IMG/VR virus record: IMGVR_UViG_3300019487_000021
DNA from: a virus
Taxonomy: Duplodnaviria > Heunggongvirae > Uroviricota > Caudoviricetes
Length of the DNA stretch: 64,000 bases
Reading direction: 5' to 3' (one strand)
Shown here: positions 1-64,000 of the stretch, piece after piece
Layout of the letters: every line of letters begins with the position of its first letter
How positions within the stretch are numbered: the stretch's first letter is position 1
Position numbers and translations under genes: made by a program
The notes under the pieces: generated by a model
Databases searched by the model: none
Seen by the model: the letters and a program-made list of their open reading frames with translations, nothing else
Told to the model about the DNA's origin: nothing

Positions 1-84
1 AAAAACAAGTAACGTCCGGTGCTTTCTGTTTGATGGGATACGGCTGGACTAAAAATGGAATGAATGTTTCGAGTAGACGATAAC

Positions 85-159
85 TGGACCGTAGCTCAGC
101 GGCAGAGCAGTGTGTTGATAACGCATTGGTCGGTGGTTCGATCCCACCCGGTCCAACCA
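85..159 (+). tRNA. tRNA-Ile (anticodon GAU, tentative)
   Basis: Manual cloverleaf: acceptor TGGACCG/CGGTCCA, D-arm GCTC..GAGC, anticodon loop TTGATAA, T-arm GGTGG-TTCGATC-CCACC, encoded ACCA. Confidence 0.8.
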
Positions 160-233
160 ATGTTGACAAAGCAGCAACAATCAGTGACGGTTAGAACCCA
201 GTGGTAAATAATCGCTTGGGTCAAAAGAAAACT

Positions 234-590
234 ATGTCAAGGTTACTTGCCGTGTTGCTGTTCTTTCCGGGCTTAGCATTTGCTGAGCAAATGACAGTAT
301 TCTACTGTCACAATGTTCTCATTCCTAAAGTTCAAATCACACACCACGCGCTAGCTGAGAAAATTCCTCGAACTGCGATTGTTGATCGAATTATTGATCG
401 ATTTTACAGTCACCGATTCTTTACGGATGCGCAAGCTACAGCAGTTAACGAAGCAATTGATCTTGCCATCAACATTGAAGTGTTAATTCCGTCGACTCTT
501 ACTTTGGAACAAGCAGACGCTTGGATCGATTCGTATATCCGATCCACGACTTGCACAACAGCAAAAGAAAGTCCGACGTATGGAGGATAA
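234..590 (+). CDS. secreted hypothetical protein (N-terminal signal peptide MSRLLAVLLFFPGLAFA)
   Basis: ORF with hydrophobic signal-like N-terminus; start chosen at first ATG inside the GTG-initiated ORF. Confidence 0.45.
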   Translation: MSRLLAVLLFFPGLAFAEQMTVFYCHNVLIPKVQITHHALAEKIPRTAIVDRIIDRFYSHRFFTDAQATAVNEAIDLAINIEVLIPSTLTLEQADAWIDSYIRSTTCTTAKESPTYGG

Positions 591-591
591 A

Positions 592-1008
592 ATGAAGAAA
601 CTCTTGTTTGCACTCACACTTGTATCTGGTCTGGCTCTTGGGCACGAAGGAACACCTCAGTCTGCTAATCCTGAAGAAGATCGAGCGATCATGTATTGCA
701 TGACTCACAGTGCTCGTGCGGCATGGGGAGCAAAAGCTCGCTTTTTTGGAGCTCCTGCAAAGTTCATCTATGTTCCGATGGAAAAAGTCAAAGCAATGAT
801 GCTTGGACAGACTGAAATCTTAAACGACGGGATCTACATCGCAGAAGAACTAACGCTCGACCAACGCAAAGACTACGAAGTCTCCGCATTCTTTGGCTGG
901 AAGCAAGCCGATCAGTGGGTTCAGAAAAACCTTAAACCGTTGGACAGTCATGAGCTGACTGCTAAGTTTTACCAGCACTGTCGTGAGCAAACCAAAAACG
1001 TAAAGTGA
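592..1008 (+). CDS. secreted hypothetical protein
   Basis: ATG preceded by GGAGGATAAA; signal-peptide-like MKKLLFALTLVSGLALG. Confidence 0.55.
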   Translation: MKKLLFALTLVSGLALGHEGTPQSANPEEDRAIMYCMTHSARAAWGAKARFFGAPAKFIYVPMEKVKAMMLGQTEILNDGIYIAEELTLDQRKDYEVSAFFGWKQADQWVQKNLKPLDSHELTAKFYQHCREQTKNVK

Positions 1009-1528
1009 GAACGGTATTTTAATCTTTCTAGACACAGAGTTCACTGATTTCATCGATTGTGAGCTGATCAGCATTGGAATGATCAGTTCAGGTGGGCATG
1101 AATTCTACTATGAACGAAACGACTTTGATGTTAGCAAGTGTAGTGAATTCGTGAAGGAAGGGATTCTACCGATGCTTTATAAGCAGCCAAATGTTGGAAG
1201 CAAACAAGACTGCGCCGATGCGGTAAGGGAATGGTTAAACGGTTTACCATACGAGCAAATCGTGTTTGTAATCGATTACTATGGTGACATTCAGCTGCTT
1301 GATGATCTGATGGATGGCGATTATGGGTCAAAAGTGAAAGATGGATATGCTGCACCCATTTCCTACATCCAAGTGATTGCTGCAGAAGTTGATGCTGAGC
1401 GCGAATGTGTGCTAGAATCCGAGATGTGGTATGAACGAAATAACGGTCAACGACATCATGCTCTTGACGATGCCAAGGCGAACAGAGCAGGTTGGATTGC
1501 TGTAATGCATAAGGCTGGAGTGTTTTAA
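1004..1528 (+). CDS. DEDDh 3'-5' exonuclease (DnaQ/DexA-like); start codon unresolved
   Basis: Motif III HHALDDAKA and motif II IVFVIDYYGDIQLLDDL lie in ORF 1079-1528. Exo I motif ILIFLDTEFTDF is in the same frame upstream (1022-1057), after a TAA at 1001, with no ATG/GTG/TTG available. Confidence 0.6.
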   Translation, partial: SENGILIFLDTEFTDFIDCELISIGMISSGGHEFYYERNDFDVSKCSEFVKEGILPMLYKQPNVGSKQDCADAVREWLNGLPYEQIVFVIDYYGDIQLLDDLMDGDYGSKVKDGYAAPISYIQVIAAEVDAERECVLESEMWYERNNGQRHHALDDAKANRAGWIAVMHKAGVF

Positions 1529-1639
1529 TGAAGCAGTGTGCAAAATGCACAGAAACGTCCGTTACCTCGCTTGCCGAATGCTTCAACACTAAATAATGTT
1601 GTATGTTTGAGTGTCACTGCCGAAGACATTCGAGCTTTT

Positions 1640-1710
1640 GCCCCTGCCATCGGATGGAGCCGGGACTTCTAATCTCAGCATTGCAGGTTCGAATCCTGCC
1701 AGGGGTACCA
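1640..1710 (+). ncRNA. tRNA-like RNA with canonical acceptor stem, T-arm and encoded CCA but no foldable anticodon arm
   Basis: Acceptor GCCCCTG/CAGGGGT, T-arm GCAGG-TTCGAAT-CCTGC, discriminator A plus CCA. The 36-nt middle segment forms only the mini-hairpin CCAT-CGG-ATGG and carries a loop-like UUCUAAU. Confidence 0.5.
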
Positions 1711-1728
1711 AATCGTTGTGGCACAAAG

Positions 1729-1760
1729 CAGACCCTAGTAAGGTCTGTTTTCCTTTTTGG
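1729..1760 (+). terminator. rho-independent terminator after the tRNA-like RNA
   Basis: CAGACC-ctagtaa-GGTCTG followed by a T-rich run. Confidence 0.55.
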
Positions 1761-1769
1761 GAGACAAAA

Positions 1770-2129
1770 ATGTCCAAAGCGTGGGGGTGGCATCTGATTC
1801 TTGACTGCGCACATTGCAACGACAATGTGAAGGACGCAGAAGCACTTCGTATGTTCGTCAAAGGTCTTGTTCTAGAAATCGACATGAAAGCGTATGGTGA
1901 ACCGGTTGTTGAACACTTTGCGACTCACGATCCAAACAAGGGCGGTTTTTCCTTAGTTCAACTGATTGAGACGAGTGCTATCACAGGCCACTTTGTCGAT
2001 CTGACAGGCGACGCATACCTTGATGTGTTCTCCTGCAAGGAGATTCCTGTCGAAAAGGCAGTTGCCTATGTCAACAAGTGGTGGAATCCTAAGTCGATTA
2101 AGGTCCATTTCTTGACGAGGCAAGCATGA
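1770..2129 (+). CDS. speD: S-adenosylmethionine decarboxylase proenzyme (small SpeH/SpeD class)
   Basis: GGFSLVQLIETSAITGHFVDLTGDAYLDVFSC matches the AdoMetDC self-processing region (ESH-SIHT-PE...DVFTC); RBS GGGAGA. Confidence 0.7.
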   Translation: MSKAWGWHLILDCAHCNDNVKDAEALRMFVKGLVLEIDMKAYGEPVVEHFATHDPNKGGFSLVQLIETSAITGHFVDLTGDAYLDVFSCKEIPVEKAVAYVNKWWNPKSIKVHFLTRQA

Positions 2130-2171
2130 AATTCATTTGTGTTACGAAGAACTCAAAAGGAAATATGGGTA

Positions 2172-2861
2172 ATGGCTCTAGCCTCTGTGACAATCACAGG
2201 AATTGATGAACGGACCGACTTGCAACAACTCCTGGAATTACAAGACAGGTATCCAAACATTGAATGGGGAGTGTTGTACAGTTTCAATCGACAAGGACAA
2301 CATCCACGCTACCCATCACAAGAGTGGATCAACAAATTACTTGTTCATATGAAGAACAAACGACTTCGTTGTGCCCTTCACATTTGTGGCTCAGCAGTTG
2401 GAGATTTCCTTGAAGGCAATGGCTACATTGTGATGCTTGCTGACAACTTCCCGCGAGTGCAGTTGAATTTCAATATAGGACGATTTGATATAAGCACGAT
2501 CCGGATAGGAATTCAACGCGCAAAAAATCGTCAAGTAATTACGCAGCACAATGAGAAGAACACGGAGCTGTGGAAAGATCTTACGATGTGCAACAATCAC
2601 GCTGTATTGTTTGACCAGTCAGGTGGCTATGGTATTGCACCACGAGAGTGGCCTAAACACTTGAAAGTGATCTCATGTGGTTATGCAGGTGGTCTTGGCC
2701 CCGACAATCTTGCTGAACAGTTGCCGATGATTGACAACGCTTCTGAAGGCAATCGGTATTGGGTTGATATGGAAACAAAAGTAAGGGACAATGACGACTA
2801 CCTTGACCTAAATAAGGTCAGGCAATGTCTACGACTCGTCGATGAGTTTGTAGGAAAGTAG
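2172..2861 (+). CDS. phosphoribosylanthranilate-isomerase (TrpF)-like TIM-barrel protein
   Basis: C-terminal LFDQSGGYGIAPREW...GYAGGLGPDNLAE resembles TrpF LLDS-GG-G-FDW...AGGL-P-NV; RBS AAGGAAA. Confidence 0.45.
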   Translation: MALASVTITGIDERTDLQQLLELQDRYPNIEWGVLYSFNRQGQHPRYPSQEWINKLLVHMKNKRLRCALHICGSAVGDFLEGNGYIVMLADNFPRVQLNFNIGRFDISTIRIGIQRAKNRQVITQHNEKNTELWKDLTMCNNHAVLFDQSGGYGIAPREWPKHLKVISCGYAGGLGPDNLAEQLPMIDNASEGNRYWVDMETKVRDNDDYLDLNKVRQCLRLVDEFVGK

Positions 2862-2873
2862 AGGAGCTTTGAA

Positions 2874-3073
2874 ATGAAATTCATTGTTGAAATCCACGCA
2901 GCAGAAGGTGGTGACGATAGCAAGTTGTTCGTCAAAGATCTCGCACAAGCATATCTCAAACTTTCAACTCGCAAGGGTTGAACAGCTCGCATTGTGCTAG
3001 ATGTGGCCGATGAGATCCGTGTTGAAGTGACGGGTCAAGACCTAGCACAATTGATGAATGAACCTGGCGGTCC
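2874..3073 (+). pseudogene. 5' fragment of a class-I release-factor paralogue (copy 1), with in-frame TGA at 2988-2990
   Basis: MKFIVEIHAAEGGDDSKLFVKDLAQAY aligns to the intact copy at 3618. Same GAGGAG RBS. Reading through the TGA continues as RF-like EVTGQDL...EPGG, then decays and is overlapped antisense by the HNH gene. Confidence 0.5.
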
Positions 3074-3547
3074 TTACTCACTGATCAGTTTCGATAGAGA
3101 TTCAACGAGCGTTCGCAGTTCTTGTAATGATGCATCGTGTTTGATCGCATTACAACGGTGGCAGCAAAGAACTACGTTGAAGGATGTATATCCTTCAGAA
3201 GGAATTAATCGATCGATGCTGGGTGAGCCGCGATGGTCTTTTCGTGTCCCATGCAAATTAAACGGATTGTGGCAATATACACAGCTGCTTTGTTGTTCAT
3301 GGAATTTTGATCGAATTTCTTCTCGTGTCAGTGTAAATGGGATGCTTCTTTTTGAAGAGCGTCGTGAAGCATCACCTACAGCAATAGTGAGCCATCGTTC
3401 CAGCGGTTCTTTGCCTTTGTAGCGACGCTGACTGTTTGAACTCTGACACCTTTTGCAGATGAAGTACAGTCCGTTGGCGTCGCGTCCTTTTGGGAAATCA
3501 GATGCGATTTTGGTGAGATTGCATTGTCTGCAAACTTTTGTAATCAT
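3074..3547 (-). CDS. HNH homing endonuclease
   Basis: CVYCHNPF...HGTRKDHRGSPSIDRLIPSEGYTSFNVVLCCHRCNAIKHD HNH motif; sits between two release-factor 5' copies. Confidence 0.8.
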   Translation of the reverse strand: MITKVCRQCNLTKIASDFPKGRDANGLYFICKRCQSSNSQRRYKGKEPLERWLTIAVGDASRRSSKRSIPFTLTREEIRSKFHEQQSSCVYCHNPFNLHGTRKDHRGSPSIDRLIPSEGYTSFNVVLCCHRCNAIKHDASLQELRTLVESLSKLISE

Positions 3548-3617
3548 GGTGAGTCTCCTCCTTGAGTGTTATTTATGGGGGACACCATTGAAGTTACTCC
3601 CACCGAGGAGAATGAAC

Positions 3618-4313
3618 ATGAAGAAAGTACACTTTGAAATTCACGCTGCCGCTGGCGGCGATGACGCGAAATTGTTTGTGGGCGAACTAGCAAAAGCATA
3701 CGAGCATATGTTCGTGCGTATGGCTTGGAAGTATCGCTGACTGCACACAGCACAATCGGCCGTGGGATACGCGTCGATTGTGTTTGAAGTGACGGGGAAT
3801 GTAGATATGTTGTTTAACGAATGCGGACTTGTCTCCTTGCAACGAGTTCCACCTACAGAGCGAAAAGGAAGAGTACACACATCGACCGTTACGGTTGCTG
3901 TGATTGATCTCGACAAGTATGTCAAACCAGACTACTCGTCAATCAGCACAAACGACCTGAAAGTTGAATGGTACTCCGGTAGTGGTGCCGGTGGGCAGCA
4001 TCGCAACAAGCATCAGAACAGTTGTCGCTTGACGCACCTTCCAAGTGGATGGACTGAGACGGCTCAGTGTCGCAGCCGAGATGCGTCATACAAGCAGGCA
4101 CTTGGACAGATGCAACGTGTGCTACAAAACAAAGGCAACTACCAAGTTGAACGTGCTCAATCCGTTGACCGGAAAGCACAAATGGGTTCTGGAATGCGTG
4201 GTGATAAGATTCGCACGTATCGTTTTCAAGACGATGTTGCAACTGACCACCGCACAGGAAGGAAAGTGAACTTGACAAAGGTAATGAACGGGAACTTCAA
4301 CCTGTTCTGGTAA
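3618..4313 (+). CDS. class-I peptide chain release factor lacking domain 1 (RF1/PrfH-like; PPT codon-recognition motif, GGQ); contains an in-frame TGA at 3738-3740
   Basis: AAGGDDAKLF...RVPPTERKGRVHTSTVTVAV...SGSGAGGQHRNKHQNSCRLTHLPSG aligns to RF1 domains 2-4. ORFs 3453-3740 and 3762-4313 are in the same frame, separated only by TGA, which sits at a normally coding position. RBS GAGGAG. Confidence 0.75.
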
Positions 4314-4317
4314 ACGT

Positions 4318-4923
4318 ATGTTGCAATACCCAAGTATACCAAGCTGGCGATACGTCGAACACGGACGACCATGCACAGCGTTTTACAAGTATGACGGATC
4401 GAATCTTCGATTCGAGTGGTCGTGGAAGCGTGGTTGGTACAAGTTCGGCACACGGACACAAATGATGGATGAAAACACACCGATTTATGGTGCGGCAATT
4501 CCTTTGTTCAAACAAACGATGGCTGAGTGGATCGCTCAGCGCTGTCAACATACTTTTGGTAAGAAGCTGGAACGCATCGTTGCGTTTGCAGAGTGGTTTG
4601 GACCATCAAGCTTTGCCGGTTGGCATGATGAGAATGAGAAGAAGCAACTCGTTCTCCTTGATGTGTCAATCTTCAAGAAAGGTGTTCTACCACCAGATCA
4701 GTTCTTGAAGTTCTTCGAGCGGGCAGATTTTTGCCCGAAAGTGATCTACAAGGGTGTGATGGATCAGCGGTTCATCGACAACGTTCGTGAGGGTCGGTAT
4801 CCAGTGTACGAAGGAGTTGTGTGCAAAGGAGTCGATTGGAACGCAAAAATCAAAACGGTCGAGTATCTCGACCGTTTGAAGAAGGAAAACACTGAAGCGT
4901 GGGAATTGATGAAGGACGAGTAA
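4318..4923 (+). CDS. small ATP-dependent RNA/DNA ligase (nucleotidyltransferase domain)
   Basis: Motif I FYKYDGSN (KxDG) and motif IV/V-like EGVVCKG. Confidence 0.55.
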   Translation: MLQYPSIPSWRYVEHGRPCTAFYKYDGSNLRFEWSWKRGWYKFGTRTQMMDENTPIYGAAIPLFKQTMAEWIAQRCQHTFGKKLERIVAFAEWFGPSSFAGWHDENEKKQLVLLDVSIFKKGVLPPDQFLKFFERADFCPKVIYKGVMDQRFIDNVREGRYPVYEGVVCKGVDWNAKIKTVEYLDRLKKENTEAWELMKDE

Positions 4924-5181
4924 TTACGCTTTGTCACCAATCTTTTCGAGATGGGCCTGAATCTTAGCAAGACCACGGCGAACACGAGAACGGTGCTTTT
5001 CACGCTCTTTCGGGTCCTTCAGCTTTTTAACAATCTGGAGGGCCCGTTTTGCTGCATCGAGCATTTTCTCGACATGCTCCTGACTTGCACCGGCCGGGAT
5101 CTCAACAGCTTCGTCAAGGATCGACAAATCGTCGTTTTTCTGGCCAAGTCCAGCAAGTTTTCTCATCTCGTTGATGTTCAT
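4924..5181 (-). CDS. hypothetical protein
   Basis: Minus-strand ORF with AGAGGA RBS; the overlapping plus ORF lacks signals. Confidence 0.5.
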   Translation of the reverse strand: MNINEMRKLAGLGQKNDDLSILDEAVEIPAGASQEHVEKMLDAAKRALQIVKKLKDPKEREKHRSRVRRGLAKIQAHLEKIGDKA

Positions 5182-5237
5182 TTCAGAATCCTCTAAGGTT
5201 GATGGGTATTTATGACCTATTGACTATTGGGACTAAA

Positions 5238-5630
5238 TACACAAAAGGAGGACATATGAAATACCTTCTGTTACTGTTGATTCTAGTTGTCACATCGAGC
5301 TTTGCCGGCGGCCCGTCAGAAGAATGTAGTATCTATGGCCGACTTGCTGGTGTAACAATGATGCACAAGAACAAAGCACGATGCCACGATTCTGAAGATG
5401 TGCAGAAATGTCAAGAACAATCTCGTCAGTATGTCACTTCATCCCTTCGAGAATTCCTGCAAGGAGAGCAACATTCAGAACAACTAATTACTAAGTTAGT
5501 TGAGTTTGTTGGAAGAGTGCACGACACGGAAGTTGATATGCTACCACGACACGCAGACGAGAAGTACTTTTTCGAGTGTTTTGATCGTTTTATTAAAGAA
5601 CGTGACCGAGAGCCAAACAAATCAAAGTGA
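5238..5630 (+). CDS. secreted hypothetical protein
   Basis: RBS AAAGGAGGAC; signal peptide MKYLLLLLILVVTSSFA. Confidence 0.5.
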   Translation, partial: YTKGGHMKYLLLLLILVVTSSFAGGPSEECSIYGRLAGVTMMHKNKARCHDSEDVQKCQEQSRQYVTSSLREFLQGEQHSEQLITKLVEFVGRVHDTEVDMLPRHADEKYFFECFDRFIKERDREPNKSK

Positions 5631-5690
5631 TCCTGGTAATTGGTCGGAATTTGGCAACAAACAACCCGGTAAGTTCTGTAGGAGATTTAC

Positions 5691-6182
5691 ATGAAAAGAT
5701 TACTCGTGCTATTGGTGTTTTCACCTACACTAGCTCTTGCTGATCATTGCCCAGTCCTAACAGGCACATACACGTGTCCAATGCAAGATCCCGACACAGG
5801 AGAAATCACGACGATTCTTGTGAAGATTACAACTGATGATCACAAATACACTGTCGTCCTTGGTGATGACCAGCCAGTTGAGTTTACGGACGGACATTCC
5901 GTTTCCGACATGGTGCCTGCTTCAGAAGGTGTGTACAGCTTGTATACTCGTTATTCCTGTACAGCTGACAAGAAGCTGGAAGTAAACTACCGCAATGCAT
6001 GGTACCACGATGGTCGGCCATACGAAGGTGAAGTTCCAACGTTTGAAGAGACGATGCAACAGTTTTATTCGCTTGACGAACAAGGCAATCTTGCTGAGTC
6101 CACGACACGGCAGCGCACTCAGCTTGGACGACAGGTCGGTCCACCGAAGTCAAAGTTTCGTATATGTGCTAAACAACAATAA
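5691..6182 (+). CDS. secreted hypothetical protein
   Basis: Signal peptide MKRLLVLLVFSPTLALA. Confidence 0.5.
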   Translation: MKRLLVLLVFSPTLALADHCPVLTGTYTCPMQDPDTGEITTILVKITTDDHKYTVVLGDDQPVEFTDGHSVSDMVPASEGVYSLYTRYSCTADKKLEVNYRNAWYHDGRPYEGEVPTFEETMQQFYSLDEQGNLAESTTRQRTQLGRQVGPPKSKFRICAKQQ

Positions 6183-6329
6183 CACTATATGATCAATGGT
6201 AGTCGGCGCTGGAGCGCGGCGGTGTCTTATAAACACTGGAGATCGGCTAGATTGGCTGGAACGGGAGGGATCGTAACCCTCGGCTACTACCAACGAATAT
6301 AGTGATAGAACCATATAATAAGGATATAA

Positions 6330-7400
6330 ATGATTTACCACAAGAACGTTGCGGTGATTGGTTACGGCCGAATCGGCCAAGCCATCAAACAATATCTCAA
6401 GCAAGAAGGCTTCAACGTAATGGCTTACGACGCGAAGCCAGTCGAAGGCGCAACGATTCTTGGTAAAGATGGCGACGGCCAGATCGACTATAAACCTGCT
6501 GTAAGCAACGCCGATTGTGTAATCGCTGCAACACCATTTTCTTCGAACATCTACATTGCTCACCAATGTCTTGAACATCAAAAAGCGTACTTTGATCTTA
6601 CTGAAGACGTGCTGATTGCACAGTTCATTCGTGACGACTCAATTCCGTATGTACGAGCAGGCAAGTTGGCTTGGATCTCTCCTCAGTGTGGACTTGCACC
6701 AGGAGCTGTTGGCATGGTTGCAAATCACTTAATTGATACATTTCAGGAAATTCGCGACGTTCGACTACGAGTCGGTGCTTTACCGCAGTTCGCCTCGAAC
6801 AAAATGAAGTACTACCTGACATGGTCAAGTGAAGGCCTTGTGAACGAATACTGCAACCCATGTCGAGTGTTGGTTGACGGAATCGAGTATGACGTTCCTG
6901 CATTGGACGGTTATGAACTGATTCAAATTGACGGTGATGAATACGAAGCATTTAACACCTCTGGTGGAATTGGATCACTAATTGAAACCGTTACGCGAAA
7001 TCATCCGAGTGTTCGAAATATCAACTACAAAACCCTTCGATATAAAGGCCACCGTGAGTTGCTAAGCTTCGCGCTTGACGATCTTGGTCTACGAAATAAC
7101 CAAAAGGTGCTTGTTGATCTATTCAATGCTAACGTTCCTCGGACAACGAGCGACTTTGTAGTAATCTACGTAGAAGTGACAGGCGTCAAGGACGGGTTGC
7201 TGAAAACCGAAACTTACAGCCGTAAGATTTACGGCGATGATAAGTTTACAGCAATCCAACGAACGACCGCTGCTGGTGTTTGCGCAATGGTTTATTATTG
7301 GGCCACGAGCAGTTATCCCCAACGAAACGGATACGTTCCTTGTGAAGATGTTGCAGTCACATCTCTCAACGGCAACCCGTTTTGGGACATCTTTCGTTGA
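6330..7400 (+). CDS. saccharopine-dehydrogenase-like NAD(P)-binding oxidoreductase (possible carboxy(nor)spermidine dehydrogenase or homospermidine synthase)
   Basis: N-terminal Rossmann VAVIGYGRIGQAI; the polyamine link is inferred only from the SpeD neighbour. Confidence 0.45.
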   Translation: MIYHKNVAVIGYGRIGQAIKQYLKQEGFNVMAYDAKPVEGATILGKDGDGQIDYKPAVSNADCVIAATPFSSNIYIAHQCLEHQKAYFDLTEDVLIAQFIRDDSIPYVRAGKLAWISPQCGLAPGAVGMVANHLIDTFQEIRDVRLRVGALPQFASNKMKYYLTWSSEGLVNEYCNPCRVLVDGIEYDVPALDGYELIQIDGDEYEAFNTSGGIGSLIETVTRNHPSVRNINYKTLRYKGHRELLSFALDDLGLRNNQKVLVDLFNANVPRTTSDFVVIYVEVTGVKDGLLKTETYSRKIYGDDKFTAIQRTTAAGVCAMVYYWATSSYPQRNGYVPCEDVAVTSLNGNPFWDIFR

Positions 7401-7459
7401 CCGATGATTAGGTATAGGGTACAATGTAGTTTCCTGTGACTCCTCTTTTAGGTGTAATC

Positions 7460-7927
7460 ATGTTTCGAGCTCTCATTCTCGCTCTACTGATCACGATTGC
7501 CGCTCCTGTGAATGCCGTTGATCTGACGGTTGATCTCGGAAAAGGTTGGATGCAACCTGACTCTGCGCGAATTGGCCTGTCATTTCCGGTCAAGTCATGG
7601 TTGAATCTCGAAACTGGCGTTCTCGGAACGAACGATGGTACTATCGTCGACGTAACGCCGATGCTTCACTATGGCAAGCGGTGGTATGTGGAAGGCGGGA
7701 TCGGTCTGTCACTCGCAACCGCCCGTGACCTTGGTGAGCTCGATCAGTCATCGTACTTGAACTTCCGAGATGTTCTTGGAGTTGGCTATCACTTCCCCAA
7801 CGGCAAATGGACGGCCGGCGTTCGATACGTTCATTACAGCAATGGTGGACGACTTAACCCGATTTTCGGAACGGACGATAATCACGGCTACGACTGGTTC
7901 GTCCTACACGTTCGTTACAAGTTCTGA
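7460..7927 (+). CDS. outer-membrane beta-barrel protein (PagL / acyloxyacyl-hydrolase-like)
   Basis: Signal peptide, alternating beta-strand pattern, HYSNG motif, terminal aromatic (YKF). Confidence 0.35.
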   Translation: MFRALILALLITIAAPVNAVDLTVDLGKGWMQPDSARIGLSFPVKSWLNLETGVLGTNDGTIVDVTPMLHYGKRWYVEGGIGLSLATARDLGELDQSSYLNFRDVLGVGYHFPNGKWTAGVRYVHYSNGGRLNPIFGTDDNHGYDWFVLHVRYKF

Positions 7928-7959
7928 GTTGTTTTACCCACATCAGCATTGTATACTGA

Positions 7960-7990
7960 GTGAACCCCCTTTATTGATAAAGGGGTTCAC
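7960..7990. repeat. near-perfect 14-bp inverted repeat (GTGAACCCCCTTTAT / ATAAAGGGGTTCAC)
   Basis: Read directly in the intergenic region between 7927 and 8006. Confidence 0.6.
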
Positions 7991-8005
7991 TGTTGGAGAA
8001 AAACA

Positions 8006-8644
8006 ATGCAACGTCTAATCCTTTTGGCACTTGCTGCCGTTCCGGTAATTGCAGGTGCTGTTAAAACCGATGCGTATGTTCTGGATCGTTTCGAAAATCT
8101 TGTTCGTGATAGCCAGAAACGCTGCATCCGAACTGGCACGTGGGCTCCCGAGAAAGCTTTACCAGAATGTGGTGATGTGGCCGCTCCTGCAGTTGAACCA
8201 ACGATGCAACCACTTCCTGGCGAAGTGAGTGCTCCAAAAATCGAAGAACCGGAAACAGCAACATCCGAGCCAAATGTAGAAATGAATGCAATGGCGTTGC
8301 CTTCTGAGAACGTGTTTTTTCATTTTGATAAAAGTGAGTTGACGCCAGACGCCAAAGTCGCCCTTGATGACTTAGCTGATCGAATCAACAAGGCAAATTA
8401 CAACATGGTTCTCATTAGTGGATATGCCGACATTATCGGAACAGCACCTTACAACGCTGTCCTTTCGCAAAAGCGGGCTTACAAAGTTGCTGAGTACCTC
8501 GATTCAAAGGGAGTCACGATCCCAATGGCCTACATCGGGCGGGGTGAATTGGCTCGCAATGAGGAAAACTGCACTGGTCTGGTTGGTGATACTCTTAAAC
8601 ACTGCTATCGCGGCGATCGACGCGCAACAATTGAGATTCAGTGA
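8006..8644 (+). CDS. OmpA/MotB-like peptidoglycan-binding protein
   Basis: FFHFDKSELTPDAK...ISGYADIIGTAPYNAVLSQKRAYKVAEYL...RRATIEI. Confidence 0.7.
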   Translation: MQRLILLALAAVPVIAGAVKTDAYVLDRFENLVRDSQKRCIRTGTWAPEKALPECGDVAAPAVEPTMQPLPGEVSAPKIEEPETATSEPNVEMNAMALPSENVFFHFDKSELTPDAKVALDDLADRINKANYNMVLISGYADIIGTAPYNAVLSQKRAYKVAEYLDSKGVTIPMAYIGRGELARNEENCTGLVGDTLKHCYRGDRRATIEIQ

Positions 8645-9024
8645 TGAATCTCTTTCAGCGTAAAGACTTTGTCCTCCATAGCGGAGGCGTTGCACACTAC
8701 AAAATAGAGTGCAATGCCTTAACCGACGAGGATCTCGAGACACTTGCTTGGATTGTAGCACAGAAAGGACCTTTCTGTGCTGTGTATGGTGTTCCAACAG
8801 GTGGAGTTCGTTTTGCTCAGGCGTTGGAAAAACATATCTCCAATCGCGGCGTGCGATTGATCGTTGATGATGTATTGACAACAGGAATGTCAATGGAGCA
8901 AGCAAAGGAACAACTCCTTTGGCACGATGCAGTCGGTGTTGTAATTTTCGCCCGAGGACCAGCACCTTCGTGGGTGAAGCCCTTGTTTCAAATGCACTGG
9001 ATCAACACAAAGGATACATTATGA
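8641..9024 (+). CDS. small phosphoribosyltransferase-domain protein
   Basis: PRPP-binding motif RLIVDDVLTTGMSM. Confidence 0.5.
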   Translation: MMNLFQRKDFVLHSGGVAHYKIECNALTDEDLETLAWIVAQKGPFCAVYGVPTGGVRFAQALEKHISNRGVRLIVDDVLTTGMSMEQAKEQLLWHDAVGVVIFARGPAPSWVKPLFQMHWINTKDTL

Positions 9025-9275
9025 AAATCTTTCAATACACGTACACGGAACCTGAGCTAGTTGAGTTCGCAAATCAAGTTCGTCGGTGTGTTGTTCGTGC
9101 GCTTCAGCACGAACAGGCATTAACGGCAGAACAAGCGACGAATTTTAACGACACGCATATTGTTGTTATAGCGGAACCGTGGCGATGGTTCCCTTGGTTC
9201 AAGAATCGTAAAAAAGGGGTGCGAATGACCGTTGTTAAGCTTCTTGAACGAATCAACGACGAACCGTACGAATGA
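9021..9275 (+). CDS. hypothetical protein
   Basis: ATG with AAGGA RBS; overlaps the previous stop. Confidence 0.4.
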   Translation: MKIFQYTYTEPELVEFANQVRRCVVRALQHEQALTAEQATNFNDTHIVVIAEPWRWFPWFKNRKKGVRMTVVKLLERINDEPYE

Positions 9276-9554
9276 TCACATACAGAATTGTTGCGCATGG
9301 AGTAGAATTACCCTCTATCATGCAAGAACTGTTGTCTTTGTAGAGAACTCTCATATATACTCTTCGAACTGTTGTTGCGTAGTTTTGGGTTACTTCATTT
9401 CCAGAAAACACCTAAAACGTCATTTGACTCAGCGGTCAGATTATAGAAGATTTGTGTGTTGCGTAGTCAAGGGTTACTTCATACTTGATATGGCGGCTCC
9501 CAATGCAGGGAGCCATTTCCCTCAACGAATAAACTCACACGATCGATATGGAAA

Positions 9555-9593
9555 AGCCCTGCTGACGTTTACGACGGCAGGGCTTTTTTTGTT
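9555..9593 (+). terminator. rho-independent terminator upstream of rsr
   Basis: AGCCCTGC...GGCAGGGCT followed by a run of seven T. Confidence 0.6.
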
Positions 9594-9637
9594 TGCAGTA
9601 CCATAATAACTTAACCCTCTCACAAGGAGATGCGAAA

Positions 9638-11370
9638 ATGTCAAAGCTCAACGCTCAGGGCAAGCGCCCAGTAAAGTCTACGTCTAACCATCGTTACGTA
9701 GCACCAGGAGTCCGTCACGTTCCTGTCGAAACTACTCTTGCTATTCCGGTAACGGAAACCGTCAGTGGAACAAAGAACCACTGCAGCACCTGTACGAACT
9801 TGCCGTGTCAACACTACTTGGTAAGGACACGTTCTACCGCACTAGCGACACACTTGTAAAGAATATGAAGACCAAGCTGAATGAAGCCGTTTCCATGGGT
9901 GCGTTTGACTTCGTTGCAAACGTTGCAATCCACGCTCGTGTGCAGATGGGCATCCGCTCACTGCCGATCATGTTGGTTGTCGAATTTGCAAAGATCCTCG
10001 CTGACTATCGTGCTCCGTACACGCAACAGCTGAACGACCTCCGTACACAACTCGCAAAGGCTCGCAGCGTAGCCAAAAAGCTTGAACTTGGTGACGAGAT
10101 TGCTCGTGTTCAGGCAATTGCGGAATCGTTCAACTACGAGAACATGCGCCGTTTGGTGTGTGATGTAATTCAGCGCGCCGACCAGATCACTGACCTCTAC
10201 GCTTATGCCCTTGAAGTGTTCGGTGGTAAGGGCAAGGTGCCGATGGCTGTGAAGCGTGGTGTAGCTGATGCTTTCAACAAGTTCAACGAATATCACTTCG
10301 GCAAGTACGACCGTGCTGGCTCGGTGAAATTCCGTGATGTACTGCGCATTGTTCATCCAACAGCTAAAAACGAGAAGCAAGGCGTGTTGTTTGAAAAGAT
10401 CATGAAGGAAACTCTAGCTACTCCGTACACTTGGGAAACCGAGCTTTCGAAGAATGGCCAGCTTCCGAAGGAAGAACGCCGTTCCGAGGCTCAAGTGTGG
10501 ACAGACTTGCTGGAGTCAGGCAAGCTTGGTTACATGGCTCTTCGTTCGAACGTTCGTAATATCATCAAGGCTGGTGTTGATGATGAAGTGATCGGTGTAT
10601 ACGTTGCAAGTGTGTTGGCTGATCCGAAGCGAGTTGTAGAAAGCAAGCAGTTCCCATTCAGCTTCATCCAGGCCCGCAATGCGATCCAGGAGGTTGGTGG
10701 TAACACGAAGATCCGTAACGCACTGGACAAGGCACTTGAGCTTTCATGCCGCAACATCCCAATGTTGGGCAAGAAGCTTGCTCTGATCATCGACAAGTCG
10801 GGATCGATGGTACAAGGCGTTTCAACGATGCCAGGCTTCACTCCGTTCGACCAGGCTGTAACACTAGCTGCAATGGTCGTAAAGGCACATGCAGATGCTG
10901 ATGACCTTGCCGTAATCGTGTTTGGTTCGGCCGCCGAAACACTAACAGACATCAACCCGAATGACAGCATCAACTCAATCGCGAACCGTATTCGCCAGTC
11001 AAAGGCTGGCGGTGGTACTCAATTCGATGTTGCGTTGCACGCGTTGAACCAGCTGGGATTCAAACCAGATGCCGTGCTTGTTATGACGGACGGTGAAATC
11101 AACAAGCTGTGGATCCAAGGCACGCGCCAGCTGGCTAGCATTCCATCGAGCACGTTGAAAGTTGTTGTCAACTTCCAGGCAGCAAACACAACTCCATTCC
11201 CAATCCGTGAAGGTTGGTATCCGATTGCAGGTTGGTCGGACAAGGTGTTCAAGTGGATTCCTGCGATCCACCAGAAAGTGACAGTTGTGGATGCGCTGTG
11301 TGCTCCATATGCGGGTGCAGAAGCAATGAAGGCTGCAATTCGCGCTGAAGCTGAAGAAACAGAAGAGTAA
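9638..11370 (+). CDS. rsr: Ro60/Rsr orthologue (TROVE plus vWA domains) with an apparent -1 frameshift near 9770-9800
   Basis: KFRDVLRIVHPTAKN matches the Ro60 motif SHKDLLRLSHLKPSS. vWA MIDAS LALIIDKSGSM...GGGTQ. RBS AAGGAG at ATG 9638 (frame 2); the body is in frame 1 from 9688 and has no ATG of its own. Confidence 0.7.
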
Positions 11371-11596
11371 AGCAAAGAAGAGTAAAGCAATGATCTACGT
11401 TGTGATAATTGGAATTTAAGACGTTCAAATTGAATGGTACATGAAAAATCAACGTTCAGAAGAGGCTTTCTTCGAGGTTCAAGAAGTTAACGAACTGTAG
11501 GGTCATCGTAAGCTGTTGACTTCATAAAGCTTTAATGTAAAGTGTTTTGTGTCACTTGCAAGTGGCAAATAACTAGAACTATATTAGGAGAAAGAC

Positions 11597-11794
11597 ATGT
11601 CCAAGCCTGCAAATTATGTCGGCAAATCGCTGACAATCAAAAAGGGTGCTTATGTTACGAGCGGCGGTAAGCTGACCCGTATCGTCAAGAACCCAACCAT
11701 CGTTACAATCCTTGCACAAGAGCCTGCCAAGAATGGAAAGACCCGTGTGTTCTGGAAGTCGATGGGTTACAAGGTTGCAACTCTGGTCAAGTAA
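11597..11794 (+). CDS. small hypothetical protein
   Basis: RBS AGGAGAAAG; TTGACT...TAAAGT promoter-like and CACTTGCAAGTG palindrome upstream. Confidence 0.5.
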   Translation: MSKPANYVGKSLTIKKGAYVTSGGKLTRIVKNPTIVTILAQEPAKNGKTRVFWKSMGYKVATLVK

Positions 11795-11822
11795 TTCTTG
11801 ACAGACCCTGCGCAGAAAAAGA

Positions 11823-11851
11823 AGAGGGAAGCAATTCCCTCTTTTTGTTTT
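11823..11851 (+). terminator. rho-independent terminator
   Basis: AGAGGGAA-gcaa-TTCCCTCT followed by TTTTTGTTTT. Confidence 0.6.
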
Positions 11852-12066
11852 ATGCTCCGAACCTGCACATCTAAGTATCATGAGGGCAATCGTCAAGTAT
11901 CCGTTACAGAATTCACTCGTGATAAAGAATCGTGACGGTCGTAGTTCGCCTCTTGCTGAAATCTTACAAGTTGCTGCTGTGGCGATTGCGTGTCTTGAAC
12001 GATATGGTTGTAACGGTTCGGCGGTTGCCACAAATGATCTGCCAGAATCTTCTCAGGTAGCCGCAA

Positions 12067-12543
12067 ATGGCCAAAGAGATTGAACGCAAATTCCTCGTCG
12101 ATAAAAAAGCTTGGAGACAAGCAAAAGACAACATCGTTCGTTCATATGTGATGACGCAGGGGTATCTTTCAAAGGCTCCGACCCATAATGTTCGTGTTCG
12201 TGTTTATCCTCACAAAGCCGAACTGACAATCAAAGGAAAGATGGTTGGCATTACACGTCCAGAATTCAATTACGAAATACCTGTCTCTGACGGTGATGAG
12301 CTATTAAAGATGTGTGATACAACCGTTAAAAAGACGCGACATTTTATCCAAATCGGTGATCATACGTGGACGGTCGACGAATTTTTTGGCGTGAATAAAG
12401 GTTTGCTTTTGGCTGAGATTGAACTGTCCGCAGAAAACGAGAAGTTTGAGCTGCCAGGGTGGATTAGTATGGAGGTAACCTACGATAGACGTTACACAAA
12501 CGCTTACTTAACCGCCCACAAAGTTGCTCATTCTCCGTCTTGA
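12067..12543 (+). CDS. CYTH-domain protein (class IV adenylyl cyclase / triphosphatase family)
   Basis: N-terminal EIERKFLV signature. Confidence 0.6.
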   Translation: MAKEIERKFLVDKKAWRQAKDNIVRSYVMTQGYLSKAPTHNVRVRVYPHKAELTIKGKMVGITRPEFNYEIPVSDGDELLKMCDTTVKKTRHFIQIGDHTWTVDEFFGVNKGLLLAEIELSAENEKFELPGWISMEVTYDRRYTNAYLTAHKVAHSPS

Positions 12544-12698
12544 ACCTCTTTGCGAAGTTTCTGTTTTTCTCTCGCACGGTCAAAATCTTTCTTCGACTTG
12601 TGTCCACCGGCTTTCTTAGCCACTAGCGCAGCATTCAGCGCAGCTGGAATTTGTGCAGGACGTTTCTTCTTACTCTCCAATAGTTGCGCAAGTTTCAT
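12528..12698 (-). CDS. small lysine-rich hypothetical protein (57 aa)
   Basis: Strong RBS GGAGGAAAAG before the minus-strand ATG; convergent overlap with the CYTH gene; absent from the ORF track because it is under 60 aa. Confidence 0.4.
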   Translation of the reverse strand: MKLAQLLESKKKRPAQIPAALNAALVAKKAGGHKSKKDFDRAREKQKLRKEVQDGE

Positions 12699-12797
12699 CT
12701 TTTCCTCCGGTGTTGATTTGACCCAACCTCCGACGTAGCCTTGTGAAGGATTCCTTAATCCGCTGGGGTAAAGGGGTATTTATAACTGGAGAAAGAC

Positions 12798-12989
12798 ATG
12801 CTAGCTTCTATCGGGGTGGTTGCGTTGCTATATCTGGCGATCGGCATTCTCGTTACGCTTGGCTTGCTCATTTTCGATCAGGATCTTCGACAAGAGTTCT
12901 CAGGCCACAAAACCTATGAAAACCTCGGTCTTGTAGCTGTGATCGTGATGGTGTGGCCATTGGCTGTGTACATATACGTGAAACAGTGA
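12798..12989 (+). CDS. small membrane protein
   Basis: Two hydrophobic helices. Confidence 0.45.
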   Translation: MLASIGVVALLYLAIGILVTLGLLIFDQDLRQEFSGHKTYENLGLVAVIVMVWPLAVYIYVKQ

Positions 12990-12990
12990 T

Positions 12991-13902
12991 ATGAAATTCC
13001 TAATGTGCCCACCTCATCACTACGGTGTTGAGTATGTGATTAACCCTTGGATGGAAGGGAACATTGGAAAAGTCGATCGCACACTTGCAACGAAGCAATG
13101 GGAAGATCTCTACAACGCTGTGTCGGAACACGCGACGGTTGAACTAATCGAACCACACCGTTCAATGCCAGATATGGTGTTCACAGCCAACGCTGGTGTT
13201 GTTATTCCGTGGCGAGATTTGTTCGTTGTCAGCTACATGTCAAAGCCTCAACGTCAACAAGAGCAACACTTATTTGGCGCTTGGTTCGAGCGGCGAGGTT
13301 ATTACGTGCGCTACCTCGACAACGAACTCAACATCAACAACTTTTTCGAAGGTGAGGGCGACTGTCTAATCGGTGAGCGAGGTGGGACACACTACAGCTA
13401 TAAAACGTGGGCTCACTTTGGTTACAAGAAGCGTTCGACATATGCTGGCACAAGAGAAGCATATGGAGCAATGTTCGATAACCCGCTTCATTTTTACTCA
13501 GTACCACATTCGTGTATTGATGATCAGCTTTCTCTTCCGATGTTGTCATACGAACTACAAACTGATCAGTTCTACCATCTCGACACATGTTTGGCAGTCC
13601 TAAAAGAGAAAAGAGTGCTGTATGACGCGGCGCTTTTTGCGACGTCTGCGCAATCTACCATTCCAATTGCTTTTAGCATTTTCGACGAAGAAGCGGACCT
13701 GCATGTTAGCGAAGAAGATGCAAATCAATTTGCGTGCAACATGATTGTCGTTGGTCGTCAGATTATCATGCCGGTCAGCTCGCCAGAATTAAAAGCCCAG
13801 CTTAAATCGTTGGGATATCAAGTCACTCAGCTCGACATGAGTGAGTTCATCAAAGCAGGCGGCGCCTGCAAGTGTCTGGTTCTAACGTTGGGAGGAGATT
13901 AA
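12991..13902 (+). CDS. pentein-fold amidinotransferase-superfamily enzyme (arginine/agmatine deiminase or DDAH-like)
   Basis: FTANAGVV, FYHLDTCL, C-terminal catalytic-Cys motif GGACKCL. Confidence 0.55.
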   Translation: MKFLMCPPHHYGVEYVINPWMEGNIGKVDRTLATKQWEDLYNAVSEHATVELIEPHRSMPDMVFTANAGVVIPWRDLFVVSYMSKPQRQQEQHLFGAWFERRGYYVRYLDNELNINNFFEGEGDCLIGERGGTHYSYKTWAHFGYKKRSTYAGTREAYGAMFDNPLHFYSVPHSCIDDQLSLPMLSYELQTDQFYHLDTCLAVLKEKRVLYDAALFATSAQSTIPIAFSIFDEEADLHVSEEDANQFACNMIVVGRQIIMPVSSPELKAQLKSLGYQVTQLDMSEFIKAGGACKCLVLTLGGD

Positions 13903-13905
13903 AAA

Positions 13906-14339
13906 TGCCTGTCTCAAAACATTTTTGGCTCGCTATAATGGTTGTGATTCTGCTTTGTTGGTTGTTGGGATGTGCTTCATCTCACGCAGCCGGGTTTGAT
14001 CCAAAAGATTGGGATGAAATTGCGTCTAACGATCAAGGACAATCATTTGCTCTTTCCAAGAAGGTACCAATCGAGTATGACAAGGATCACAACATAATTC
14101 GTGCATTCATTCTTACCGCTGATCGAACAGACCGTGAAACACCATTTACCATTCGAGAAAACATGGTGTACTGTTCGCAAAAACAGTTCATCATCATAAG
14201 CGAAGAATCATTTGGACCATACGGTACCTTTGTTCAAAAGATTACGAATCGTAAACGTCCTAGTGACTTCGCAAAAGGATCACTTCTCGATAATCTTTGC
14301 ATTGGCGTTCGTAGCACTGTCACACGGAAACTGATTTAG
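13906..14339 (+). CDS. lipoprotein
   Basis: RBS GGAGGAG; lipobox LLGC. Confidence 0.55.
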
Positions 14340-14423
14340 TGTTGTCTTGACCCTAGCAAAACGAGTACTTTGTACTCGCCTTCATCATTTTGATGGGGTC
14401 TTTCTTTTCGAAAAGGAAAATTC

Positions 14424-15290
14424 ATGAATTACAAACTCTCTTTTGTAGCAATCGTTGCAGCGTTTGCCACAACTGCTGTTTCTGCCGCTGACATCAATTG
14501 TAACGGTGGCTTCAGTGCAAACTGCAACAACAGCAACTTTGGTACAACTAACCAAGGCGGTCAAGGCGGTCAAGGCGGTCAAGGCGGTCAAGGCGGTCAA
14601 GGCGGTGTTGGAGTTGGGGTCGGGATTGGCAAGGGCGGTAACGTCGACAACAATATCGGAAACGGTATTGGCAACTTTTCGTCTTCTGCAAAGATCGAGC
14701 GTGGTGCAGTCGATGTTGACGTCGACAACACCAACGTCAACGTAAATGCCAACACAAACAAGCAAAAGCAAGGTCAGCTGCAAGGTCAGATTCAAGGTCA
14801 AGGACAGAAGCAAAAAGCTGAAGCTAACAACGAAGGCAACACTCAGGAAGTGAACCAGAACTACGAAGCACAAGCTCGTAACCCTGTGGCAACTGCCTAC
14901 GCTGCCCCGCTTGTTGCATCACCTGACACTTGTATGGGTTCAACCAGCGTTGGTGGTCAAGGGATTACGTTTGGTCTGTCAGTCGCTACTACATGGACGG
15001 ACGACAATTGCGTACGCCTGAAAAACAGCCGTGAGCTGCGTGCTTCGAACAAGCATGTTGCTGCTGATGCCCTGCTGTGCATGAACAGCGACGTTCGTGA
15101 AGCCATGAAGGTTGCTGGTACACCGTGCCCACAAGACACTGCTCCGAAGGCTGCAACTGGTCCTGCTCCTGTCAAGACCGTGTCTGATGACACCGTCCGA
15201 GCTGGTGGAACGATCAAGGCTCTGCCGCAAACTGCTCCGGTGAAGAGCCCTGCATTTCAGCCAGCTCTGAGCCGTCCAGGCCGTTCGTAA
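14424..15290 (+). CDS. secreted low-complexity Gly/Gln/Asn-rich protein
   Basis: Signal peptide; QGG repeats. Confidence 0.55.
   Translation: MNYKLSFVAIVAAFATTAVSAADINCNGGFSANCNNSNFGTTNQGGQGGQGGQGGQGGQGGVGVGVGIGKGGNVDNNIGNGIGNFSSSAKIERGAVDVDVDNTNVNVNANTNKQKQGQLQGQIQGQGQKQKAEANNEGNTQEVNQNYEAQARNPVATAYAAPLVASPDTCMGSTSVGGQGITFGLSVATTWTDDNCVRLKNSRELRASNKHVAADALLCMNSDVREAMKVAGTPCPQDTAPKAATGPAPVKTVSDDTVRAGGTIKALPQTAPVKSPAFQPALSRPGRS
14553..14606 (+). repeat. tandem repeat (CAAGGCGGT)x6 encoding QGG repeats
   Basis: Read directly. Confidence 0.85.
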
Positions 15291-15322
15291 CTCTTACGGT
15301 CGAACTAGTCGGAAAAGTAAAA

Positions 15323-15353
15323 GAGGCGTCTAAGGACGCCTCTTTTTGTTTGT
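15323..15353 (+). terminator. rho-independent terminator
   Basis: AGAGGCGTC-taag-GACGCCTCT followed by TTTTTGTTT. Confidence 0.6.
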
Positions 15354-15403
15354 GGAATCGTTTAACCCTACTATACTAAATACGCCGAGAAGAGGAGTAG
15401 CTG

Positions 15404-15880
15404 ATGGACGCATTGTATAAGTGGTGGTTCATTTTCTGTTCATGTTTAGTTGGTTCAATGTTTGTCCAAGGATTCGGTCTTTGGACCGCTCTTTGGCACG
15501 CAGACGCAACGAAAATTTCATTCGCGGTGATTGCTCTCTTCCTTGGCGTCACTTGTTACATTGGATACCAAATCAAACAAGTCAAAAAGTCTGCTTTTAA
15601 CATTCCTAAAGTCAACCTAGAATTGCCAGGCTTGTGGAACGCAACGGAGCAAATGAATGCACTTGGCATGATTGGAACGCTCGGCGGCTTCTTGATTATG
15701 TTGAATTTAGCATTCGGAGGCGACATTAACGTCAGTGATTCTGATGCAGCTCGTAAGTTAATCGCTTCGGCTGCTTTAGGTCTATCAACGTCTGCTTGTG
15801 CAACACTTGTCGGTCTGGTTTGTGCAACGCTCACAAAGCTTCAACTTGTAATTCTCGAGAAGTTCATCAATGAACAATAA
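15404..15880 (+). CDS. MotA/TolQ/ExbB-like small membrane protein
   Basis: LGMIGTLGGFLIMLNLAFGG resembles the ExbB/MotA channel motif; 3-4 TM helices. Confidence 0.45.
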   Translation: MDALYKWWFIFCSCLVGSMFVQGFGLWTALWHADATKISFAVIALFLGVTCYIGYQIKQVKKSAFNIPKVNLELPGLWNATEQMNALGMIGTLGGFLIMLNLAFGGDINVSDSDAARKLIASAALGLSTSACATLVGLVCATLTKLQLVILEKFINEQ

Positions 15881-16550
15881 CGACAATCCGAAGTACAAGC
15901 AGCAGATTGCTTGGATTGACCTCGTTTTCAATATGATGATGGCTTTCGCGTTCCTGTTTGTTTTGTCGTTTGTTCAAATTGCTGTTGCGAAAAAAGACGC
16001 ACAAAAGATCGACCCAAAAGCTGAAATGATGATTCAGATGACGTGGCCGGATAATGCAGTAGAAGACATCGATTTGTGGTTGCGATTGCCTGATGGAACG
16101 ATCGTTAGCTTCAAAAACAAAAGCGGCGGTCTTGCAAACCTTGAAAGAGATGATCGTGGCACGTATGGCGACCAAGTTGAAACACCAACTGGACCAGTAC
16201 ACAACCCCATCAACAAGGAAGTGATCATGATTCGTGGCCTTGTCCCTGGCACGTATACAGTCAACGTGATCTTCTATTCAGACATGAAAAATTACCCACA
16301 CATCGTTATGGGGCACATCATACCAGACGAGCCAAATCTACCAAAGCCTCCTTACAAGGTGAAGGTTGAGCTAAGTAAACTCAACCCTTCTTATAAAGAG
16401 ATCGCAATGAATGAAGTGGTAATATCGACGCCAAACGAAGAACGCACAGCGTTCTCGTTTACGATCACAGAAACGGGTGCGGTTGTTGACATCAACAAAT
16501 TTGATCGGCCATTTGGAGCAGCATCAAGCCTGCAAGACGGAGCGTACTAA
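15870..16550 (+). CDS. membrane-anchored hypothetical protein
   Basis: N-terminal TM helix; overlaps the upstream gene. Confidence 0.4.
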   Translation: MNNNDNPKYKQQIAWIDLVFNMMMAFAFLFVLSFVQIAVAKKDAQKIDPKAEMMIQMTWPDNAVEDIDLWLRLPDGTIVSFKNKSGGLANLERDDRGTYGDQVETPTGPVHNPINKEVIMIRGLVPGTYTVNVIFYSDMKNYPHIVMGHIIPDEPNLPKPPYKVKVELSKLNPSYKEIAMNEVVISTPNEERTAFSFTITETGAVVDINKFDRPFGAASSLQDGAY

Positions 16551-17023
16551 TGGATTTCGCTTTGTTCAAGTTGATGAGTCCGCTGCTGATTTTATTCAGC
16601 ACTGTTGTTGCTTTTTACACTTACTTGCTGATTAAAGTTCCGAACCGATACATTTTCAAGTGGGTTGGTATTCCTCTATTGCTGCTCGGTAGTTACTTCT
16701 CGTACATCGAATATGGAAAATCACTTGGTTATCCTCTTCCAATTGTTCCCGAAGGACGGTTCGTTTATCTTGCACACCATACAACTGGAAACGACATCAT
16801 CGAGCTATGGGTTCTTCAAGCTAACGGCCGATCACGTCTTTTTCTGATTCCTCGAACAGCACTGCTTGAAGGTTATTTGGAAGATGCTCGAGGACGTAAC
16901 GCGAAAGGGATCATCCAGTTTGGTCAACTAAAACGACGCAGCAACGGTAATGGCGAATGGGATTGGGATGAATCAACATTTGACAGCGTGCCAATCGAAC
17001 AGATGTATCCAAAAAAGCCGTAA
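16550..17023 (+). CDS. membrane hypothetical protein
   Basis: Two N-terminal TM helices; ATGA overlap. Confidence 0.4.
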   Translation: MDFALFKLMSPLLILFSTVVAFYTYLLIKVPNRYIFKWVGIPLLLLGSYFSYIEYGKSLGYPLPIVPEGRFVYLAHHTTGNDIIELWVLQANGRSRLFLIPRTALLEGYLEDARGRNAKGIIQFGQLKRRSNGNGEWDWDESTFDSVPIEQMYPKKP

Positions 17024-17326
17024 TTTGTTGATCTTCTTTTGACCCGCGGGTACGCTGATTGTCTTGTTAAAAGATTCAATCATGATTCGTAACCTATTCG
17101 CTACACTTATCCTGTTGTTCAGCACATCTGTGTTAGCTTAACAGGTTGTTCCATCGAGAGGCGTGACTGCATCATTCGATACCGTTGACAATGGGTTCAA
17201 AAATGATGACAATGGATTCAGTGGTAGCAACGACAATGGATTTAGCAGTTCCGACGACAACCGACTATAAGCAATATTAAGTGCGTGCCACTGTAATGTG
17301 CCACGCACTCCATTTGGAGACAAGTA

Positions 17327-17614
17327 ATGAGCACTTTCGCAGTCAAAGCTACTCGCATTCGTTCTATCGAGCCGATCGAAGGCGCCGACATGATTGAACT
17401 TGCTGTTGTCGGTGATTACCGTTCTGTGGTTCGGAAAGGTGATTACAAATCCGGTCAACTTGCTGTCTACATCCCTGAAGGGGCTGTACTACCTGAGTGG
17501 CTTATTGAGCGAATGGGCCTTACTGGCAAACTCGCAGGCAAACAAAAGAATCGTGTCAAGGCTGTTCGTCTTCGTGGTTGCTTGTCACAAGGTCTACTGT
17601 ATCCAGTCGATTGA
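17327..17614 (+). CDS. RNA-ligase N-terminal OB-like domain protein (Rnl5/DraRnl-family N-domain)
   Basis: 95-aa ORF whose stop overlaps the downstream ATG by one base (TGATG). Confidence 0.5.
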   Translation: MSTFAVKATRIRSIEPIEGADMIELAVVGDYRSVVRKGDYKSGQLAVYIPEGAVLPEWLIERMGLTGKLAGKQKNRVKAVRLRGCLSQGLLYPVD

Positions 17615-18492
17615 TGGCAGGACAAACGGCACATGACTATGAAGTTCCAACGGTTGCAACTCTCGACAATCGGGTTCTTGCAACGGAGGACAAAGACGTC
17701 GCCGAAGCTCTCGGCATTATCAAGTACGAGCCACCGATTCCTGCTTACATGAGCGGTGAAGTATATGCTGCTGGTCTCGATGTCACTGTCAAATATGACA
17801 TTGACAACTTCAAGGCTTTCCCGGACGTACTTGTCGATGGGGAACAAGTATCGTTTACGGAAAAACTTCATGGTACATTCTGCGGCATTGGCATTCTGCC
17901 GACTAGCCACTGGGATGACAAACACGTTCGTCGGAAGTTCGTTGTGTTCAGCAAAGGTCTTGGTGGTCAAGGGCATTGTTTCAAAGACACTGAACGTAAC
18001 TGGGGCAACGTATACTTTCGTGCGCTTACGGCTTCTGGCGTTTTCGAAAGACTCGAGACTCTAGTTGATCCTGCAGAAGAGTTCGACGATAAATTCTGGA
18101 ATACGCCAGTGTTTATTCTTGGCGAAGTCTACGGTAAGGGCATTCAGGATCTGGCCTACGGGATGAACGACATCAAGTTTCGAGTGTTTGACATCGCTTA
18201 CGGATATCGGAGTGAACTGAAATATGTCTGCCCGAAGTACATGCGTTTTGTTTGTGAGAATTTTGGCCTTGATTCTGTTCCAGTTCTTTACGAAGGCCCC
18301 TTCAGCAAGGAAGTCATGCTGCAGCATACAAAGGGGTGGGAGACTGTGTCAGGTGGGTCGGCGAATATTCGTGAAGGGATCGTTATTCGACCCACCCAGG
18401 AACGGTACGATCCAACTCTTGGTCGAGTGATCCTGAAAAGTGTAAGCGATGATTACTTGCTGCGCAAGGGCGAGATTACGGAGTACCAATGA
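17614..18492 (+). CDS. ATP-dependent RNA ligase nucleotidyltransferase domain (Rnl2/Rnl5-like)
   Basis: Motif I FTEKLHGT (KxHG). Confidence 0.6.
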   Translation: MAGQTAHDYEVPTVATLDNRVLATEDKDVAEALGIIKYEPPIPAYMSGEVYAAGLDVTVKYDIDNFKAFPDVLVDGEQVSFTEKLHGTFCGIGILPTSHWDDKHVRRKFVVFSKGLGGQGHCFKDTERNWGNVYFRALTASGVFERLETLVDPAEEFDDKFWNTPVFILGEVYGKGIQDLAYGMNDIKFRVFDIAYGYRSELKYVCPKYMRFVCENFGLDSVPVLYEGPFSKEVMLQHTKGWETVSGGSANIREGIVIRPTQERYDPTLGRVILKSVSDDYLLRKGEITEYQ

Positions 18493-18806
18493 AGATCAAT
18501 CGCACGCATCTTCTTATCGCAACTGTAGCCGGATTGGTAGGAGTGCTGATCCCGATGCTGCCAGTTCCTTTCTCGAACGTGAGATCAGCCCAGTCGTGTG
18601 CCATAGAACGTCAAATGACCGAGCTTTCTCGCTATGGATACGTCAAAGTTCACTACAACTCAATGTTCGATTCCGATTGGACAGCTAAATTTAGTAAAGT
18701 GGACGATGGTGTTTACTTGACCGTATCCGTCGTTAAAGACAGTCTGTGTGACGCAGTTGACGAGCTGTATTACAAAGTGTTGGAGCACCCTTTGTCACCA
18801 AACTAG
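18489..18806 (+). CDS. secreted hypothetical protein
   Basis: Signal peptide; ATGA overlap. Confidence 0.45.
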   Translation: MKINRTHLLIATVAGLVGVLIPMLPVPFSNVRSAQSCAIERQMTELSRYGYVKVHYNSMFDSDWTAKFSKVDDGVYLTVSVVKDSLCDAVDELYYKVLEHPLSPN

Positions 18807-18818
18807 GAGGTTAATGTA

Positions 18819-18950
18819 TGGATTCGAGCACGTACCAAACGCTGATTTTTCTATTCAGCATTGCATTCCAACATTACCTCGGCTACGGAATGGAACCTTT
18901 GTCTGAAGGCTGGATCGTTTCGACTTCAAAAGGAGTTTCTCGGGAATGAA
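18819..18950 (+). CDS. small hypothetical protein (43 aa)
   Basis: Strong RBS TAGGAGGTTAATGT. Confidence 0.4.
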
Positions 18951-19316
18951 CGCATATTACAAATGCGGTGACTGCACCGCGATCTCCAAAAAAAGGCTGG
19001 ATGTCTCAACGCTGAATGTCATCTATTCGGGTGGTATAGCTTTGGAGCGGGAGAAACTGTTGTCTACCTGTCTGACATGTTTGAACCAACTGATCTCTTC
19101 ACTGATCCGTACGCTCAAAGCGTGTATATCCACGAAGCAACGCATTACCTTCAAGACAAGTTCGGCGCGTTGAGAGAGACGTGTCCAGAGCAATGGGAAA
19201 TAGAACGAAACGCCTACAACACGCAGTTCAAATATCTTGCAATGAAACATTATGCAAACAAGATCGTGTTGCCTACTGCTGCCCAGGTGTGTGGTCCAGA
19301 AGACGAGAAACGATGA
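18946..19316 (+). CDS. Zn-metalloprotease-like protein (HExxH) interrupted by a frame change at an A7 run (18988-18994)
   Basis: ATG 18946 in frame 1 encodes MNAYYKCGDCTAISKK. Frame 0 continues as ...LFGWYSFGAGETVVYLSDMFEPTDLF...IHEATHYLQ with no internal start of its own. Confidence 0.45.
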
Positions 19317-19377
19317 TAATTGACATTAAGTGAATTTGGGGTACAGTCACCAAACTTCATAACTGTCGGAGATTCAA

Positions 19378-19653
19378 ATGCTGCTTTGCAAAACCTTGCG
19401 TCAAGCCCAAATGGGCTACGTCCAATTCGACCCAACCGACCGTAACCATTTGGTGGCGTTCCAAACACTGTGTTTGGGCATCGACGAAGGGAACGGCGTG
19501 ACGAATCGTCAACACTCCACATTGCGTTTTGAACTCGAGGAAGGATTCGCTGACATTCGGACGATGATGTTCCACAAAGTCGGTCAACAGTACCTCAACC
19601 TCGTCGAGCCGCGACTGGAACCGATGCCGATCGAAGCTCTGCTGAACAGCTGA
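19378..19653 (+). CDS. hypothetical protein
   Basis: RBS GGAGA; followed by hairpin GGGAGGC-tggt-GCCTCCC. Confidence 0.4.
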   Translation: MLLCKTLRQAQMGYVQFDPTDRNHLVAFQTLCLGIDEGNGVTNRQHSTLRFELEEGFADIRTMMFHKVGQQYLNLVEPRLEPMPIEALLNS

Positions 19654-19693
19654 CAACTTCTATGGAGGGAGGCTGGTGCCTCCCTAGTTGGAA

Positions 19694-19993
19694 ATGTACG
19701 ACCCGTCTGATACATGTTGCGTTTGTTCCCGTCCACTCGGTGAGCTTCTGATCGAAGAACACCACCTGATTCCTCGAACATTCAAAGGGAAGGTCAAGGT
19801 GCCGGTTCACAAAATGTGCCATCAGAAGTTGCACGCCACATTCACTGAACGTGAGATGGCAAACTGGTATCACACACCTGAACGGATGTTGGAACATAAG
19901 CAAATTCAGAAGTATGTCACTTGGATTCAAAAGCGGCCGCTAGACTTCTATGACAAAAACAAAGATACTAAGGAACGGAAGCGTCGACGCTGA
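19694..19993 (+). CDS. small HNH endonuclease
   Basis: CCVC...EEHHLIPRTF...HKMCHQKLH. Confidence 0.7.
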   Translation: MYDPSDTCCVCSRPLGELLIEEHHLIPRTFKGKVKVPVHKMCHQKLHATFTEREMANWYHTPERMLEHKQIQKYVTWIQKRPLDFYDKNKDTKERKRRR

Positions 19994-20213
19994 CCCTTTT
20001 TGCCAGTATAAATACGTGATGTCAGAAGAAAAACAACTTCAAAAACAAATAGATGACCTCGCAGCACAAGTGAGAGGCGTTCAACGAGCCCTGCAGGTGC
20101 TGCAGAATGCAGTTCAGCAACTCAAGCAAGAAAATCGTCACTTGAAAGCGCGCGTTGAAGCACAGAACCACACGATAACAAACGTGGCAAGAATGCTGCG
20201 AAAGGATACGTAA

Positions 20214-20726
20214 ATGAAAGCGAATTTGAGATATCTCCGACCGTCGCAGCGTCCTGCGAAGCAGCGCGGCTTTCTCCCCGTGGGCCTGCTCGCCGGAGGC
20301 GCCATGAAGCTGCTCCCGTATCTCGCTGTTCTGCTGATCGTTCTTGGTGGTTGGTTATACTACAAACACCTCGTGAACACGATCGAACGCCAAAAGACCG
20401 AAATCGTTCAACTTGAAGCTCGTGTGAAAGAACTCGAAACTCAATTGAGTGATTGTCATCAAGCAAACGAGAAGTATCAAGCTGCAATACAAGAAATCAA
20501 TGCCACCGTTGATCGATTGATCACTGTTTCCGAGCAACAGCAACGAACAATGGCCATTCTCAAAGGTCAAATCACAAAGGAACGTGCTGACAAGCAGAAG
20601 CTTGTTGGCGAATTGGAAGATCTCAAATCACGACCACTTGCTGAAACATGCGAGGCGGCAATCGAAGAACTTGTAAACGCTCCTAAGGATTTCACATCAT
20701 TAACTCCAACTGAGTCGCCACAATGA
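20214..20726 (+). CDS. i-spanin (Rz-like: N-terminal TM plus coiled coil)
   Basis: RBS GAAAGGA; TM segment LLPYLAVLLIVLGGWLYY; coiled-coil remainder; overlaps the next gene. Confidence 0.55.
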   Translation: MKANLRYLRPSQRPAKQRGFLPVGLLAGGAMKLLPYLAVLLIVLGGWLYYKHLVNTIERQKTEIVQLEARVKELETQLSDCHQANEKYQAAIQEINATVDRLITVSEQQQRTMAILKGQITKERADKQKLVGELEDLKSRPLAETCEAAIEELVNAPKDFTSLTPTESPQ

Positions 20727-21133
20727 AAAAAATTCTGGCTATCGGAATTGCACTTCTTCTGACGGGATGTGCTGCACAACAAAAATACATCGTGAAGCCA
20801 GAAATCGTTACGGTTAAGTATCCAGTCCCGTACTGTCCAGCGATCACAGAAATTGTACCATTTCCACCAATTGAACTAGAAACCCTCAAGCTAACACCTC
20901 AGGACGCGAAAGATCCAGGCAAAGTTGCACGAGCGTATCACATCGATATGATCAACCTGACACAACGGTTGAGTGAACTGCAGCGAATTGAAGCCCAGCG
21001 CGCTAAAGATGCAGACGTCATAAAAGGAAAGCTAGAAGAGTACCAAGCTGAGGTACAACGCGTTCATGATGAAAACATGCAGAAGGTCCAAGAACACGTG
21101 CTTCGCAAACAACAAGAGCTGAACAAGAAGTGA
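20723..21133 (+). CDS. o-spanin (Rz1-like outer-membrane lipoprotein)
   Basis: Lipobox LLTGC; proline-rich then coiled coil. Confidence 0.55.
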   Translation: MKKILAIGIALLLTGCAAQQKYIVKPEIVTVKYPVPYCPAITEIVPFPPIELETLKLTPQDAKDPGKVARAYHIDMINLTQRLSELQRIEAQRAKDADVIKGKLEEYQAEVQRVHDENMQKVQEHVLRKQQELNKK

Positions 21134-21165
21134 TATAAATACTCCCTGCAAACAGGGAGATTGCT

Positions 21166-21540
21166 GTGAAAACAACAGTTTGGCAAGGGATTCTGCTCGG
21201 AAAACCTCACAGAGCAACCATCGAAAAGCAAGATGGCCACTATCGTCTTGTTCTTGAAGAGATTATCGAAGAAGGGTCTCTCACAGATCTCGTTAAAGGC
21301 GGAGTAAGCTTTGCCAAAGCAAATCCGGTTCTGACAGGATTCATGACTTCTTGGGCAAGTCAAGCACTTACTCAATACACAAAGAACAAGAAGGAAACGA
21401 TGCGTTTGTACGCACCGACGCCTGCAGACCGTTCGAAGTATCTCAAATTAGTTCAGGAACTAAAGCGGATTGGGTGGACTGTTGTTCGTTCCCGCTACTT
21501 GAGTGGATCAGGATATGAATGGGAGCTGAAACAACGATGA
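21166..21540 (+). CDS. hypothetical protein
   Basis: ORF only. Confidence 0.4.
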   Translation: MKTTVWQGILLGKPHRATIEKQDGHYRLVLEEIIEEGSLTDLVKGGVSFAKANPVLTGFMTSWASQALTQYTKNKKETMRLYAPTPADRSKYLKLVQELKRIGWTVVRSRYLSGSGYEWELKQR

Positions 21541-21820
21541 TGTCATTCAAGGAATATCTACTCACAGAAGGTCGGGTTAACTTTGAAAGCTTAATAGCGA
21601 ACAAGATTCCCCTCGAACCGGAAGAACGTGAACGAGCAATGAAGGCAGGAGCTGTTTGGCATCCGGCTAACCATGATAAACCAACATGCGCGATTTGGAA
21701 ATCCAAAAAAGCAAACGGCAAGATTGTATATGGATGCCATACTCATCGAGTCTTTCAAGTTGCGGACACACTAGCAGGTGCAATCAAGAAGTTTCATAAG
21801 GTTGTCAAGGATACGGCATA

Positions 21821-22732
21821 ATGAATCACCTTGAAGAATTCTATCCAGCAAAACCAAACGATTTCGCGAAGGGTGCACCGGAGGTGAAGATCCCTTTGCA
21901 GATGGATCCAAAATATCGTGATATCGGAGCGAGGACAAAGATCGTGAAGCGACGGGCTACAATCAAAAGCACAAATACGACTGGTCCGGTAAAGTACTAC
22001 ACTTTTCGTGCATTCATGACTAAAGAGAATTTAGAACCTGAAGCACCAAAATCTCCTCTGAAGAACATTCAAGCAATTTTGGAGACAGACGACTTCTCTG
22101 AATGGCCGCAAGAGATTCTAGATGAAATCAGAAAGATGATGCGCAAGGGTGTTAATCCTGGTAAGAAGGAACTTGAACAGTACCAGCAGATGCACGGTAC
22201 TGCTGAGATGCCAAAGTGGAAGAACGCTCTCGAATTACTTGATACCGCACTTCACGTGCTCGGTCTTAAATCACCAGATGTTGGAACAAAGTCGTGGAAA
22301 CAGTACACAGACATGATTCCTTACGCAGTTTCACTACTGTCGAAGAAGTATGGCCTTGGTGGACCGGATGCTCATTGGCGTGTAACACATCCACTTGTTG
22401 TTGAACGAATCGATCGAGATAGCCTGCTTTCGCAGCTTATGCCGTTTGAGAAAAATCCCAAACAACAGCAACCTAAAGATGAGTTGAAACCACCTCCTGG
22501 CTATGAACCATCTCATATTGGCAACAAGCGATTTTTCGTTCAGATTCCAGGTGCAGGTGAGATTGAGATTGATGCAAAGAACATCGATGAGGTTATCGAA
22601 AGCCTTGCCAACAAGATGCGTCGTCATGGCGTAAAAGTCCGCATCGAAACCAGAACGAAAGAGGCAGCAGTTTTGACATTCTGGTATCAGGACGTCAAGC
22701 GAGAGAAGATCACTATTCGTCAGGTGGGATAA
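21821..22732 (+). CDS. hypothetical protein
   Basis: ORF, ATGA overlap with the upstream gene. Confidence 0.45.
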   Translation: MNHLEEFYPAKPNDFAKGAPEVKIPLQMDPKYRDIGARTKIVKRRATIKSTNTTGPVKYYTFRAFMTKENLEPEAPKSPLKNIQAILETDDFSEWPQEILDEIRKMMRKGVNPGKKELEQYQQMHGTAEMPKWKNALELLDTALHVLGLKSPDVGTKSWKQYTDMIPYAVSLLSKKYGLGGPDAHWRVTHPLVVERIDRDSLLSQLMPFEKNPKQQQPKDELKPPPGYEPSHIGNKRFFVQIPGAGEIEIDAKNIDEVIESLANKMRRHGVKVRIETRTKEAAVLTFWYQDVKREKITIRQVG

Positions 22733-22996
22733 TGAAACTTGACAGAGAAGCAGATCCAGATTCTCGGGCGACTGCGGCCGCCCAATGTTTGGGACAATGT
22801 CAGCAAAAAAAGTGGCATACGATCACGAAGCACTTGCAATGTGGTTTAACTATGCTAAGTAAGCTCAGCTGTCGCAAGCAATTCGTGAAGTGAATAACAT
22901 CGCATTACTTCTTGGACGGAACATCAATTCCAGCTCAGTCGTTGACAATCGACTCCATTTGCAGTACTGTTCCCCTACACAAGAAGGATAATAACA

Positions 22997-23283
22997 TGTG
23001 GAAACTCTTGAAGTGGGTGGCGTCTTTTCTTTACCTAATTGCCACCCTTCTGATGTTCAGTCCAAAAATCGCAGCGACATCAACGATCCCGTGGACAGCG
23101 TACCTGCTTGCAAACCTTGTTTGGACTGCTGATAGTTATCACACCAAGAACTGGGCGTGGGTTGTCATTGCAATCGTGTTCGTTCTGTTGGATGCAACCT
23201 TGATTTGGGCGAGACTGGTTGGTTTCGACATTACACCATACATTCAACCTTTAATAACCTTCATGGAGTCATTCTATGAATAA
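22997..23283 (+). CDS. small membrane protein
   Basis: RBS AAGGATAAT; three hydrophobic helices. Confidence 0.45.
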
Positions 23284-24094
23284 GAATTTTGCCGTTGAAG
23301 ATGATCCAGAATTCTGCATCATCACCCCAACTGCTTACCTCGAATACGCTACTCAATCGTCCAAACACCTTGTTTTAGCTCATCTGGTTGCAACTGACGA
23401 GGAGTACGCAAACTTCTACCGCACTCGGTCAGAAGCTGGGGACGGAATCATCATGGACAACGGTGCGTTTGAACTTGGACGCAGTTACGAGCCGGAAAAG
23501 CTTCTTATGATCGCGAAGAAATGTGCCGCCGATGTGATCGTTCTTCCTGACTACCCATTCCAAAGAGCTCAAGAGACAATTGACGCAGCGGAAAAGTTCG
23601 CTCCAATATTCAAAGCCGAAGGATTCAAGACGATGTTTGTTCCGCAATCAGAAGTTGGTGATTTCGATGACTTCATCAATGCATACATGTGGGCAGCAGA
23701 TAATGTTGTGATTGACGTCATCGGAATGTCAATCCTCAACATTCCAAATGCAATGCCGCATATTCCGGCTGCTTATGCTCGAGTTGTGATGAGTGAGATT
23801 CTTACCGACCGAGGCGTGTTTGCAGATTGGAAGTACCATCACTATCTTGGTTTGAATGCAGGACCAGCGCTTGAAATTCCAGCACTGATCAAAACAAAGG
23901 TGTTGAACTCGTGTGACAGTTCTGGTCCAGTATGGGCTGGTATTCTTGGTCATGAATACACTCTTAATGCCGACAGCTACTTGGCAACCAAGAAGGTGAA
24001 GGCACACGTTGAGTTTCACTATCCATACGTAAGCGATCCAGAGACGCACAGACGGATTCAACATAATTTAGACCTGACATTAGACCTTTTTTAG
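23276..24094 (+). CDS. hypothetical protein, weakly TGT/DpdA-like (tRNA-guanine-transglycosylase fold)
   Basis: IITPTAY resembles the TGT ETPVFMPVGT region, and GIIMDNGAFELG resembles DSGGFQ; weak motif-level similarity only. Confidence 0.3.
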   Translation: MNKNFAVEDDPEFCIITPTAYLEYATQSSKHLVLAHLVATDEEYANFYRTRSEAGDGIIMDNGAFELGRSYEPEKLLMIAKKCAADVIVLPDYPFQRAQETIDAAEKFAPIFKAEGFKTMFVPQSEVGDFDDFINAYMWAADNVVIDVIGMSILNIPNAMPHIPAAYARVVMSEILTDRGVFADWKYHHYLGLNAGPALEIPALIKTKVLNSCDSSGPVWAGILGHEYTLNADSYLATKKVKAHVEFHYPYVSDPETHRRIQHNLDLTLDLF

Positions 24095-24124
24095 ACGAGA
24101 AATTAGACGCGAAGGTAAGGCTTC

Positions 24125-24862
24125 ATGGCATGTAGCAATGAAGAGTTCCTTAGGAATACATCAATGACACAAGAACAAGAACTGACACAACGTCAGCAAG
24201 CAAGAGCGAAATTTGAGGCAACGATTATCGAATTGGAATCGTACCACGTTTTGACCCGGGAGATGCTCCGCCACTATCGTACGTATCTAGCGGAAAACGA
24301 GAAATATGGTGAGACGGACACATCGAAGATGCAATGGGATCCATTGTACAATCATCGTGCTAAAGCCGGTGATCAATCTGCAATTGAAGGCACGCGCAAT
24401 GAAATGATCGTCAGTGCAGTCTTAGGAGTGTTGCACGATGCTCCGGTCCACATCGAGACTGACAAAACGATGCAAATGTACGGGCGCGACCTTATCCAAG
24501 GAAAGCGTTCATACTCGGTCAAGCATCGTGAACATGAAGCACTGGCTCCAGGCGGATTCCTACTTCGTCTCGAAAAGAGTGACTTCAAGCCAGGCCAATT
24601 CCGAGTAACGAAAATCGTTTATGTTGACGATTCGTGGATCACGTTCATTAACTATCGACCATTGGCAAGATTTTGCACGACGATCGTGAACAACATTCCT
24701 GTCGAAGTAAACAAATCAAGCCTGTACACAAAAGAGTTCGAAACGAAGTTTCCGAGCGACATCGCAATATTCTCTCTGCAAAATGTGTGGGAAGCGTGGT
24801 CTGAAGTTTGGAATCATGAACACGGACTAATCAGGGATTTGATCTATGACAAGAATCATTGA
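24125..24862 (+). CDS. hypothetical protein
   Basis: ORF; TTAGAC repeats upstream. Confidence 0.4.
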   Translation: MACSNEEFLRNTSMTQEQELTQRQQARAKFEATIIELESYHVLTREMLRHYRTYLAENEKYGETDTSKMQWDPLYNHRAKAGDQSAIEGTRNEMIVSAVLGVLHDAPVHIETDKTMQMYGRDLIQGKRSYSVKHREHEALAPGGFLLRLEKSDFKPGQFRVTKIVYVDDSWITFINYRPLARFCTTIVNNIPVEVNKSSLYTKEFETKFPSDIAIFSLQNVWEAWSEVWNHEHGLIRDLIYDKNH

Positions 24863-25949
24863 AGATGTGAAGTTCGACTTCCAGGACGTTCTGCTGATGC
24901 CGAAACGTTCTGGATTGTCGAGCCGTTCCGAAGTGAACCTGTTTCGTGATTACAAGTTCAAGCACTCGAAGACAGAATACCACGGCATTCCGATCATAGT
25001 TGCTAACATGGATCACACAGGCACGATGAAGATGCACGATGCTGTAGCACCGCATGGGTTGAGTGTCGCTCTCCACAAGTTTTACGAACCGACGAACCTG
25101 ATTGACTTCTTCAGTTTCTCCCAAGGCGCAATCTACACAATGGGTGTGACTGATGAGGATTATACAAAGTTCAAAGAAGTATGGTTCGGTTTGACGGAAA
25201 CGTATCGTCCGAAGGTGGTGTGTATTGATGTTGCAAATGGATATTCACATAACCTCGCACGAATGGTTGGTCGAATGCGAGAACAGTACCACAATCTTGT
25301 CATCATGGCTGGTAATGTTGTAACAGGGGATATGGTATATGATCTTCTCGAAAAGGGGGCGAACATTGTCAAAGTGGGGATTGGTCCTGGCTCTCTGTGT
25401 ACTACCAGGCGGGTTACCGGTGTTGGTTATCCTCAACTGTCGGCGATTATGGAATGCGCTGATGCGGCACATGGGCGAGAAAAAGGCCTCATCTGCGCGG
25501 ACGGAGGAATAACTTGTCCAGGCGACATCGCAAAAGCATTTGCAGCAGGTGCTGATTTTGTAATGTGTGGTGCACTGTTCGCAGGCCACCAGGAATGTGA
25601 AGGTGAGATTCTTTACAAGAGTTTTCCAGAGATGCCTGCAATTCGATTACCGGAAAAGCTTCTGCCAAAAATAGAAGCAGTTGACATTCCATATGCCATG
25701 AAGTTTCATGGAATGTCATCACGAGAGGCAATGTTGCAACACTATGGAGAACAAGCGGGGTATCGTGCAGCGGAAGGAAAAGAAGTTGAAGTGCCATACA
25801 AGGGTCCGGTTGAGAACACTGTTCGTGAAATTCTTGGTGGATTGCGTTCTGCTTGTACGTATGTTGGTGCTACGCAACTTAAACATCTTCCAAAATGTGC
25901 GACATTTGTAAAAGTAAACCGACAATTAAATGAAAGTCTAGGAAAATGA
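24846..25949 (+). CDS. guaC: GMP reductase (IMPDH/GuaC family without CBS domains)
   Basis: FDFQDVLLMP, catalytic loop GIGPGSLCTTR, 367 aa. Confidence 0.75.
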   Translation: MTRIIEDVKFDFQDVLLMPKRSGLSSRSEVNLFRDYKFKHSKTEYHGIPIIVANMDHTGTMKMHDAVAPHGLSVALHKFYEPTNLIDFFSFSQGAIYTMGVTDEDYTKFKEVWFGLTETYRPKVVCIDVANGYSHNLARMVGRMREQYHNLVIMAGNVVTGDMVYDLLEKGANIVKVGIGPGSLCTTRRVTGVGYPQLSAIMECADAAHGREKGLICADGGITCPGDIAKAFAAGADFVMCGALFAGHQECEGEILYKSFPEMPAIRLPEKLLPKIEAVDIPYAMKFHGMSSREAMLQHYGEQAGYRAAEGKEVEVPYKGPVENTVREILGGLRSACTYVGATQLKHLPKCATFVKVNRQLNESLGK

Positions 25950-26383
25950 ACATACTAGATCAATTGTATGAAGCAGGTTCAACAGGTCTTGATCTATCAC
26001 CTGGAGATCCCCTTTGCCTCGAAGCAGCGAAGGAAATTGAACGGCTGCTTGATGTTTTAACATTTTACGCTGATCCCGAAATATACTTTGCAATTGGATT
26101 CTTTCCTGATCGACCCTGCGGAGATTTCATAAACGACTTTGACGAGACCCATCTTGGCTACAAACCTGGTAAAAAAGCTCGAGACGCGTTAGAGGAAAGC
26201 GGTGAAGTTAAAAGAACACAAACATGGAATGAGGTGAATACACTTTTAGCACTGTTGCGAGACTTCAACACCATCGACTTGATCGACAATCATTTTCAGC
26301 GATTTGACAATCCGGCACCAGCAACGTTGTTAGCTGATCAAATAGATCGTGTTCAACATCTTCTTGATAAGGACTCTCTTTGA
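25946..26383 (+). CDS. hypothetical protein
   Basis: ORF, overlap with guaC stop. Confidence 0.4.
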   Translation: MNILDQLYEAGSTGLDLSPGDPLCLEAAKEIERLLDVLTFYADPEIYFAIGFFPDRPCGDFINDFDETHLGYKPGKKARDALEESGEVKRTQTWNEVNTLLALLRDFNTIDLIDNHFQRFDNPAPATLLADQIDRVQHLLDKDSL

Positions 26384-26518
26384 TGGATCGTGAAGATTTC
26401 AATTGGAGACATCAAAGGTTCGCTACCATTATTCAATAGATGGTACAGAGGGCACTTACCCTTCAATTAAGAGTATCATTCACATGTTCGAAGAACACAA
26501 AAATAAGGAGAACAACAA

Positions 26519-26670
26519 TGGAAATAGCACCGATTGACCAAACATGGGATCAATGGTATCTCGTTGGTGGCGTCAAAGTCAATCCTGCCGACATGGATGC
26601 GATGAGGAAGATTGCTGCCGTTGCTGTACGTTGTATGGAGACTTATGGACCACTTCGCCGCAAGGTATAG
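26519..26670 (+). CDS. small hypothetical protein sharing its first 12 codons and RBS with the dCMP deaminase
   Basis: Start region duplicated (see repeat 26500/26895). Confidence 0.4.
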
Positions 26671-26673
26671 TCA

Positions 26674-26928
26674 ATGCCCAAACGTATCCCAATCAAAGCA
26701 GCAAAAGATGTAGCAAAACAATACGATTTATTACAGGTAATACTGCTAGCTTGGGATGGAGAGCAGACGCACGTTGTAACATACGGTACAACGTTGAAGG
26801 ATTGTGGACAGGCTGCTATTGGTGGCAATAAAATAAAACGCTGGATGAACTGGCCAGAGGAACTGTGTCAGACAAAACCAGCAAGAATAAGAAAAAAGGA
26901 GAACAACAATGGAAATAGCACCGATTGA
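26674..26928 (+). CDS. hypothetical protein
   Basis: ORF with AAGGTA RBS. Confidence 0.35.
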   Translation: MPKRIPIKAAKDVAKQYDLLQVILLAWDGEQTHVVTYGTTLKDCGQAAIGGNKIKRWMNWPEELCQTKPARIRKKENNNGNSTD

Positions 26929-27370
26929 CCAAATATGGGATCAATGGTATCTTGGTCTCGCAAAATATGTCTCAACAAAGTCAAAAGATCCATCAACAAA
27001 AACAGGAGCAGTGATCGTCCGTCCTGATAAGAGTTTGTGTTCAGTTGGCTTCAACGGTTTCCCTCAGAAGATGCCTGATCTTCCTGAGCTGTATGCTAAT
27101 AGAGAAGAGAAATATTCGAGGATCATCCATTGTGAGATGAACGCTTTGCTGTTTTCAAGAGATCAAACACTTGAAGATTACACACTTTACACATATCCTT
27201 TTATGAGTTGCGATCGTTGCTTCGAGCACATGGTTCAGAAGGGGATTATACGGTTCGTATATCCAAAGGCAACACCAGACCAACTGACACGATGGGGAGA
27301 CACTTTCGAACGCGTCCTCAGGTATGCTGAAGAGACTGGTGTTGAGATGGTTGAGTTAGAGATGGAGTAA
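26909..27370 (+). CDS. dCMP deaminase (zinc-dependent cytidine/deoxycytidylate deaminase)
   Basis: HCEMNAL and SCDRC zinc ligands; RBS AAGGAG. Confidence 0.8.
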   Translation: MEIAPIDQIWDQWYLGLAKYVSTKSKDPSTKTGAVIVRPDKSLCSVGFNGFPQKMPDLPELYANREEKYSRIIHCEMNALLFSRDQTLEDYTLYTYPFMSCDRCFEHMVQKGIIRFVYPKATPDQLTRWGDTFERVLRYAEETGVEMVELEME

Positions 27371-27868
27371 TGCGGTTATTGCAGTGCAGCTGAGAGGATT
27401 GTGAATACAATGCTCATCTAACCATTGTTGAATGAACACTTCTCCTCTTGATCGTTTGCACTTTGAGCAACCCGTTCCGTGCACATGATTGTTCGCTGTC
27501 ATTTCGAAAGACCCGTGTAACGGACACACTATAGTAACGCGCTTCATTTGTCCCAAATATTCAGTATTGCTACAATCGTAAAAATCACCGTGTCGCTTCC
27601 GTGCTTTTTCAATAAACTGATCTTTAGTGTGTCTATTTTTTGAATATTGCACTTGTTCTCGCTGTTCACGTGCACATTGGGGACAGCCGCTGCCGGTCAC
27701 ATGTGTACGCGCTTTCTGTTTGAAGATGCCGTGCTTTGAGCACCCAATATCAATCCAATCTTTGTAGGTAAAGGACAACGGTAGACCATTGTAATCATAC
27801 CTTTTAGTGTGAATTTCTGTTGCCCGTTTCAGAAATATTGCTCTATAATTGCTCATAAGCTTCTCCAT
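27356..27868 (-). CDS. Cys-rich zinc-finger protein, possibly homing-endonuclease-related
   Basis: Duplicated HG...GCPQC / HG..GCSKC modules; free-standing on the opposite strand between nucleotide-metabolism genes. Confidence 0.4.
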   Translation of the reverse strand: MEKLMSNYRAIFLKRATEIHTKRYDYNGLPLSFTYKDWIDIGCSKHGIFKQKARTHVTGSGCPQCAREQREQVQYSKNRHTKDQFIEKARKRHGDFYDCSNTEYLGQMKRVTIVCPLHGSFEMTANNHVHGTGCSKCKRSRGEVFIQQWLDEHCIHNPLSCTAITALLHL

Positions 27869-27921
27869 TGCAAGTAAAGACAGCTGCAATAGGTCTATAT
27901 AACAACAAGAAAGGTACACAC

Positions 27922-28641
27922 ATGTTTATTTCGCCGCTCGAAGCAATTCAACAAGGATGGATTACACACCCTCAATGTAAAACTATAGACGAATGGAAAC
28001 ACAGAAAGCTCGTAAGCCCAAACGCCATTGATTTTACACTAGATCGAGTATATGAAATCGGCAATAATTTGGCTCGTATTACTGAAACGCAGAAGAATAT
28101 GCGTCGAATGGAATCGTTGCCTCTCTTGACTTCCTTGCCAAATCCGTTCTGGAAACTTGAAGGACAGAAAGTTTATGATGGAACGAGTGATGTATACGTT
28201 GAAGTTCCAGAAGATGTTGCAGCCGTTCTCTGGACTCGTTCAACATTCGCTCGCAACGGCGTGTTTATCATGAGTGGCTTGTACGATACGGGATTCAAAG
28301 GCAATATCGGATTCACAATCTACACAATTGGTGGTCAGATTGAAATCGAGCCTGGAACACGTATTGGTCAGATTGGCTTCATTGCTGCCGCGAGCGCAGG
28401 GCTTTATGCTGGCGAATACAACCACAAGGAAGGCACGCATTGGAACTCTTCACTTGTCAACAAACAAGGTCCAACGAATCTGATTATCGAACAAGCTCCT
28501 CCTACCCCACAAATTGACGGGCAAGTCGATCCCTTGGTCGGAGCATCTGCAAAATCAACCCTTGCACAAGACTTACAAACAACATCCAAGTGGGATAGCG
28601 ATCAATCGAGTCCTCCTGCTGGTACAAAGACATTTATCTAA
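27922..28641 (+). CDS. dCTP deaminase / dUTPase-superfamily protein
   Basis: GLYDTGFKGNIGFTIYTIGGQIEIEPGTRIGQI resembles the dCTP deaminase beta-barrel motifs. Confidence 0.6.
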   Translation: MFISPLEAIQQGWITHPQCKTIDEWKHRKLVSPNAIDFTLDRVYEIGNNLARITETQKNMRRMESLPLLTSLPNPFWKLEGQKVYDGTSDVYVEVPEDVAAVLWTRSTFARNGVFIMSGLYDTGFKGNIGFTIYTIGGQIEIEPGTRIGQIGFIAAASAGLYAGEYNHKEGTHWNSSLVNKQGPTNLIIEQAPPTPQIDGQVDPLVGASAKSTLAQDLQTTSKWDSDQSSPPAGTKTFI

Positions 28642-28650
28642 GGAGATATC

Positions 28651-28944
28651 ATGGAGGAAGTAAAAGTAGATGCACGGCGTGTTTTTGGCCGCCAACTTCA
28701 GGCTTATCAAGATGGTACTCTGCGACCTGATCTGTCAATGCTTAACGGAACAGTTAAAGACTTCTTCGGTGAACTATTTGTTGAAGGCGATCGAGTTCTC
28801 GTTATGGAGGTCTATGACCTTGCCAACGTTCTCCATCGCCTTCTGTTCAATATGAAGTCGGAAGAGAAATTGTGGAAGCACATGGAATTCATTGAGATGT
28901 TTGGCAACACGCCACGGTTCAAAGTTCTTGTTGACCCCAAATAG
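28651..28944 (+). CDS. hypothetical protein
   Basis: ORF. Confidence 0.4.
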   Translation: MEEVKVDARRVFGRQLQAYQDGTLRPDLSMLNGTVKDFFGELFVEGDRVLVMEVYDLANVLHRLLFNMKSEEKLWKHMEFIEMFGNTPRFKVLVDPK

Positions 28945-29074
28945 TAAACGGTAGCTCTCCTCACGAGCAAAAACCTTGTATGACAAATACCGCACAGCTG
29001 ATTGGCGAAAGATCGTTGCTGTTATCAACGGGAAAGAATACGACCTGAAATCATACTAAGAAGGAGAACAGGTA

Positions 29075-29566
29075 ATGACTGACAAGTTTCACGAGAGCTG
29101 GTTGAAACCAGAGTACAACGAAATTCACAACGCATGTTATGAGGCTGCTGAGCTAATGAAGGTTTTTGCTTGGCGGTTTGATCGAATCATCGCTATCCAA
29201 CGTGGTGGGATGCTTCCAGCGCTAATTCTTTCTCACCTGTTGAACGACATTCCTGTTACGGTGATCTCATATTCGTCAAAACATGGACAGGGCGATGACA
29301 AACAACACACAAACGAACTTCCTAAAGTGTTCTCCGAGGAGCGAGTGTTGATCGTTGATGATATTTGTGACAGTGGGAATACGTTGTATGAGGTCAAGTC
29401 ACACTGTGAATCAAATGGCCAATTTGCGTATGTTTTTGCTTTGTACTACAAACGCCGTGCAACACCGATTATCATTCCAGACTTCAAATGGCGCGTGATT
29501 CCAGAAGATGCTGGTTGGGTGAACTTTCCTTATGAACGTAACGAACGATTAAGTCACAATGTATAA
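29075..29566 (+). CDS. purine phosphoribosyltransferase-like (type I PRTase)
   Basis: PRPP motif VLIVDDICDSGNTL. Confidence 0.6.
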   Translation: MTDKFHESWLKPEYNEIHNACYEAAELMKVFAWRFDRIIAIQRGGMLPALILSHLLNDIPVTVISYSSKHGQGDDKQHTNELPKVFSEERVLIVDDICDSGNTLYEVKSHCESNGQFAYVFALYYKRRATPIIIPDFKWRVIPEDAGWVNFPYERNERLSHNV

Positions 29567-29762
29567 CTGGTGGCAAGCGCTCAAGGACTGGATTACAGGT
29601 GACCTCAAATGTGTAACGGAACAGGTTGCCGCCTCCCGTTTGGACATTTGTAAGAAGTGTGAAGCGTTTGATCCTCAGCTAAACATTTGTACAGTATGTG
29701 CATGTTACATGCCGATCAAAGTTAAGCTCGAGAAGGCTGAATGCCCAATGGAGAAATGGTAG
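29559..29762 (+). CDS. small Cys-rich protein
   Basis: CxxC...CxxC pattern. Confidence 0.4.
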   Translation: MYNWWQALKDWITGDLKCVTEQVAASRLDICKKCEAFDPQLNICTVCACYMPIKVKLEKAECPMEKW

Positions 29763-29828
29763 GTTGACCCTATTAGAATGTTGATGTAATATTCGTGTCC
29801 AGTGATTCCCGAAAAAGGAGATATCAAC

Positions 29829-30041
29829 ATGAGCAACGTCAATCTACCGCCGCACATTGTTGAAGAGATCGAAGAAGTGTTCGGTCCAGCAGGTGTGCAA
29901 GAAGCTGTTGAGAAGCTTAACGATTCGGTTTATGCATTGAGGGGACTCGAAGACGATGTTCTTCAGTATTTCAGTCTCCATCCGAGGGCGCCGATGGCAC
30001 TGTATGCACCACTGTACAATACCTCCGTGGCGATACACTGA
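29829..30041 (+). CDS. hypothetical protein
   Basis: RBS AAAGGAG. Confidence 0.4.
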   Translation: MSNVNLPPHIVEEIEEVFGPAGVQEAVEKLNDSVYALRGLEDDVLQYFSLHPRAPMALYAPLYNTSVAIH

Positions 30042-30448
30042 TGGCTAATATCTACCTTCCTCTCATCGAAGTCGTCCATGTTGATGGCTTCAACATTCCG
30101 CCTGTATGTTTCAATCTCACGCTTCGGTATGGTCTGATGAGCGTGTGGGCGAAAGACGATCCGGCTGGTTCGGAAGTCAGTTTTGCTCGGATTCCTAATG
30201 GCGATATCGTTGGTTGGTGCCTCATTGTTGAAAACGGTCCGCCAGTTTACAATATCGCTGTATACACTCGGGAAGATTACCGCCAGTGTGGGGTTGGAAG
30301 ACTTGTTCTTCGACACAATCTTTACCATTTGGCACAAAGAGCTCCTTGTGCTCAAGTATGGTACGGATCAACTCACTGCTATCCGTTCAATCCAGTGTTT
30401 GATCAAGAAATCAAATCTGTGGGTTTGGTCCCTGAACATCGATATTAG
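30041..30448 (+). CDS. GNAT-family acetyltransferase
   Basis: Motif A QCGVGRLVL. Confidence 0.55.
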   Translation: MANIYLPLIEVVHVDGFNIPPVCFNLTLRYGLMSVWAKDDPAGSEVSFARIPNGDIVGWCLIVENGPPVYNIAVYTREDYRQCGVGRLVLRHNLYHLAQRAPCAQVWYGSTHCYPFNPVFDQEIKSVGLVPEHRY

Positions 30449-30550
30449 GGTCCAACCAAAATGGATTCGGAGGGTAAGTTGACCTCTTTCGGCTTCTTAC
30501 GTAACCTAAGCTCAACTAACCTTTGTGGTTAGGGTAACTGGAGACATCTA

Positions 30551-31114
30551 ATGTCAAAGCACACAACTCTTTCATGGGCGCAGCGATTTGCTCTGATCGA
30601 AAAGTACAGTCCCACAGACGAGCAGATTTGCAACGTCTTTGGCCTGTCAAACGATGAGCTGAGCACCGCTCGTAGCCTGCATACAGCTGGTCGGTTTGGG
30701 AGCGATACGCAGTTCGATGCCGCTTCCTACGTCAATCCATTCAACGCAACAGCTTCTGCTAGTGCAGCGCCTGCGCAGAAGAAAGCTCGTAATAGCAAGG
30801 CGACTGTTCACACGAAGCCTGCTACAACTGATGGTACTCCGGAAACGGCAACCAGGCGCTCGAAGGTTCCTCAGAAGCGTGGCCGCAAAGGTGACAAGAT
30901 TCAACGCGCGCTGCTTGCTGTTCCAACTACTCCGATTTCTGTCGATCAGTTCTGTCAGGACCACAGCGTGTCAATCGCAGTTCTCCGTCAGTCTCGTCGC
31001 TTCATCAAGAAGATGGACAAAGTTGTTCGTGACCAGATCGGCGAGGTAAAAGTTCGTCAGGACAAGACCAGCAAACAGCTGATGATCTGGCGTGAGGTTG
31101 GTACAATCAACTAA
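30551..31114 (+). CDS. hypothetical protein
   Basis: ORF with Ala-rich linker. Confidence 0.45.
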   Translation: MSKHTTLSWAQRFALIEKYSPTDEQICNVFGLSNDELSTARSLHTAGRFGSDTQFDAASYVNPFNATASASAAPAQKKARNSKATVHTKPATTDGTPETATRRSKVPQKRGRKGDKIQRALLAVPTTPISVDQFCQDHSVSIAVLRQSRRFIKKMDKVVRDQIGEVKVRQDKTSKQLMIWREVGTIN

Positions 31115-31138
31115 AGTGGTAAGAACAAGGAGATTCAC

Positions 31139-31417
31139 ATGCTAGTACTTCAACTAATTGAATATGTGGCGATTGTGCTGTTTCTGGTTGTATTGGTTGT
31201 CGAGGTGATCTGGCCACTGTTTAACGATCGTCCTATCTTCCCGCACTTTACTAAGCAGCGCAAAATCGAAAATCAGATTTCTGCCACAAAGCAGGAACTG
31301 ATCTCTGCCGACATGGAAGTGGAACTTCGCGATCGACAGAACGAACTTGTTGCTCGTCGTGCAGAACTAACCCCACAAGCAGACCCGAAACCAACTCAAG
31401 GAGAACCAAATGCTTAA
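31139..31417 (+). CDS. small membrane protein (possible NfeD-like partner of the SPFH protein)
   Basis: N-terminal TM helix; overlaps the SPFH gene. Confidence 0.4.
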   Translation: MLVLQLIEYVAIVLFLVVLVVEVIWPLFNDRPIFPHFTKQRKIENQISATKQELISADMEVELRDRQNELVARRAELTPQADPKPTQGEPNA

Positions 31418-32633
31418 CTTGAATAAATTCGGCATCGTATCAATTGCGATTGCCACTCTCTCAGCTCTCTCGGCAATTATTTTGATTCCGAACTGCTGGG
31501 AAAACCTCGATGCCCATGAATTGATGGTCATCCAAAGTCCTGTTAGCGGTGAACTAACTGTTCACACCGATCCAGGTTGGAAGTGGCAAGGATTCGGTAA
31601 GGTCACCAAGTACCCACGTCGAGCACTATACGCTTTCATGGCTGTTGATGTTGCCAATCCTGGCACATCGAAGCGCTTGCGTTTCAACGATGGTGGACAC
31701 GCAAATCTGTCTGGCTCTGTATCGTGGGAAATGCCGCTCGATCCAGGCAGCATTGTTAACATTCACAAAACGTTCGGTAATGCAGAAGGTGTGGAGCAAC
31801 AAGCTGTAGCGAAGATGATCGACAGTGCCGTGTATCTCGCAGGTCCGCTGATGAGCTCAACCGAATCGTCTGGCGAACGTCGTTCTGAACTGGTTCAGTT
31901 CATCAACGATCAAGCAGAAAATGGCGTGTACGTGACACAAGTCCGTGAGAAGGAAGTCATCGATCCAATTACCAGCTCAAAGAAGACGGTTGCTGTGACT
32001 GAAATCGTCAAAGATGCTAACAGTGGATTGCCACGGCGTCAACAAGGCTCAATTTTGGCTGAGTTTAAAATCAAGTTGCTTCCAATGAGCATCACTGAAC
32101 TGAAGTATGACGAAGTTGTCGAAGGTCAGATCAAACAACGTCAAGAAGCTACCACACAGGTTCAGATCGCTCAGGCAAATGCCAAGCGAGCTGAGCAAGA
32201 TGCTATCACGATCGCGAAGCAGGGTGAAGCAGCAGCTGCGAAGACGAAGTGGGAACAGGAAGCTATCAAGGCCCAAAAGGTTACAGAAGCCCAACAGAAA
32301 CTGGAAGTTGCAACACTTGCTGCAAAGGAAGCTGAAATGTACAAGCGTGAACAGATTCTGCGTGGTGAAGGTGATGCAGAACGTAAGCGTCTTGTCATGA
32401 ATGCTGACGGTGCTTTGGAACCGAAGTTACAAGCTATGATCCAAATGAACAAGGATCAGTGGGCAGCTATCGCTACATACGGTGGTCAATGGGTTCCATC
32501 AGTTGTGATGGGCCAGAATGGCCCTAGCACAAATGGTGCTCAAACACTAGTTGATCTTCTGACGACGAAAACGGCTCGTGATCTTGGTCTTGACCTGACA
32601 GTCGGTGGCAAGGCAAACACAGCCAAGAAGTGA
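31410..32633 (+). CDS. SPFH/band-7 (stomatin/prohibitin/HflK-C-like) membrane protein
   Basis: N-terminal TM, SPFH core, long Ala/Glu/Lys coiled coil. Confidence 0.65.
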   Translation: MLNLNKFGIVSIAIATLSALSAIILIPNCWENLDAHELMVIQSPVSGELTVHTDPGWKWQGFGKVTKYPRRALYAFMAVDVANPGTSKRLRFNDGGHANLSGSVSWEMPLDPGSIVNIHKTFGNAEGVEQQAVAKMIDSAVYLAGPLMSSTESSGERRSELVQFINDQAENGVYVTQVREKEVIDPITSSKKTVAVTEIVKDANSGLPRRQQGSILAEFKIKLLPMSITELKYDEVVEGQIKQRQEATTQVQIAQANAKRAEQDAITIAKQGEAAAAKTKWEQEAIKAQKVTEAQQKLEVATLAAKEAEMYKREQILRGEGDAERKRLVMNADGALEPKLQAMIQMNKDQWAAIATYGGQWVPSVVMGQNGPSTNGAQTLVDLLTTKTARDLGLDLTVGGKANTAKK

Positions 32634-32691
32634 ACCACGCCTAGAGATTTGCTCTGACGGCGCCTACAACCAGCAACTCCGAACGTGCAGA

Positions 32692-32722
32692 AAGGGTGAG
32701 ACAAGCTCACCCTTTCTTTTGG
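32692..32722 (+). terminator. rho-independent terminator
   Basis: AAGGGTGAG-acaag-CTCACCCTT followed by TCTTTT. Confidence 0.6.
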
Positions 32723-33352
32723 GAGATTGTTTGGTTCTATCAATAAATGAAAGGAGCTAAAGGTGAAAAAACAAGGATGTGGTAAAAAGTACGGAGCAAT
32801 CAAAGAAGTCGATCAATACATCGTAAACAATTACGCTGCGTCACGCACAGTGAATGCAGCAAAACGATACGAAGTGCAAACAAAGACAGGAACAGTTAAG
32901 CGTTTCACTAAGCCCGAACTTTTGTGATTAGCAATATGTCAAAAGTTGTAACTATTGACCCTGCTCCTGCACCAGCGACTATAGTTGCTCACGGTCGAGC
33001 TTATACTCTACGAAAGTAAGGGCTTCGTTCAGTCCTTATGTGCGGTTCTCGCAAACAACAGTGAATGCTAACCCTGAAGGTCGGTTCGCTGCAACAGTAC
33101 GGTTGCACTACCCTTCTTTCCGAGCAAAACCCAATCTTCTGCAAATCCAGTTGAACTTGTAAAAACTAGTGCTACTGCAACAAGTAGTTTCTTCATTGTA
33201 CTCTCCTATTCGTTCCTATTTACAAGATGGTTGAGCAACGATAGGCATGAATGTATAATTTCAATATTGAACCAAGAAGGGGACTCTAATGCAGCGATAT
33301 TCAATGTCACAGTTGTTGGGACCAGCACACCTGTAACTAATCGAGGATATCT

Positions 33353-34168
33353 GTGGATCTCATCAACCCTGTAGAGTACGACGCCGTCGTAAACAAGTTA
33401 CGCACATTCTTTCGTGAGCGTTCATTCCTCGAAGTTCCTGTCCAGCACCGATTGAGTATCCTTGCGGCCTGTGAAGATCCACGAACCATCGGCACGTTCA
33501 GCTACGCAGGTGCGATGTGGCCGCTTCCACAGACTGGTCAGATGTGGTTAGAGTATGAACTACTTCACAATCCGTCCGCTAAAGGTTTTTACTGCATCAG
33601 CACCAGTTACCGCAATGAGCCAAATCCAATTCCTGGACGGCACGATTTGATCTTTCCGATGTTTGAATTCGAGACGCGAGGACAGCTAGAGGATCTCGAG
33701 CAACTTGAAATCGAACTGATCGCATATCTTGGTATTGCAAGACCCAGCGCCGTGCAGCGACTTGAGTATGCAAGAATTGCGGAATATTACAACACACAGA
33801 TTCTAACTGCTGAGCACGAGATCGAGATGCAGAGGGACTTTGGCCCTGCGATCTTACTCAAGAACTTCCCGCAGTACACGTCACCTTTCTGGAACATGCG
33901 AAAGGTCGGTGACAAAGCCAATAAGATTGACGTTCTACTGTACGGAATGGAAACAATCGGCTCTGCGGAGCGTAGTACCGACCCCGACGAGATGCGACAC
34001 TTGTTCCACACAATCTCCGATGGCATGTACGCAGACATTCTGTATTCACAGTTTGGCAAGGCACGGGTTGAGAAGGAACTCGAGGAATTTCTCTCGTTCG
34101 ACTTCTTCCCTAGATTCGGCGGTGGAATAGGTGTAACACGAATGATTCGTGCAATGAGGGCTGCTTGA
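33353..34168 (+). CDS. class II aminoacyl-tRNA-synthetase catalytic-core paralogue (EpmA/PoxA- or AsnA-like)
   Basis: Motif 2 YRNEPNPIPGRHDLIFPMFEFE; motif 3 FGGGIGVTRMIRAM; 271 aa with no anticodon-binding domain. Confidence 0.5.
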   Translation: MDLINPVEYDAVVNKLRTFFRERSFLEVPVQHRLSILAACEDPRTIGTFSYAGAMWPLPQTGQMWLEYELLHNPSAKGFYCISTSYRNEPNPIPGRHDLIFPMFEFETRGQLEDLEQLEIELIAYLGIARPSAVQRLEYARIAEYYNTQILTAEHEIEMQRDFGPAILLKNFPQYTSPFWNMRKVGDKANKIDVLLYGMETIGSAERSTDPDEMRHLFHTISDGMYADILYSQFGKARVEKELEEFLSFDFFPRFGGGIGVTRMIRAMRAA

Positions 34169-34330
34169 AATGGGCGCTGCTCGTGAAGGGTTTGATCTAT
34201 TCAACAAAAATGGACGACGAACATTTTGGAGCCATTTGAAGCGCGGTCGTTTCAACTCTTACGTATGGGGTGATACATTTAGTCAGCTGTGGTGTTGTAG
34301 GACACAATGTATACAATGCTGGTATAGCAG

Positions 34331-34558
34331 GTGAAAATGAACCCGGTGTGGTTGTTCGGACAGGTACTGGTACGTACACAACTCGAACAATTGCCGCATG
34401 TCGGCGCTGTCATCACTTCCTACTCAGACGTTGAACTTGGAGATTGTCCCATGTGTGCAGGCTACGGAGACGTAGCTGGCGGTCGCCGTAAATGCTATGA
34501 CTGTGATGGTACAGGGGAAGTTCAAGGTAAACAGTTCGAGTTGAACTTCCCTAAATAG
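34331..34558 (+). CDS. small DnaJ-type zinc-finger protein
   Basis: CPMCAGYG...CYDCDGTG. Confidence 0.45.
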   Translation: MKMNPVWLFGQVLVRTQLEQLPHVGAVITSYSDVELGDCPMCAGYGDVAGGRRKCYDCDGTGEVQGKQFELNFPK

Positions 34559-34644
34559 TGCTCTATGATTCAGCACTTGATGATTACGGAAGCAAGCTTC
34601 CCAGCTGAATAACCCCACTGATCATCCAACTATAGGAGCTAACT

Positions 34645-36153
34645 ATGTTTGGAATGAATTCCATAGTGGGTAAGAAATACTTCAAAGACGCACCGAAGGA
34701 TAGTCTGTTAGTCACATCTCGTTTTTTCACAATTCAAGGCGAGGGAATTTACCGCGGAATGCCGAGCTACTTCGTACGTTTAGCGAAATGCAATCTCGCA
34801 TGTTCATTCTGTTTTGTTGGCAACACAGAAATAGCAATGTCAAATAAACCACGCAAGAAAATCAAAGATGTCGTCGTTGGAGATGTTGTTGTCGCATATG
34901 ACGAAACAACTGGAACATTCGAGCCAGGAACCGTGTCACGTTTGTACCAATCTCAAACAGACGAACTCGTGTATATTCGCACAGCAACGGATCGAATCTA
35001 CTGCACGCCTGAACATCCGTTTTACGTTCGTGGTAAGGGTTGGATTAAAGCAATTGATTTACAACCGAGCGATGTTCTTCTACAAGCAGAATTTATTCAT
35101 AACGGTGAAATGGTCCATACCGTTGAGCGAATAGTGAAAGGCTCGGCTGCTTGGGTGCAACTTGCAGGATCAAAAGATGCTGCCTGTACAGTTTATAATT
35201 TTGAAGTTGATAAGTACCACAGCTATGTAGCGAACGGAAAGGTTGTACACAACTGCGACACGTACTTCGACTCTGGTGAGTATCAAACATACGACCAGAT
35301 CTTTGCCGACTGTGACAAAGAGATCGAAGCCTTCTATGCAAGGCGTAACATGAAAGTTCCAGCGTGGGCAAAGCATTGTGACGGATATTGGGAACCTACA
35401 GGAATAGATAATGCAATTGGCACTCCTCCAGAGGAATGGGTCGCTGAATCGAAACGTAAGGTTGTCCTAGTAATCACAGGCGGTGAACCAACACTTCAAA
35501 CGAACCTCACCGAATTCCTCGAACGAGCAAATAAGATTTTCTTTCACACACAAATCGAGAGTAACGGAACAGATCCTTTAACGTTACCAGATGCAACCAC
35601 GCTTGTGTGTTCACCAAAGTGTCTCGAGAAGAAGCAAGGCATGCAGAAAATCCCCGTGACGGCCTACTTCAGCGGCAACGATGAGCGTGGAGAAGGGATG
35701 TCAGGCCGGCCCTCATACGTTACGTACCACGAAGAGCCACGATACGTTGCCGTTCGATATCTTGAACCAAAGAAAGAGATGCTTGAACGTGCTGACTGTT
35801 TGAAGTTTGTTATGTGTGCTCCTGACGATGACCAAAGCCAGTTCACGCCATACAGTGAAGTTCCTCAGTGGGCACATGACTGGGCTGCAAACACTGGCAA
35901 GCCTGTGTTCGTATCGCCGATGAACATCTACCTGCAAGAGCCACAAAAGGCTAAGAACCTTCGTGCGCAAAAGCAGAGTGGTGAAATCACAATCGAAGAA
36001 CGGTCGACGGTCGACGAAGTCATTTCGTGGTGGGAAAACGATCTCCTTGATATGAAAAAGAATCACCGCAATCATGAATACGCAGCTGAATACTGCATGA
36101 GGCATGGATTTATCTTTCAAGTTCAACTACATTTGTTTGCGAGTCTTGCCTAA
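34645..36153 (+). CDS. queE: 7-carboxy-7-deazaguanine synthase QueE (radical SAM) interrupted by a mini-intein
   Basis: FTIQGEG, CNLACSF[intein]CDTYF, VLVITGGEPTL. Splicing would restore CNLACSFC (CxxxCxxC). Confidence 0.8.
   Translation: MFGMNSIVGKKYFKDAPKDSLLVTSRFFTIQGEGIYRGMPSYFVRLAKCNLACSFCFVGNTEIAMSNKPRKKIKDVVVGDVVVAYDETTGTFEPGTVSRLYQSQTDELVYIRTATDRIYCTPEHPFYVRGKGWIKAIDLQPSDVLLQAEFIHNGEMVHTVERIVKGSAAWVQLAGSKDAACTVYNFEVDKYHSYVANGKVVHNCDTYFDSGEYQTYDQIFADCDKEIEAFYARRNMKVPAWAKHCDGYWEPTGIDNAIGTPPEEWVAESKRKVVLVITGGEPTLQTNLTEFLERANKIFFHTQIESNGTDPLTLPDATTLVCSPKCLEKKQGMQKIPVTAYFSGNDERGEGMSGRPSYVTYHEEPRYVAVRYLEPKKEMLERADCLKFVMCAPDDDQSQFTPYSEVPQWAHDWAANTGKPVFVSPMNIYLQEPQKAKNLRAQKQSGEITIEERSTVDEVISWWENDLLDMKKNHRNHEYAAEYCMRHGFIFQVQLHLFASLA
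34810..35253 (+). mobile_element. mini-intein (148 aa, no endonuclease domain) in QueE
   Basis: Begins with Cys, block B TPEHPF, ends VVHN followed by a +1 Cys. Confidence 0.75.
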
Positions 36154-36155
36154 CA

Positions 36156-36682
36156 TGAAAATTGTTGCCAAGGCGCGAAACCGACGACTCGCCCGAGATG
36201 AGCGTAACTGGTATGAGTTTCTTAATGAGAACACGCTCCCGAGCGATTGTCAACTTGTGTCGGCAGTTAATGCTCATTACTATTTGACAGGAAAGAAAAT
36301 CAGACCGCTGTTCCCGCAGACCGAGGCGATGGAGCAGTACAACGAACTTGCTAAATTGGCAGGGTGCGAAGCAGGACCGGCAGTTTCGATTGAGAAAGTC
36401 TATGATAAACTTGGTTTGGTTGTGGTTCAAGCAGAACGACACATGTCATTTTGCGATTTGCCAGATGAACGACCCGTCGAGGCGACCATTTATCATCAGC
36501 GGTATGGTGCGCACTCCGTGCTGATTATCGACAAAGAACCGAAAACGGAAGCGGTGCAGGTTTTGAACTTCAAGTACGGAACAACAACGATGGGTTGGAT
36601 CTTTATGGAAGAATTCAGCATCTTTGCTCACCATCACGCATTGGCAATGTGGAAAGTATTTGATCTTCGTCGGACGCGTTAA
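36156..36682 (+). CDS. hypothetical protein
   Basis: ORF. Confidence 0.4.
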
Positions 36683-36712
36683 CTTCTGTACGGTGTGTAT
36701 TTGACTGCAAGT

Positions 36713-37102
36713 TTAACGTGACATCGACGTAGCGAGAAGTAAAGAAGTCACTCTTTCGTGATGTTGGCAAAAGAACAAGATCTGGACTGCCAGGCACTGG
36801 TTCACCACGGATCTTCTCTGGATCGACATCCCGATTACCTTCTTCTGCATCGGATCAACGACACCGATGAGTTTGACTTTAGATGTATCATGAACGAACC
36901 ATTGGTAGTTAGAGCCGCCAGGCATTGATTTCAAAAGCCCAAGTTGGGAAGCCTTTGCGTAGGCATTACTTAACTCTTGGCGCTGTTCTGCGTACAGTTC
37001 AGTCTTTGGAACAAAGTTCACTCTACTCAGTGCGGAGTACAGACTGTTAAAGTCTCCTGAATATGCGGTGGAGGATAGAGAGTTCATTTCTTTGAGTTTC
37101 AT
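36713..37102 (-). CDS. hypothetical protein
   Basis: Minus ORF, ATGA-coupled to the next gene. Confidence 0.4.
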   Translation of the reverse strand: MKLKEMNSLSSTAYSGDFNSLYSALSRVNFVPKTELYAEQRQELSNAYAKASQLGLLKSMPGGSNYQWFVHDTSKVKLIGVVDPMQKKVIGMSIQRRSVVNQCLAVQILFFCQHHERVTSLLLATSMSR

Positions 37103-37464
37103 CTATCACCTCGCGCCTCGGCAACAGTTCGATTTATTCGTTCTGTTACGTCTCTTAGTTGTCTTATCTTGGAGAAGTTCTCATACACATAGAAGTTACT
37201 CATCTTCACCAATTTGTCGTGTATGGATCTTGCACTGGCCTCTGGATTGCCATATGTATTCACTACCATCAACTTGATTTGTGGTGAAACACGGTCAACA
37301 TTGCCCCACGGAATACCTGTCGTATCCAAATACTCTTGTGTCATGGCGTTGTGGAGTTCATTAAACATAGTGTAAAGATGCTCAATCCGATGACACAACG
37401 CCCTACGTCGCTGTTCGGATCCATACTTGATAGCACTTTTCGGGTTGAGTAGCGTTCTATTCAT
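37099..37464 (-). CDS. hypothetical protein
   Basis: Minus ORF. Confidence 0.4.
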   Translation of the reverse strand: MNRTLLNPKSAIKYGSEQRRRALCHRIEHLYTMFNELHNAMTQEYLDTTGIPWGNVDRVSPQIKLMVVNTYGNPEASARSIHDKLVKMSNFYVYENFSKIRQLRDVTERINRTVAEARGDR

Positions 37465-37530
37465 GCGAATATTTACGCGTTGAAGAACCCTTTCAACAAA
37501 ATATATACTTCTACTATAAGGAGAAATTTA

Positions 37531-37626
37531 GTGGGACAGCAAAAGAAGCTAGTTTATCGTGCAGGACTGATTCCGTACGTTGTCGAAGGAGGCAATGTTC
37601 GGATGATGTTTATGCGTCCGTCGAAC
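37531..37626 (+). pseudogene. 5' fragment of a NUDIX gene (VGQQKKLVYRAGLIPYVVEGGNVRMMFMRPS)
   Basis: About 70% identical to the N-terminus of the NUDIX gene at 38452; lies on the other side of the GIY-YIG gene. Confidence 0.5.
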
Positions 37627-38423
37627 TAGATCGCTAAATACTTCCACACAAATCCGCCTGCAGTTTTAGAACGTCCTTTGCAACACTCTAAAAGAGTGTT
37701 TGGATGCTTATTAACACTTTTTGCTGCTTGCACCATCGATGGAAATGTTGCAACATAGACACCGTCTTTGGTGTATTGCAGCACCGGTCGAAAATTTTTA
37801 CCTTTGTGTGGATTTGTCCATGTTTTCTTCGTTGGATTCCAACTGTGCAGGGATACATCTTTCCATGTCCATCGAAATCCACTAACGGAGCGAATTTTAT
37901 TGTTGACACATCTAGAAAGAGAACCTGTGTCGATACCTTTAATTGTGTCTCGTACTTGTTGGAGAGTACTGAAGGAACACACATATTGTCCACTAAGAGT
38001 ATATTGGTCATATCCTCTCGAATGATTGATCTGTCGTCGTCGGCTTTGTTCTCGCCATTGTTCAGAACGAATGTGACCAGAAACTCCCTCACCCCCATCA
38101 GTCATGTTACATAGTATTCCTGTTTTGTTATCTCTTCGTCCATATCGTCTTATTAAAGCCTTTTCAATGTCAAAGGCTTGTTGTTCACTACGACACACGT
38201 AACGTTGTATGTGAACTTTGCCCGCAGTTCGAAGCACCTTTCTGATTTTATTCTTTAACAGTTGATTATTATGAGTTGTCGTTTCATATAGCCTATCATG
38301 ATACCAAACGTGTTGATACATTCGATCGCCTGTTCCCTTACCAACATAAAATGGTTGATTCATAGTTGGATCGATGAGTTTGTACACATAGAAGCGACGA
38401 GTTGAGGGTAACACAATATTCAT
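37626..38423 (-). CDS. GIY-YIG homing endonuclease with C-terminal NUMOD-like repeats
   Basis: YVYKLIDPTMNQPFYVGKGTGDR...R..Y...NMTDGGEG; GFRW and GFVWKY repeats. Confidence 0.8.
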   Translation of the reverse strand: MNIVLPSTRRFYVYKLIDPTMNQPFYVGKGTGDRMYQHVWYHDRLYETTTHNNQLLKNKIRKVLRTAGKVHIQRYVCRSEQQAFDIEKALIRRYGRRDNKTGILCNMTDGGEGVSGHIRSEQWREQSRRRQINHSRGYDQYTLSGQYVCSFSTLQQVRDTIKGIDTGSLSRCVNNKIRSVSGFRWTWKDVSLHSWNPTKKTWTNPHKGKNFRPVLQYTKDGVYVATFPSMVQAAKSVNKHPNTLLECCKGRSKTAGGFVWKYLAI

Positions 38424-38451
38424 ATATACTCCAGCTCGGAGGTATCTATTT

Positions 38452-38878
38452 ATGCAGAAAAAGTTAGTATATCGTGCTGGCTTAATTCCTTACTATGTGG
38501 AGTCAGATGGCACAATAATGATGATGTTCATGAAACCAAGCAACCCTCTTTATGGAGGTTTTTTTTTTAATTCAGCTAGCGAAAGGTAAGGTGGAAGAAG
38601 GTGAGACCAATCTTTCTGCAGCGTTACGCGAAGCGCAAGAAGAAATTGGCCTCTTCCGAGGCAATGTATTGCGAACGGAAGAGGTTGGGACATTCATGGG
38701 AAGAACAACCGTGTTTGTGTCGAAGATTCGAGACAAAGGTATGTTTGGAGAACCGAGTTTCGAAACTGCCGGAACCTGTTGGCTTTCTGCTGAAGAGTTT
38801 GATCAGATTGGTCGAGATTTGCACAGACCCGTCGTCAGGGCCGCCTACAAGAAAATAGTCGAGCTAGAAGATGAGTGA
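38452..38878 (+). CDS. NUDIX hydrolase interrupted by a +1 frame change in a T10 run (38558-38567)
   Basis: MQKKLVYRAGLIPYY..NPLYGGFFF in frame 1, then LAKGKVEEGETNLSAALREAQEEIGL (Nudix box) in frame 2. Confidence 0.55.
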
Positions 38879-39287
38879 GAACTTTCAGTTGTGTTTACCT
38901 GCAGAGGAACTGGAGTTCTACTTTCGTTTACGAATTCAACAAGTACTCATCGATGTGCGTGACGCACATCGTGACATAGCACAATCTCATCTACTACCAG
39001 TGTTTGCGAGCACTGTTGAAAACTTCGTTTCTCAAGCTATAAGCAACGGTGTAATTTCAGAAGGCCGGGTTGGCACGTTCCAGCTCGAACAAAAGAGATA
39101 TCATTACAGCAAGTTCACTTTTGATAATGGCTTCCACGTGTATAGTGGAAGCCATCAACACATGAGCGATGATTGGTCAACGAACGAGCCTCACAACTAC
39201 TTACAGGTTAAATACCGTATCCGAGAACATTTCCCGGAAGGTGAAATCACTTCAATACAGGATGGGAGTGGAATTACTAATGAGTGA
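38871..39287 (+). CDS. hypothetical protein
   Basis: ORF. Confidence 0.4.
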   Translation: MSENFQLCLPAEELEFYFRLRIQQVLIDVRDAHRDIAQSHLLPVFASTVENFVSQAISNGVISEGRVGTFQLEQKRYHYSKFTFDNGFHVYSGSHQHMSDDWSTNEPHNYLQVKYRIREHFPEGEITSIQDGSGITNE

Positions 39288-39711
39288 AAACAAACTAGCG
39301 GGATTGATTCCGTATCGAGTGAAGGAAAACGGTACCATCAAGATGCTATTCATGCGCCCTGAAGAGCCAAATCCAAACTACAATCGTGGTGACAAATACG
39401 AGATCGCGAAAGGTAGTGTTGAGGAGGGTGAAAGTCTGGAACAAGCTGCAATTCGTGAAGCAACCGAAGAGCTTGGATTGTTCAAGGGCAACATCATCAA
39501 AATCGAGGAGCTTGGACAGTTTCCAATCAACCTGACTGTGTTCATTGCCAAAATCAAGGACAAAGACTTGTTCGGCGACTACGACGAAGATGAGGTTGAC
39601 AAAACGAAGTGGATGACAGCAGAAGATTTCGAGACGAAAGGAATCGTGTTGCAACGAACTATTGTTCTGGCCGCTCAACGGAAGATTCGGAAGCTGGAAG
39701 ATTTGACTTAG
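39286..39711 (+). CDS. NUDIX hydrolase (intact paralogue)
   Basis: Nudix box GSVEEGESLEQAAIREATEELGL. Confidence 0.75.
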   Translation, partial: ENKLAGLIPYRVKENGTIKMLFMRPEEPNPNYNRGDKYEIAKGSVEEGESLEQAAIREATEELGLFKGNIIKIEELGQFPINLTVFIAKIKDKDLFGDYDEDEVDKTKWMTAEDFETKGIVLQRTIVLAAQRKIRKLEDLT

Positions 39712-39953
39712 TTCGAATACGAAACAGTCTGTCCCGCACCTCTGAGCGTTTTGCGAAAGGAGTCGTATTTTTCTGATGGCATAACATTGACCCAATAGCC
39801 AGCTGAATCGGCCTTTGATACCAAGTGTGACCGTAACAGTAGAATAGATTTTACAAGCAGGCGCATTTCTGCTCGTAGTTCCTCAAGTCGAATCACGTCA
39901 GGATGATCTAGAGGCGGATTTGGTGCTGTTTCGATGACTTGAGTGAGTTTCAT
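39708..39953 (-). CDS. hypothetical protein
   Basis: Minus ORF convergent with the NUDIX gene. Confidence 0.35.
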   Translation of the reverse strand: MKLTQVIETAPNPPLDHPDVIRLEELRAEMRLLVKSILLLRSHLVSKADSAGYWVNVMPSEKYDSFRKTLRGAGQTVSYSN

Positions 39954-40007
39954 AGGACTATTTACCTCGCGAATCGATAAATAGCTCCAACGATTAAGGA
40001 GTTACCT

Positions 40008-40643
40008 ATGAACATCGATCTGTGGCGCAAACTAGCTGGTATCACCGAACGTGTCAATGACGACGATGACGAAGACATGTCTTCCGCTGAACGTGCATTG
40101 GCACAGAAAGCAGACACAGATCTTAGGAAGCGTGGTATCAACGTTGAGAAGGATCTAGCTGCTGCAGAGAAGAAAGAAGAAGCAAAGAAAAAGAAGGTTG
40201 CAGCAGCAAAACCAGCTGCAAAGCAGGAACCTAAAGAGGAATCTAAAGAGGAACCGAAGCAAAAAGGTTCTGCTAAGAAGCGTCCTCAAGCACTCGCTTG
40301 GCTCAAAAGTCATCCAAGTGCAACGCGTGGTGAGTTCATGAAAGCTGCTGAGGGTTGGGGCATGTCACGCGCCTATGCCGGTTCTCATTACTACCTACTT
40401 CGTAAACGCGCTCGTGGTTCAGATGTAAAAGAAGCATGGATGTTGTTCCATCCTTCAGTTCCTCGTTTCGCTCTTGCAGAAAACCGTCAGTTCAATCGCT
40501 ACCAATGGATCAGTTTGGAAGATGGTAAGGGTTTGGAACCTTTGTGTTTCTTCAACGAACAGGAAGCACTTGACGTTGCAAAGTACATGAGTGAATATCA
40601 AAGCCAAGTTGCTGTTGTCGAGAGATTAGACGCCGACGTATAA
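40008..40643 (+). CDS. hypothetical Lys/Glu-rich protein
   Basis: ORF, RBS AGGAG. Confidence 0.45.
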   Translation: MNIDLWRKLAGITERVNDDDDEDMSSAERALAQKADTDLRKRGINVEKDLAAAEKKEEAKKKKVAAAKPAAKQEPKEESKEEPKQKGSAKKRPQALAWLKSHPSATRGEFMKAAEGWGMSRAYAGSHYYLLRKRARGSDVKEAWMLFHPSVPRFALAENRQFNRYQWISLEDGKGLEPLCFFNEQEALDVAKYMSEYQSQVAVVERLDADV

Positions 40644-40711
40644 TTCTCTTGATGTGGCCTAGGCTCGCCCCACAATAAAACTCCGCGCCCCCAACGACAA
40701 GGAGAATAATA

Positions 40712-41179
40712 ATGGGCAAGAAATTCGTTTCCACAAAAACTTACAAAGAGATTGCACCAGTTGCTTATCGTCAATGGCGCGACGATGGAAACTGTCAATG
40801 GGTTCATGGTTACGCTCTATCGTTTCACTTTGAATTTGAATGTGATGACCTTGACGCTCGCAACTGGTGCGTCGATTTCGGTGGTTTGCGTCCTCTGAAA
40901 GACTTACTCGAGGAGTGGTTCGATCACAAACTTCTCGTCGCTCAAGATGATCCTCATCGTGAGGCATTACTCAACCTAGACAAGCTAGGAATTGCCCAAG
41001 TAACGGAAGTTGAAAAGACTGGTTGCGAGGGTCTATCTGAGTTCTTGTACAACTACGTCAATGATTGTTTCCTAAAAGATTATGGCTGGAGCAATCGTGT
41101 GTGGTGTTGCAAGGTTGAAGTTCGTGAAAACGAAAAGAACAGTGCAATGCGCGTTGGACATCGTCCAGAGGCAGAATAA
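40712..41179 (+). CDS. queD: 6-carboxy-5,6,7,8-tetrahydropterin synthase (QueD/PTPS family)
   Basis: CQWVHGYALSFHFEFE (Cx3HGH-type zinc and catalytic site). Confidence 0.7.
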   Translation: MGKKFVSTKTYKEIAPVAYRQWRDDGNCQWVHGYALSFHFEFECDDLDARNWCVDFGGLRPLKDLLEEWFDHKLLVAQDDPHREALLNLDKLGIAQVTEVEKTGCEGLSEFLYNYVNDCFLKDYGWSNRVWCCKVEVRENEKNSAMRVGHRPEAE

Positions 41180-41511
41180 ATGGAACTTCACTCTTCCCTC
41201 ATGCAACGTACAATCGGTGTGAATGGTGTGGAACTCGTCGAGACGGTCTACTATTCGAACAAATTCATACAACACCACCCGAAGGTGACAACATGTTATG
41301 ATCTCAAAACAATGCGGTGCAACAATGGGACATTATGAATGGGTTTGTCGGCACTGTTTTGCTGTGTTGGCAAATCCAGCGTTTGATCATAGCCAAGAGA
41401 TCATCAACTCGTGTAAGGATAAAAAGTGTCCGCACATAAGTCAGAAGACAGTGAAGACTCGGCAGCAAGCTTGGAAAGGTATAAATACTCCTAAATCATA
41501 GGAGATTACCC

Positions 41512-42852
41512 ATGAGTTTCGGTCTGATTGCAAAAGCGATCTTCCTGACGGAAGTTGCTGATCAAGAAAAAGCGCGCATTCTTCAGAAAGTGCAACACAA
41601 GTTGATGCATCAGTACAGCATCGATGCTTCTCTCCGCGCCCTTTATGACTTTTTTGTCGGCATGGATCCATATGCCGGCTCCGCTTCTTCCCGTCTGCCT
41701 GTCGAAGATGAACGCGAGTTCCTCCAAGACATGGTTGCTCATGGTTATGATCTTCATGGTGGCTATGCGGAGAATACAAAGTTCTGGAATGGTGTTCTGA
41801 CGCCACAGGAGTATTCTATCATCACAAGCCACCCTGCTCGCTCAGAAGAAAATGAAGAAGAAGCTGATGGGTGGCGAACGAACATCCGTCACCGTGCTCA
41901 CGATCTTGTTACGCAACGATTCCAACGAGACCAAGAAGGTGAAGAGTACGAAGAAGATACAGAAGCATTCGAACCAGAAAGTCATCCACTATATCCTGAC
42001 CTCGACAAGACCAAAGACCTTCCACCAGAAATACGTCGAGACGACCCAAAGTTCAATGAAGTCCCATATGCTTCTCTGGAGCAAGAAGAACAAGCTGTCA
42101 CCCCTCATGACTATCAAAAGTGGATGCGTGTAATGCATGAAGAAGGGGCTGCACGTGGCATTAACATCAACAACAAACGCAGCTTCGAAGACCTAGCATT
42201 TGAAATGCTTGACAATGACCCTAAGATGGATTCAATCGGTTCAGATGAGCGAACAAAGTCGAACATTGTCAACATCCTTTGGCAGCAGCATCGTGCAATG
42301 ATTGCCCAACAAAAAGCTCAACAATCATTCAAGAGCATGATGCGTCCGGAAGAGAATGAAGAATACGAAGAGGTTAGTGGTGCCTTCCAACAAGCACAAG
42401 ACGCGTGTCTCGATCACTGGCGTGGTACGGTTAAGGGCACTCCAAAAAATCCATATGCAAAAGGAACGAAGCGTCATGCAGACTGGGAGAAGGGATGGGA
42501 AGCAGCTGAACACGGCGTTTGGGACAAGCGACATGTCTCAGCATCAGAAGATGAGGAAAGTGAGTTTGGTCAACACTTCCGAATGAGCCAAGGCTTGCCA
42601 CCAAGCTATGAGAACGAAGAAGCGATCAGCCCACTGGTGAAGCTTAAGCCTGTTCAGCGAATGTTCAAGCTGATTTGGAAGAACGGTCGAGAAGAAACGA
42701 TCTCTGGTAATGATATTGCAGATGCGTTTTCAAAGGCTGGTTATGGTGCACGAGCAATTGCTTCACTAGATCACTATCAAGAAGTTTACAATCAGACAGG
42801 GAAGGTACAACGACCTGCACCCCTAGGGCGAAACGTTGACACAATGGCATAA
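41512..42852 (+). CDS. acidic hypothetical protein (446 aa)
   Basis: Long ORF. Confidence 0.45.
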   Translation: MSFGLIAKAIFLTEVADQEKARILQKVQHKLMHQYSIDASLRALYDFFVGMDPYAGSASSRLPVEDEREFLQDMVAHGYDLHGGYAENTKFWNGVLTPQEYSIITSHPARSEENEEEADGWRTNIRHRAHDLVTQRFQRDQEGEEYEEDTEAFEPESHPLYPDLDKTKDLPPEIRRDDPKFNEVPYASLEQEEQAVTPHDYQKWMRVMHEEGAARGININNKRSFEDLAFEMLDNDPKMDSIGSDERTKSNIVNILWQQHRAMIAQQKAQQSFKSMMRPEENEEYEEVSGAFQQAQDACLDHWRGTVKGTPKNPYAKGTKRHADWEKGWEAAEHGVWDKRHVSASEDEESEFGQHFRMSQGLPPSYENEEAISPLVKLKPVQRMFKLIWKNGREETISGNDIADAFSKAGYGARAIASLDHYQEVYNQTGKVQRPAPLGRNVDTMA

Positions 42853-43118
42853 AGGGAAGGACGATGTCTACTAGTAAACATTGGCAGGTGGATAATGAAA
42901 ACCAATGGAGAGCAGCTAGTTAATGACATCTCGCTCTACATCGCCAAGGGTGCAATCCCTCACCCAGTCGTTTACTTTGAGTTTTTGACCCAGCTCAATG
43001 AAATGGCAAAGAGGGAGAGAGCGTCTATGGTACCTCTTGCAATGCTTGAATACTTCACGTTGCGTGTGAATCGAAAGATACAAGTAACGATTCAACGAAA
43101 GATGAAGAAGGCGGCTTA

Positions 43119-43481
43119 ATGGAACGACAACTGGAAGTTCAGGACGTCATCAACAAAGTCGGCCGTCTCACAATGAATGGAGACGCGTACTACGACCATC
43201 TTGAGAATGGAACAGTTGAAGAGTATTACCTTGAAATGTTGATGACGATTGTCACGGAAATGACGGTGTTGCCTGTAGAGCGAGGATTTGCAGGGCTTGA
43301 ACCGATTGACGATCCGAAAGAGATTTCCAAAGCGTTTCAAGAGATGACGGCGATGGTCGCCACGCTGTTTGGCAAGCAGCAGCGGCACGTCGAAGAGGAT
43401 CTGATTCGCGTGATGCATGACTATCCTGTTGACGAAGTAAGGTTTGCCCAATATCTCCGTCATAAGAACAGGTTAATGTAA
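43119..43481 (+). CDS. hypothetical protein
   Basis: ORF. Confidence 0.4.
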   Translation: MERQLEVQDVINKVGRLTMNGDAYYDHLENGTVEEYYLEMLMTIVTEMTVLPVERGFAGLEPIDDPKEISKAFQEMTAMVATLFGKQQRHVEEDLIRVMHDYPVDEVRFAQYLRHKNRLM

Positions 43482-44076
43482 CGGAAACCCAAATGAAACT
43501 CAACCACCAACTCGATTTGTTTCTACCAAACCCGACCGAAGAAGACCTTGCTCACTTCAAAGGCAAGATCATTAAGCCTGGCGTTGAGCTATTGAACGCG
43601 CCGTGGTGGAATGCAAAAGAAGGCCGTTGGGAAGGACTGGCCAATGTTGGTGGTGCTTTGTGCATCGTCGAACTCTCTATTAAAACTCTTTGTTGACCCT
43701 ATTTGATTCTGTGTGATGATGAACCACAATTCTACCTGGCTCTTGAACTAGCTCATCAACTTCATGACGAGCTTTCCCAAATCCTGTCCGACCCTGCCCA
43801 AGACGACTAAATATCTCGTGTTCTATCGGAGATATTGATGCGGCTTGACGAGATCGTTGAATCGACCAAAAAACCCACAAGAATCAGCGGGGCGGATAAA
43901 TACCGTCAAACGTTGATCGACGGCGTAAACGATATCGTTAACTATCGTGACGCTCAGTACGTTCCTATGCCAAAGAAGCGCAAAAAGCGTAATCGGACGA
44001 CCGATGTGGCACAGAACTCGATCATTAACACACTTTGGCACTACCAAAGTGCAGACGCTTCGTAAGGGAGAGACAC

Positions 44077-44400
44077 ATGCCAGCGGTAAGCAAAGCTCAA
44101 CAACATATGTTCGGAATGGTTCATGCTTTGAAGAAGGGTACGCTAAAGCTAGCAAAGCTTCCAGCCAGCTTGCGTAAGAAGATTCAAAAAGCAGCTGCTC
44201 ATGTTTCCGCCAAAGTCGCAAAAAAGTTCGCAAAGACTAAGACGAAAAATCTTCCAAAACATGTCAAAGAAGGAACAGAGAAGAACTCGTTAGTTCTTCC
44301 TGACATGACGTTCAAAGAGTATCTCATATTTGAACACGTGCTGTTGCAAGAGATGACGGAAGAGGAAGCGCTCGTCGTTGAGAAACTTCTCAAGGAGTAG
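44077..44400 (+). CDS. basic hypothetical protein
   Basis: RBS AAGGGAGAGA. Confidence 0.4.
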   Translation: MPAVSKAQQHMFGMVHALKKGTLKLAKLPASLRKKIQKAAAHVSAKVAKKFAKTKTKNLPKHVKEGTEKNSLVLPDMTFKEYLIFEHVLLQEMTEEEALVVEKLLKE

Positions 44401-44403
44401 TGA

Positions 44404-45156
44404 GTGAAGCTTGATCAAATTGTTACAGAAGGTCCTTTGGACTTTATGCGCGGGGCTGCGGGTGAAGTTGGTCGGATGGTTGCTCGTTCAGCACCCGTTC
44501 GAGCAGCACGTAACATCATCGGCGCTGGACAAGCCGCTTCTCATGCTGCCGACTATCGTCGTTCGTTGAATGATCTTGTTGCTCGTTTTGTTCAAATTCA
44601 TAGCCAGCTTGTCAAGCTCACTGGCCAGTTTCCAACACCTCCAAAACCACCTGTTGCTCAAACGCGAGTAACGGCAAGACCAGCTCCAAAACCACAACAA
44701 CCACCGTCACCAATTCCTGATGCATTCCGCACTGCAACTCCAGCAAAGATGACTCCCGGCCAGTATGGTCCAATGTACCAGTTTTCAGATTTCTTGAAAG
44801 ACTATGACGGTCTGATGTTGCAGGAAGCACCAATCGACTTTGCTCGTGGCGTCGCTCGTCATGGTGTCGATGCGCTTGGAAGATATGTTAAAGATCGTCT
44901 TCCAATGATGTCAAAATTCCAGCAGGCGTTCGATGTAGGAATGGTTGCTTCACGTACCGCAGATGAACGTCGTGCAAAGATTATGAGAGTTAAGCTTCGT
45001 CAAGAACTTGCAACGGTTGTTGAACAGCTTCGTCAAATCACAACGAACAATCCTGCTGTGTGGCAACAGATTCGACAGCTCCTTCGTCAAATGACGAAAG
45101 ACCCGCGTACTGTTGAGCACGCAATGCGCCAATCAGTCATGAGGACACCAGTATGA
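44404..45156 (+). CDS. hypothetical protein
   Basis: ORF. Confidence 0.4.
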   Translation: MKLDQIVTEGPLDFMRGAAGEVGRMVARSAPVRAARNIIGAGQAASHAADYRRSLNDLVARFVQIHSQLVKLTGQFPTPPKPPVAQTRVTARPAPKPQQPPSPIPDAFRTATPAKMTPGQYGPMYQFSDFLKDYDGLMLQEAPIDFARGVARHGVDALGRYVKDRLPMMSKFQQAFDVGMVASRTADERRAKIMRVKLRQELATVVEQLRQITTNNPAVWQQIRQLLRQMTKDPRTVEHAMRQSVMRTPV

Positions 45157-46052
45157 CAATTTTGCAAGAACTAATGCAGCTTACAGAAGCTAAGAAGAAA
45201 AAGGTATCGAAAAAGATGGCTCGTCGTGTGTACCATCGTGATTACGAGAAGACAAAAAACAAGCCATACCGTAAGTACGATCCAAAGAAAAGTGAACATC
45301 GAGCGTTGTCTGAAATGGAACATCCAATGATGACGGCGGACGAAATGTCAAAGCTATCCACATTTATGACTCGCAGCGCACGTGACGACAAAGCCCGTCA
45401 ACTTCGATTTGACTTACACTTGCTACGCATGATTAGTCACGAAACACAGCCAAACGAAACGGAAGTTGCAACAGAGAATGGTCAGAAGGTTGTTCGTTTC
45501 TTCTATCCGTTGCGCAAATCACCATCTGAAATCTTCGCGAAATACAAAGAGATGTTTGGTCCGCCTATCAATCGATCTCATGATGTAAATGAAGTAATGG
45601 CTCGTTTCAAAGATAAGCTAACGGGGTCGGTCGTTACATTACGTTACAGTCCTACTTCGAAGTATTTTGTGGCTGAATATCCTCTTCACGCAACAGGCGT
45701 TTCAGAAGGAACAATCAATCACAAGGATGTGTTCCTAATGTTGGTTGAGACGCCTGGGATTGGTGCGCCCTATGGTGGAGCAGCCGGCGCTGATCGAAAT
45801 AACGGAACAGCTGACCTTCGGAAGGACGTTTCAGGCATGACAGACCAAGTTCTGTTCCTTCGCGGTGCTCTTGGGAAACATCTCAAGGCTGATCATCACG
45901 ATTGGACCTACTTTGAGAATGCTGCCTCTGTCGAGGATGCTGCTAACCGCCTCGTCCAAATCATGCGTAAGCTGCCCGAAGCGGTTGGTGCTTCGCCAGA
46001 TGCTGTTCGCGAAACAGCTGAACAAGTAGCTCGCGTCTACTGGGGACAGTAA
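45153..46052 (+). CDS. hypothetical protein
   Basis: ORF. Confidence 0.4.
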   Translation: MTILQELMQLTEAKKKKVSKKMARRVYHRDYEKTKNKPYRKYDPKKSEHRALSEMEHPMMTADEMSKLSTFMTRSARDDKARQLRFDLHLLRMISHETQPNETEVATENGQKVVRFFYPLRKSPSEIFAKYKEMFGPPINRSHDVNEVMARFKDKLTGSVVTLRYSPTSKYFVAEYPLHATGVSEGTINHKDVFLMLVETPGIGAPYGGAAGADRNNGTADLRKDVSGMTDQVLFLRGALGKHLKADHHDWTYFENAASVEDAANRLVQIMRKLPEAVGASPDAVRETAEQVARVYWGQ

Positions 46053-46111
46053 CCTCTTGTTGTCTTTTTGACCCTTCTAGTTGATCATGTATCAACTTTC
46101 AGGAGGGTTAA

Positions 46112-46372
46112 ATGAAATTGTTCAAAGTTTCCAAAGATGTTCCGGGTCGTTTGATCAATTCACAAGACAAAACGGAAAGGCCGTTTCTTACCCGACGCGA
46201 GTTCATCTTTGGACGCGAGGATATTGCCCTCGATCCTGTGACTGTGTACAATCAATCTCGTACGGTGATTCATGAGTACGGGTTTGTTTACGGCACTCCT
46301 GAACAACGTGAAAAGTATGTGCTGATCATTCCAGCACAGTTCGTTGAGATGATCCTTCCCGAGGACGACTGA
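46112..46372 (+). CDS. hypothetical protein
   Basis: ORF, ATGA overlap with cca. Confidence 0.4.
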
Positions 46373-47412
46373 TGAAAGTTTATCAAGTTGGTGGTTGCGT
46401 CCGAGACCGATTGCTCGGCCGAACACCCAAAGACATCGACTACGTTGTGGTCGGCTCCACACCTGAAGAAATGCTCGCATTGGGGTTTCAACAGGTCGGT
46501 GCATCATTCCCAGTCTTTCTAAAAGATGGCAGTGAATACGCACTAGCTCGTACCGAACGCAAAACTGGTGTTGGTTACACTGGTTTCACAACAAGTCACG
46601 ATCCTTCCGTTACGTTGGAGGAAGACCTCCGCCGTCGCGACTTGACAATTAACTCCATGGCGTGGGACGAAGAGACGAACGCGTTGATTGATCCGTTCTT
46701 GGGCCAAGTAGACCTAGAGATGAAGGTGCTGCGTCATACGAGCAAAGCGTTTGCCGAAGATCCAGTTCGCGTGTTGCGTACAGCACGATTTGCTGCACGA
46801 TACAATTTCCAAATCTTTGCAGACACGCAGGAAATGATGGCTGCAGTTGCGCATGAACTCGATTACGTTCCTCAAGAACGGATTTGGGCTGAAATTGAAA
46901 AGGGTCTAATGGAGCGTTATCCGGACAATATGTTCCTGTGGCTCAAACACTGTAAGGTGTTCGATAAGTGTGGCGCACTTAAGCCATATGCTTCATTCGA
47001 TTGCGTACGACTAGCAAATGCTGTTGATGCTGATCTCGTTACACGATTCGTATTCGTTTCTGTTAATTTTACCGCGGACGATTACGCGATTTGTCGTGTG
47101 CCGACTGAACCGGCGGAAGTCGCACAAATGTTCCACAGCAACTTCAGTAGCTTTGAAAAGTACTTGTCGTTCAACACATCAAAGTGTTTGGATCTGTTGT
47201 ACAAGATGCGTGCATTCAGTGGCGGCAGCAAGACGTTTCTCAAGTGTATGGAAGTTTTGAGTCATTATCCGGAGCTTGAGATGCAACGCTCAATGCTTCT
47301 TGCAGATTACAACAACGCAAAGAACATTGACACAGCTGCAATCGCCGCGAAACACACTAGCGGTACTCAGATCAAGGAAGCGATCTATTTTGCACGATTG
47401 GCTGAACTTTAG
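46372..47412 (+). CDS. cca: tRNA nucleotidyltransferase (CCA-adding enzyme, head domain)
   Basis: [21 protein letters not shown] (GGxVRD...DxD) plus downstream RRDLTIN. Confidence 0.75.
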
Positions 47413-47761
47413 GAGGAACTATGCAGCTGATAAAGAAAGGTGATGCAATCATCGTTACGATCGATTATGGTGTTATCAACGTTGTTGATGGAATGTTCGC
47501 TTCGTACGATGTGTCTGAGGAAGATATGCGTTGTCCAAACGCAATTATGAACACCAAGCACGCAAACAACAAGTTCGCGTGGGCGTTGACGCCAAACGAT
47601 CTGTTTCTTCGTCGGATCAAAGACGACGATTTTGACAATTTGCCCGAGTTTGGTCCCTTCGTCAAGGTGATGTTGAGAGCTCTAAAAGACGGATACTGTT
47701 GGGAATTGAAGTGCAAGATCGTTCGTCCACGTCGTTTAAGGTAAGGTAACTAGCAGTACAA

Positions 47762-47790
47762 AGAGCCCGCAAGCGGGCTCTTTCCCTTTC
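47762..47790 (+). terminator. rho-independent terminator
   Basis: AGAGCCCGC-aag-GCGGGCTCT followed by TTCCCTTTCC. Confidence 0.55.
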
Positions 47791-47836
47791 CAAACCCTGT
47801 AAATACACTACACTTTCCTGTAAAAAGGAGACGGTA

Positions 47837-49159
47837 GTGTTTGAAGCAAGAGCGATGTACATAGCAGTAGCTATGGGTAAGAAAATCGCCAAGGCCATTG
47901 AGCGTGACAGAACAGTCCCGAAATCGTTTAAGAGAAAGGACTACATCCTAGCGAACAATGAAATCGATCTTGCGACCGTTCTTACATTTCTAGACCGCTT
48001 AAAGCAAGCAGACCCAACACCAAACCACCAATACCTACAATGGATCGCAAAACGGTATTGTGAAAATGACTTCTTGTTAGAAGACTTGAGAAGAGTCAAC
48101 AACGAACTTCAATCGTTCGAAAAATACAAACCTCGCCTTCGTCGTGACGGTAAACCAACCGACATCAACCAATATACAACCACCGCACAAGTATTCGCTG
48201 TAATCAACGAATACAAAACCGGTAACGTTGCACCATCACAAAAAGAAGCTGCCCGTCGCGAAGAGGATGAGATGATTCTCACAGGCAGAGCGTACTGGTG
48301 GTTTCAAGGCGATCGGATTAAAGTCGTTGTTCCAACGACGATGGAAGCGGCGATTCATTTTGGTAAAGGCACGCGTTGGTGTACGGCAGCAACATCATCG
48401 ACAAACTACTTTCAAAACTATGCACGTCAAGGTCCGTTGTACATTATTATGACGCCTTCAGGCAAGTATCAGTTTCATTTTGAATCGCACCAGTTCATGA
48501 CTGCTCTCGATCAGCCATGCTCTGTTGTTGCTCTAATAAAGGAATATCCTGAGCTGAAACAAGCGTTCGATTCCGTAGCACAGGCAATTGGATTTATCCC
48601 GTTGATGGTTACTGTAACGACTGAGGGATTTTACAATGCTCTCAAGGCATCAATGGGTGCTCGTCACGAACAGTATGATGATTCTCAGTATGTGTCTGTT
48701 GCTGACCTATTGGAAAGCGTTGATAGGAGCGTGCAGGACGAAAAGATTGCGCTTTTGATCATTCAGCACAACCCGAGCTTAGCGGTTCGTCTGATTCGAC
48801 CCGACCTTCAGCAGTTGCCTTCTTTTGAACGGGCAATGATTGAACGCCGGCCTGAGCTGTTGCAGGCAGCAGACCCCAAAGTTCAAACGCTTGAACTTGT
48901 TACAGCCGTTCTCCGTCGTGCACCAACCATGCTACAATATGTCAGGCACGACTTGATGCAGAAAGGACTATTGCTTGAAGTCATTCAGCGAACACCGCAA
49001 GTTCTCGGGCAAGTACCACCCGAGAAACAGGACCTTGATATCATTAAGTGTGCGCTCAAAGCTACAGACAATAAGATGACGAAAAGGAATCTCGTAAATA
49101 TGGTTCATAACAAGGAACTCAAAAAGTACCTCCAGGAGGCGTTGAAGCAAGCATCATGA
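47837..49159 (+). CDS. hypothetical protein (440 aa)
   Basis: GTG start with RBS AAAAGGAG. Confidence 0.45.
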   Translation: MFEARAMYIAVAMGKKIAKAIERDRTVPKSFKRKDYILANNEIDLATVLTFLDRLKQADPTPNHQYLQWIAKRYCENDFLLEDLRRVNNELQSFEKYKPRLRRDGKPTDINQYTTTAQVFAVINEYKTGNVAPSQKEAARREEDEMILTGRAYWWFQGDRIKVVVPTTMEAAIHFGKGTRWCTAATSSTNYFQNYARQGPLYIIMTPSGKYQFHFESHQFMTALDQPCSVVALIKEYPELKQAFDSVAQAIGFIPLMVTVTTEGFYNALKASMGARHEQYDDSQYVSVADLLESVDRSVQDEKIALLIIQHNPSLAVRLIRPDLQQLPSFERAMIERRPELLQAADPKVQTLELVTAVLRRAPTMLQYVRHDLMQKGLLLEVIQRTPQVLGQVPPEKQDLDIIKCALKATDNKMTKRNLVNMVHNKELKKYLQEALKQAS

Positions 49160-49470
49160 TCAATCTTACTTCCGCAGCAGAAACACACATTCGAAAAGCC
49201 TTATTAAAACAAGGAGCTATTGGAATCCGGTTTGGTGTAAAGCAAGTCGGCTGTTCCGGGTATGCATACACAACTGAATACATCACCGAACCAATTAGTG
49301 CCGTAGAGCAACAGTTTGCGGGCTTTTCGGTGTTCATCAAAGAAGAAGACCGAAAGTACTTGACCGGACTCACCGTTGACTTCGTGCGTAAGGGTTTCCA
49401 AGAAAGCTTCCAGTTCATCAATCCGAACGAGAAAGCCCGTTGCGGTTGTGGCGAGTCTTTTGCAGTGTGA
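49156..49470 (+). CDS. IscA/HesB-type iron-sulfur cluster insertion protein
   Basis: C-terminal CGCGESF and conserved VKQVGCSGY. Confidence 0.65.
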   Translation: MINLTSAAETHIRKALLKQGAIGIRFGVKQVGCSGYAYTTEYITEPISAVEQQFAGFSVFIKEEDRKYLTGLTVDFVRKGFQESFQFINPNEKARCGCGESFAV

Positions 49471-49645
49471 ATAAGAGATTCCATTACTGGCAAGGCTGGT
49501 GGGCGTTTCATCAATTGGACGCTATTGAAGATTGTCCGTATGTGCTCGAGTATCAATTTGAAGAACGTAGGGATTGGCGAGCTGGTTGGATTGACGCCGC
49601 TCGAGAGGTCGAGAGTGCATAAATAGGCAGATCTAGGAGAAAAAC

Positions 49646-50422
49646 ATGGTAGCCACCGTTGGAACACCTGATTATTTCGTCGTCACGGGCACGGTCGCAG
49701 CAATTGCAACATTCAATGCTGCGGTTGAGGCACAAATCCTGCTCGGATATGCTCCGGTTGGCATTCCGTACACTGATGGAACAGACATTGAACAAGTGAT
49801 GTTCAAAGGCAACACAAGTTCATTTGTTGCTGAATACCCAATTATTGCTGTCTCGTTGGCAGCAACAGCTGGGTTCCACATTGCTAACGTTGGTGGAGCA
49901 GTAGTTGGTGCAACAGCGACGGGTCTTGCAAACGATGCAACTGTGTACACCGCATCGGTGATTGTTGATGGCGGTAATCCTCAACAGCTTTCTGTCGTTG
50001 GAAGTGCTGCACAAACATACACAACATTGCTCGCCGAACTCAATACAGATACAGATGGTGCGACGTGGGCTTTGAGCGGTGGCAACGTTCGATGCATTTC
50101 AGACATGACAGGACTTGATTCGGGTGTTATGATTACAGATGGAACATTGTTCGATGCGCTAACACTATTCACAGCATTCTTCTCGCCTGTTCTTGGAGTT
50201 AAGAACACTGTAACGGTTGATCTTGACTATGTGGATGATTTCCAAGCTGGATATCGCTTCACGATTACTGGTTCAACCGGCAATGATGGTCTTTATACCG
50301 TTGCTCCAGGCGGTTCGGTACTTACTACTGGTGATACAGTTATCTCCACTGTTGAAACGCTGCCTAGTGCAGTGGCAGACGGTTTTGTAGTTGCGTACGG
50401 CCCATCGGCTAACCAAGGATAA
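49646..50422 (+). CDS. Thr/Gly/Val-rich hypothetical protein (possibly structural)
   Basis: Composition only. Confidence 0.35.
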   Translation: MVATVGTPDYFVVTGTVAAIATFNAAVEAQILLGYAPVGIPYTDGTDIEQVMFKGNTSSFVAEYPIIAVSLAATAGFHIANVGGAVVGATATGLANDATVYTASVIVDGGNPQQLSVVGSAAQTYTTLLAELNTDTDGATWALSGGNVRCISDMTGLDSGVMITDGTLFDALTLFTAFFSPVLGVKNTVTVDLDYVDDFQAGYRFTITGSTGNDGLYTVAPGGSVLTTGDTVISTVETLPSAVADGFVVAYGPSANQG

Positions 50423-51232
50423 GGAGTAAACATGGCAACAGCAACGTACGATTTCGAGCCTGGTCAATCAGTTTGGTGTATCACAAGCCAACCACCATAT
50501 GTTCTCCAGGCTGTCGTCAAGAAAGTAACGATTACAGCGGTTCTTCCAACAGTTGCCCCGACAACCCAGTACGAAGTTCAGTATACAGGCTCTCCAATCT
50601 CTGGCAGCGATGTCATTCCTGAAGGAAATATCTTCGGTGATGTTGACACAGCATTGACAGAATATCGTGCAAGAATTACGAATCCACAAGGACAATAAAT
50701 GAAACGTTTTCTATTGGTCGTGTTACTTGGTGTCGTTGGTTACGTAGCAACAAGTTGGCTTGCGGTACAAGCGGCTCCTTTTCATCAACCCGTGTGTGAA
50801 CACGAAGTAATTGCCCAATATCGTCACGTGGAAAAGTCCTCTTGGATCGAAATTGTTGACGTCGCCGAATCAATTGGTCAAATTACGAAGGAACATGCTC
50901 AGTCACTTCGTGCGATCATTGAAGAAGCGTATCTAATCGATCGAAACGATCGTACTGGTTTGACAGAATGGGTCGTAAGGAACTGCGGAGTCAAGAGTGA
51001 GACTTGATGAGCTTATTCAACAGCCGAACCCAAAGGATCTTTTGGCTCAGGCGGTGATTAAGCGTTTGTCAGCCGAAGATTTGAACTACACTACTGATGA
51101 TGCTCTGCATAGTCGCATTGAAGCACTTATGTCCGAGCTCGCCCCTTACTATGGACAATCATCCGGACCATCGCTTGATGATGTGTATCATCAAGTAATG
51201 CAATGGTACGTATCTCAAAAACCATTTTAATC

Positions 51233-51781
51233 ATGAAACTATCCGAATTCCTTTACGAAGACACTCCAACATTTGTTGTGTATAAGGTGTCATCGCCAAA
51301 CACCGACAAGGTGTACTATGGCTACAGCCAAGACGAAGACGTTAAGAAGAATTTCTTCTCGCATGCCGACGAGGGCGACCCAGATCGCGGCGATGTTAGA
51401 ATGATCTACGCAGCAGGCGGTAAAGAGAATCTTGAATTCTCAGTCGTTGACGTGGCAATGGATGAACAGGAGGCGTTTGAAAAACGCAACACAGAACGTG
51501 ATCACGACGCTATGTCAATTACGCCATCATCACAATTCCCAGGTCGTTTGTATCGTCGTACACAAGAAACAAACCCAGCTTTGATTGCACAGTGGAAGAG
51601 TCTTGCTCAACTGAAGAAGATGACGGGCCGTCAAGCAATGTCTCATCCTGATTCAGGATACAAGCACGCCGACCTTCAGAAGCTTGTTGCTACAGATCCA
51701 TTAAAGCGAGCTAGCATGATGCAGGATCTCGACGCGCTTTCTCATTCAGCATTCAAAGCGAAATACTTCGGACAAGCATGA
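51233..51781 (+). CDS. hypothetical protein
   Basis: ORF. Confidence 0.4.
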   Translation: MKLSEFLYEDTPTFVVYKVSSPNTDKVYYGYSQDEDVKKNFFSHADEGDPDRGDVRMIYAAGGKENLEFSVVDVAMDEQEAFEKRNTERDHDAMSITPSSQFPGRLYRRTQETNPALIAQWKSLAQLKKMTGRQAMSHPDSGYKHADLQKLVATDPLKRASMMQDLDALSHSAFKAKYFGQA

Positions 51782-52244
51782 TGGAGATGTTACGCATTTT
51801 TGAAGCAAGCATGTTTGTCAAGGGCACAAACTGTGCAAATTGTAAGTACGGTGACACAGATCGATCTAAGCCTCTTGCGAAGGAAGAACAGAACGGTCAA
51901 GGCGGTTTAGATCCCACTGGAAAAGATCTTACTCTAGCTGAGAAAGGTGACTTGATTACGCTTCCTGGCAAATCAACAGCTACAAAGAAATTCCCATGCA
52001 CACACTCTGAGATCAAACAGGACGTCACAGAACGTATGTGTTGTGCTTATTGGGATGCTGACGGGTCCATTAGAGCATGGAAGTAAGCAAATAAAACACT
52101 TTCTAGTGGCTGTTAAGACGGTTTTTCGTGTACAACGTCCCTTTTACTGACCGTTAAACAATTCTGTTGATTTTCGAAATGAAACCATATATAGTGTACA
52201 AGTTGTTTTTGAAATCGTGGTTCGATTCCAAGAAACGACACGAT

Positions 52245-52323
52245 GCGATTGTAGCTCAGCGCCAGAGCGCCCCGCCTTCGCCGGAGGGGAGGCCGTGTGG
52301 TTTAAGTCCCGCCAATCGCTCCA
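52245..52323 (+). ncRNA. tRNA-like RNA: perfect tRNA 5' half and acceptor 3' strand plus CCA, but no canonical T-arm
   Basis: GCGATTG-TA-GCTC-AGCGCCA-GAGC, then CCCCGCC-TTCG-CCGGAGGGG helix, then CAATCGC-T-CCA. Upstream at 52214-52232 is a T-loop-like GGTTCGATTCC. Confidence 0.45.
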
Positions 52324-52328
52324 ATTTT

Positions 52329-52378
52329 GCTGCTTCGGTTTCGAAGCAGCCTACGGTGGAACAGGTGCGCCTGTTCCC
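52329..52378 (+). promoter_or_regulatory. two perfect hairpins immediately 3' of the tRNA-like RNA
   Basis: GCTGCTTCG-gtt-CGAAGCAGC and GGAACAGG-tgcg-CCTGTTCC. Confidence 0.6.
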
Positions 52379-52396
52379 TACTCAAAGGAGATAAAG

Positions 52397-52468
52397 ATGT
52401 TTGCAGTCATTACGATCAATGCGACAACCAATGCGGTGAAAAATCCGCAGGGGGGACTTGCGTCGTAG
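52397..52468 (+). CDS. 23-codon micro-ORF (MFAVITINATTNAVKNPQGGLAS)
   Basis: RBS AAGGAG seven nt upstream; followed by a terminator. Confidence 0.35.
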   Translation: MFAVITINATTNAVKNPQGGLAS

Positions 52469-52489
52469 GCTAACAAAGGTAAACGACAA

Positions 52490-52526
52490 AAGCTCTCCTG
52501 GGAAACCTTGAGAGCTTTTTTCTTTT
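52490..52526 (+). terminator. rho-independent terminator
   Basis: AAGCTCTC...GAGAGCTT followed by TTTTTCTTTT. Confidence 0.6.
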
Positions 52527-52555
52527 CCGGGTTCCAAAACGTGAATGGAGAAGAT

Positions 52556-52975
52556 ATGGGACGACGAGCACTACCACCAGAAGAGAGACGAAAACGGATT
52601 GTAGCCTACACAAATAAGTGGGCAAAGAACAATCCCGAGAAAGTCAAGAAGCATCGACAAAGTCCGATGCGAGCTCGCATCGGTGGTATACGAAGTCGTG
52701 CAAAGCGTAAAGGATTAGAGTTTGATTTAACGGAGAAATTTTTAATTGAGTTGTCGGAACGAACATTGATATGTCCCCTAACAGACATTCCTCTTCGGTA
52801 CGACAATCAAAATCGTCTTGCAGATGATCACGCTGAATTGGATCGAAAAGATAACACGAAAGGCTACATCAAGGATAATGTGTGGTTCATAAGCAAGCGT
52901 GCTAATCGGATCAAAACAGACTCGACACCTGACGAGATGATTCAAGTAGCACAACGATTGAAGCAACTTTTATAA
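52556..52975 (+). CDS. HNH-family endonuclease-like protein
   Basis: RBS GGAGAAG; ICPLTDIPL...HAELDRKDNTKGYIKDNVWFISKRANRIK. Confidence 0.5.
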   Translation: MGRRALPPEERRKRIVAYTNKWAKNNPEKVKKHRQSPMRARIGGIRSRAKRKGLEFDLTEKFLIELSERTLICPLTDIPLRYDNQNRLADDHAELDRKDNTKGYIKDNVWFISKRANRIKTDSTPDEMIQVAQRLKQLL

Positions 52976-53069
52976 TACGTGTGATGAGAAACGAGGTCTC
53001 ACTGGACACGTAAACTCCAGTTTAACGGGCGGCACTAGGGATGAATTGGTTCAGTAAAATCTAGTCATT

Positions 53070-53141
53070 GGGTTCATGATGTAACGGCTAGCATAGGAGG
53101 CTTTTACCCTCTCTGTCAGAGTTCGAATCTCTGTGAACCTA
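53070..53141 (+). tRNA. tRNA-Lys (anticodon UUU)
   Basis: Acceptor GGGTTCA/TGAACCT, D-arm ATGT..GCAT, anticodon arm GGAGG-CTTTTAC-CCTCT, T-arm CAGAG-TTCGAAT-CTCTG. Confidence 0.8.
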
Positions 53142-53487
53142 CTTAGGATTTTACAGAATGACAAGTTTACTTGGTTCCACGACTAACCAAACATTAAACT
53201 GTCTTAGCCTTAGCAACCAAGTCACATGCGGCACAGCCGCCCCCCAGAAGGTCAAGTTACTTGGTGGACCAAATCGATGTTGTAATCGATGTATTATTAC
53301 CTTGTGCATAGTCGGTGACGTAATAGAAGCGCCATATTGACCACCCAAGTGACCACCCAAGGTATGATGGTCGAGCGGAAGGTGAAGATAATCAGCGAGA
53401 TCTGCTGCGAAGTCACCGAGACTATCCAAATCACCTAGGTCGTTTGTAATTTCGAAAAGTTTCATGTAGTTATTTAGTGTTCTTTGT

Positions 53488-53550
53488 TCCGGGAGAGGCG
53501 TCGTGGTGACAGCCGCGATGACGGTGGTTCAAATCCAGCCGCCAGGACCA
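53488..53550 (+). pseudogene. degenerate tRNA paralogue (cannot form an acceptor stem)
   Basis: Shares GGGAGAGGCG with the adjacent tRNA-Asn and has the T-loop-like GGTGGTTCAAATCCAGCC, but no complementary 3' acceptor strand. Confidence 0.45.
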
Positions 53551-53552
53551 AT

Positions 53553-53630
53553 TGTGGGAGAGGCGCCAGGGTGGCAACCGCTCCGCTGTTAACGGAGACT
53601 AGACAGGTTCGATTCCTGTTCCCACAGCCA
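53553..53630 (+). tRNA. tRNA-Asn (anticodon GUU), irregular D region
   Basis: Acceptor TGTGGGA/TCCCACA, anticodon arm CTCCG-CTGTTAA-CGGAG, T-arm ACAGG-TTCGATT-CCTGT, G plus CCA. Confidence 0.65.
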
Positions 53631-53812
53631 TATTTTATGGCTCCTAATTTCAATAGGAGCCATATTGGAGTACGAAGACAGGTCGAAAACGAAAGTATCA
53701 TGGGAATATTTATAAGAGCCTATGCTCGCGGCCCATTGATACTTCGCGTTGTGGTTGCCGACTGCAGGTTTGTTCACATTCATGAGTGGCTCCTTGAAGA
53801 ACGCACCTTACC

Positions 53813-54052
53813 CTAGTTATCTTGATTTGGCAACTTGAATGAGATATCGTATGATGCAAACGAAGCACGAATCCGCTCCAGCGCCTCGGAGGGCCAGTCT
53901 TTTGTTGCTTGTTCCAAAGCGATGGCTAGCCGGGCTAACTTAAGCCCACTGCACCTTGCTTTCTCTATCTCGTTTTGAATGCAATTCGGATGGTTGCACT
54001 CACGGATATTGTTGACGGCAGTAGCGATCAGCACGTCGAACCATCTTTCCAT
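53813..54052 (-). CDS. small hypothetical protein
   Basis: Minus-strand ATG preceded by GGGAGGTGTCG. Confidence 0.45.
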   Translation of the reverse strand: MERWFDVLIATAVNNIRECNHPNCIQNEIEKARCSGLKLARLAIALEQATKDWPSEALERIRASFASYDISFKLPNQDN

Positions 54053-54087
54053 CGACACCTCCCGCGGAAACCCACGAGAGGTATTTA

Positions 54088-54180
54088 GGGTTATTCTTCG
54101 GAATCGCGATAAAGAGCATCGAACGTTTTGTCGTCGAACGTTTAATCAGGTTGATCAGGGTTCGAGTCCCTGGCGACCCA
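54088..54180 (+). ncRNA. tRNA-like remnant (T-arm plus acceptor-like 3' end; 5' part does not fold)
   Basis: CAGGG-TTCGAGT-CCCTG then GCGACCC-A. Candidate 5' strand GGGTTAT lies 93 nt upstream. Internal direct repeats CGAACGTTT x2 and ATCAGG x2. Confidence 0.3.
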
Positions 54181-54279
54181 CAACTCGAGGAGATGCAATA
54201 AATAATGATATGATACTCCAAGAAATTTTCCAACAAATCAGTGATGTGTGGGCTAATTGGAAACGTAAGTGTCCGTTTT

Positions 54280-54351
54280 GCTCCAACGGCGCAGAGGAAG
54301 CGCACTCGCTTGGTAAGCGAGCGGTCCTAAGTTCGAGTCTTAGTTGGAGCA
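54280..54351 (+). tRNA. tRNA-Thr (anticodon GGU)
   Basis: GCTCCAA/TTGGAGC, D GCGC..GCGC, CTCGC-TTGGTAA-GCGAG, CTAAG-TTCGAGT-CTTAG. Confidence 0.75.
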
Positions 54352-54445
54352 CATACAATGCTTGGATAGTTCAGTCTGCTTTACTGCCCCCTGGGTTTGG
54401 TTGGATTGATACGTTTTTCACCTCACCCGCGGAGCAAAGATTTAT

Positions 54446-54522
54446 CCTAGAGTAGTTCAGCCTGGCAGAACGCTCGCCCGATTAGCGAGATGTCGGTGGT
54501 TCAAATCCATCCTCTAGGACCA
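54446..54522 (+). tRNA. tRNA with anticodon loop CCGAUUA (GAU/Ile if canonical positions; C33 unusual)
   Basis: CCTAGAG/CTCTAGG, D GTTC..GAAC, CTCGC-CCGATTA-GCGAG, GGTGG-TTCAAAT-CCATC, A plus CCA. Confidence 0.6.
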
Positions 54523-54531
54523 AGATTCAAT

Positions 54532-54604
54532 TGTTCCGTATTTTAATTGGCAGACTGCATGCTTGATAGGCGTGTCGGTGTAGGTTCGAGTCCTACCGGA
54601 ACAA
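54532..54604 (+). tRNA. tRNA, anticodon loop UUGAUAG (GAU/Ile?), irregular D-arm
   Basis: TGTTCCG/CGGAACA, CATGC-TTGATAG-GCGTG, GTAGG-TTCGAGT-CCTAC. Confidence 0.5.
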
Positions 54605-54722
54605 CATAAATACAAGTTTATGGTAGTGAAAATTTTGTAAAGGAAATTCTCAAGATGTTTGGATGGACACTACAGGTGGTCCGAGATCACGAAGCTCGGC
54701 ATCGGCAAGAACATCCACCAAC

Positions 54723-54796
54723 GGACCGCAAGCATTAAGGTGATGCAGTAGGCTCTTAACCTACAGAACACGGGCCAGTACCGTGGCGGTCTACCA
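54723..54796 (+). tRNA. tRNA-Lys (anticodon CUU) with a non-canonical T-loop GCCAGUA
   Basis: GGACCGC/GCGGTCT, D GCAT..ATGC, GTAGG-CTCTTAA-CCTAC, CACGG-GCCAGTA-CCGTG, A plus CCA. Confidence 0.6.
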
Positions 54797-54804
54797 AAAT
54801 TCTT

Positions 54805-54879
54805 GCTTCGTAAACTTTGACGGTGAAGCCCACTCCTGTAAAGTGGCGGAAGTAGGTTCGAATCCTACACGGAGCTCCA
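54805..54879 (+). tRNA. tRNA-Thr (anticodon UGU; C33)
   Basis: GCTTCGT/ACGGAGC, CCACT-CCTGTAA-AGTGG, GTAGG-TTCGAAT-CCTAC, T plus CCA. Confidence 0.6.
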
Positions 54880-54979
54880 AGTTGTTGCGAAGGACACTAC
54901 GGTTACTTCATTCACTTTGCGTAATGGCTGGAGGCGGAAGCCTCCGTTTCCGTATCCGACTTTTAACTCAACTTTGATT

Positions 54980-55057
54980 GGGGCATTAGCTCAGCTTTGG
55001 GAGAGCGCTACGTTTGCACCGTAGAGGTCGTCGGTTCGATCCCGACATGCTCCACCA
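54980..55057 (+). tRNA. tRNA-Ala (anticodon UGC)
   Basis: GGGGCAT/ATGCTCC, D GCTC..GAGC, CTACG-TTTGCAC-CGTAG, GTCGG-TTCGATC-CCGAC, A plus CCA. Confidence 0.8.
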
Positions 55058-55572
55058 ATCTAAACAAGGAGACGACCATGCTTAAGGAAGGAGTTTGCAG
55101 CAATTTGTGACTAACACAGATGAATCTGGTCGTTTCATGTGATGTTGGACGAAGTAACTATGTGTGGGATAATGTTTCATTTTGGAGAATGAACCATGTA
55201 TAACCAATGTGTATCATTGCTTTTGTGCTTGTTCGGTTCATCAGTAGCACGCTATTGCTGTGTCACTGGATGACAGAGAAAGGATGGCTTAAACCATCGT
55301 AACATCTCAACGAACTGGTCGTAGATAGTCGTAGATACTCGTAGATACTCAATTCGTAAAAGTGAAGCCTGGATCTTTCTCGACAAGAAAGACACGGGCT
55401 ACATCTTTTGTGACGAGACGGACAACTTCCCACGAGCGCTTGTGGTTGATCTTGCCCACACTCTGTTTCACATGATACGAAAGGATAATCGTTTCAATGA
55501 ACCTGATGATGTTTTGAGAGCACTTGCTCGTGCTCGTTTGCAAGATCAAGCTGTAAACATCATCGACAATTT

Positions 55573-55646
55573 GCTCCCATAGTTCAGTGGTAGAATGCGA
55601 TCTTGGTAGGATTGAGACACAGGTTTGATTCCTGTTAGGAGCACCA
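55573..55646 (+). tRNA. tRNA-Thr (anticodon GGU), second copy
   Basis: GCTCCCA/TAGGAGC (one mismatch), CGATC-TTGGTAG-GATTG, ACAGG-TTTGATT-CCTGT, A plus CCA. Confidence 0.6.
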
Positions 55647-55810
55647 TGAAAGTAATCGAGCCAGGCCACGTGTATGAACTCCAACACCTTGAGAGTGAAG
55701 GCGTTGAACGTTTGACGTTTATCAAACGATCGTCAGGTGCAGTTGACTATGGCGATCAAGAAGTGAATACGAAATTGAACTTCTTCCGACTGGTCGGGAC
55801 GGACATGTGA
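55646..55810 (+). CDS. small hypothetical protein (54 aa)
   Basis: ATG overlaps the tRNA CCA end; RBS AGGAG lies inside the tRNA 3' end. Confidence 0.35.
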   Translation: MKVIEPGHVYELQHLESEGVERLTFIKRSSGAVDYGDQEVNTKLNFFRLVGTDM

Positions 55811-55814
55811 TTGT

Positions 55815-56030
55815 ATGACACTCAAAGAAAAGATTGCAATGTACGAGGGGCTGCTTCACGACATCCAAATGTATCGTGAGGTTACGCTTGACGGCGAGAA
55901 AGTGAAACAGCTGCTCGATAACATTGGCGCTTGGAGTTACGCGCATCGTGTTGGCAATGGAATGCTAACAGATCGCCAACAGAAGCGGTTGATTACTGCT
56001 AAGTTCAAAAAGTTGCGAGAAGTGACCTAA
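55815..56030 (+). CDS. hypothetical protein
   Basis: ORF. Confidence 0.4.
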   Translation: MTLKEKIAMYEGLLHDIQMYREVTLDGEKVKQLLDNIGAWSYAHRVGNGMLTDRQQKRLITAKFKKLREVT

Positions 56031-56059
56031 GTGATTTTTCCACGATAGAGGTATCGAAA

Positions 56060-56410
56060 ATGGCAAAGTTTAACCGCAGTAAGATTCAGGTGTATCAGTA
56101 TGATCATCTTTCAACATCAGATTTTGAGAGCATCTCTCTGGATGATATGATCGCAAAGTTGCAGAAGCTTCGCGATAGGCATGGCGGCGAAGGTAGGTTC
56201 AATCTTGAGATTGAGTATTACGACAACACCGACGTCAAAATTGAGGTGTCATCCTATCGAGAAGAAACAGACGAGGAACTCTTGCATCGCGTGACGGTGC
56301 ACAAGGCTTTAGAAAAGCACAAGCGTGATGATGCGAAGGCGCGTAAGGCCTTCCGTGAGGAACACGATCGTAAGGAATTTGAGCGTCTTTCGAAGAAGTT
56401 CGGAAAATAA
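56060..56410 (+). CDS. hypothetical protein
   Basis: RBS GAGGTATCGAAA. Confidence 0.45.
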   Translation: MAKFNRSKIQVYQYDHLSTSDFESISLDDMIAKLQKLRDRHGGEGRFNLEIEYYDNTDVKIEVSSYREETDEELLHRVTVHKALEKHKRDDAKARKAFREEHDRKEFERLSKKFGK

Positions 56411-56415
56411 TTAAC

Positions 56416-56489
56416 GGGTCTGTGATGTAATGGTAGCCTGCGGCTCTTACAAGGCTGATGCGACAGTTCGATTCTGTCCGGACCTACCA
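56416..56489 (+). tRNA. tRNA-Val (anticodon UAC), irregular D-arm
   Basis: GGGTCTG/CGGACCT (two GU pairs), CGGCT-CTTACAA-GGCTG, GACAG-TTCGATT-CTGTC, A plus CCA. Confidence 0.5.
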
Positions 56490-56499
56490 TGGAGGTTGT

Positions 56500-56652
56500 A
56501 TGCGCGATGACCGAGACTTTCCTTTGCTACTCACTTGCTGGGATCTGAATCAGCAGCGCGAAGTAGATTACGTGCCGTACATACGGTGGTGTTCCCACAT
56601 CATTCTCTTTGTCGGCAACCAGTGGTACCGTCTGGACAAATCTGCTCTGTAG
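56500..56652 (+). CDS. small hypothetical protein
   Basis: RBS GGAGG. Confidence 0.35.
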   Translation: MRDDRDFPLLLTCWDLNQQREVDYVPYIRWCSHIILFVGNQWYRLDKSAL

Positions 56653-56653
56653 T

Positions 56654-56727
56654 GCCCCTTTAGTTTAGTGGTAGAACACAACTCTCGTAAAGTTGGGACG
56701 TCAGTTCGATTCTGACATGGGGCTCCA
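56654..56727 (+). tRNA. tRNA-Thr (anticodon CGU)
   Basis: GCCCCTT/ATGGGGC (one mismatch), GTTT..GAAC, CAACT-CTCGTAA-AGTTG, GTCAG-TTCGATT-CTGAC, T plus CCA. Confidence 0.65.
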
Positions 56728-56829
56728 ACTTGTATGCACAATACACCACTTCAATTAAAGCGTCAATATCTGTTGCCCCTAAAGAAAGAATATAAGACAA
56801 TGCTCTCTTTCGTATGAAAGGAGATAACA

Positions 56830-57099
56830 ATGCCACAAATCAAACAAGAATGTGAACATTGCGGTGGTACTGGACTTTACAGCGGCTTTGCTGAACCGAG
56901 GGGAACGGCGGTCGTTTGTTTAGGATGTACAGGTCGTGGTTGGAACATTCTCACATACAAAGAGTTTACGCACCGGAAGCACAAAAAGGGAATCAAAACG
57001 ATTTCGATTTCCCGTGGTGGATTTTTGGCATCAGGTGTTGGAGCTGTTCCCAAAACAGAAATGACGTACGAAGAGTTTGAAAAGAAATATCCGAGTTGA
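56830..57099 (+). CDS. hypothetical Cys-containing protein
   Basis: RBS AAAGGAGATAACA; CEHCGGTG...CLGCTGRG. Confidence 0.45.
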   Translation: MPQIKQECEHCGGTGLYSGFAEPRGTAVVCLGCTGRGWNILTYKEFTHRKHKKGIKTISISRGGFLASGVGAVPKTEMTYEEFEKKYPS

Positions 57100-57187
57100 C
57101 TTTCTGACCCTTTTGTTAGAAGGTGTTGGTTGACCACGATGAGGTCGCCCAGTGGGCTATCAGTGATGAGTAGCGTGTCAGGACAAT

Positions 57188-57442
57188 ATGCCCGTGCCTG
57201 ACTATAAAATTCTGTTTGAAGTGACGGGGAATGTAGATATGTTTGAAGTGGCCAAGAAAGCGAAACTTGAATTATTGCTCGAGGATTTGCGTGATCTTCG
57301 AAAAGAGTGGCTCGATGCCACCCACGGAGCCTATTACGGCGAAAGTGCCGAAGAAGCTTCACAGGAAGAAGGCCGAATCAGTGGTAAGATTTCATGTGCT
57401 GATGATCACGATTATTTAATCGAGAAGTATGGCACGAAGTAA
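57188..57442 (+). CDS. hypothetical protein whose 5' end contains a 31-nt exact copy of the release-factor gene
   Basis: tgtttgaagtgacggggaatgtagatatgtt at 57213-57243 is identical to 3779-3809. Confidence 0.35.
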   Translation: MPVPDYKILFEVTGNVDMFEVAKKAKLELLLEDLRDLRKEWLDATHGAYYGESAEEASQEEGRISGKISCADDHDYLIEKYGTK

Positions 57443-57761
57443 CACGAGAGCAGCAACTGGCACTCGAGCCGATCGATACTGCTTGATGCATCAGGTAAGT
57501 CGGTCGGAGAACTTGGAGGTAAGCTCAGCCGCTCAGGGTGACCCGAAAAGGGTGGAGCCGTGACAACAGAGCCGACGCAGCACGGCAGCGTTAGACGTCT
57601 TGGAATAGCATTGGCTTCTGAGAACGTGACGGATTTGATCCCTGCTAGTGCTTTAAGGGCGTACCCAGTACCGCGAGAAGAGTACAGGCATAGAGACCCG
57701 GCTATGACACTTAAATGCAAGGCCTCGGTCGTCCGGTCGACCGAGTTCCAAAAAGGAACAC

Positions 57762-57995
57762 ATGATTTACGTGATTTACTGGACTGAAACCACAGATGGA
57801 CAGTCCGTTCCATGTTCCGAAGGAACAGACGATCTTACGGAAGCACTCAAGATCGCGGAACAGCAACGCAAGATTCAATATGCTGGGGGTAACGTTTCGC
57901 ACGTCACACTCACCAGCGAAAATCCAAACAGTGTTGGAAAATCCGGTGTTGATGTAGTAGGATTTGACTACAACTGGAAAAAGAGACGACCGTGA
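57762..57995 (+). CDS. hypothetical protein
   Basis: RBS AAAGGAACAC. Confidence 0.4.
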   Translation: MIYVIYWTETTDGQSVPCSEGTDDLTEALKIAEQQRKIQYAGGNVSHVTLTSENPNSVGKSGVDVVGFDYNWKKRRP

Positions 57996-58744
57996 ACATA
58001 ACGTACGCTTTACAGCCTCTACCAAAGTCAATCTTCTTGGCAGGTCCGACGCCGAGAAGTGAAGATATTACTTCATGGCGTCCTATAATCTTCATCTTCG
58101 GCGGCGTTGCCAACGCAGGTGTCGAGGGAACGTCGTACTTCAAATGTTAGAGCGAGACGGGGCTAAAAATGAAAGAGATGTGGCTAAATGAAAGAGATGT
58201 GGGAAATCTTAGTGCCGACGCTTCACGCAAACGGGAAGCCGATTAAGACCCGCTATCACAAAGTGTGGGATAAGAAAGTGATTGAGATCACTGGCGGTCT
58301 CACTGTGTTAACAGTTGAGGAGCCTGACCTGTGAAGCGTGTGACATTTGCAAAGAACGGCCCAGGAGTAGTCTTTCATGTATGGGAAGTGGATAATGAAA
58401 GACCAACTGTCTGGCGAGATGGTGATCGGTACCACTTCAACTCAGAATTGATAGGCGTGTACAACTTTACTCATAGAGACCTTGCCGGCTTGTTACAAGG
58501 GGTTAAATGATCGTTCCCGAACGAGCACTTGTTCAAGTGGTCAGCAGCATTCATCAGTAGCTCGGCAGTAGAGCAGGAACTTAATTTATGACGAATCGTG
58601 AACGGATTATAATTTCATGTACTATGTTGTGGTCTTTTCACAACAGCATTGGTATAAAAACATGAAGTTCGTATCGATTCAGATCATTCAACGTCGGTCT
58701 GCTAAGCCTCCTGATGTGCCGGTTGAAATCATCAAGGGGTGATA

Positions 58745-59541
58745 ATGCAGAACGTTGCCGATACACTTACCTCCAAGTACACTTGGAACAAGTTTACTTT
58801 TGATGCCACTCCAGGAACGCCGTTGTGGCGGTTCCGGTATCTGATCTCATGCATCATCGTGGGAGGTAACAATGAAGCTGACACTCTTCGGTGTGATAAA
58901 GAACTGTTTACGCGCTATCCGACTGTGGAGGCGCTTGCCGCAGCAAAATTTCGAGACCTCGCTGACCTCCTTGAAAAGTACGATCTCCAATATGCGGGAA
59001 ATAAAGCCAAGCATATTATTGACACCAGCAGCAAGATCGCTGTACTGGGCGATGTTCCGGACAACCGCGATGCTTTGGAGTGTCTTCCCGGTGTTGTCGT
59101 CACGTTGCTTCTGTCATTCTGGCTACTTGTTTCGGCCAAGACGAGTTTGCTGTGGATATTCACGTCCGTCGCATTGCTAAGCGGATTGGCCTCGTTGACG
59201 AGGATGCTACTGATCGCGCGATTGAAAAAGCAGTGCGCGCAGCTGTACAACCAGATCAATACGGACATTTCAGTAGGTCGTTCGTCGACTTCGGACAAAC
59301 GATCTGTGGCTTCCGCCCCAAATGCGGATCATGTTCGTTGACCCAAACTTGCAAATCGGTGACAGTGTCAACTCGTGACCGATTTGCGCTAACAACTGAC
59401 GCTAAGGCTGGCGCCTATTCGATAGGACAGTACATGATCACCGTTGCAGATGGTTATGCCAAATGCAATTGTATGGCAGGCAAACATGGTCGCAACTGCC
59501 GCCATGTGAAACAAATCGTAACAGGAGAACAGACATGCTGA
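58745..59541 (+). CDS. nth: endonuclease III (HhH-GPD DNA glycosylase with 4Fe-4S cluster) with an apparent -1 frameshift near 59095
   Basis: Frame 2 gives ...DVPDNRDALECLPGV. Frame 1 continues CRHVASVILATCFGQDEFAVDIHVRRIAKRIGL...CGFRPKCGSCSLTQTC. Confidence 0.6.
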
Positions 59542-59720
59542 AATGGATTGCACTGACGGAAGACGAACTGAAACTCGTCACAGACCATATGGGCTACAAC
59601 GAGGAAAGTCTCGTTGACATGCTCCATTATTCTCACAACAACACCGCTCGCGAGAATGCTGCATACCGGGATGAACTCACGCTGACTCGTGGTGTGAAAA
59701 ACAAGTTGGAGAGCGCGTGA
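59536..59720 (+). CDS. small hypothetical protein
   Basis: ATG overlapping the nth stop. Confidence 0.35.
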
Positions 59721-59769
59721 TGCTCTACATCATCCGAGATAAAGTCACTGATCAAACACCAAGCCAACT

Positions 59770-60879
59770 ATGAACATACGTCAAAAACAGCTGTGGGACA
59801 ACCTGTTAGCCCTAACGAAGGCTAACGAGGTGTTCTACCATCAGGAATTCACCCTTGATGGCAAACGGTATTGGATTTTCAACTATCGCTTGGCTTCCTA
59901 TACCGACTTCCTTCAACCCGACGCGTTGGAGTGTCGTGGGCATATGTTCGAAGTTGATCAAAATGATCAACCGGTCCGCCTGGCGGCCTGGCCATGTGAA
60001 AAGTTCTTCAACTTGAACGAAAATCCTTTGACGATTGGCCTTGATCTTACAAAGGTTGTTCGCATCGAGGACAAAGTTGATGGATCGTTGATGTCTACGT
60101 ACATCCACGATGGTGTGCTTCGTCTCAAGTCGCGCGGTTCGTTGTTCTCCGACCAGGCGCTTGCAGCAATGCGCTTTTTGGAAACTGATCGACTTTTGTG
60201 GGAAATGTTGTATAATATCACCGACAAAGGCTATACGGTTAACCTCGAGTGGTGTGCACCCGAACATCGGATTGTAATTGGTTATCCACAAGCTCACTTA
60301 CGTGTGTTGAATGTTCGTTCGACAGCAGATGGCACGTATCAAGATCTGTCACAAGTACCACAGATGAAGAATTACTGGGTACCTATACATGATGTTGTTG
60401 ATCCTGTTGTATTTGTTGCTTCGATCAAGGATATGACTGGTGTCGAGGGTTATGTTGTAACTCTTGAGGGCGGTCTGCGCGTAAAAATCAAGTGCGAATG
60501 GTACATGTCTCTTCATCACACAAAGGATTCAATCAACAATCCACGTCGATTGTTTGAGTCAATCTTAGATGAAGCGATCGACGACCTACGCGCGATGTTC
60601 TACGACGACGTTGTTGCAATGCAAATGATCGACGAGATGGAAAAGAAAGTCGATCAGGTGTATAATGGTATGGTCAACATGGTCGAAGGCTACTACGCTG
60701 AGAACAAGCACTTGTCTCGCAAAGACTATGCTATCAAGGCGCAAACGCATTTCAAGGACACGTTGTATTTTGGACTTGCAATGGGAAAGTACATAGGCCG
60801 CGCTTTCTCGTATAAAACATTCCTTAAATCCAAATGGCGTGATCTGGGTTTGAAGGACACCTCTCTGGAGGAATTATAA
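59770..60879 (+). CDS. T4 Rnl1-like ATP-dependent RNA ligase (tRNA-repair type)
   Basis: Motif I RIEDKVDGSL (KxDGS); 369 aa like T4 Rnl1. Confidence 0.6.
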   Translation: MNIRQKQLWDNLLALTKANEVFYHQEFTLDGKRYWIFNYRLASYTDFLQPDALECRGHMFEVDQNDQPVRLAAWPCEKFFNLNENPLTIGLDLTKVVRIEDKVDGSLMSTYIHDGVLRLKSRGSLFSDQALAAMRFLETDRLLWEMLYNITDKGYTVNLEWCAPEHRIVIGYPQAHLRVLNVRSTADGTYQDLSQVPQMKNYWVPIHDVVDPVVFVASIKDMTGVEGYVVTLEGGLRVKIKCEWYMSLHHTKDSINNPRRLFESILDEAIDDLRAMFYDDVVAMQMIDEMEKKVDQVYNGMVNMVEGYYAENKHLSRKDYAIKAQTHFKDTLYFGLAMGKYIGRAFSYKTFLKSKWRDLGLKDTSLEEL

Positions 60880-61127
60880 TGTTACAACTGCTCACTTTGG
60901 CTGCCTGCATCTACGTATGTAGAAAGTATCTACGCACATGGTCAGCGGCTATTCTTGGCTTTGTTGGACTGATCGTTTTCCTCGTGTGGGCGTTTAGCTA
61001 CTTGACGGGAGACTTGTCCGATGCGGTTGCGTTTGCCAGTATCGTTGCAGTTGTTGCTGTTGTCGTTACAGTAGTGGCAACTGTAGTCATCGTGCTTTTC
61101 CGAACTATCAAGATGAGGCTTTACTGA
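60879..61127 (+). CDS. small membrane protein
   Basis: Two TM helices. Confidence 0.4.
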   Translation: MLQLLTLAACIYVCRKYLRTWSAAILGFVGLIVFLVWAFSYLTGDLSDAVAFASIVAVVAVVVTVVATVVIVLFRTIKMRLY

Positions 61128-61634
61128 AATGCATCCAATGCTCCTTGTCGCATTCAATCGAGATGCTACTCCTGAGCAGAAACTGGAGGCATATCGCGAC
61201 TCAAAAGGCATGTTTGTTCGTGCCTTGATCATCTATGCGATCGTGGCAGTTGCATGCGGCATTTGGTATGCTGTCGATACGTGGCTGGTGTAGTGACATA
61301 TGCGAATGATGATCTTCTGCATTCTTGCTGGTGTGCTTCTTGCATGGGGCATCTCAAAGTACTTCGCCCTGAACGATCCTGACGAGCGTTACAAAGCGTA
61401 CAACACTCCGTACAAGCCGTACAAATAACTGTTGACCCTAATATAGGGTTGATGGATCATCTTCAAACTTTCAACGGAGATGGCCATGAACACTTGGAAT
61501 CAACAACCGACTCCTGAAGAGGAAGAAGACACTCGCGCTGTGTGGGATCAACAAGCGCAAGAAGAGTACGCTCAGTGGTTAAACGAACGCGATCGTGAGC
61601 GGTTCAATGAACTGATGAAACAAGCGGAGGAAGT

Positions 61635-62057
61635 ATGACCAAGATTCTTTCTTTGGGTTGTCTCGTTGCTAGTGTCTGTATCGTTGCTATCAACATGCAC
61701 AACTACGAAGATGGTCAGACGTACGATCTCATGGAAGTGATCCAACCGGAAGTCGTATACGCTCCCACTGGCACGTGTCCGTCACTCACCGCCGGCAGCA
61801 GCGCATGCATTCCTCACTCGCAATTTGATCGCGTGTTTAATCTCGCGAAAGAGAGACTGACACGTGAGACGGAAAAATCCGTTCGCCTGCAAGACGCACT
61901 CATGCGTTTGCAGGCATGTGAAATCATGCTCGATCGTGTTGGCGAGGCAAGTCAAGAAACTCACAAACATGAGGATGTCGGTGTAATTATCGACATCCAG
62001 CAAAACAGTCCAAATGAGCAGATCGAAGCTGTTGACACTGAGGGTCAAAACATCTAA
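61635..62057 (+). CDS. lipoprotein
   Basis: Lipobox LSLGC. Confidence 0.45.
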   Translation: MTKILSLGCLVASVCIVAINMHNYEDGQTYDLMEVIQPEVVYAPTGTCPSLTAGSSACIPHSQFDRVFNLAKERLTRETEKSVRLQDALMRLQACEIMLDRVGEASQETHKHEDVGVIIDIQQNSPNEQIEAVDTEGQNI

Positions 62058-62092
62058 AGTATCGGTTCGATTCAACCACAGCCACCATCACA

Positions 62093-63256
62093 ATGACACA
62101 CCAAAAGACACAAATTGCAGGAGAGATTGAGACAATCTTCACCGAACAGGAACAGGACACCGTCGAGATGTTTGGCGACAAGCTTGTTCGTTGGTACCAG
62201 ATTGCTGCTCGTCATGCCGTTGAACAACACTTGCTTGAAGATCCCTGTGGGCGTATTCTCGTCGTTCTTCCGACGGGCGCGGGAAAGACTCTCACGTCGG
62301 GTTTGATTTTCTCGAGTGGGTTGGTCCGCAAGGCGCTCGGTGTTCACAATCGCAAACTTCGTCTTTTGTTTATCGCACACAAACATCGTTTGCTTACTCA
62401 AGCTGAGCGTGAGTACGCCGATGCGGAAGGTGTTGAGTTCATTCCTCATTCCGCTTTCCAAGACCTGCCTCCCGAACTGTTGAAGGACGGTTGGGACATT
62501 ACGTGCATCGACGAAGCACATCATGAAGCCATGTCAACGATCCAGTACCACTTGGAGAAGCTCGGCGATCACCCGATTATCGGCCTCACTGCAACTCCCA
62601 ATCGTGCAGACGGCTGCCTGATCAAATTCGACCGAATTGTCAATCCTATCAGTCGTGAACAAGCGGTCGCGGAAGGCCACCTGGCTCCGACACACATCCA
62701 CACGTTTGTTGATGTTCCGTCAAAGGAAAAGGTCGACGTGTTGAGCGACATCTTCGAGAACTACTCTCACCAAATGGGCCAAACGATGGTGTTCGTCAAG
62801 ACAAAGAAAGAAGTGCGTGCGATTGTCACCGTCCTGATGAATCTTGGATACGTTGCGGTTGGTATACTTGAACAAAGCGAAGCCGAGCTGAACGGCATTC
62901 TCGACAAGTTCTCGGTTGGTGAGATCCAATTTGTTGTCAACTGCAACAAGATCAACGAAGGTGTCGACGTAAAAGGTTGCACCGATGTGATTCTTGGTCG
63001 CCAGTTTGGCTCGTATCCACAACTCAACCAAGTGATCGGACGTGCTTCGCGACCTGATAGCGATTGTAACGTGTGGGAGTTGATCAATCCGCTTAATGGT
63101 CGGAACCTCGACACAACGGTTGTAGTCGGTACACCGGAATCGCATCGTTTGGTCTCGAAGGAAGGTGGTCGGTGGATTGAACGTCAATTTGACTATGTCA
63201 CGCACCGCACGAATAAGCAGATCGGCGTGGCGAGTGGTATTCGGATTCGTCATTAA
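62093..63256 (+). CDS. SF2 DEAH-box helicase
   Basis: Motif I LPTGAGKT, II DEAH, III LTATP, VI GRASR. Confidence 0.7.
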   Translation: MTHQKTQIAGEIETIFTEQEQDTVEMFGDKLVRWYQIAARHAVEQHLLEDPCGRILVVLPTGAGKTLTSGLIFSSGLVRKALGVHNRKLRLLFIAHKHRLLTQAEREYADAEGVEFIPHSAFQDLPPELLKDGWDITCIDEAHHEAMSTIQYHLEKLGDHPIIGLTATPNRADGCLIKFDRIVNPISREQAVAEGHLAPTHIHTFVDVPSKEKVDVLSDIFENYSHQMGQTMVFVKTKKEVRAIVTVLMNLGYVAVGILEQSEAELNGILDKFSVGEIQFVVNCNKINEGVDVKGCTDVILGRQFGSYPQLNQVIGRASRPDSDCNVWELINPLNGRNLDTTVVVGTPESHRLVSKEGGRWIERQFDYVTHRTNKQIGVASGIRIRH

Positions 63257-63264
63257 GGAGATGT

Positions 63265-63591
63265 GTGATGGGTGCTAAGTGGCAAGTAGTTCACGCAACT
63301 GACAAAGTTGTCGCTCTCGAAGATCGCAGTTTCGAAGCTCGCGGTCACGATGGTAATATGAGCGTGACAAACGACGCCGAACGAGTAATCGGAGCTCTTC
63401 ACCGTTCGTTGCCTGGTGGGTTGAAAGAACGGATTGTGATCTACAAAGACACGATGGGCATGTGGGACGAACTTTGCCACGACGGTCAAGGAAACTTCAC
63501 TGGCTTCAAACCTGTACGCGCTACTACACTCAACGGTGCGTTGATGACGCTTGATCTACCACTGATTTTGACTGGGACTGTCTTCCAATGA
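63265..63591 (+). CDS. hypothetical protein
   Basis: ORF. Confidence 0.4.
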   Translation: MMGAKWQVVHATDKVVALEDRSFEARGHDGNMSVTNDAERVIGALHRSLPGGLKERIVIYKDTMGMWDELCHDGQGNFTGFKPVRATTLNGALMTLDLPLILTGTVFQ

Positions 63592-63755
63592 AGCGCTTGT
63601 TGTGCATACAAGAGCACAACGCAACGCGCGTTGGTGAGCTCGTTCAAACGTGGGACAAGCATACGTTACATGGAGCAAAATAATGTTGCTCACTAACAGA
63701 CTTTTCGTTTAGACTATAAGAATTGAAACTTCGCACAAAGTTTACGGAGTGAAAA

Positions 63756-63992
63756 ATGACCACCATGACCGAGCAAGAACTGCGGCAGGTCGCTTTTCGT
63801 GTTCATCGCGAGGGGGAAGACTTCCTCTTTGACGAGCCACAGCTATTCGAAAGACTGCTCTCTCATTTCTCAAAGGAAATTCCGTATGGTATTGCCACAG
63901 CGAAAACTGGTGATCCGTACATTTGGATCGGTACGAGACTGTTGCTCGAATATAGTCCAGCAGAATTTCGACGACTCGTCCCGACGAATTGA
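63756..63992 (+). CDS. hypothetical protein
   Basis: RBS GGAGTGAAAA. Confidence 0.4.
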   Translation: MTTMTEQELRQVAFRVHREGEDFLFDEPQLFERLLSHFSKEIPYGIATAKTGDPYIWIGTRLLLEYSPAEFRRLVPTN

Positions 63993-64000
63993 TCATTCTC

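Follow-up and report, generated by a model that had tools for sequence, protein, structure and literature searches.

A GIY-YIG endonuclease cassette bearing a replacement gene start and a frame-breaking poly-T tract in a NUDIX gene of a jumbo phage

A stretch of 64,000 nucleotides (hereafter the window) from a jumbo phage of ca. 350 kb, whose longest assembled contig measures 351,809 bp, was analyzed around a NUDIX gene, NUDIX-A, which comparison with related loci indicates has been entered by a cassette. The cassette consists of a minus-strand endonuclease ORF, a 28-bp spacer, a 36-codon replacement for the NUDIX 5′ end and a T tract that, by the same comparison, belongs to it. We lean, with some reserve, towards an account in which the cassette entered NUDIX-A, its left end was joined illegitimately, its T tract is an immune form of the target site and the rebuilt gene, NUDIX1, is sustained by slippage.

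The layout that preceded the insertion is visible in an endonuclease-free relative, L140. There, two minus-strand genes (220 and 146 aa) are followed by NUDIX-A with a GTG start, ORFs of 106 and 81 aa, and NUDIX-B; the 220-aa protein matches a 129-aa ORF of the window. Two NUDIX genes downstream of a minus-strand gene pair are, on this comparison, the ancestral layout of the lineage. The idea that the paralogue pair arose as part of the insertion event was ruled out, since L140 has both genes. In the window, NUDIX-B corresponds to NUDIX2 (39280–39711, plus strand, 143 aa), an uninterrupted ORF located 400 bp downstream of NUDIX1, with the Nudix box GSVEEGESLEQAAIREATEELGL, an above-cut-off match to Pfam PF00293 (1.7e-12) and 82% amino acid identity to the second NUDIX gene of L140. 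The earlier note on this DNA had rightly described it as intact but had put its start at 39286; the ATG lies at 39280 and the gene ends at 39711. Between NUDIX1 and NUDIX2, a 138-aa ORF (38871–39287, plus strand) without Pfam or PHROG match overlaps each of them through one common motif, ATGAGTGA. In most of the related phages examined, only one NUDIX gene is seen at the locus, and those lineages have no visible back-up copy. Megablast of positions 36700–40700 against 50,697 phage records gave no match, and relatives among phage records were distant only (Xoo-sp13, XacN1 and RsoM2USA, ca. 40–45% amino acid identity). No relatives of the upstream 121-aa protein were found in IMG/VR.

The minus-strand GIY-YIG gene that had been noted between a NUDIX fragment and a frameshifted NUDIX gene is indeed present at 37626–38423. 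It encodes a putative free-standing homing endonuclease of 265 aa with a catalytic N-terminal domain and two candidate NUMOD-like DNA-binding modules. The residues expected of a GIY-YIG catalytic site are in place, with motifs YVY (12–14) and YVGKG (26–30), and all 14 homologues of the subfamily compared share Y12, Y14, Y26, G28, R34, H38, E87 and N106. Pfam matches to LEM-3_GIY-YIG (7.9e-5; 23.1 bits against a gathering score of 27) and NUMOD1 (2.8e-4; 21.5 against 22.8 bits) fell below cut-off, and an I-HmuI NUMOD-like match scored 3.7e-3. The protein matched PHROG 314, 'homing endonuclease', at 1e-11, its residues 210–263 matching both this family and PHROG 20162, and a profile of the subfamily matched the solved GIY-YIG domain proteins 9u75/9u7u (2e-13) and, weakly, the GIY-YIG domain of UvrC. 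The motif ...TAGGF.W occurs in two repeats here and in four in longer homologues. Scans of GTDB genomes and IMG/VR with the endonuclease profile returned distant GIY-YIG genes only, none of the subfamily.

The endonuclease is sporadically present at one genomic site. In the 11 endonuclease-linked loci retrieved it adjoins NUDIX: homologues (46–63% identity) are oriented divergently at 25–28 bp from the NUDIX gene in L014 and L049, and likewise adjoin it in L013, where a decayed 85-aa remnant persists, and in L050, L051, L053–L056 and L141. The site is empty in L140, L008/L009, L011/L012 and most of 33 IMG/VR loci.

Upstream of the endonuclease, a short plus-strand ORF (37531–37629; GTG start, 31 codons, TAG) preceded by AAGGAG encodes VGQQKKLVYRAGLIPYVVEGGNVRMMFMRPSN*. 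It had been pointed out before that this 32-codon fragment repeats the N-terminus of the NUDIX gene on the other side of the endonuclease gene, and this resemblance holds: the fragment shares 77% amino acid and 66% nucleotide identity (59/90) with codons 1–31 of the gene that begins at 38452, and the NUDIX protein of a relative matches it in tblastn with E = 5e-11, so that the resemblance is not due to chance. The earlier note had also suggested looking among related phages for the endonuclease-free arrangement, and L140, with both NUDIX genes, provides it. The 5′ end of L140 nudA matches the fragment (blastn 86% over 36 nt; tblastn 5e-11) and gives no blastn match to the 5′ end of NUDIX1. Similarly, the L140 upstream block TATATACTTCT...ATAAGGAGAA.TTT.GTG aligns before the fragment and not before NUDIX1; the promoter-like site of the fragment, TTGAAG-N18-TATACT (37480–37509, plus strand), its RBS and its GTG all have counterparts in L140. 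These alignments identify the fragment as a stump, the own 5′ end of the resident NUDIX-A, with the original promoter-like site, RBS and GTG codon still in place. The promoter-like site is now predicted to drive the stump alone and to run antisense into the endonuclease gene.

The stump ends after ...MRPSN, 14 nt short of the position equivalent to the T tract, and its stop codon overlaps that of the endonuclease gene (CTAG). The left junction coincides exactly with the endonuclease stop codon. Stump and NUDIX1 5′ end are 34% diverged in DNA and thus do not represent an in-place duplication. The arrangement had been taken for a typical homing footprint, a view that does not stand: ordinary homing is not known to leave a duplication, and a stump was found in none of the ten other loci with the endonuclease subfamily within the fetched flanks (1.5–6 kb at most loci, ca. 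300 bp at L013). Instead, the stump appears to have been left by an illegitimate left-hand junction that severed the resident gene after codon 32.

The rest of the cassette comprises the divergent spacer (38424–38451), 28 bp that hold both RBSs and a −10-like TATACT (38425–38430), part of a promoter-like site for NUDIX1 at 38402–38430, and the replacement 5′ end of NUDIX1 (38452–38558, plus strand), with an ATG and codons 1–36 ending in ...PLYGG. The spacer also measures 28 bp in L014, and 25 bp in L049; −10-like hexamers occur in the spacers of L013 and L014 too. Homology between the window and L013, the closest endonuclease-bearing relative, runs unbroken from the endonuclease 5′ end through the spacer into the NUDIX 5′ end (76%, window 38230–38733). 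The right-hand boundary was located by comparison with L140. Identity between L013 and L140 is 67% upstream and 85% downstream of the tract (Fisher p = 7e-5), and in blastn L013 becomes homologous to the endonuclease-free allele again exactly at the tract, from its 3′ end onward. The window and L140 are 65% identical upstream and 78% downstream (p = 0.012), and homology to L140 nudA resumes at 38579, 11 nt past the tract (80.7% over 280 nt). Both contrasts reveal a mosaic boundary of the kind left by co-conversion next to the endonuclease gene. Since the contrast with L140 is modest for the window, and identity between window and L013 is flat across the tract (72% versus 74%), the right junction is less certain here than in L013. 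The boundary rests on the L013/L140 DNA breakpoint and not on the 29-aa N-terminal segment, whose ranking by nearest neighbour was too noisy to show common ancestry among tract-bearing alleles; the segment of P0020, for instance, groups with neither NUDIX1 nor P0001. The 3′ part of NUDIX1 (38569–38878, plus strand, +1 frame) probably derives from the resident gene, judging from these alignments.

The cassette ends on the right in a run of ten T (38559–38568), the sole homopolymer of at least 8 nt in the 64 kb, where the next longest has 7 and a first-order Markov model predicts ca. 0.14 T runs of 10 or more. NUDIX1 is not a single ORF: the frame opened at 38452 reaches a stop after 45 codons, and the rest of the NUDIX domain, Nudix box included, is read in the +1 frame up to 38878. 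The frame change inside T10 claimed by the earlier note was thus borne out, with coordinates off by one (38558–38567), and of the two lengths said to restore the frame, T9 does so and T11, by frame arithmetic, does not; T6 and T12 would do so too. A 4-nt insertion of AATT is an alternative candidate for the lesion, since its deletion restores the frame too; the alignment with L014 and L055 is explained just as well by a longer, interrupted tract that has gained one T.

The same note had offered an assembly error or a slippage-prone site as explanations. Of these, the slippage-prone site is supported. An assembly error, with a true genome of T9 and an intact 141-aa gene, is very unlikely. Homopolymers are the classic site of indel errors, but T10 is identical in all four available contigs (JGI, ENA MEGAHIT and two Logan runs), which represent three pipelines and two genotypes, one contig differing from the window by three SNPs and an indel of ca. 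30 nt, although the four may derive from related samples of one study. A run of 10 nt is well inside Illumina consensus accuracy. Moreover, of the nine related tracts six break the frame, and they do so in both directions, which is not expected of a systematic error. No in-frame 141-aa variant was present among the matches of a search of 5.8 billion protein clusters, and a pattern of exact flanks with a variable gap found no other tract lengths in IMG/VR or the JGI metagenome collection. The length polymorphism within a population that would mark phase variation was likewise not seen: the consensus is T10 in the four contigs and T13 in both L141 and L142, which differ by one SNP, lengths being consensus values in which minority variants are invisible.

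T tracts were then compared among relatives. A tract of T9–T14 is present at nine of the 11 loci with the endonuclease subfamily (L051 and L054 lack it) and at none of ca. 32 readable alleles lacking this subfamily, of which ca. 30 have no endonuclease match at all and three lie near a more distant GIY-YIG gene. Only two of 120 protein homologues have it. Degenerate T-tract/QxAKG patterns gave one chance match, in the high-GC contig L052, and none in IMG/VR. In the eight other tract-bearing alleles the tract occupies the same codon position, after GG and before Q[ILV]AKG, and this position is kept across nine alleles whose 3′ parts are polyphyletic and only 53–77% identical in amino acids. Three tracts leave the gene in frame (T9, T12, T12) and six do not (T10, T10, T13, T13, T14, T14); four further out-of-frame N-terminal fragments are P0180, P0181, P0182 and P0184. 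Position and run length (about nine or more) are those of a slippage site, but the fixed frame relationship of programmed slippage is absent: no shift is needed in three alleles, −1 nt in four and +1 nt in two. Such unequal shifts are easier to reconcile with slippage that is tolerated or adventitious than with a classical programmed site. On these alignments the tract may be regarded as a hallmark of the cassette, whose length modulo 3 looks unconstrained.

An out-of-frame consensus in all four contigs raises the question of whether NUDIX1 is a dead pseudogene, in which a tract brought in by the invasion slipped from T9 to T10 and has no role, its function being covered by NUDIX2. Homopolymers are mutational hot spots, an intact, conserved NUDIX2 lies close downstream, the protein-search matches held no in-frame variant and the shift required is inconsistent across alleles, all of which would fit. 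The signs of decay expected of a pseudogene, further lesions and relaxed constraint, were nevertheless not found. Ten independent out-of-frame alleles each carry this lesion alone and, where DNA is available, have open halves and an intact Nudix box. Both halves are open, with a recognisable box, in nine of nine tract-bearing alleles, the box of L056 being an acidic-insertion variant that also occurs in intact homologues such as P0063. In NUDIX1 the box is GKVEEGETNLSAALREAQEEIGL (38585–38653), and the 3′ part matches PF00293 above cut-off (2.1e-9). The dN/dS of this part is 0.15–0.18 against L013 and L140; downstream of the tract it is 0.14–0.21 in all comparisons, including pairs with both alleles out of frame, for which it equals that between in-frame alleles. 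These low values could be largely older than a recent inactivation. The pure T run persists across lineages although neighbouring synonymous sites are near saturation (pS 0.6–0.9), and against codon preference, TTT being the minor Phe codon of the phage (0.42); the lack of a visible back-up gene in most relatives likewise speaks against a dispensable NUDIX1. Taken together, we consider a dead NUDIX1 unlikely. An AlphaFold2 model of the T9-restored protein has a Nudix fold (pLDDT 92.4, pTM 0.87) in which the residues encoded by the tract form the sole low-confidence loop, and in Foldseek it is matched best by Ap4A hydrolases and RppH (TM ca. 0.74, E = 1e-9).

That the break is a deliberate split, as in phage genes divided by endonucleases, with an N-terminal peptide of 45 aa and a C-terminal protein of 108 aa (from ATG 38552) that are made separately and then assemble, is scarcely credible. 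The window and L056, both T10, do have a downstream-frame ATG 7 nt before the tract. As an independent start, however, ATG 38552 was rejected: it has no RBS and is missing from other out-of-frame alleles, the T13/T14 alleles L050, L053, L055 and L141 having no start codon for the downstream half. In addition, the break falls in a loop that is predicted by the model to lie within the β-sheet core.

The tract might instead be kept for another role in nucleic acid, as a terminator or attenuator or as an A-tract in the upstream regulatory region of the endonuclease gene. A scan flagged the weak hairpin CCTCTTTATGGAGG (38545–38558, plus strand), directly before the tract, together with T10 as terminator-like (−5.5 to −6.2 kcal/mol), and hairpins of −4.6 to −10 kcal/mol precede U9–U14 in eight of the nine tract-bearing alleles (L056 reaches only −1.5). 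Furthermore, the 28-bp spacer is so short that the endonuclease promoter must lie inside the co-travelling NUDIX 5′ segment. Against this, the U tract is excellent but the hairpin has five pairs only, and shuffled sequence folds just as well (z = 0.27; about 0 for the hairpins generally). Endonuclease-free alleles have such hairpins to the same extent, as a consequence of coding P-S..G-G. A search of the minus strand from the tract to the start of the endonuclease gene gave no sigma-70-like promoter, and at ca. 136 nt from that start codon the tract is far for an UP element. A role of this kind is therefore quite improbable.

The account we favour, that of a cassette with an immune tract and a slippage-sustained NUDIX1, would operate as follows. 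Free-standing endonucleases cleave away from their own gene, and the intervening DNA is co-converted (PMC2988022). The endonuclease would cut endonuclease-free NUDIX-A within ca. 20 bp of codons 32–40; with the cut there, everything between the cut site and the endonuclease gene would always be co-converted. In this lineage, the left end would have found no homology and been joined illegitimately. The T tract, free of G and C, would most likely represent an immune target site that resists cleavage, kept for the benefit of the endonuclease whatever the frame of NUDIX. Bacterial RNA polymerase slips on runs of nine A or T, adding up to 6 nt (PMC5009743), and slippage requires at least seven T's, with a strong bias for poly(T) (PMC6260861). 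Because at least nine T's fill the whole RNA–DNA hybrid, slippage of RNA polymerase should give mixed U-lengths, to which replication slippage would add, and ribosomal slippage less so. Some full-length NUDIX1 of 141/142 aa would still be made, or switched on in a subpopulation, and such residual product would explain why both halves are intact and under purifying selection, while NUDIX2 would buffer any loss of NUDIX1. We read the tract as a hypermutable, frame-indifferent, endonuclease-linked sequence, probably the cleavage-resistant allele of the target, and we infer that expression of NUDIX1 depends on polymerase slippage or on/off switching. A stronger version, possible but rather doubtful, makes the tract an adaptive part of the cassette, a stand-in of flexible length and without G or C for the cleavage site of the enzyme in the NUDIX gene, which would shield carrier genomes from self-cleavage. 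Selection for the endonuclease would then keep at least nine T's in place whatever the frame, and the host gene would survive only through polymerase slippage, with the genomic frame no longer of consequence. A selfish element would in that case force transcriptional recoding upon the gene that it targets.

It is well established that free-standing homing endonucleases reshuffle the genomes of phages, but self-immunity and the cost to neighbouring genes are known for only a few cases in T4. This locus offers a sequence-level view of a whole cassette, with a spare start for the target gene and a datable stump after failed homing, and one linked to a homopolymer by which the frame of the target has been broken again and again, apparently without killing the gene. 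If the tract is an immunity allele and slippage restores expression, the fields of homing and recoding would be linked, and at least 13 natural alleles (T9–T14) would be at hand to measure slippage by phage or host polymerases. For annotation, the lesson is that a NUDIX ORF split beside a GIY-YIG gene in a jumbo phage is not to be taken for an assembly error, nor need it be a pseudogene.

Among known systems, intronless homing by the Seg endonucleases of T4 (SegF, SegG, SegB) involves a distant cleavage site with obligatory co-conversion of the intervening DNA (PMC2988022, PMC2330249), and mosaic boundaries occur at the nuclease gene in Seg-type homing (PMC10448857). As in T4, a GIY-YIG domain and, probably, NUMOD-type modules are encoded by an independent gene between or beside conserved genes, which some related phages have and others lack. 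Unlike in T4, the co-converted segment here is a defined substitute for the start of the target gene that brings its own promoter-like site and RBS and ends in a conserved poly-T tract; one junction is probably illegitimate, a promoter-bearing resident stump is left, and cleavage is predicted.

Frameshifted homopolymers rescued by slippage are known from poly(A) genes of Buchnera and Blochmannia, Citrobacter tssM, Shigella spa13/mxiE and Thermus dnaX, in which realignment of RNA polymerase yields the expected product (PMC5009743, PMC4256274, PMC3017870, PMC6260861). NUDIX1 resembles them in its coding-region run of at least nine A/T, broken genomic frame and conserved ORF halves. Those tracts have no link to a mobile element, whereas the present one travels with an endonuclease cassette, and most of them keep a fixed frame relation, whereas length modulo 3 here appears random across alleles.

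Phase-variable contingency loci comprise homopolymer tracts in genes of Haemophilus, Neisseria and Campylobacter, and poly-G tracts in Campylobacter phages. Like these, the tract is a mononucleotide repeat, hypermutable and placed within the 5′ third of its ORF, that could switch expression on and off, and its length varies between related genomes (T9–T14). Unlike them, it shows no length heterogeneity within a population at the level of consensus sequences, and the gene encodes an enzyme of nucleotide metabolism in a lytic jumbo phage and not a surface or receptor-binding protein.

Finally, phage genes have been fractured by homing endonuclease genes, as in Aeh1 nrdA/mobE and the split-intein 'fractured genes' (PMC2677866). 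There, as here, an endonuclease gene sits within a conserved coding region with gene pieces on either side. The left piece of NUDIX-A differs in being a redundant, diverged duplicate that does not complement the other piece; split inteins are absent, and the presumed functional copy has been rebuilt by the cassette itself.

All elements of the locus proposed in the earlier note were recovered from the sequence and the ORF list, namely a 5' fragment, a minus-strand endonuclease ORF, a frameshifted NUDIX gene and an intact second NUDIX gene. The fragment (37531-37629, plus strand) is a 32-codon ORF with a GTG start, preceded by AAGGAG and a promoter-like TTGAAG-N18-TATACT. Its stop codon overlaps that of the 265-aa endonuclease ORF (37626-38423, minus strand), and a 28-bp spacer separates the latter from an ATG-initiated plus-strand gene at 38452 (hereafter NUDIX1). 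NUDIX1 runs into a stop after 45 codons, the remainder of its NUDIX domain (Pfam NUDIX, 2.1e-9) lying in the +1 frame, up to 38878. A 138-aa ORF without known function follows, and then the intact paralogue NUDIX2 (39280-39711, plus strand; Pfam NUDIX, 1.7e-12). The 8-nt motif ATGAGTGA forms the overlap between NUDIX1 and the 138-aa ORF (38871-38878) and again that between the 138-aa ORF and NUDIX2 (39280-39287), both of which start MSEN; its recurrence may reflect a recombination scar or a common translational-coupling signal.

The 265-aa protein gave only sub-threshold Pfam matches to GIY-YIG and NUMOD1. Its match to PHROG 314 'homing endonuclease' (1e-11), the invariance of the catalytic residues in a 14-member subfamily alignment and the match of the subfamily profile to solved GIY-YIG domain proteins (2e-13) support its assignment as a GIY-YIG homing endonuclease. 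Homologues at 45-63% identity form a distinct subfamily, and at all ten further loci of this subfamily the endonuclease gene is divergent from the adjoining NUDIX gene.

The frame of NUDIX1 does change in a run of exactly ten T's, as had been noted; the run lies at 38559-38568, a shift of one base rightwards from the reported position. No other homopolymer of at least 8 bases occurs in the 64 kb. Long homopolymers are depleted throughout the window, for which several A runs of at least 8 would be expected by a hand estimate from first-order Markov transition frequencies. Six metagenomic contigs code for an identical endonuclease protein; the longest has 351,809 bp. In the four that were compared (JGI 3300019458, ENA ERZ27251177, Logan SRR7811987 and Logan SRR7811943), the region 37480-39711, T10 included, is identical to the window. 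Three of these are 100% identical to it across 7-21 kb, and in the JGI contig the differences amount to 3 SNPs plus one indel of ca. 30 nt. No others were seen in 20 kb between the two genotypes, the indel being at 41438-41469, just upstream of the RBS of a 446-aa ORF (41512-42852). No in-frame 141-aa version of NUDIX1 was present among the matches from a search of 5.8 billion protein clusters. Since all four contigs carry T10, including the distinct JGI genotype, and no in-frame version was found among those matches, T10 was treated as the true consensus at the level of assembled contigs, and the assembly error offered earlier as one explanation was judged very unlikely. In simulations of tract length, T6, T9 or T12 generated a single ORF of 140-142 aa and T11 generated none; of the two lengths previously thought to restore the frame, T9 and T11, only the former does so. 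No phage record matched this region at the DNA level; the closest at the protein level were jumbo phages of Xanthomonas, Ralstonia and Stenotrophomonas, at ca. 40-45%.

The fragment resembles the N-terminus of NUDIX1, as reported, with 77% amino acid and only 66% nucleotide identity over the first 31 codons, so the duplication is real but either old or foreign. An arrangement free of the endonuclease, with which comparison had been recommended, was found in relative L140, whose NUDIX-A protein (P0003) is 75% identical to NUDIX1. In L140 a GTG-initiated NUDIX-A is preceded by two minus-strand genes; after it come two small ORFs, then NUDIX-B, then a homologue of the 211-aa protein of the window. 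NUDIX-B shares 82% identity with NUDIX2, indicating that both paralogues are ancestral and not products of the insertion event. The block upstream of NUDIX-A in L140 (TATATACTTCT, ATAAGGAGAA, TTT, GTG) aligns before the window fragment and not before NUDIX1. By blastn, the 5' end of L140 NUDIX-A matches the fragment (86% over 36 nt), and in its 3' part the match to NUDIX1 starts only at 38579, 11 nt past the T tract. These matches identify the fragment as the 5' stump of the resident NUDIX-A, still at its native promoter-like site. The DNA that came in comprises the endonuclease gene, the spacer and the NUDIX 5' end that begins with ATG. Homology between the window and L013, the closest endonuclease-bearing relative, extends unbroken from within the endonuclease gene across the spacer into the NUDIX 5' end.

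A pure T run was observed in nine of 11 alleles, counting the window; its codon position does not vary, with the conserved Gly-Gly before it and Q[ILV]AKG after it. It is in frame in L013 (T9), L014 and L049 (both T12), and out of frame in the window and L056 (both T10), L050 and L141/L142 (both T13), and L053 and L055 (both T14); L051 and L054 are intact and have no tract. The tract was absent from ca. 32 readable alleles without this endonuclease subfamily (IMG/VR, GenBank phages and L140), about 30 of them without an endonuclease match and L020, L023 and L018 near a more distant GIY-YIG gene. FFF or FFFF occupied its position in only two of 120 protein homologues, both endonuclease-linked. 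By their 3' parts, the alleles with the tract do not group as a single clade: the nearest neighbours of P0020 (81-83%) lack the tract, and its identity to NUDIX1 and P0001 is just 58-64%. As judged from these comparisons, the T tract belongs to the endonuclease cassette. Intact homologues P0063, P0087 and four 'GGFTY' proteins have GG-F-[YVT]-Y at the tract position; in these, a former T tract could have been stabilised by point mutations.

Identity between L013 and the endonuclease-free L140 is 85% downstream of the tract and 67% upstream (Fisher p = 7e-5), with blastn homology starting at the 3' end of the tract; for the window versus L140 the values are 78 and 65% (p = 0.012). The resident stump stops 14 nt before the position equivalent to the tract. 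The T tract thus appears to mark the boundary of the exchanged DNA. Free-standing endonucleases cleave away from their gene, and the intervening DNA is all co-converted (PMC2988022). Together with this precedent, the three independent landmarks point to a probable cleavage and crossover site within ca. 20 bp of NUDIX-A codons 32-40. On the right side, the break would be repaired through NUDIX homology; the left end would find no homology past the endonuclease gene and would be joined illegitimately at the endonuclease stop codon, an event that best explains the stump. The earlier note had considered the duplication a typical homing footprint. The stump was absent from all ten other endonuclease loci (within flanks of 1.5-6 kb for most loci and only ca. 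300 bp for L013), making this footprint atypical.

The frame is lost in six of the nine tracts and in both directions, four requiring -1 nt and two +1 nt. A search with a profile of the N-terminal part, which is biased to short ORFs, added four further independent out-of-frame fragments (P0180, P0181, P0182 and P0184), for a tally of ten out of frame to three in frame, near the 2:1 expected if length modulo 3 is unconstrained. The frameshift at T10 is real and one case of a recurrent, endonuclease-linked, frame-indifferent T tract. Both halves are open, with a recognisable Nudix box, in every allele for which DNA is available. Downstream of the tract dN/dS is 0.14-0.21, with similar values between out-of-frame alleles (L055-L141, 0.21; L053-L141, 0.18) and for the in-frame pair L013-L140 (0.19). 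T9-restored NUDIX1 is modelled with confidence as a Nudix fold (pLDDT 92.4) that most resembles Ap4A hydrolases and RppH; the tract-encoded residues fall within its sole low-confidence loop. The open halves, low dN/dS and confident fold argue against decay of the out-of-frame alleles. A split gene making two separate polypeptides is unlikely, because the downstream half has no start codon in the T13 and T14 alleles.

On runs of 9 A or 9 T, bacterial RNA polymerase is reported to slip and to insert as many as 6 additional nucleotides (PMC5009743), with a strong bias to poly(T) and a threshold of ca. 7 T's (PMC6260861), and rescue of frameshifted homopolymer genes by such slippage is known (PMC4256274, PMC3017870). 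With at least 9 T's, the entire RNA-DNA hybrid would be homopolymeric and the polymerase would slip, so that NUDIX1 transcripts would be a mix of U-lengths whose U9 or U12 fraction encodes the full protein; replication slippage might additionally seed T9 or T12 subpopulations. Slippage-dependent expression of NUDIX1, which we infer from this analysis, would explain frame indifference alongside purifying selection.

As to why the tract travels with the endonuclease, our preferred reading, a tentative one, is self-immunity: possibly, the tract is a putative resistant allele in which a G/C-free stretch replaces two cleavage-site codons, usually Asp-Lys. Alternatively, the tract could have a terminator-like or regulatory role, as a scan flags a hairpin directly before it, but this hairpin is weak and equally present in endonuclease-free alleles; or it could be a mutational hot spot merely hitch-hiking with the cassette.

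Other endonuclease genes and selfish elements were observed at or near these loci. In L013 the endonuclease (295-552, minus strand) is an internally deleted 85-aa remnant that joins the GIY-YIG N-terminus to the last AGGFVWKY module, and the NUDIX gene retains its in-frame T9; this remnant represents the homing cycle at a stage of decay. More distant GIY-YIG genes lie directly upstream of NUDIX in L010 (= L020; 5110-5952, plus strand, 28% identity), in the opposite orientation, and in L023 (2533-2838, minus strand); neither locus has a T tract. A general insertion hot spot for endonucleases seems to lie at the start of this NUDIX gene. In the window, a 502-aa radical-SAM (QueE-like) gene (34645-36153, plus strand) carries an intein that splits its coding sequence (Pfam Intein_splicing, 2.9e-10; PT-HINT, 6.9e-14), a second selfish element less than 2 kb from the endonuclease; L008 and L010 have intein-free versions of 297-298 aa. 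Together with QueE, genes for a PTPS/QueD homologue (40712-41179), a 271-aa class-II aminoacyl-tRNA-synthetase-like protein (33353-34168) and a DUF723 protein (27356-27919, minus strand) point to a 7-deazaguanine (queuosine-precursor) neighbourhood around the NUDIX genes. DUF723 proteins adjoin GIY-YIG genes in relatives, e.g. L056. Eleven tRNA genes are present in the window (85-159, 6198-6292 and 53070-56727), nine of which lie in a cluster at 53-57 kb; tRNA-Ile(tat) (6198-6292) is unusually long, 95 nt, and may be interrupted.

Combined, these results describe a real, well-resolved endonuclease invasion with an atypical footprint. The combination of a Seg-like endonuclease, co-conversion and homopolymer slippage is, to our knowledge, undescribed so far, and each of these components is of a known kind.

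Follow-up and report, generated by a model that had tools for sequence, protein, structure and literature searches.

Upstream of the tRNA genes of an uncultured jumbo phage, a tRNA-like gene, several hairpins, a very small reading frame and a terminator follow closely on one another, and this arrangement raises the question of whether they form a regulatory device or have simply come to lie side by side. The window, which means here the whole stretch of DNA analysed, is 64,000 nucleotides long; the longest contig with the HNH gene of this phage reaches 352 kb, and the host is probably an alphaproteobacterium. The locus is best explained as a small transcription unit, from promoter to terminator, that borders the phage tRNA island on its upstream side. 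Taken as a whole, its 331-nt stretch is more stable than expected by chance (fold z = -4.7). The upstream half of the unit contains the following features.

52167-52195, plus strand: putative sigma-70-type promoter (TTGATT, 17 nt, TATAGT; 9 of 12 positions match in a consensus scan)
near 52202, plus strand: transcription start predicted from this putative promoter
52202-52239, plus strand: 5' hairpin of about 15 bp, imperfect and palindromic, holding the 11-mer GGTTCGATTCC (from folding)
52245-52323, plus strand: tRNA(-like) gene of non-canonical form, CCA encoded, acceptor end of the glycine type (Rfam RF00005, 39.1 bits)
52324-52328, plus strand: AUUUU linker, single-stranded, directly 3' of the CCA (from sequence only)
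52329-52350, plus strand: perfect hairpin 1, 9 bp, GCUGCUUCG-GUUU-CGAAGCAGC, without a U tract
52358-52377, plus strand: perfect hairpin 2, 8 bp, GGAACAGG-UGCG-CCUGUUCC, without a U tract

RNA polymerase may also come in from genes upstream of 52167. The tRNA-like gene matches RF00005 over positions 52245-52320 in a local Rfam/Infernal scan (39.1 bits, E = 1.9e-6), above the gathering cut-off of 29 bits. It was missed by ARAGORN with default settings and, because of the filters of the scan, by the whole-window Rfam gathering scan; ARAGORN calls it only at -ps90, as Glu(UUC). The seven pairs of the acceptor stem (GCGAUUG/CAAUCGC), the four of the D stem and the encoded U73-CCA that ends the RNA at 52323 were all recovered as originally claimed. 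The same prediction had described an intact 5' half with no T arm, and this is wrong: both Infernal and an RNAalifold alignment with a natural tRNA family reveal a T arm, GUG(U)GG-UUUAAGU-CCCGC, with five of five pairs and one bulged U. The idea of a tRNA-derived RNA is right, but it applies to a complete cloverleaf. The acceptor, D and T pairs are all intact (16/16), and every one of them is standard.

The peculiarities of the gene lie elsewhere. The elbow pair G19-C56 is absent, the D loop reading AGCGCCA and the seven-nucleotide T loop UUUAAGU. C19 alone also occurs in alphaproteobacterial tRNA-Ile genes, and U56 alone in the island gene at 55573 as well as in the tRNA-Gly and tRNA-Lys of a related phage locus (L013), all of which are called as tRNAs. 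The anticodon arm measures 20 nt rather than 17 (CCCCGCCUUCGCCGGAGGGG). Whatever the register, position 33 is a C and not U33, and there is a mismatch or a bulge, so that a 5-bp stem closing a 7-nt loop with U33 cannot be drawn. Judged by sequence comparison, this arm is the only abnormal part, the D loop, the T-stem bulge and U56 all being found in genuine tRNAs. The central helix, which had been proposed to replace the anticodon and T arms, is real but ambiguous: the minimum free energy (MFE) structure with the long helix reaches -30.0 kcal/mol, against -27.6 kcal/mol for a cloverleaf whose anticodon stem has 4+2 bp. The MFE structure reduces the anticodon loop to a triloop, GCC, and draws the variable loop into the helix. 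On its own, the tRNA-like RNA has an ordinary stability (z = -0.8).

The acceptor end is of the glycine type (G1-C72, C2-G71, G3-C70, U73). The identity elements of bacterial tRNA-Gly are U73, G1-C72, C2-G71, C35 and C36, and U73 combined with G71 is specific to tRNA-Gly (PMC9976931). Those of the acceptor end are all present here, while C35 and C36 are found only if the GCC at the tip of the helix is taken as the anticodon, which is indeed where it falls when the gene is aligned to the natural tRNA-Ile family. The tRNA-Gly(GCC) of a related phage likewise combines GCG...CGC-U-CCA with a UUU T loop. The natural family comes from 14 genome-contig matches in metagenome-assembled genomes (MAGs) of Alphaproteobacteria (labelled Rhodopila, Acetobacteraceae, Rhodospirillales, or plainly Alphaproteobacteria/Proteobacteria), which look like bona fide tRNA-Ile(GAU) genes; default ARAGORN calls all six that were checked, three of which score 47-63 bits in Rfam. 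These genes (loci L082-L113) share with the phage element an identical 18-nt D arm, whose AGCGCCA loop has only one G, and one pyrimidine bulged out at the same place, after the third T-stem pair. They differ in their anticodon stem, which has the normal 5 bp and closes the 7-nt loop UUGAUAA, and in having C56 and an acceptor of the Ile type; in the element, the anticodon arm is 20 nt long, position 56 is a U and the acceptor is of the Gly type. The best explanation is that the anticodon and variable regions were remodelled into a GC-rich helix with GCC at its tip. No tRNA in the window or in the related loci is more than 63% identical to the element, and a recent duplication was rejected as its origin on this ground.

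Maturation of the tRNA-like RNA probably follows the tRNA pathway, with RNase P cutting at 52244/52245 and a second cleavage falling within the AUUUU linker, which from its sequence would be a 3' processing site of the RNase E type. Once the tRNA-like RNA is cut off, the two perfect hairpins, which had been predicted with these stem lengths and were found at the positions listed above, could serve as a structured 5' end of the downstream message. Perfect hairpins are frequent in this phage sequence (42 matches, about 29 of them distinct, versus about 6 in shuffles).

A T-loop-like 11-mer upstream of the gene had also been noted, and GGTTCGATTCC is indeed present at 52219-52229, inside the palindromic 5' hairpin. 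This hairpin can also be drawn as a "minihelix" of acceptor stem and T arm, without D or anticodon arms. The motif GGTTCRANYCC has 11 copies in the window against 0.38 expected, including three outside tRNA genes within the island region. Further tRNA remnants lie at 53514-53551 (a copy, at 87%, of the 3' part of tRNA-Ile), at 54159 (an isolated T arm), at 58557 (an isolated D arm) and at 1640 (a weak tRNA-like sequence).

Several classes of RNA were weighed for this element, which we consider probably unable to decode. A working decoder, either tRNA-Gly(GCC) or tRNA-Glu(UUC) with odd bulges in the anticodon and T stems, is quite unlikely; it could be one of several anticodon-loop variants kept against host anticodon nucleases, an evasion proposed for phage tRNAs with anticodon-loop changes (PMC10264068). 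ARAGORN at -ps90 does draw a 5-bp stem with one C.A mismatch and the 7-nt loop CCUUCGC, in the glycine register the loop reads UCGCCGG and includes C35 and C36, and C33 is found in two other island tRNAs, at 54446 (loop CCGAUUA) and 54805 (loop CCUGUAA). Each register, however, needs a mismatch or a 3-nt bulge and lacks U33, the MFE fold closes the loop to the GCC triloop and absorbs the variable loop, and the score lies below that of every clearly canonical tRNA of the island (45-64 bits). A YrlA-type partner or decoy for the Ro60/TROVE protein of the phage, akin to the Y-RNA-like decoy that the original prediction had suggested, would be attractive in that the phage encodes a TROVE-VWA protein at 9639-11370, and YrlA RNAs, which are tRNA mimics, are known from phages (PMC4201824). 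The YrlA layout is a T arm, a closed acceptor stem-loop and a D arm, with a Ro-binding helix formed from the RNA ends and a GNCGAAN0-1G motif, and YrlA genes adjoin the Ro60 gene (PMC4201824). The element has its arms in the normal tRNA order, has no Ro-binding helix and no such motif on the plus strand, matches no Y RNA or YrlA family of Rfam even at E <= 10, and lies 42 kb from the TROVE gene, directly upstream of which there is another non-coding stretch, containing repeats and a terminator. This makes a Y RNA very improbable. Extremely improbable, finally, are a tRNA in permuted or split form, a hybrid of the tmRNA kind and a protein-coding gene of 83 codons spanning the element. The T-loop-like motif upstream and a reading frame open back to a GTG at 52217 would speak for such arrangements, but the downstream gene is a complete, contiguous cloverleaf and ARAGORN finds no tmRNA in the window, either standard or permuted (two-piece). 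A tmRNA would moreover have its tRNA-like domain divided around a tag frame lacking a start codon, whereas the mini-ORF starts with its own ATG. In a permuted gene, the T arm and the 3' acceptor strand would be encoded upstream of a 5' half devoid of them. The permuted tRNA hinted at earlier is unsupported because the gene carries its own T arm and 3' acceptor strand and the 11-mer is one of several tRNA fragments of the island. For the 83-codon gene (52217-52468), gene callers call nothing and there is no PHROGs match, while the mini-ORF contained in it has its own Shine-Dalgarno sequence and ATG.

A tRNA-derived RNA that is probably processed and probably does not decode is thus encoded by the first gene of the unit. 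The features which follow it are these.

52385-52390, plus strand: Shine-Dalgarno sequence AAGGAG (6/6), 6 nt 5' of the ATG, an ideal distance
52397-52468, plus strand: 23-codon mini-ORF encoding MFAVITINATTNAVKNPQGGLAS
52444-52459, plus strand: candidate antiterminator 5' strand UCCGCAGGGGGGACUU, in codons 16-21, pairing with 52490-52503
52488-52525, plus strand: intrinsic terminator, 10-bp stem with an inner 2-bp extension, then UUUUUUCUUUU (hairpin -17 kcal/mol)
52556-52975, plus strand: free-standing HNH homing endonuclease gene, 139 aa (phrog_3322, E = 5e-29; gene calls)
53070-56727, plus strand: tRNA island, with Lys(UUU), Asn(GUU), Thr(GGU), Ile(GAU) twice, Thr(UGU), Ala(UGC), Thr(GGU), Val(UAC) and Thr(CGU)

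The 23-codon ORF with a good ribosome-binding site and the terminator behind it had both been predicted and are both borne out, at the coordinates given here. The composition of the mini-ORF is unusual. Its codons 3-16 specify only Ala, Val, Ile, Thr, Asn and Lys, and in a run of 14 codons, 13 are cognate to the ten downstream island tRNAs, for which P(>=13/14) = 8e-7 per position, a post hoc value because the codon match was conceived after the peptide had been seen. The baseline is 28.4% cognate codons in 43 long ORFs, where the best stretch elsewhere reaches 11/14 among 11,182 codons. No other non-repetitive run of this amino-acid set is as long as AVITINATTNAVKN in any of the six frames. 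The stop codon (52466-52468) lies 20 nt 5' of the terminator. With its short length and its run of potential regulatory codons, the mini-ORF resembles the leader peptide of an attenuator, its translation being itself predicted.

The terminator is the only strong one on the plus strand between 50 and 58.5 kb (8.5 kb). Its 5' arm (52490-52503) is common to the terminator hairpin and to a second, candidate antiterminator helix with 52444-52459, of 14 bp and -18.8 kcal/mol in RNAduplex. A helix of this quality has p of about 0.003, both against shuffles and against the genomic background, and it is stronger than the terminator hairpin itself (-17 kcal/mol); upstream of the five other plus-strand terminators of the window, such complements reach only -7 to -13. 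In folds of the nascent RNA, the antiterminator is the MFE structure except when a ribosome sits at the stop codon. The full-length RNA at equilibrium always keeps the terminator (-36.7 versus -30.1 kcal/mol), and the antiterminator appeared only in the duplex and nascent-RNA folds, not in equilibrium folds with a masked ribosome footprint. The hairpin corresponding to the 1:2 pairing (52432-52449), which as an anti-antiterminator or pause hairpin would impose termination when no ribosome stalls, is weak, with 5 bp, and ribosome-free folds favour the antiterminator; ribosome-free RNA is therefore also predicted to read through, unlike in classical attenuators. What is modelled here is the pair of structures expected of an attenuator, a terminator and a mutually exclusive helix on its 5' arm. 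Among the Rfam families, Thr_leader (16.8 bits versus 55 required) and ctRNA_p42d (26.1 bits) touch only the terminator hairpin and were rejected.

The original prediction had offered a leader or attenuator for the peptide as one possible role of the element, and codon content, alternative helix and geometry now lend it in silico support, short of proof. We tentatively put forward, at somewhat less than even chance, a tRNA-supply-sensing attenuator placed before the mobile HNH endonuclease gene and the tRNA island. The mini-ORF and the terminator would form a ribosome-mediated attenuator, the ORF being spelled in the codons of the island's own tRNAs. When the aminoacyl-tRNAs are plentiful, the ribosome would reach the stop codon at 52466-52468 and cover 52444-52459, and the terminator would form. 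When they are scarce, the ribosome would stall upstream, leaving 52444-52459 to pair with the terminator 5' arm; RNA polymerase could then pass the opened terminator and transcribe the HNH gene, tRNA-Lys and perhaps also the remainder of the island. A point against the attenuator is that three minus-strand ORFs (53151-54058) and further promoter-like sites break up the island, in which small ORFs and tRNA fragments are scattered among the tRNA genes, and at most HNH and tRNA-Lys are clearly co-transcribed with the unit. The HNH gene, whose homologues are at most 46% identical and occur in unrelated genomic contexts, was probably inserted, at a later stage, between the terminator and tRNA-Lys. 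Before that, the terminator would have stood directly in front of tRNA-Lys, an arrangement that speaks for the attenuator. A more specific version, in which the unit senses the demand for the phage's own tRNAs (Lys, Asn, Thr, Ile, Ala, Val), is rather unlikely as a whole: a shortage, caused for example by host anticodon nucleases cutting those tRNAs, would stall ribosomes, open the terminator and yield more replacement tRNAs, the tRNA-like RNA with its glycine identity acting as a non-decoding decoy or as a processing handle.

Against the attenuator stands the possibility, which we regard as real without finding it probable, that all this is the ordinary, unlinked furniture of a tRNA island: a decaying or defunct tRNA paralogue, generic intergenic hairpins, a tiny ORF, translated or not, that senses nothing and a terminator that ends the unit and shields a toxic homing-endonuclease gene from upstream transcription. 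In T4, RNA structures that mask the ribosome-binding site keep the expression of homing endonuclease genes in check (PMC2330249). The abundance of tRNA debris in the island (53514-53551, 54159) and beyond (58557, 1640), the commonness of perfect hairpins, the victory of the terminator at equilibrium and the fact that no conserved leader was found in the collections searched all fit this explanation. On the other hand, a neutral pseudogene lacking U33 and carrying three extra nucleotides should have broken stems, whereas 16 of 16 pairs are intact; what might pass for defects (C19, U56, the bulge in the T stem) is natural variation seen in working tRNAs; and chance would rarely give either the 13/14 codon match or the competing 14-bp helix.

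Searches for relatives covered INPHARED, IMG/VR, metagenome contigs, species-representative genomes and related phage loci, and returned no homologue of the non-coding parts. Megablast and blastn against INPHARED gave no close relatives. In IMG/VR, DNA-pattern and protein-based scans gave only chance matches (L014 and L074, both in coding sequence), and the metagenome-contig scan gave 59 chance matches, mostly to one gut bacterial coding gene. Synteny was followed through the upstream 102-aa gene, whose nearest homologue is 56% identical and whose loci carry other tRNAs and nothing like the element, and through the HNH gene, with the distant homologues mentioned above. No run of island-cognate amino acids was found in four related phage loci searched for an analogous leader, which counts against the attenuator, as do the missing homologues and the promoter match at only 9 of 12 positions. 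Two other contigs, compared over 501 nt (L001) and 3,420 nt (L114), are base-identical and show no variation.

The reasons why phages carry tRNA genes, and how these genes are controlled, have been debated for decades, and recent work links phage tRNAs to escape from tRNA-cutting host defences. The attenuator, if true, would be a simple link between tRNA depletion and phage gene expression. The tRNA-like RNA is, by its sequence, a candidate non-decoding and possibly glycine-accepting tRNA mimic; it also illustrates that real tRNAs can do without G19 in the D loop and can accommodate U56 and a bulge in the T stem, the anticodon arm being the one part remodelled here. If neither the attenuator nor the mimic holds, the locus is ordinary tRNA-island debris beside a homing endonuclease.

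Parts of the unit have counterparts in known systems. YrlA (PMC4201824) is a tRNA-derived, non-decoding RNA, as the element probably is, and is known in phages encoding Ro60; the element is set apart from it by arm order, Ro-binding helix, motif and Ro60 adjacency. In T4-type tRNA clusters (SegB; PMC2330249, PMC13096335), an endonuclease gene also lies inside the cluster, with tRNA fragments or duplications nearby and a recurring T-loop motif, GGTTCRANTCC. The phage enzyme differs in being HNH where SegB is GIY-YIG, and the tRNA-like gene adjacent to it has a T loop (GGTTTAAGTCC) that deviates from the motif. The non-proteinogenic tRNA-Gly of Staphylococcus feed FemXAB, altered D-loop and T-arm features keeping them from translation; their glycine identity is like that of the element, but they have a normal anticodon arm and a known cell-wall function, and nothing ties the phage RNA to that pathway. 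T-box riboswitches serve the same purpose, tRNA supply setting a choice between terminator and antiterminator, but they bind uncharged tRNA directly and need no translation, whereas sensing by the phage unit would need a translating ribosome. The enterobacterial leader-peptide attenuators (thrL, ilvL, hisL, trpL, pheL, and pheM for pheST) likewise have a short ORF, a strong Shine-Dalgarno sequence, dense control codons, an intrinsic terminator about 20 nt past the stop and an alternative helix using the terminator 5' arm. The phage unit differs in being viral, without a convincing 1:2 anti-antiterminator and without an Rfam leader family. To our knowledge, no leader peptide reading out the tRNAs encoded behind its own terminator has been described for tRNA genes. 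The enterobacterial attenuators precede biosynthetic or synthetase genes, in contrast to the phage unit, which precedes tRNA and homing endonuclease genes and whose putative control codons span six amino acids matching the island tRNAs.

The element is a cassette that runs from a predicted promoter to a terminator at the entrance to the phage tRNA island. Among its parts are a tRNA-like gene, non-canonical and of glycine type, and a short ORF followed by the terminator. It lies directly upstream of the island, as detailed below.

52202–52239, plus strand: imperfect 15-bp hairpin, starting at the predicted transcript start and carrying the T-loop-like GGTTCGATTCC (52219–52229)
52245–52323, plus strand: tRNA-like gene, with acceptor stem (7/7 pairs), D stem (4/4 pairs) and U73-CCA all present
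52329–52350 and 52358–52377, plus strand: perfect hairpins of 9 and 8 bp
52397–52468 (corrected position), plus strand: 23-codon mini-ORF with a good RBS (AAGGAG, 6 nt before the ATG), encoding MFAVITINATTNAVKNPQGGLAS
52488–52525, plus strand: strong intrinsic terminator
52556–52975: HNH endonuclease gene, separating the element from the island
53070–56727, plus strand: tRNA island of ten tRNAs (Lys, Asn, Thr, Ile x2, Thr(UGU), Ala, Thr, Val, Thr)

The pieces named in the original prediction (acceptor stem and D arm, T-loop-like motif, two hairpins, mini-ORF and terminator) all exist, and the prediction as a whole is partly confirmed. The 331-nt stretch is far more structured than its shuffled versions (z = −4.7 on folding). 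Searches of INPHARED, IMG/VR, metagenome contigs, species-representative genomes and related phage loci found no homologue for any of leader, hairpins and tRNA-like gene, and the other contigs compared are identical to the window. An 83-codon gene running across the element was discarded, with gene finders silent and no family match. Homologues of the HNH gene are all distant (at most 46% identity) and lie in unrelated contexts, as expected of a mobile insertion.

The window comes from an uncultured jumbo phage. INPHARED contains nothing that matches it at nucleotide level, and stretches identical to it occur on metagenome contigs of 100–352 kb. It encodes a Ro60/TROVE-VWA protein, an enzyme of the CCA-adding/poly(A)-polymerase family, a T4-type RNA ligase 1 and QueE, the best matches of the latter being mainly from Alphaproteobacteria phages. 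Phage homologues align to the QueE gene product (34645–36153, 502 aa) in two pieces covering about 71%, and its middle part (residues 56–269) matches Vibrio phage proteins annotated as helicases, which suggests an intein or an inserted domain. Elsewhere, a 9-nt tandem repeat (CAAGGCGGT, about seven copies at 14544–14615) encodes KAV repeats, and a 61-nt segment covering two gene starts is duplicated at 97% identity (26501–26561 and 26892–26952).

The tRNA-like gene was missed by default ARAGORN and by the whole-window Rfam scan. Scanned locally, 52245–52320 fits the Rfam tRNA model at 39.1 bits (E = 1.9e-6; gathering score 29), and ARAGORN at 90% stringency calls a tRNA-Glu(UUC) with a C.A mismatch. 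The T arm, initially thought to be missing, is present in the Rfam alignment as GUG(U)GG-UUUAAGU-CCCGC; its pairs are 5/5 and a single U is inserted. What is truly aberrant is the anticodon arm, CCCCGCCUUCGCCGGAGGGG, which is 3 nt too long in this alignment. In an alignment with the family described below, GCC stands at the anticodon position in the loop UCGCCGG, with a G.G mismatch in the stem and three additional C residues after position 26. The minimum free energy (MFE) fold pairs these C residues with variable-loop G residues, which turns the arm into a long helix with a GCC triloop at its tip (−30.0 kcal/mol, versus −27.6 for a conventional cloverleaf).

The 18-nt D arm, used as a query on species-representative genomes, gave 39 hits, 14 of which look like tRNA-Ile(GAU) genes of Alphaproteobacteria MAGs, several labelled Rhodopila or Acetobacteraceae. 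Default ARAGORN calls all six of the genes that were checked, and three of these score 47–63 bits in Rfam. The genes share with the tRNA-like gene the odd D loop AGCGCCA, with a single G, and have one bulged pyrimidine just after the third T-stem pair; the bulge is mostly C, is U in locus L111 and faces an A in L098. This conserved stand-alone tRNA-Ile(GAU), with a D loop lacking G19 and a bulged T-stem pyrimidine (loci L082–L113), is unusual yet evidently functional. With the element added to this family, RNAalifold predicts the T arm (((.((.......)).))), in which the element retains 5/5 pairs; in two of these, both bases have changed. U56 also occurs in tRNA 55573 of this phage and in tRNA-Gly(GCC) and tRNA-Lys of the related phage L013. 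Since C19, U56 and the bulge are all seen in other tRNAs, these three apparent defects are natural variants.

At the acceptor end, G1-C72, C2-G71, G3-C70 and U73 make up the glycine set of bacteria; U73 and G71 together are reported to be specific to tRNA-Gly (PMC9976931), and the tRNA-Gly(GCC) of L013 has the same ends, GCG...CGC-U-CCA. The gene shares at most 63% identity with any tRNA in the window or related loci and so is not a recent duplicate. Simple neutral decay is unlikely because 16/16 stem pairs are intact, and C33 and the lack of a regular 7-nt loop make decoding unlikely. The gene would therefore be a glycine-type tRNA derivative, matured like a tRNA and probably non-decoding.

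The upstream motif had been taken as a sign of a permuted tRNA. It is not the missing half of one, because the downstream gene is complete and its cloverleaf contiguous. The consensus GGTTCRANYCC occurs 11 times in the window (0.38 expected), and three copies lie in the island region outside tRNA genes (52219, 53526 and 54159). The motif at 53526 belongs to a segment (53514–53551) that is 87% a copy of tRNA-Ile 54446 in its 3′ part, and a stray D-arm fragment lies at 58557–58574; the 52219 copy is best taken as such tRNA debris or as the 5′ hairpin. In T4, this very motif is recognised by the tRNA-cluster homing endonuclease SegB, an enzyme that causes tRNA segments to rearrange (PMC2330249, PMC13096335). 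A stray T arm is also seen at 54150–54180, and a weak tRNA-Arg(UCU)-like sequence with a shortened D arm (25 bits) at 1640–1707, inside a mechanical ORF.

A tmRNA is rejected together with the permuted tRNA, ARAGORN being negative and the ORF having its own start. The suggested Y-RNA-like decoy (Y RNA/YrlA) fails on arm order, on the absence of a Ro-binding helix and of GNCGAA on this strand, and on Rfam; the TROVE gene, moreover, is 42 kb away from the element and is preceded by a non-coding region of its own. That stretch (9270–9600; gene start 9639) has a direct repeat, TGTTGCGTAGT..GGGTTACTTCAT, at 9373 and 9457, ends in a strong terminator (about 9556–9592) and has no Rfam match; it is a candidate for the real Y RNA(s) of the phage.

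Two tRNA genes in the island have C33 in place of the near-universal U33: Ile(GAU) at 54446–54519 (loop CCGAUUA, also U37) and Thr(UGU) at 54805–54876 (loop CCUGUAA, 35 bits, missed by ARAGORN). Each of the two has a canonical paralogue, and the two genes may be nuclease-escape variants. A 95-nt tRNA-Ile(UAU) called by ARAGORN at 6198–6292, absent from Rfam even at E <= 1, may be false or a tRNA with an insertion. Related phages L002 (1616–1693, 14535–14713) and L005 (2315–2392, 4080–4163) have further tRNA genes, all with encoded CCA: 78-nt "tRNA-Leu" without a long variable arm, and tRNA-Thr, Cys and Asn with one. A perfect 11-bp hairpin directly 3′ of tRNA-Asn (53636–53664) indicates that hairpins behind tRNA genes recur in this island.

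Residues 3–16 of the mini-ORF are drawn solely from Ala, Val, Ile, Thr, Asn and Lys, exactly the amino acids served by the ten island tRNAs, and form the longest non-repetitive run of this set in all six frames. Under strict wobble, 13 of the 14 codons are cognate to island anticodons, GUC being the sole exception; the Thr codons ACG, ACA and ACC match the anticodons CGU, UGU and GGU. Across the 11,182 codons of 43 long ORFs, 28.4% are cognate, and the best 14-codon window reaches at most 11. The probability of at least 13/14 is 8e-7 per position, for an idea formed post hoc.

The terminator, 20 nt past the stop, is the sole strong plus-strand intrinsic one between 50 and 58.5 kb. Its 5′ arm (52490–52503) can pair with 52444–52459 (codons 16–21) over 14 bp at −18.8 kcal/mol, versus −17 for the terminator hairpin; about 0.3% of shuffled or genomic 88-nt segments match this energy, and upstream complements of the five other plus-strand terminators reach merely −7 to −13 kcal/mol. 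In folds of the nascent RNA, before the terminator 3′ arm exists, the antiterminator is the MFE structure both in the absence of a ribosome and when one is stalled in the control codons, and the terminator 5′ arm stays free with a ribosome at the stop codon. Against the proposed attenuator, the terminator always wins in equilibrium folds (−36.7 versus −30.1 kcal/mol) and the 1:2 hairpin is weak. No comparable leader was found in related phage loci. The island is interrupted by minus-strand ORFs (53151–54058) and further promoter-like sites, and only the HNH gene and tRNA-Lys would clearly be reached by read-through. A more ordinary explanation, unlinked island debris together with an insulating terminator, is possible though somewhat doubtful. 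On statistical and structural grounds, the mini-ORF and terminator look tentatively, at a little under even chances, like an attenuator sensing tRNA supply. Their geometry is, in silico, that of a leader-peptide attenuator; if true, this would be a known mechanism in a new form, applied to viral tRNA genes.
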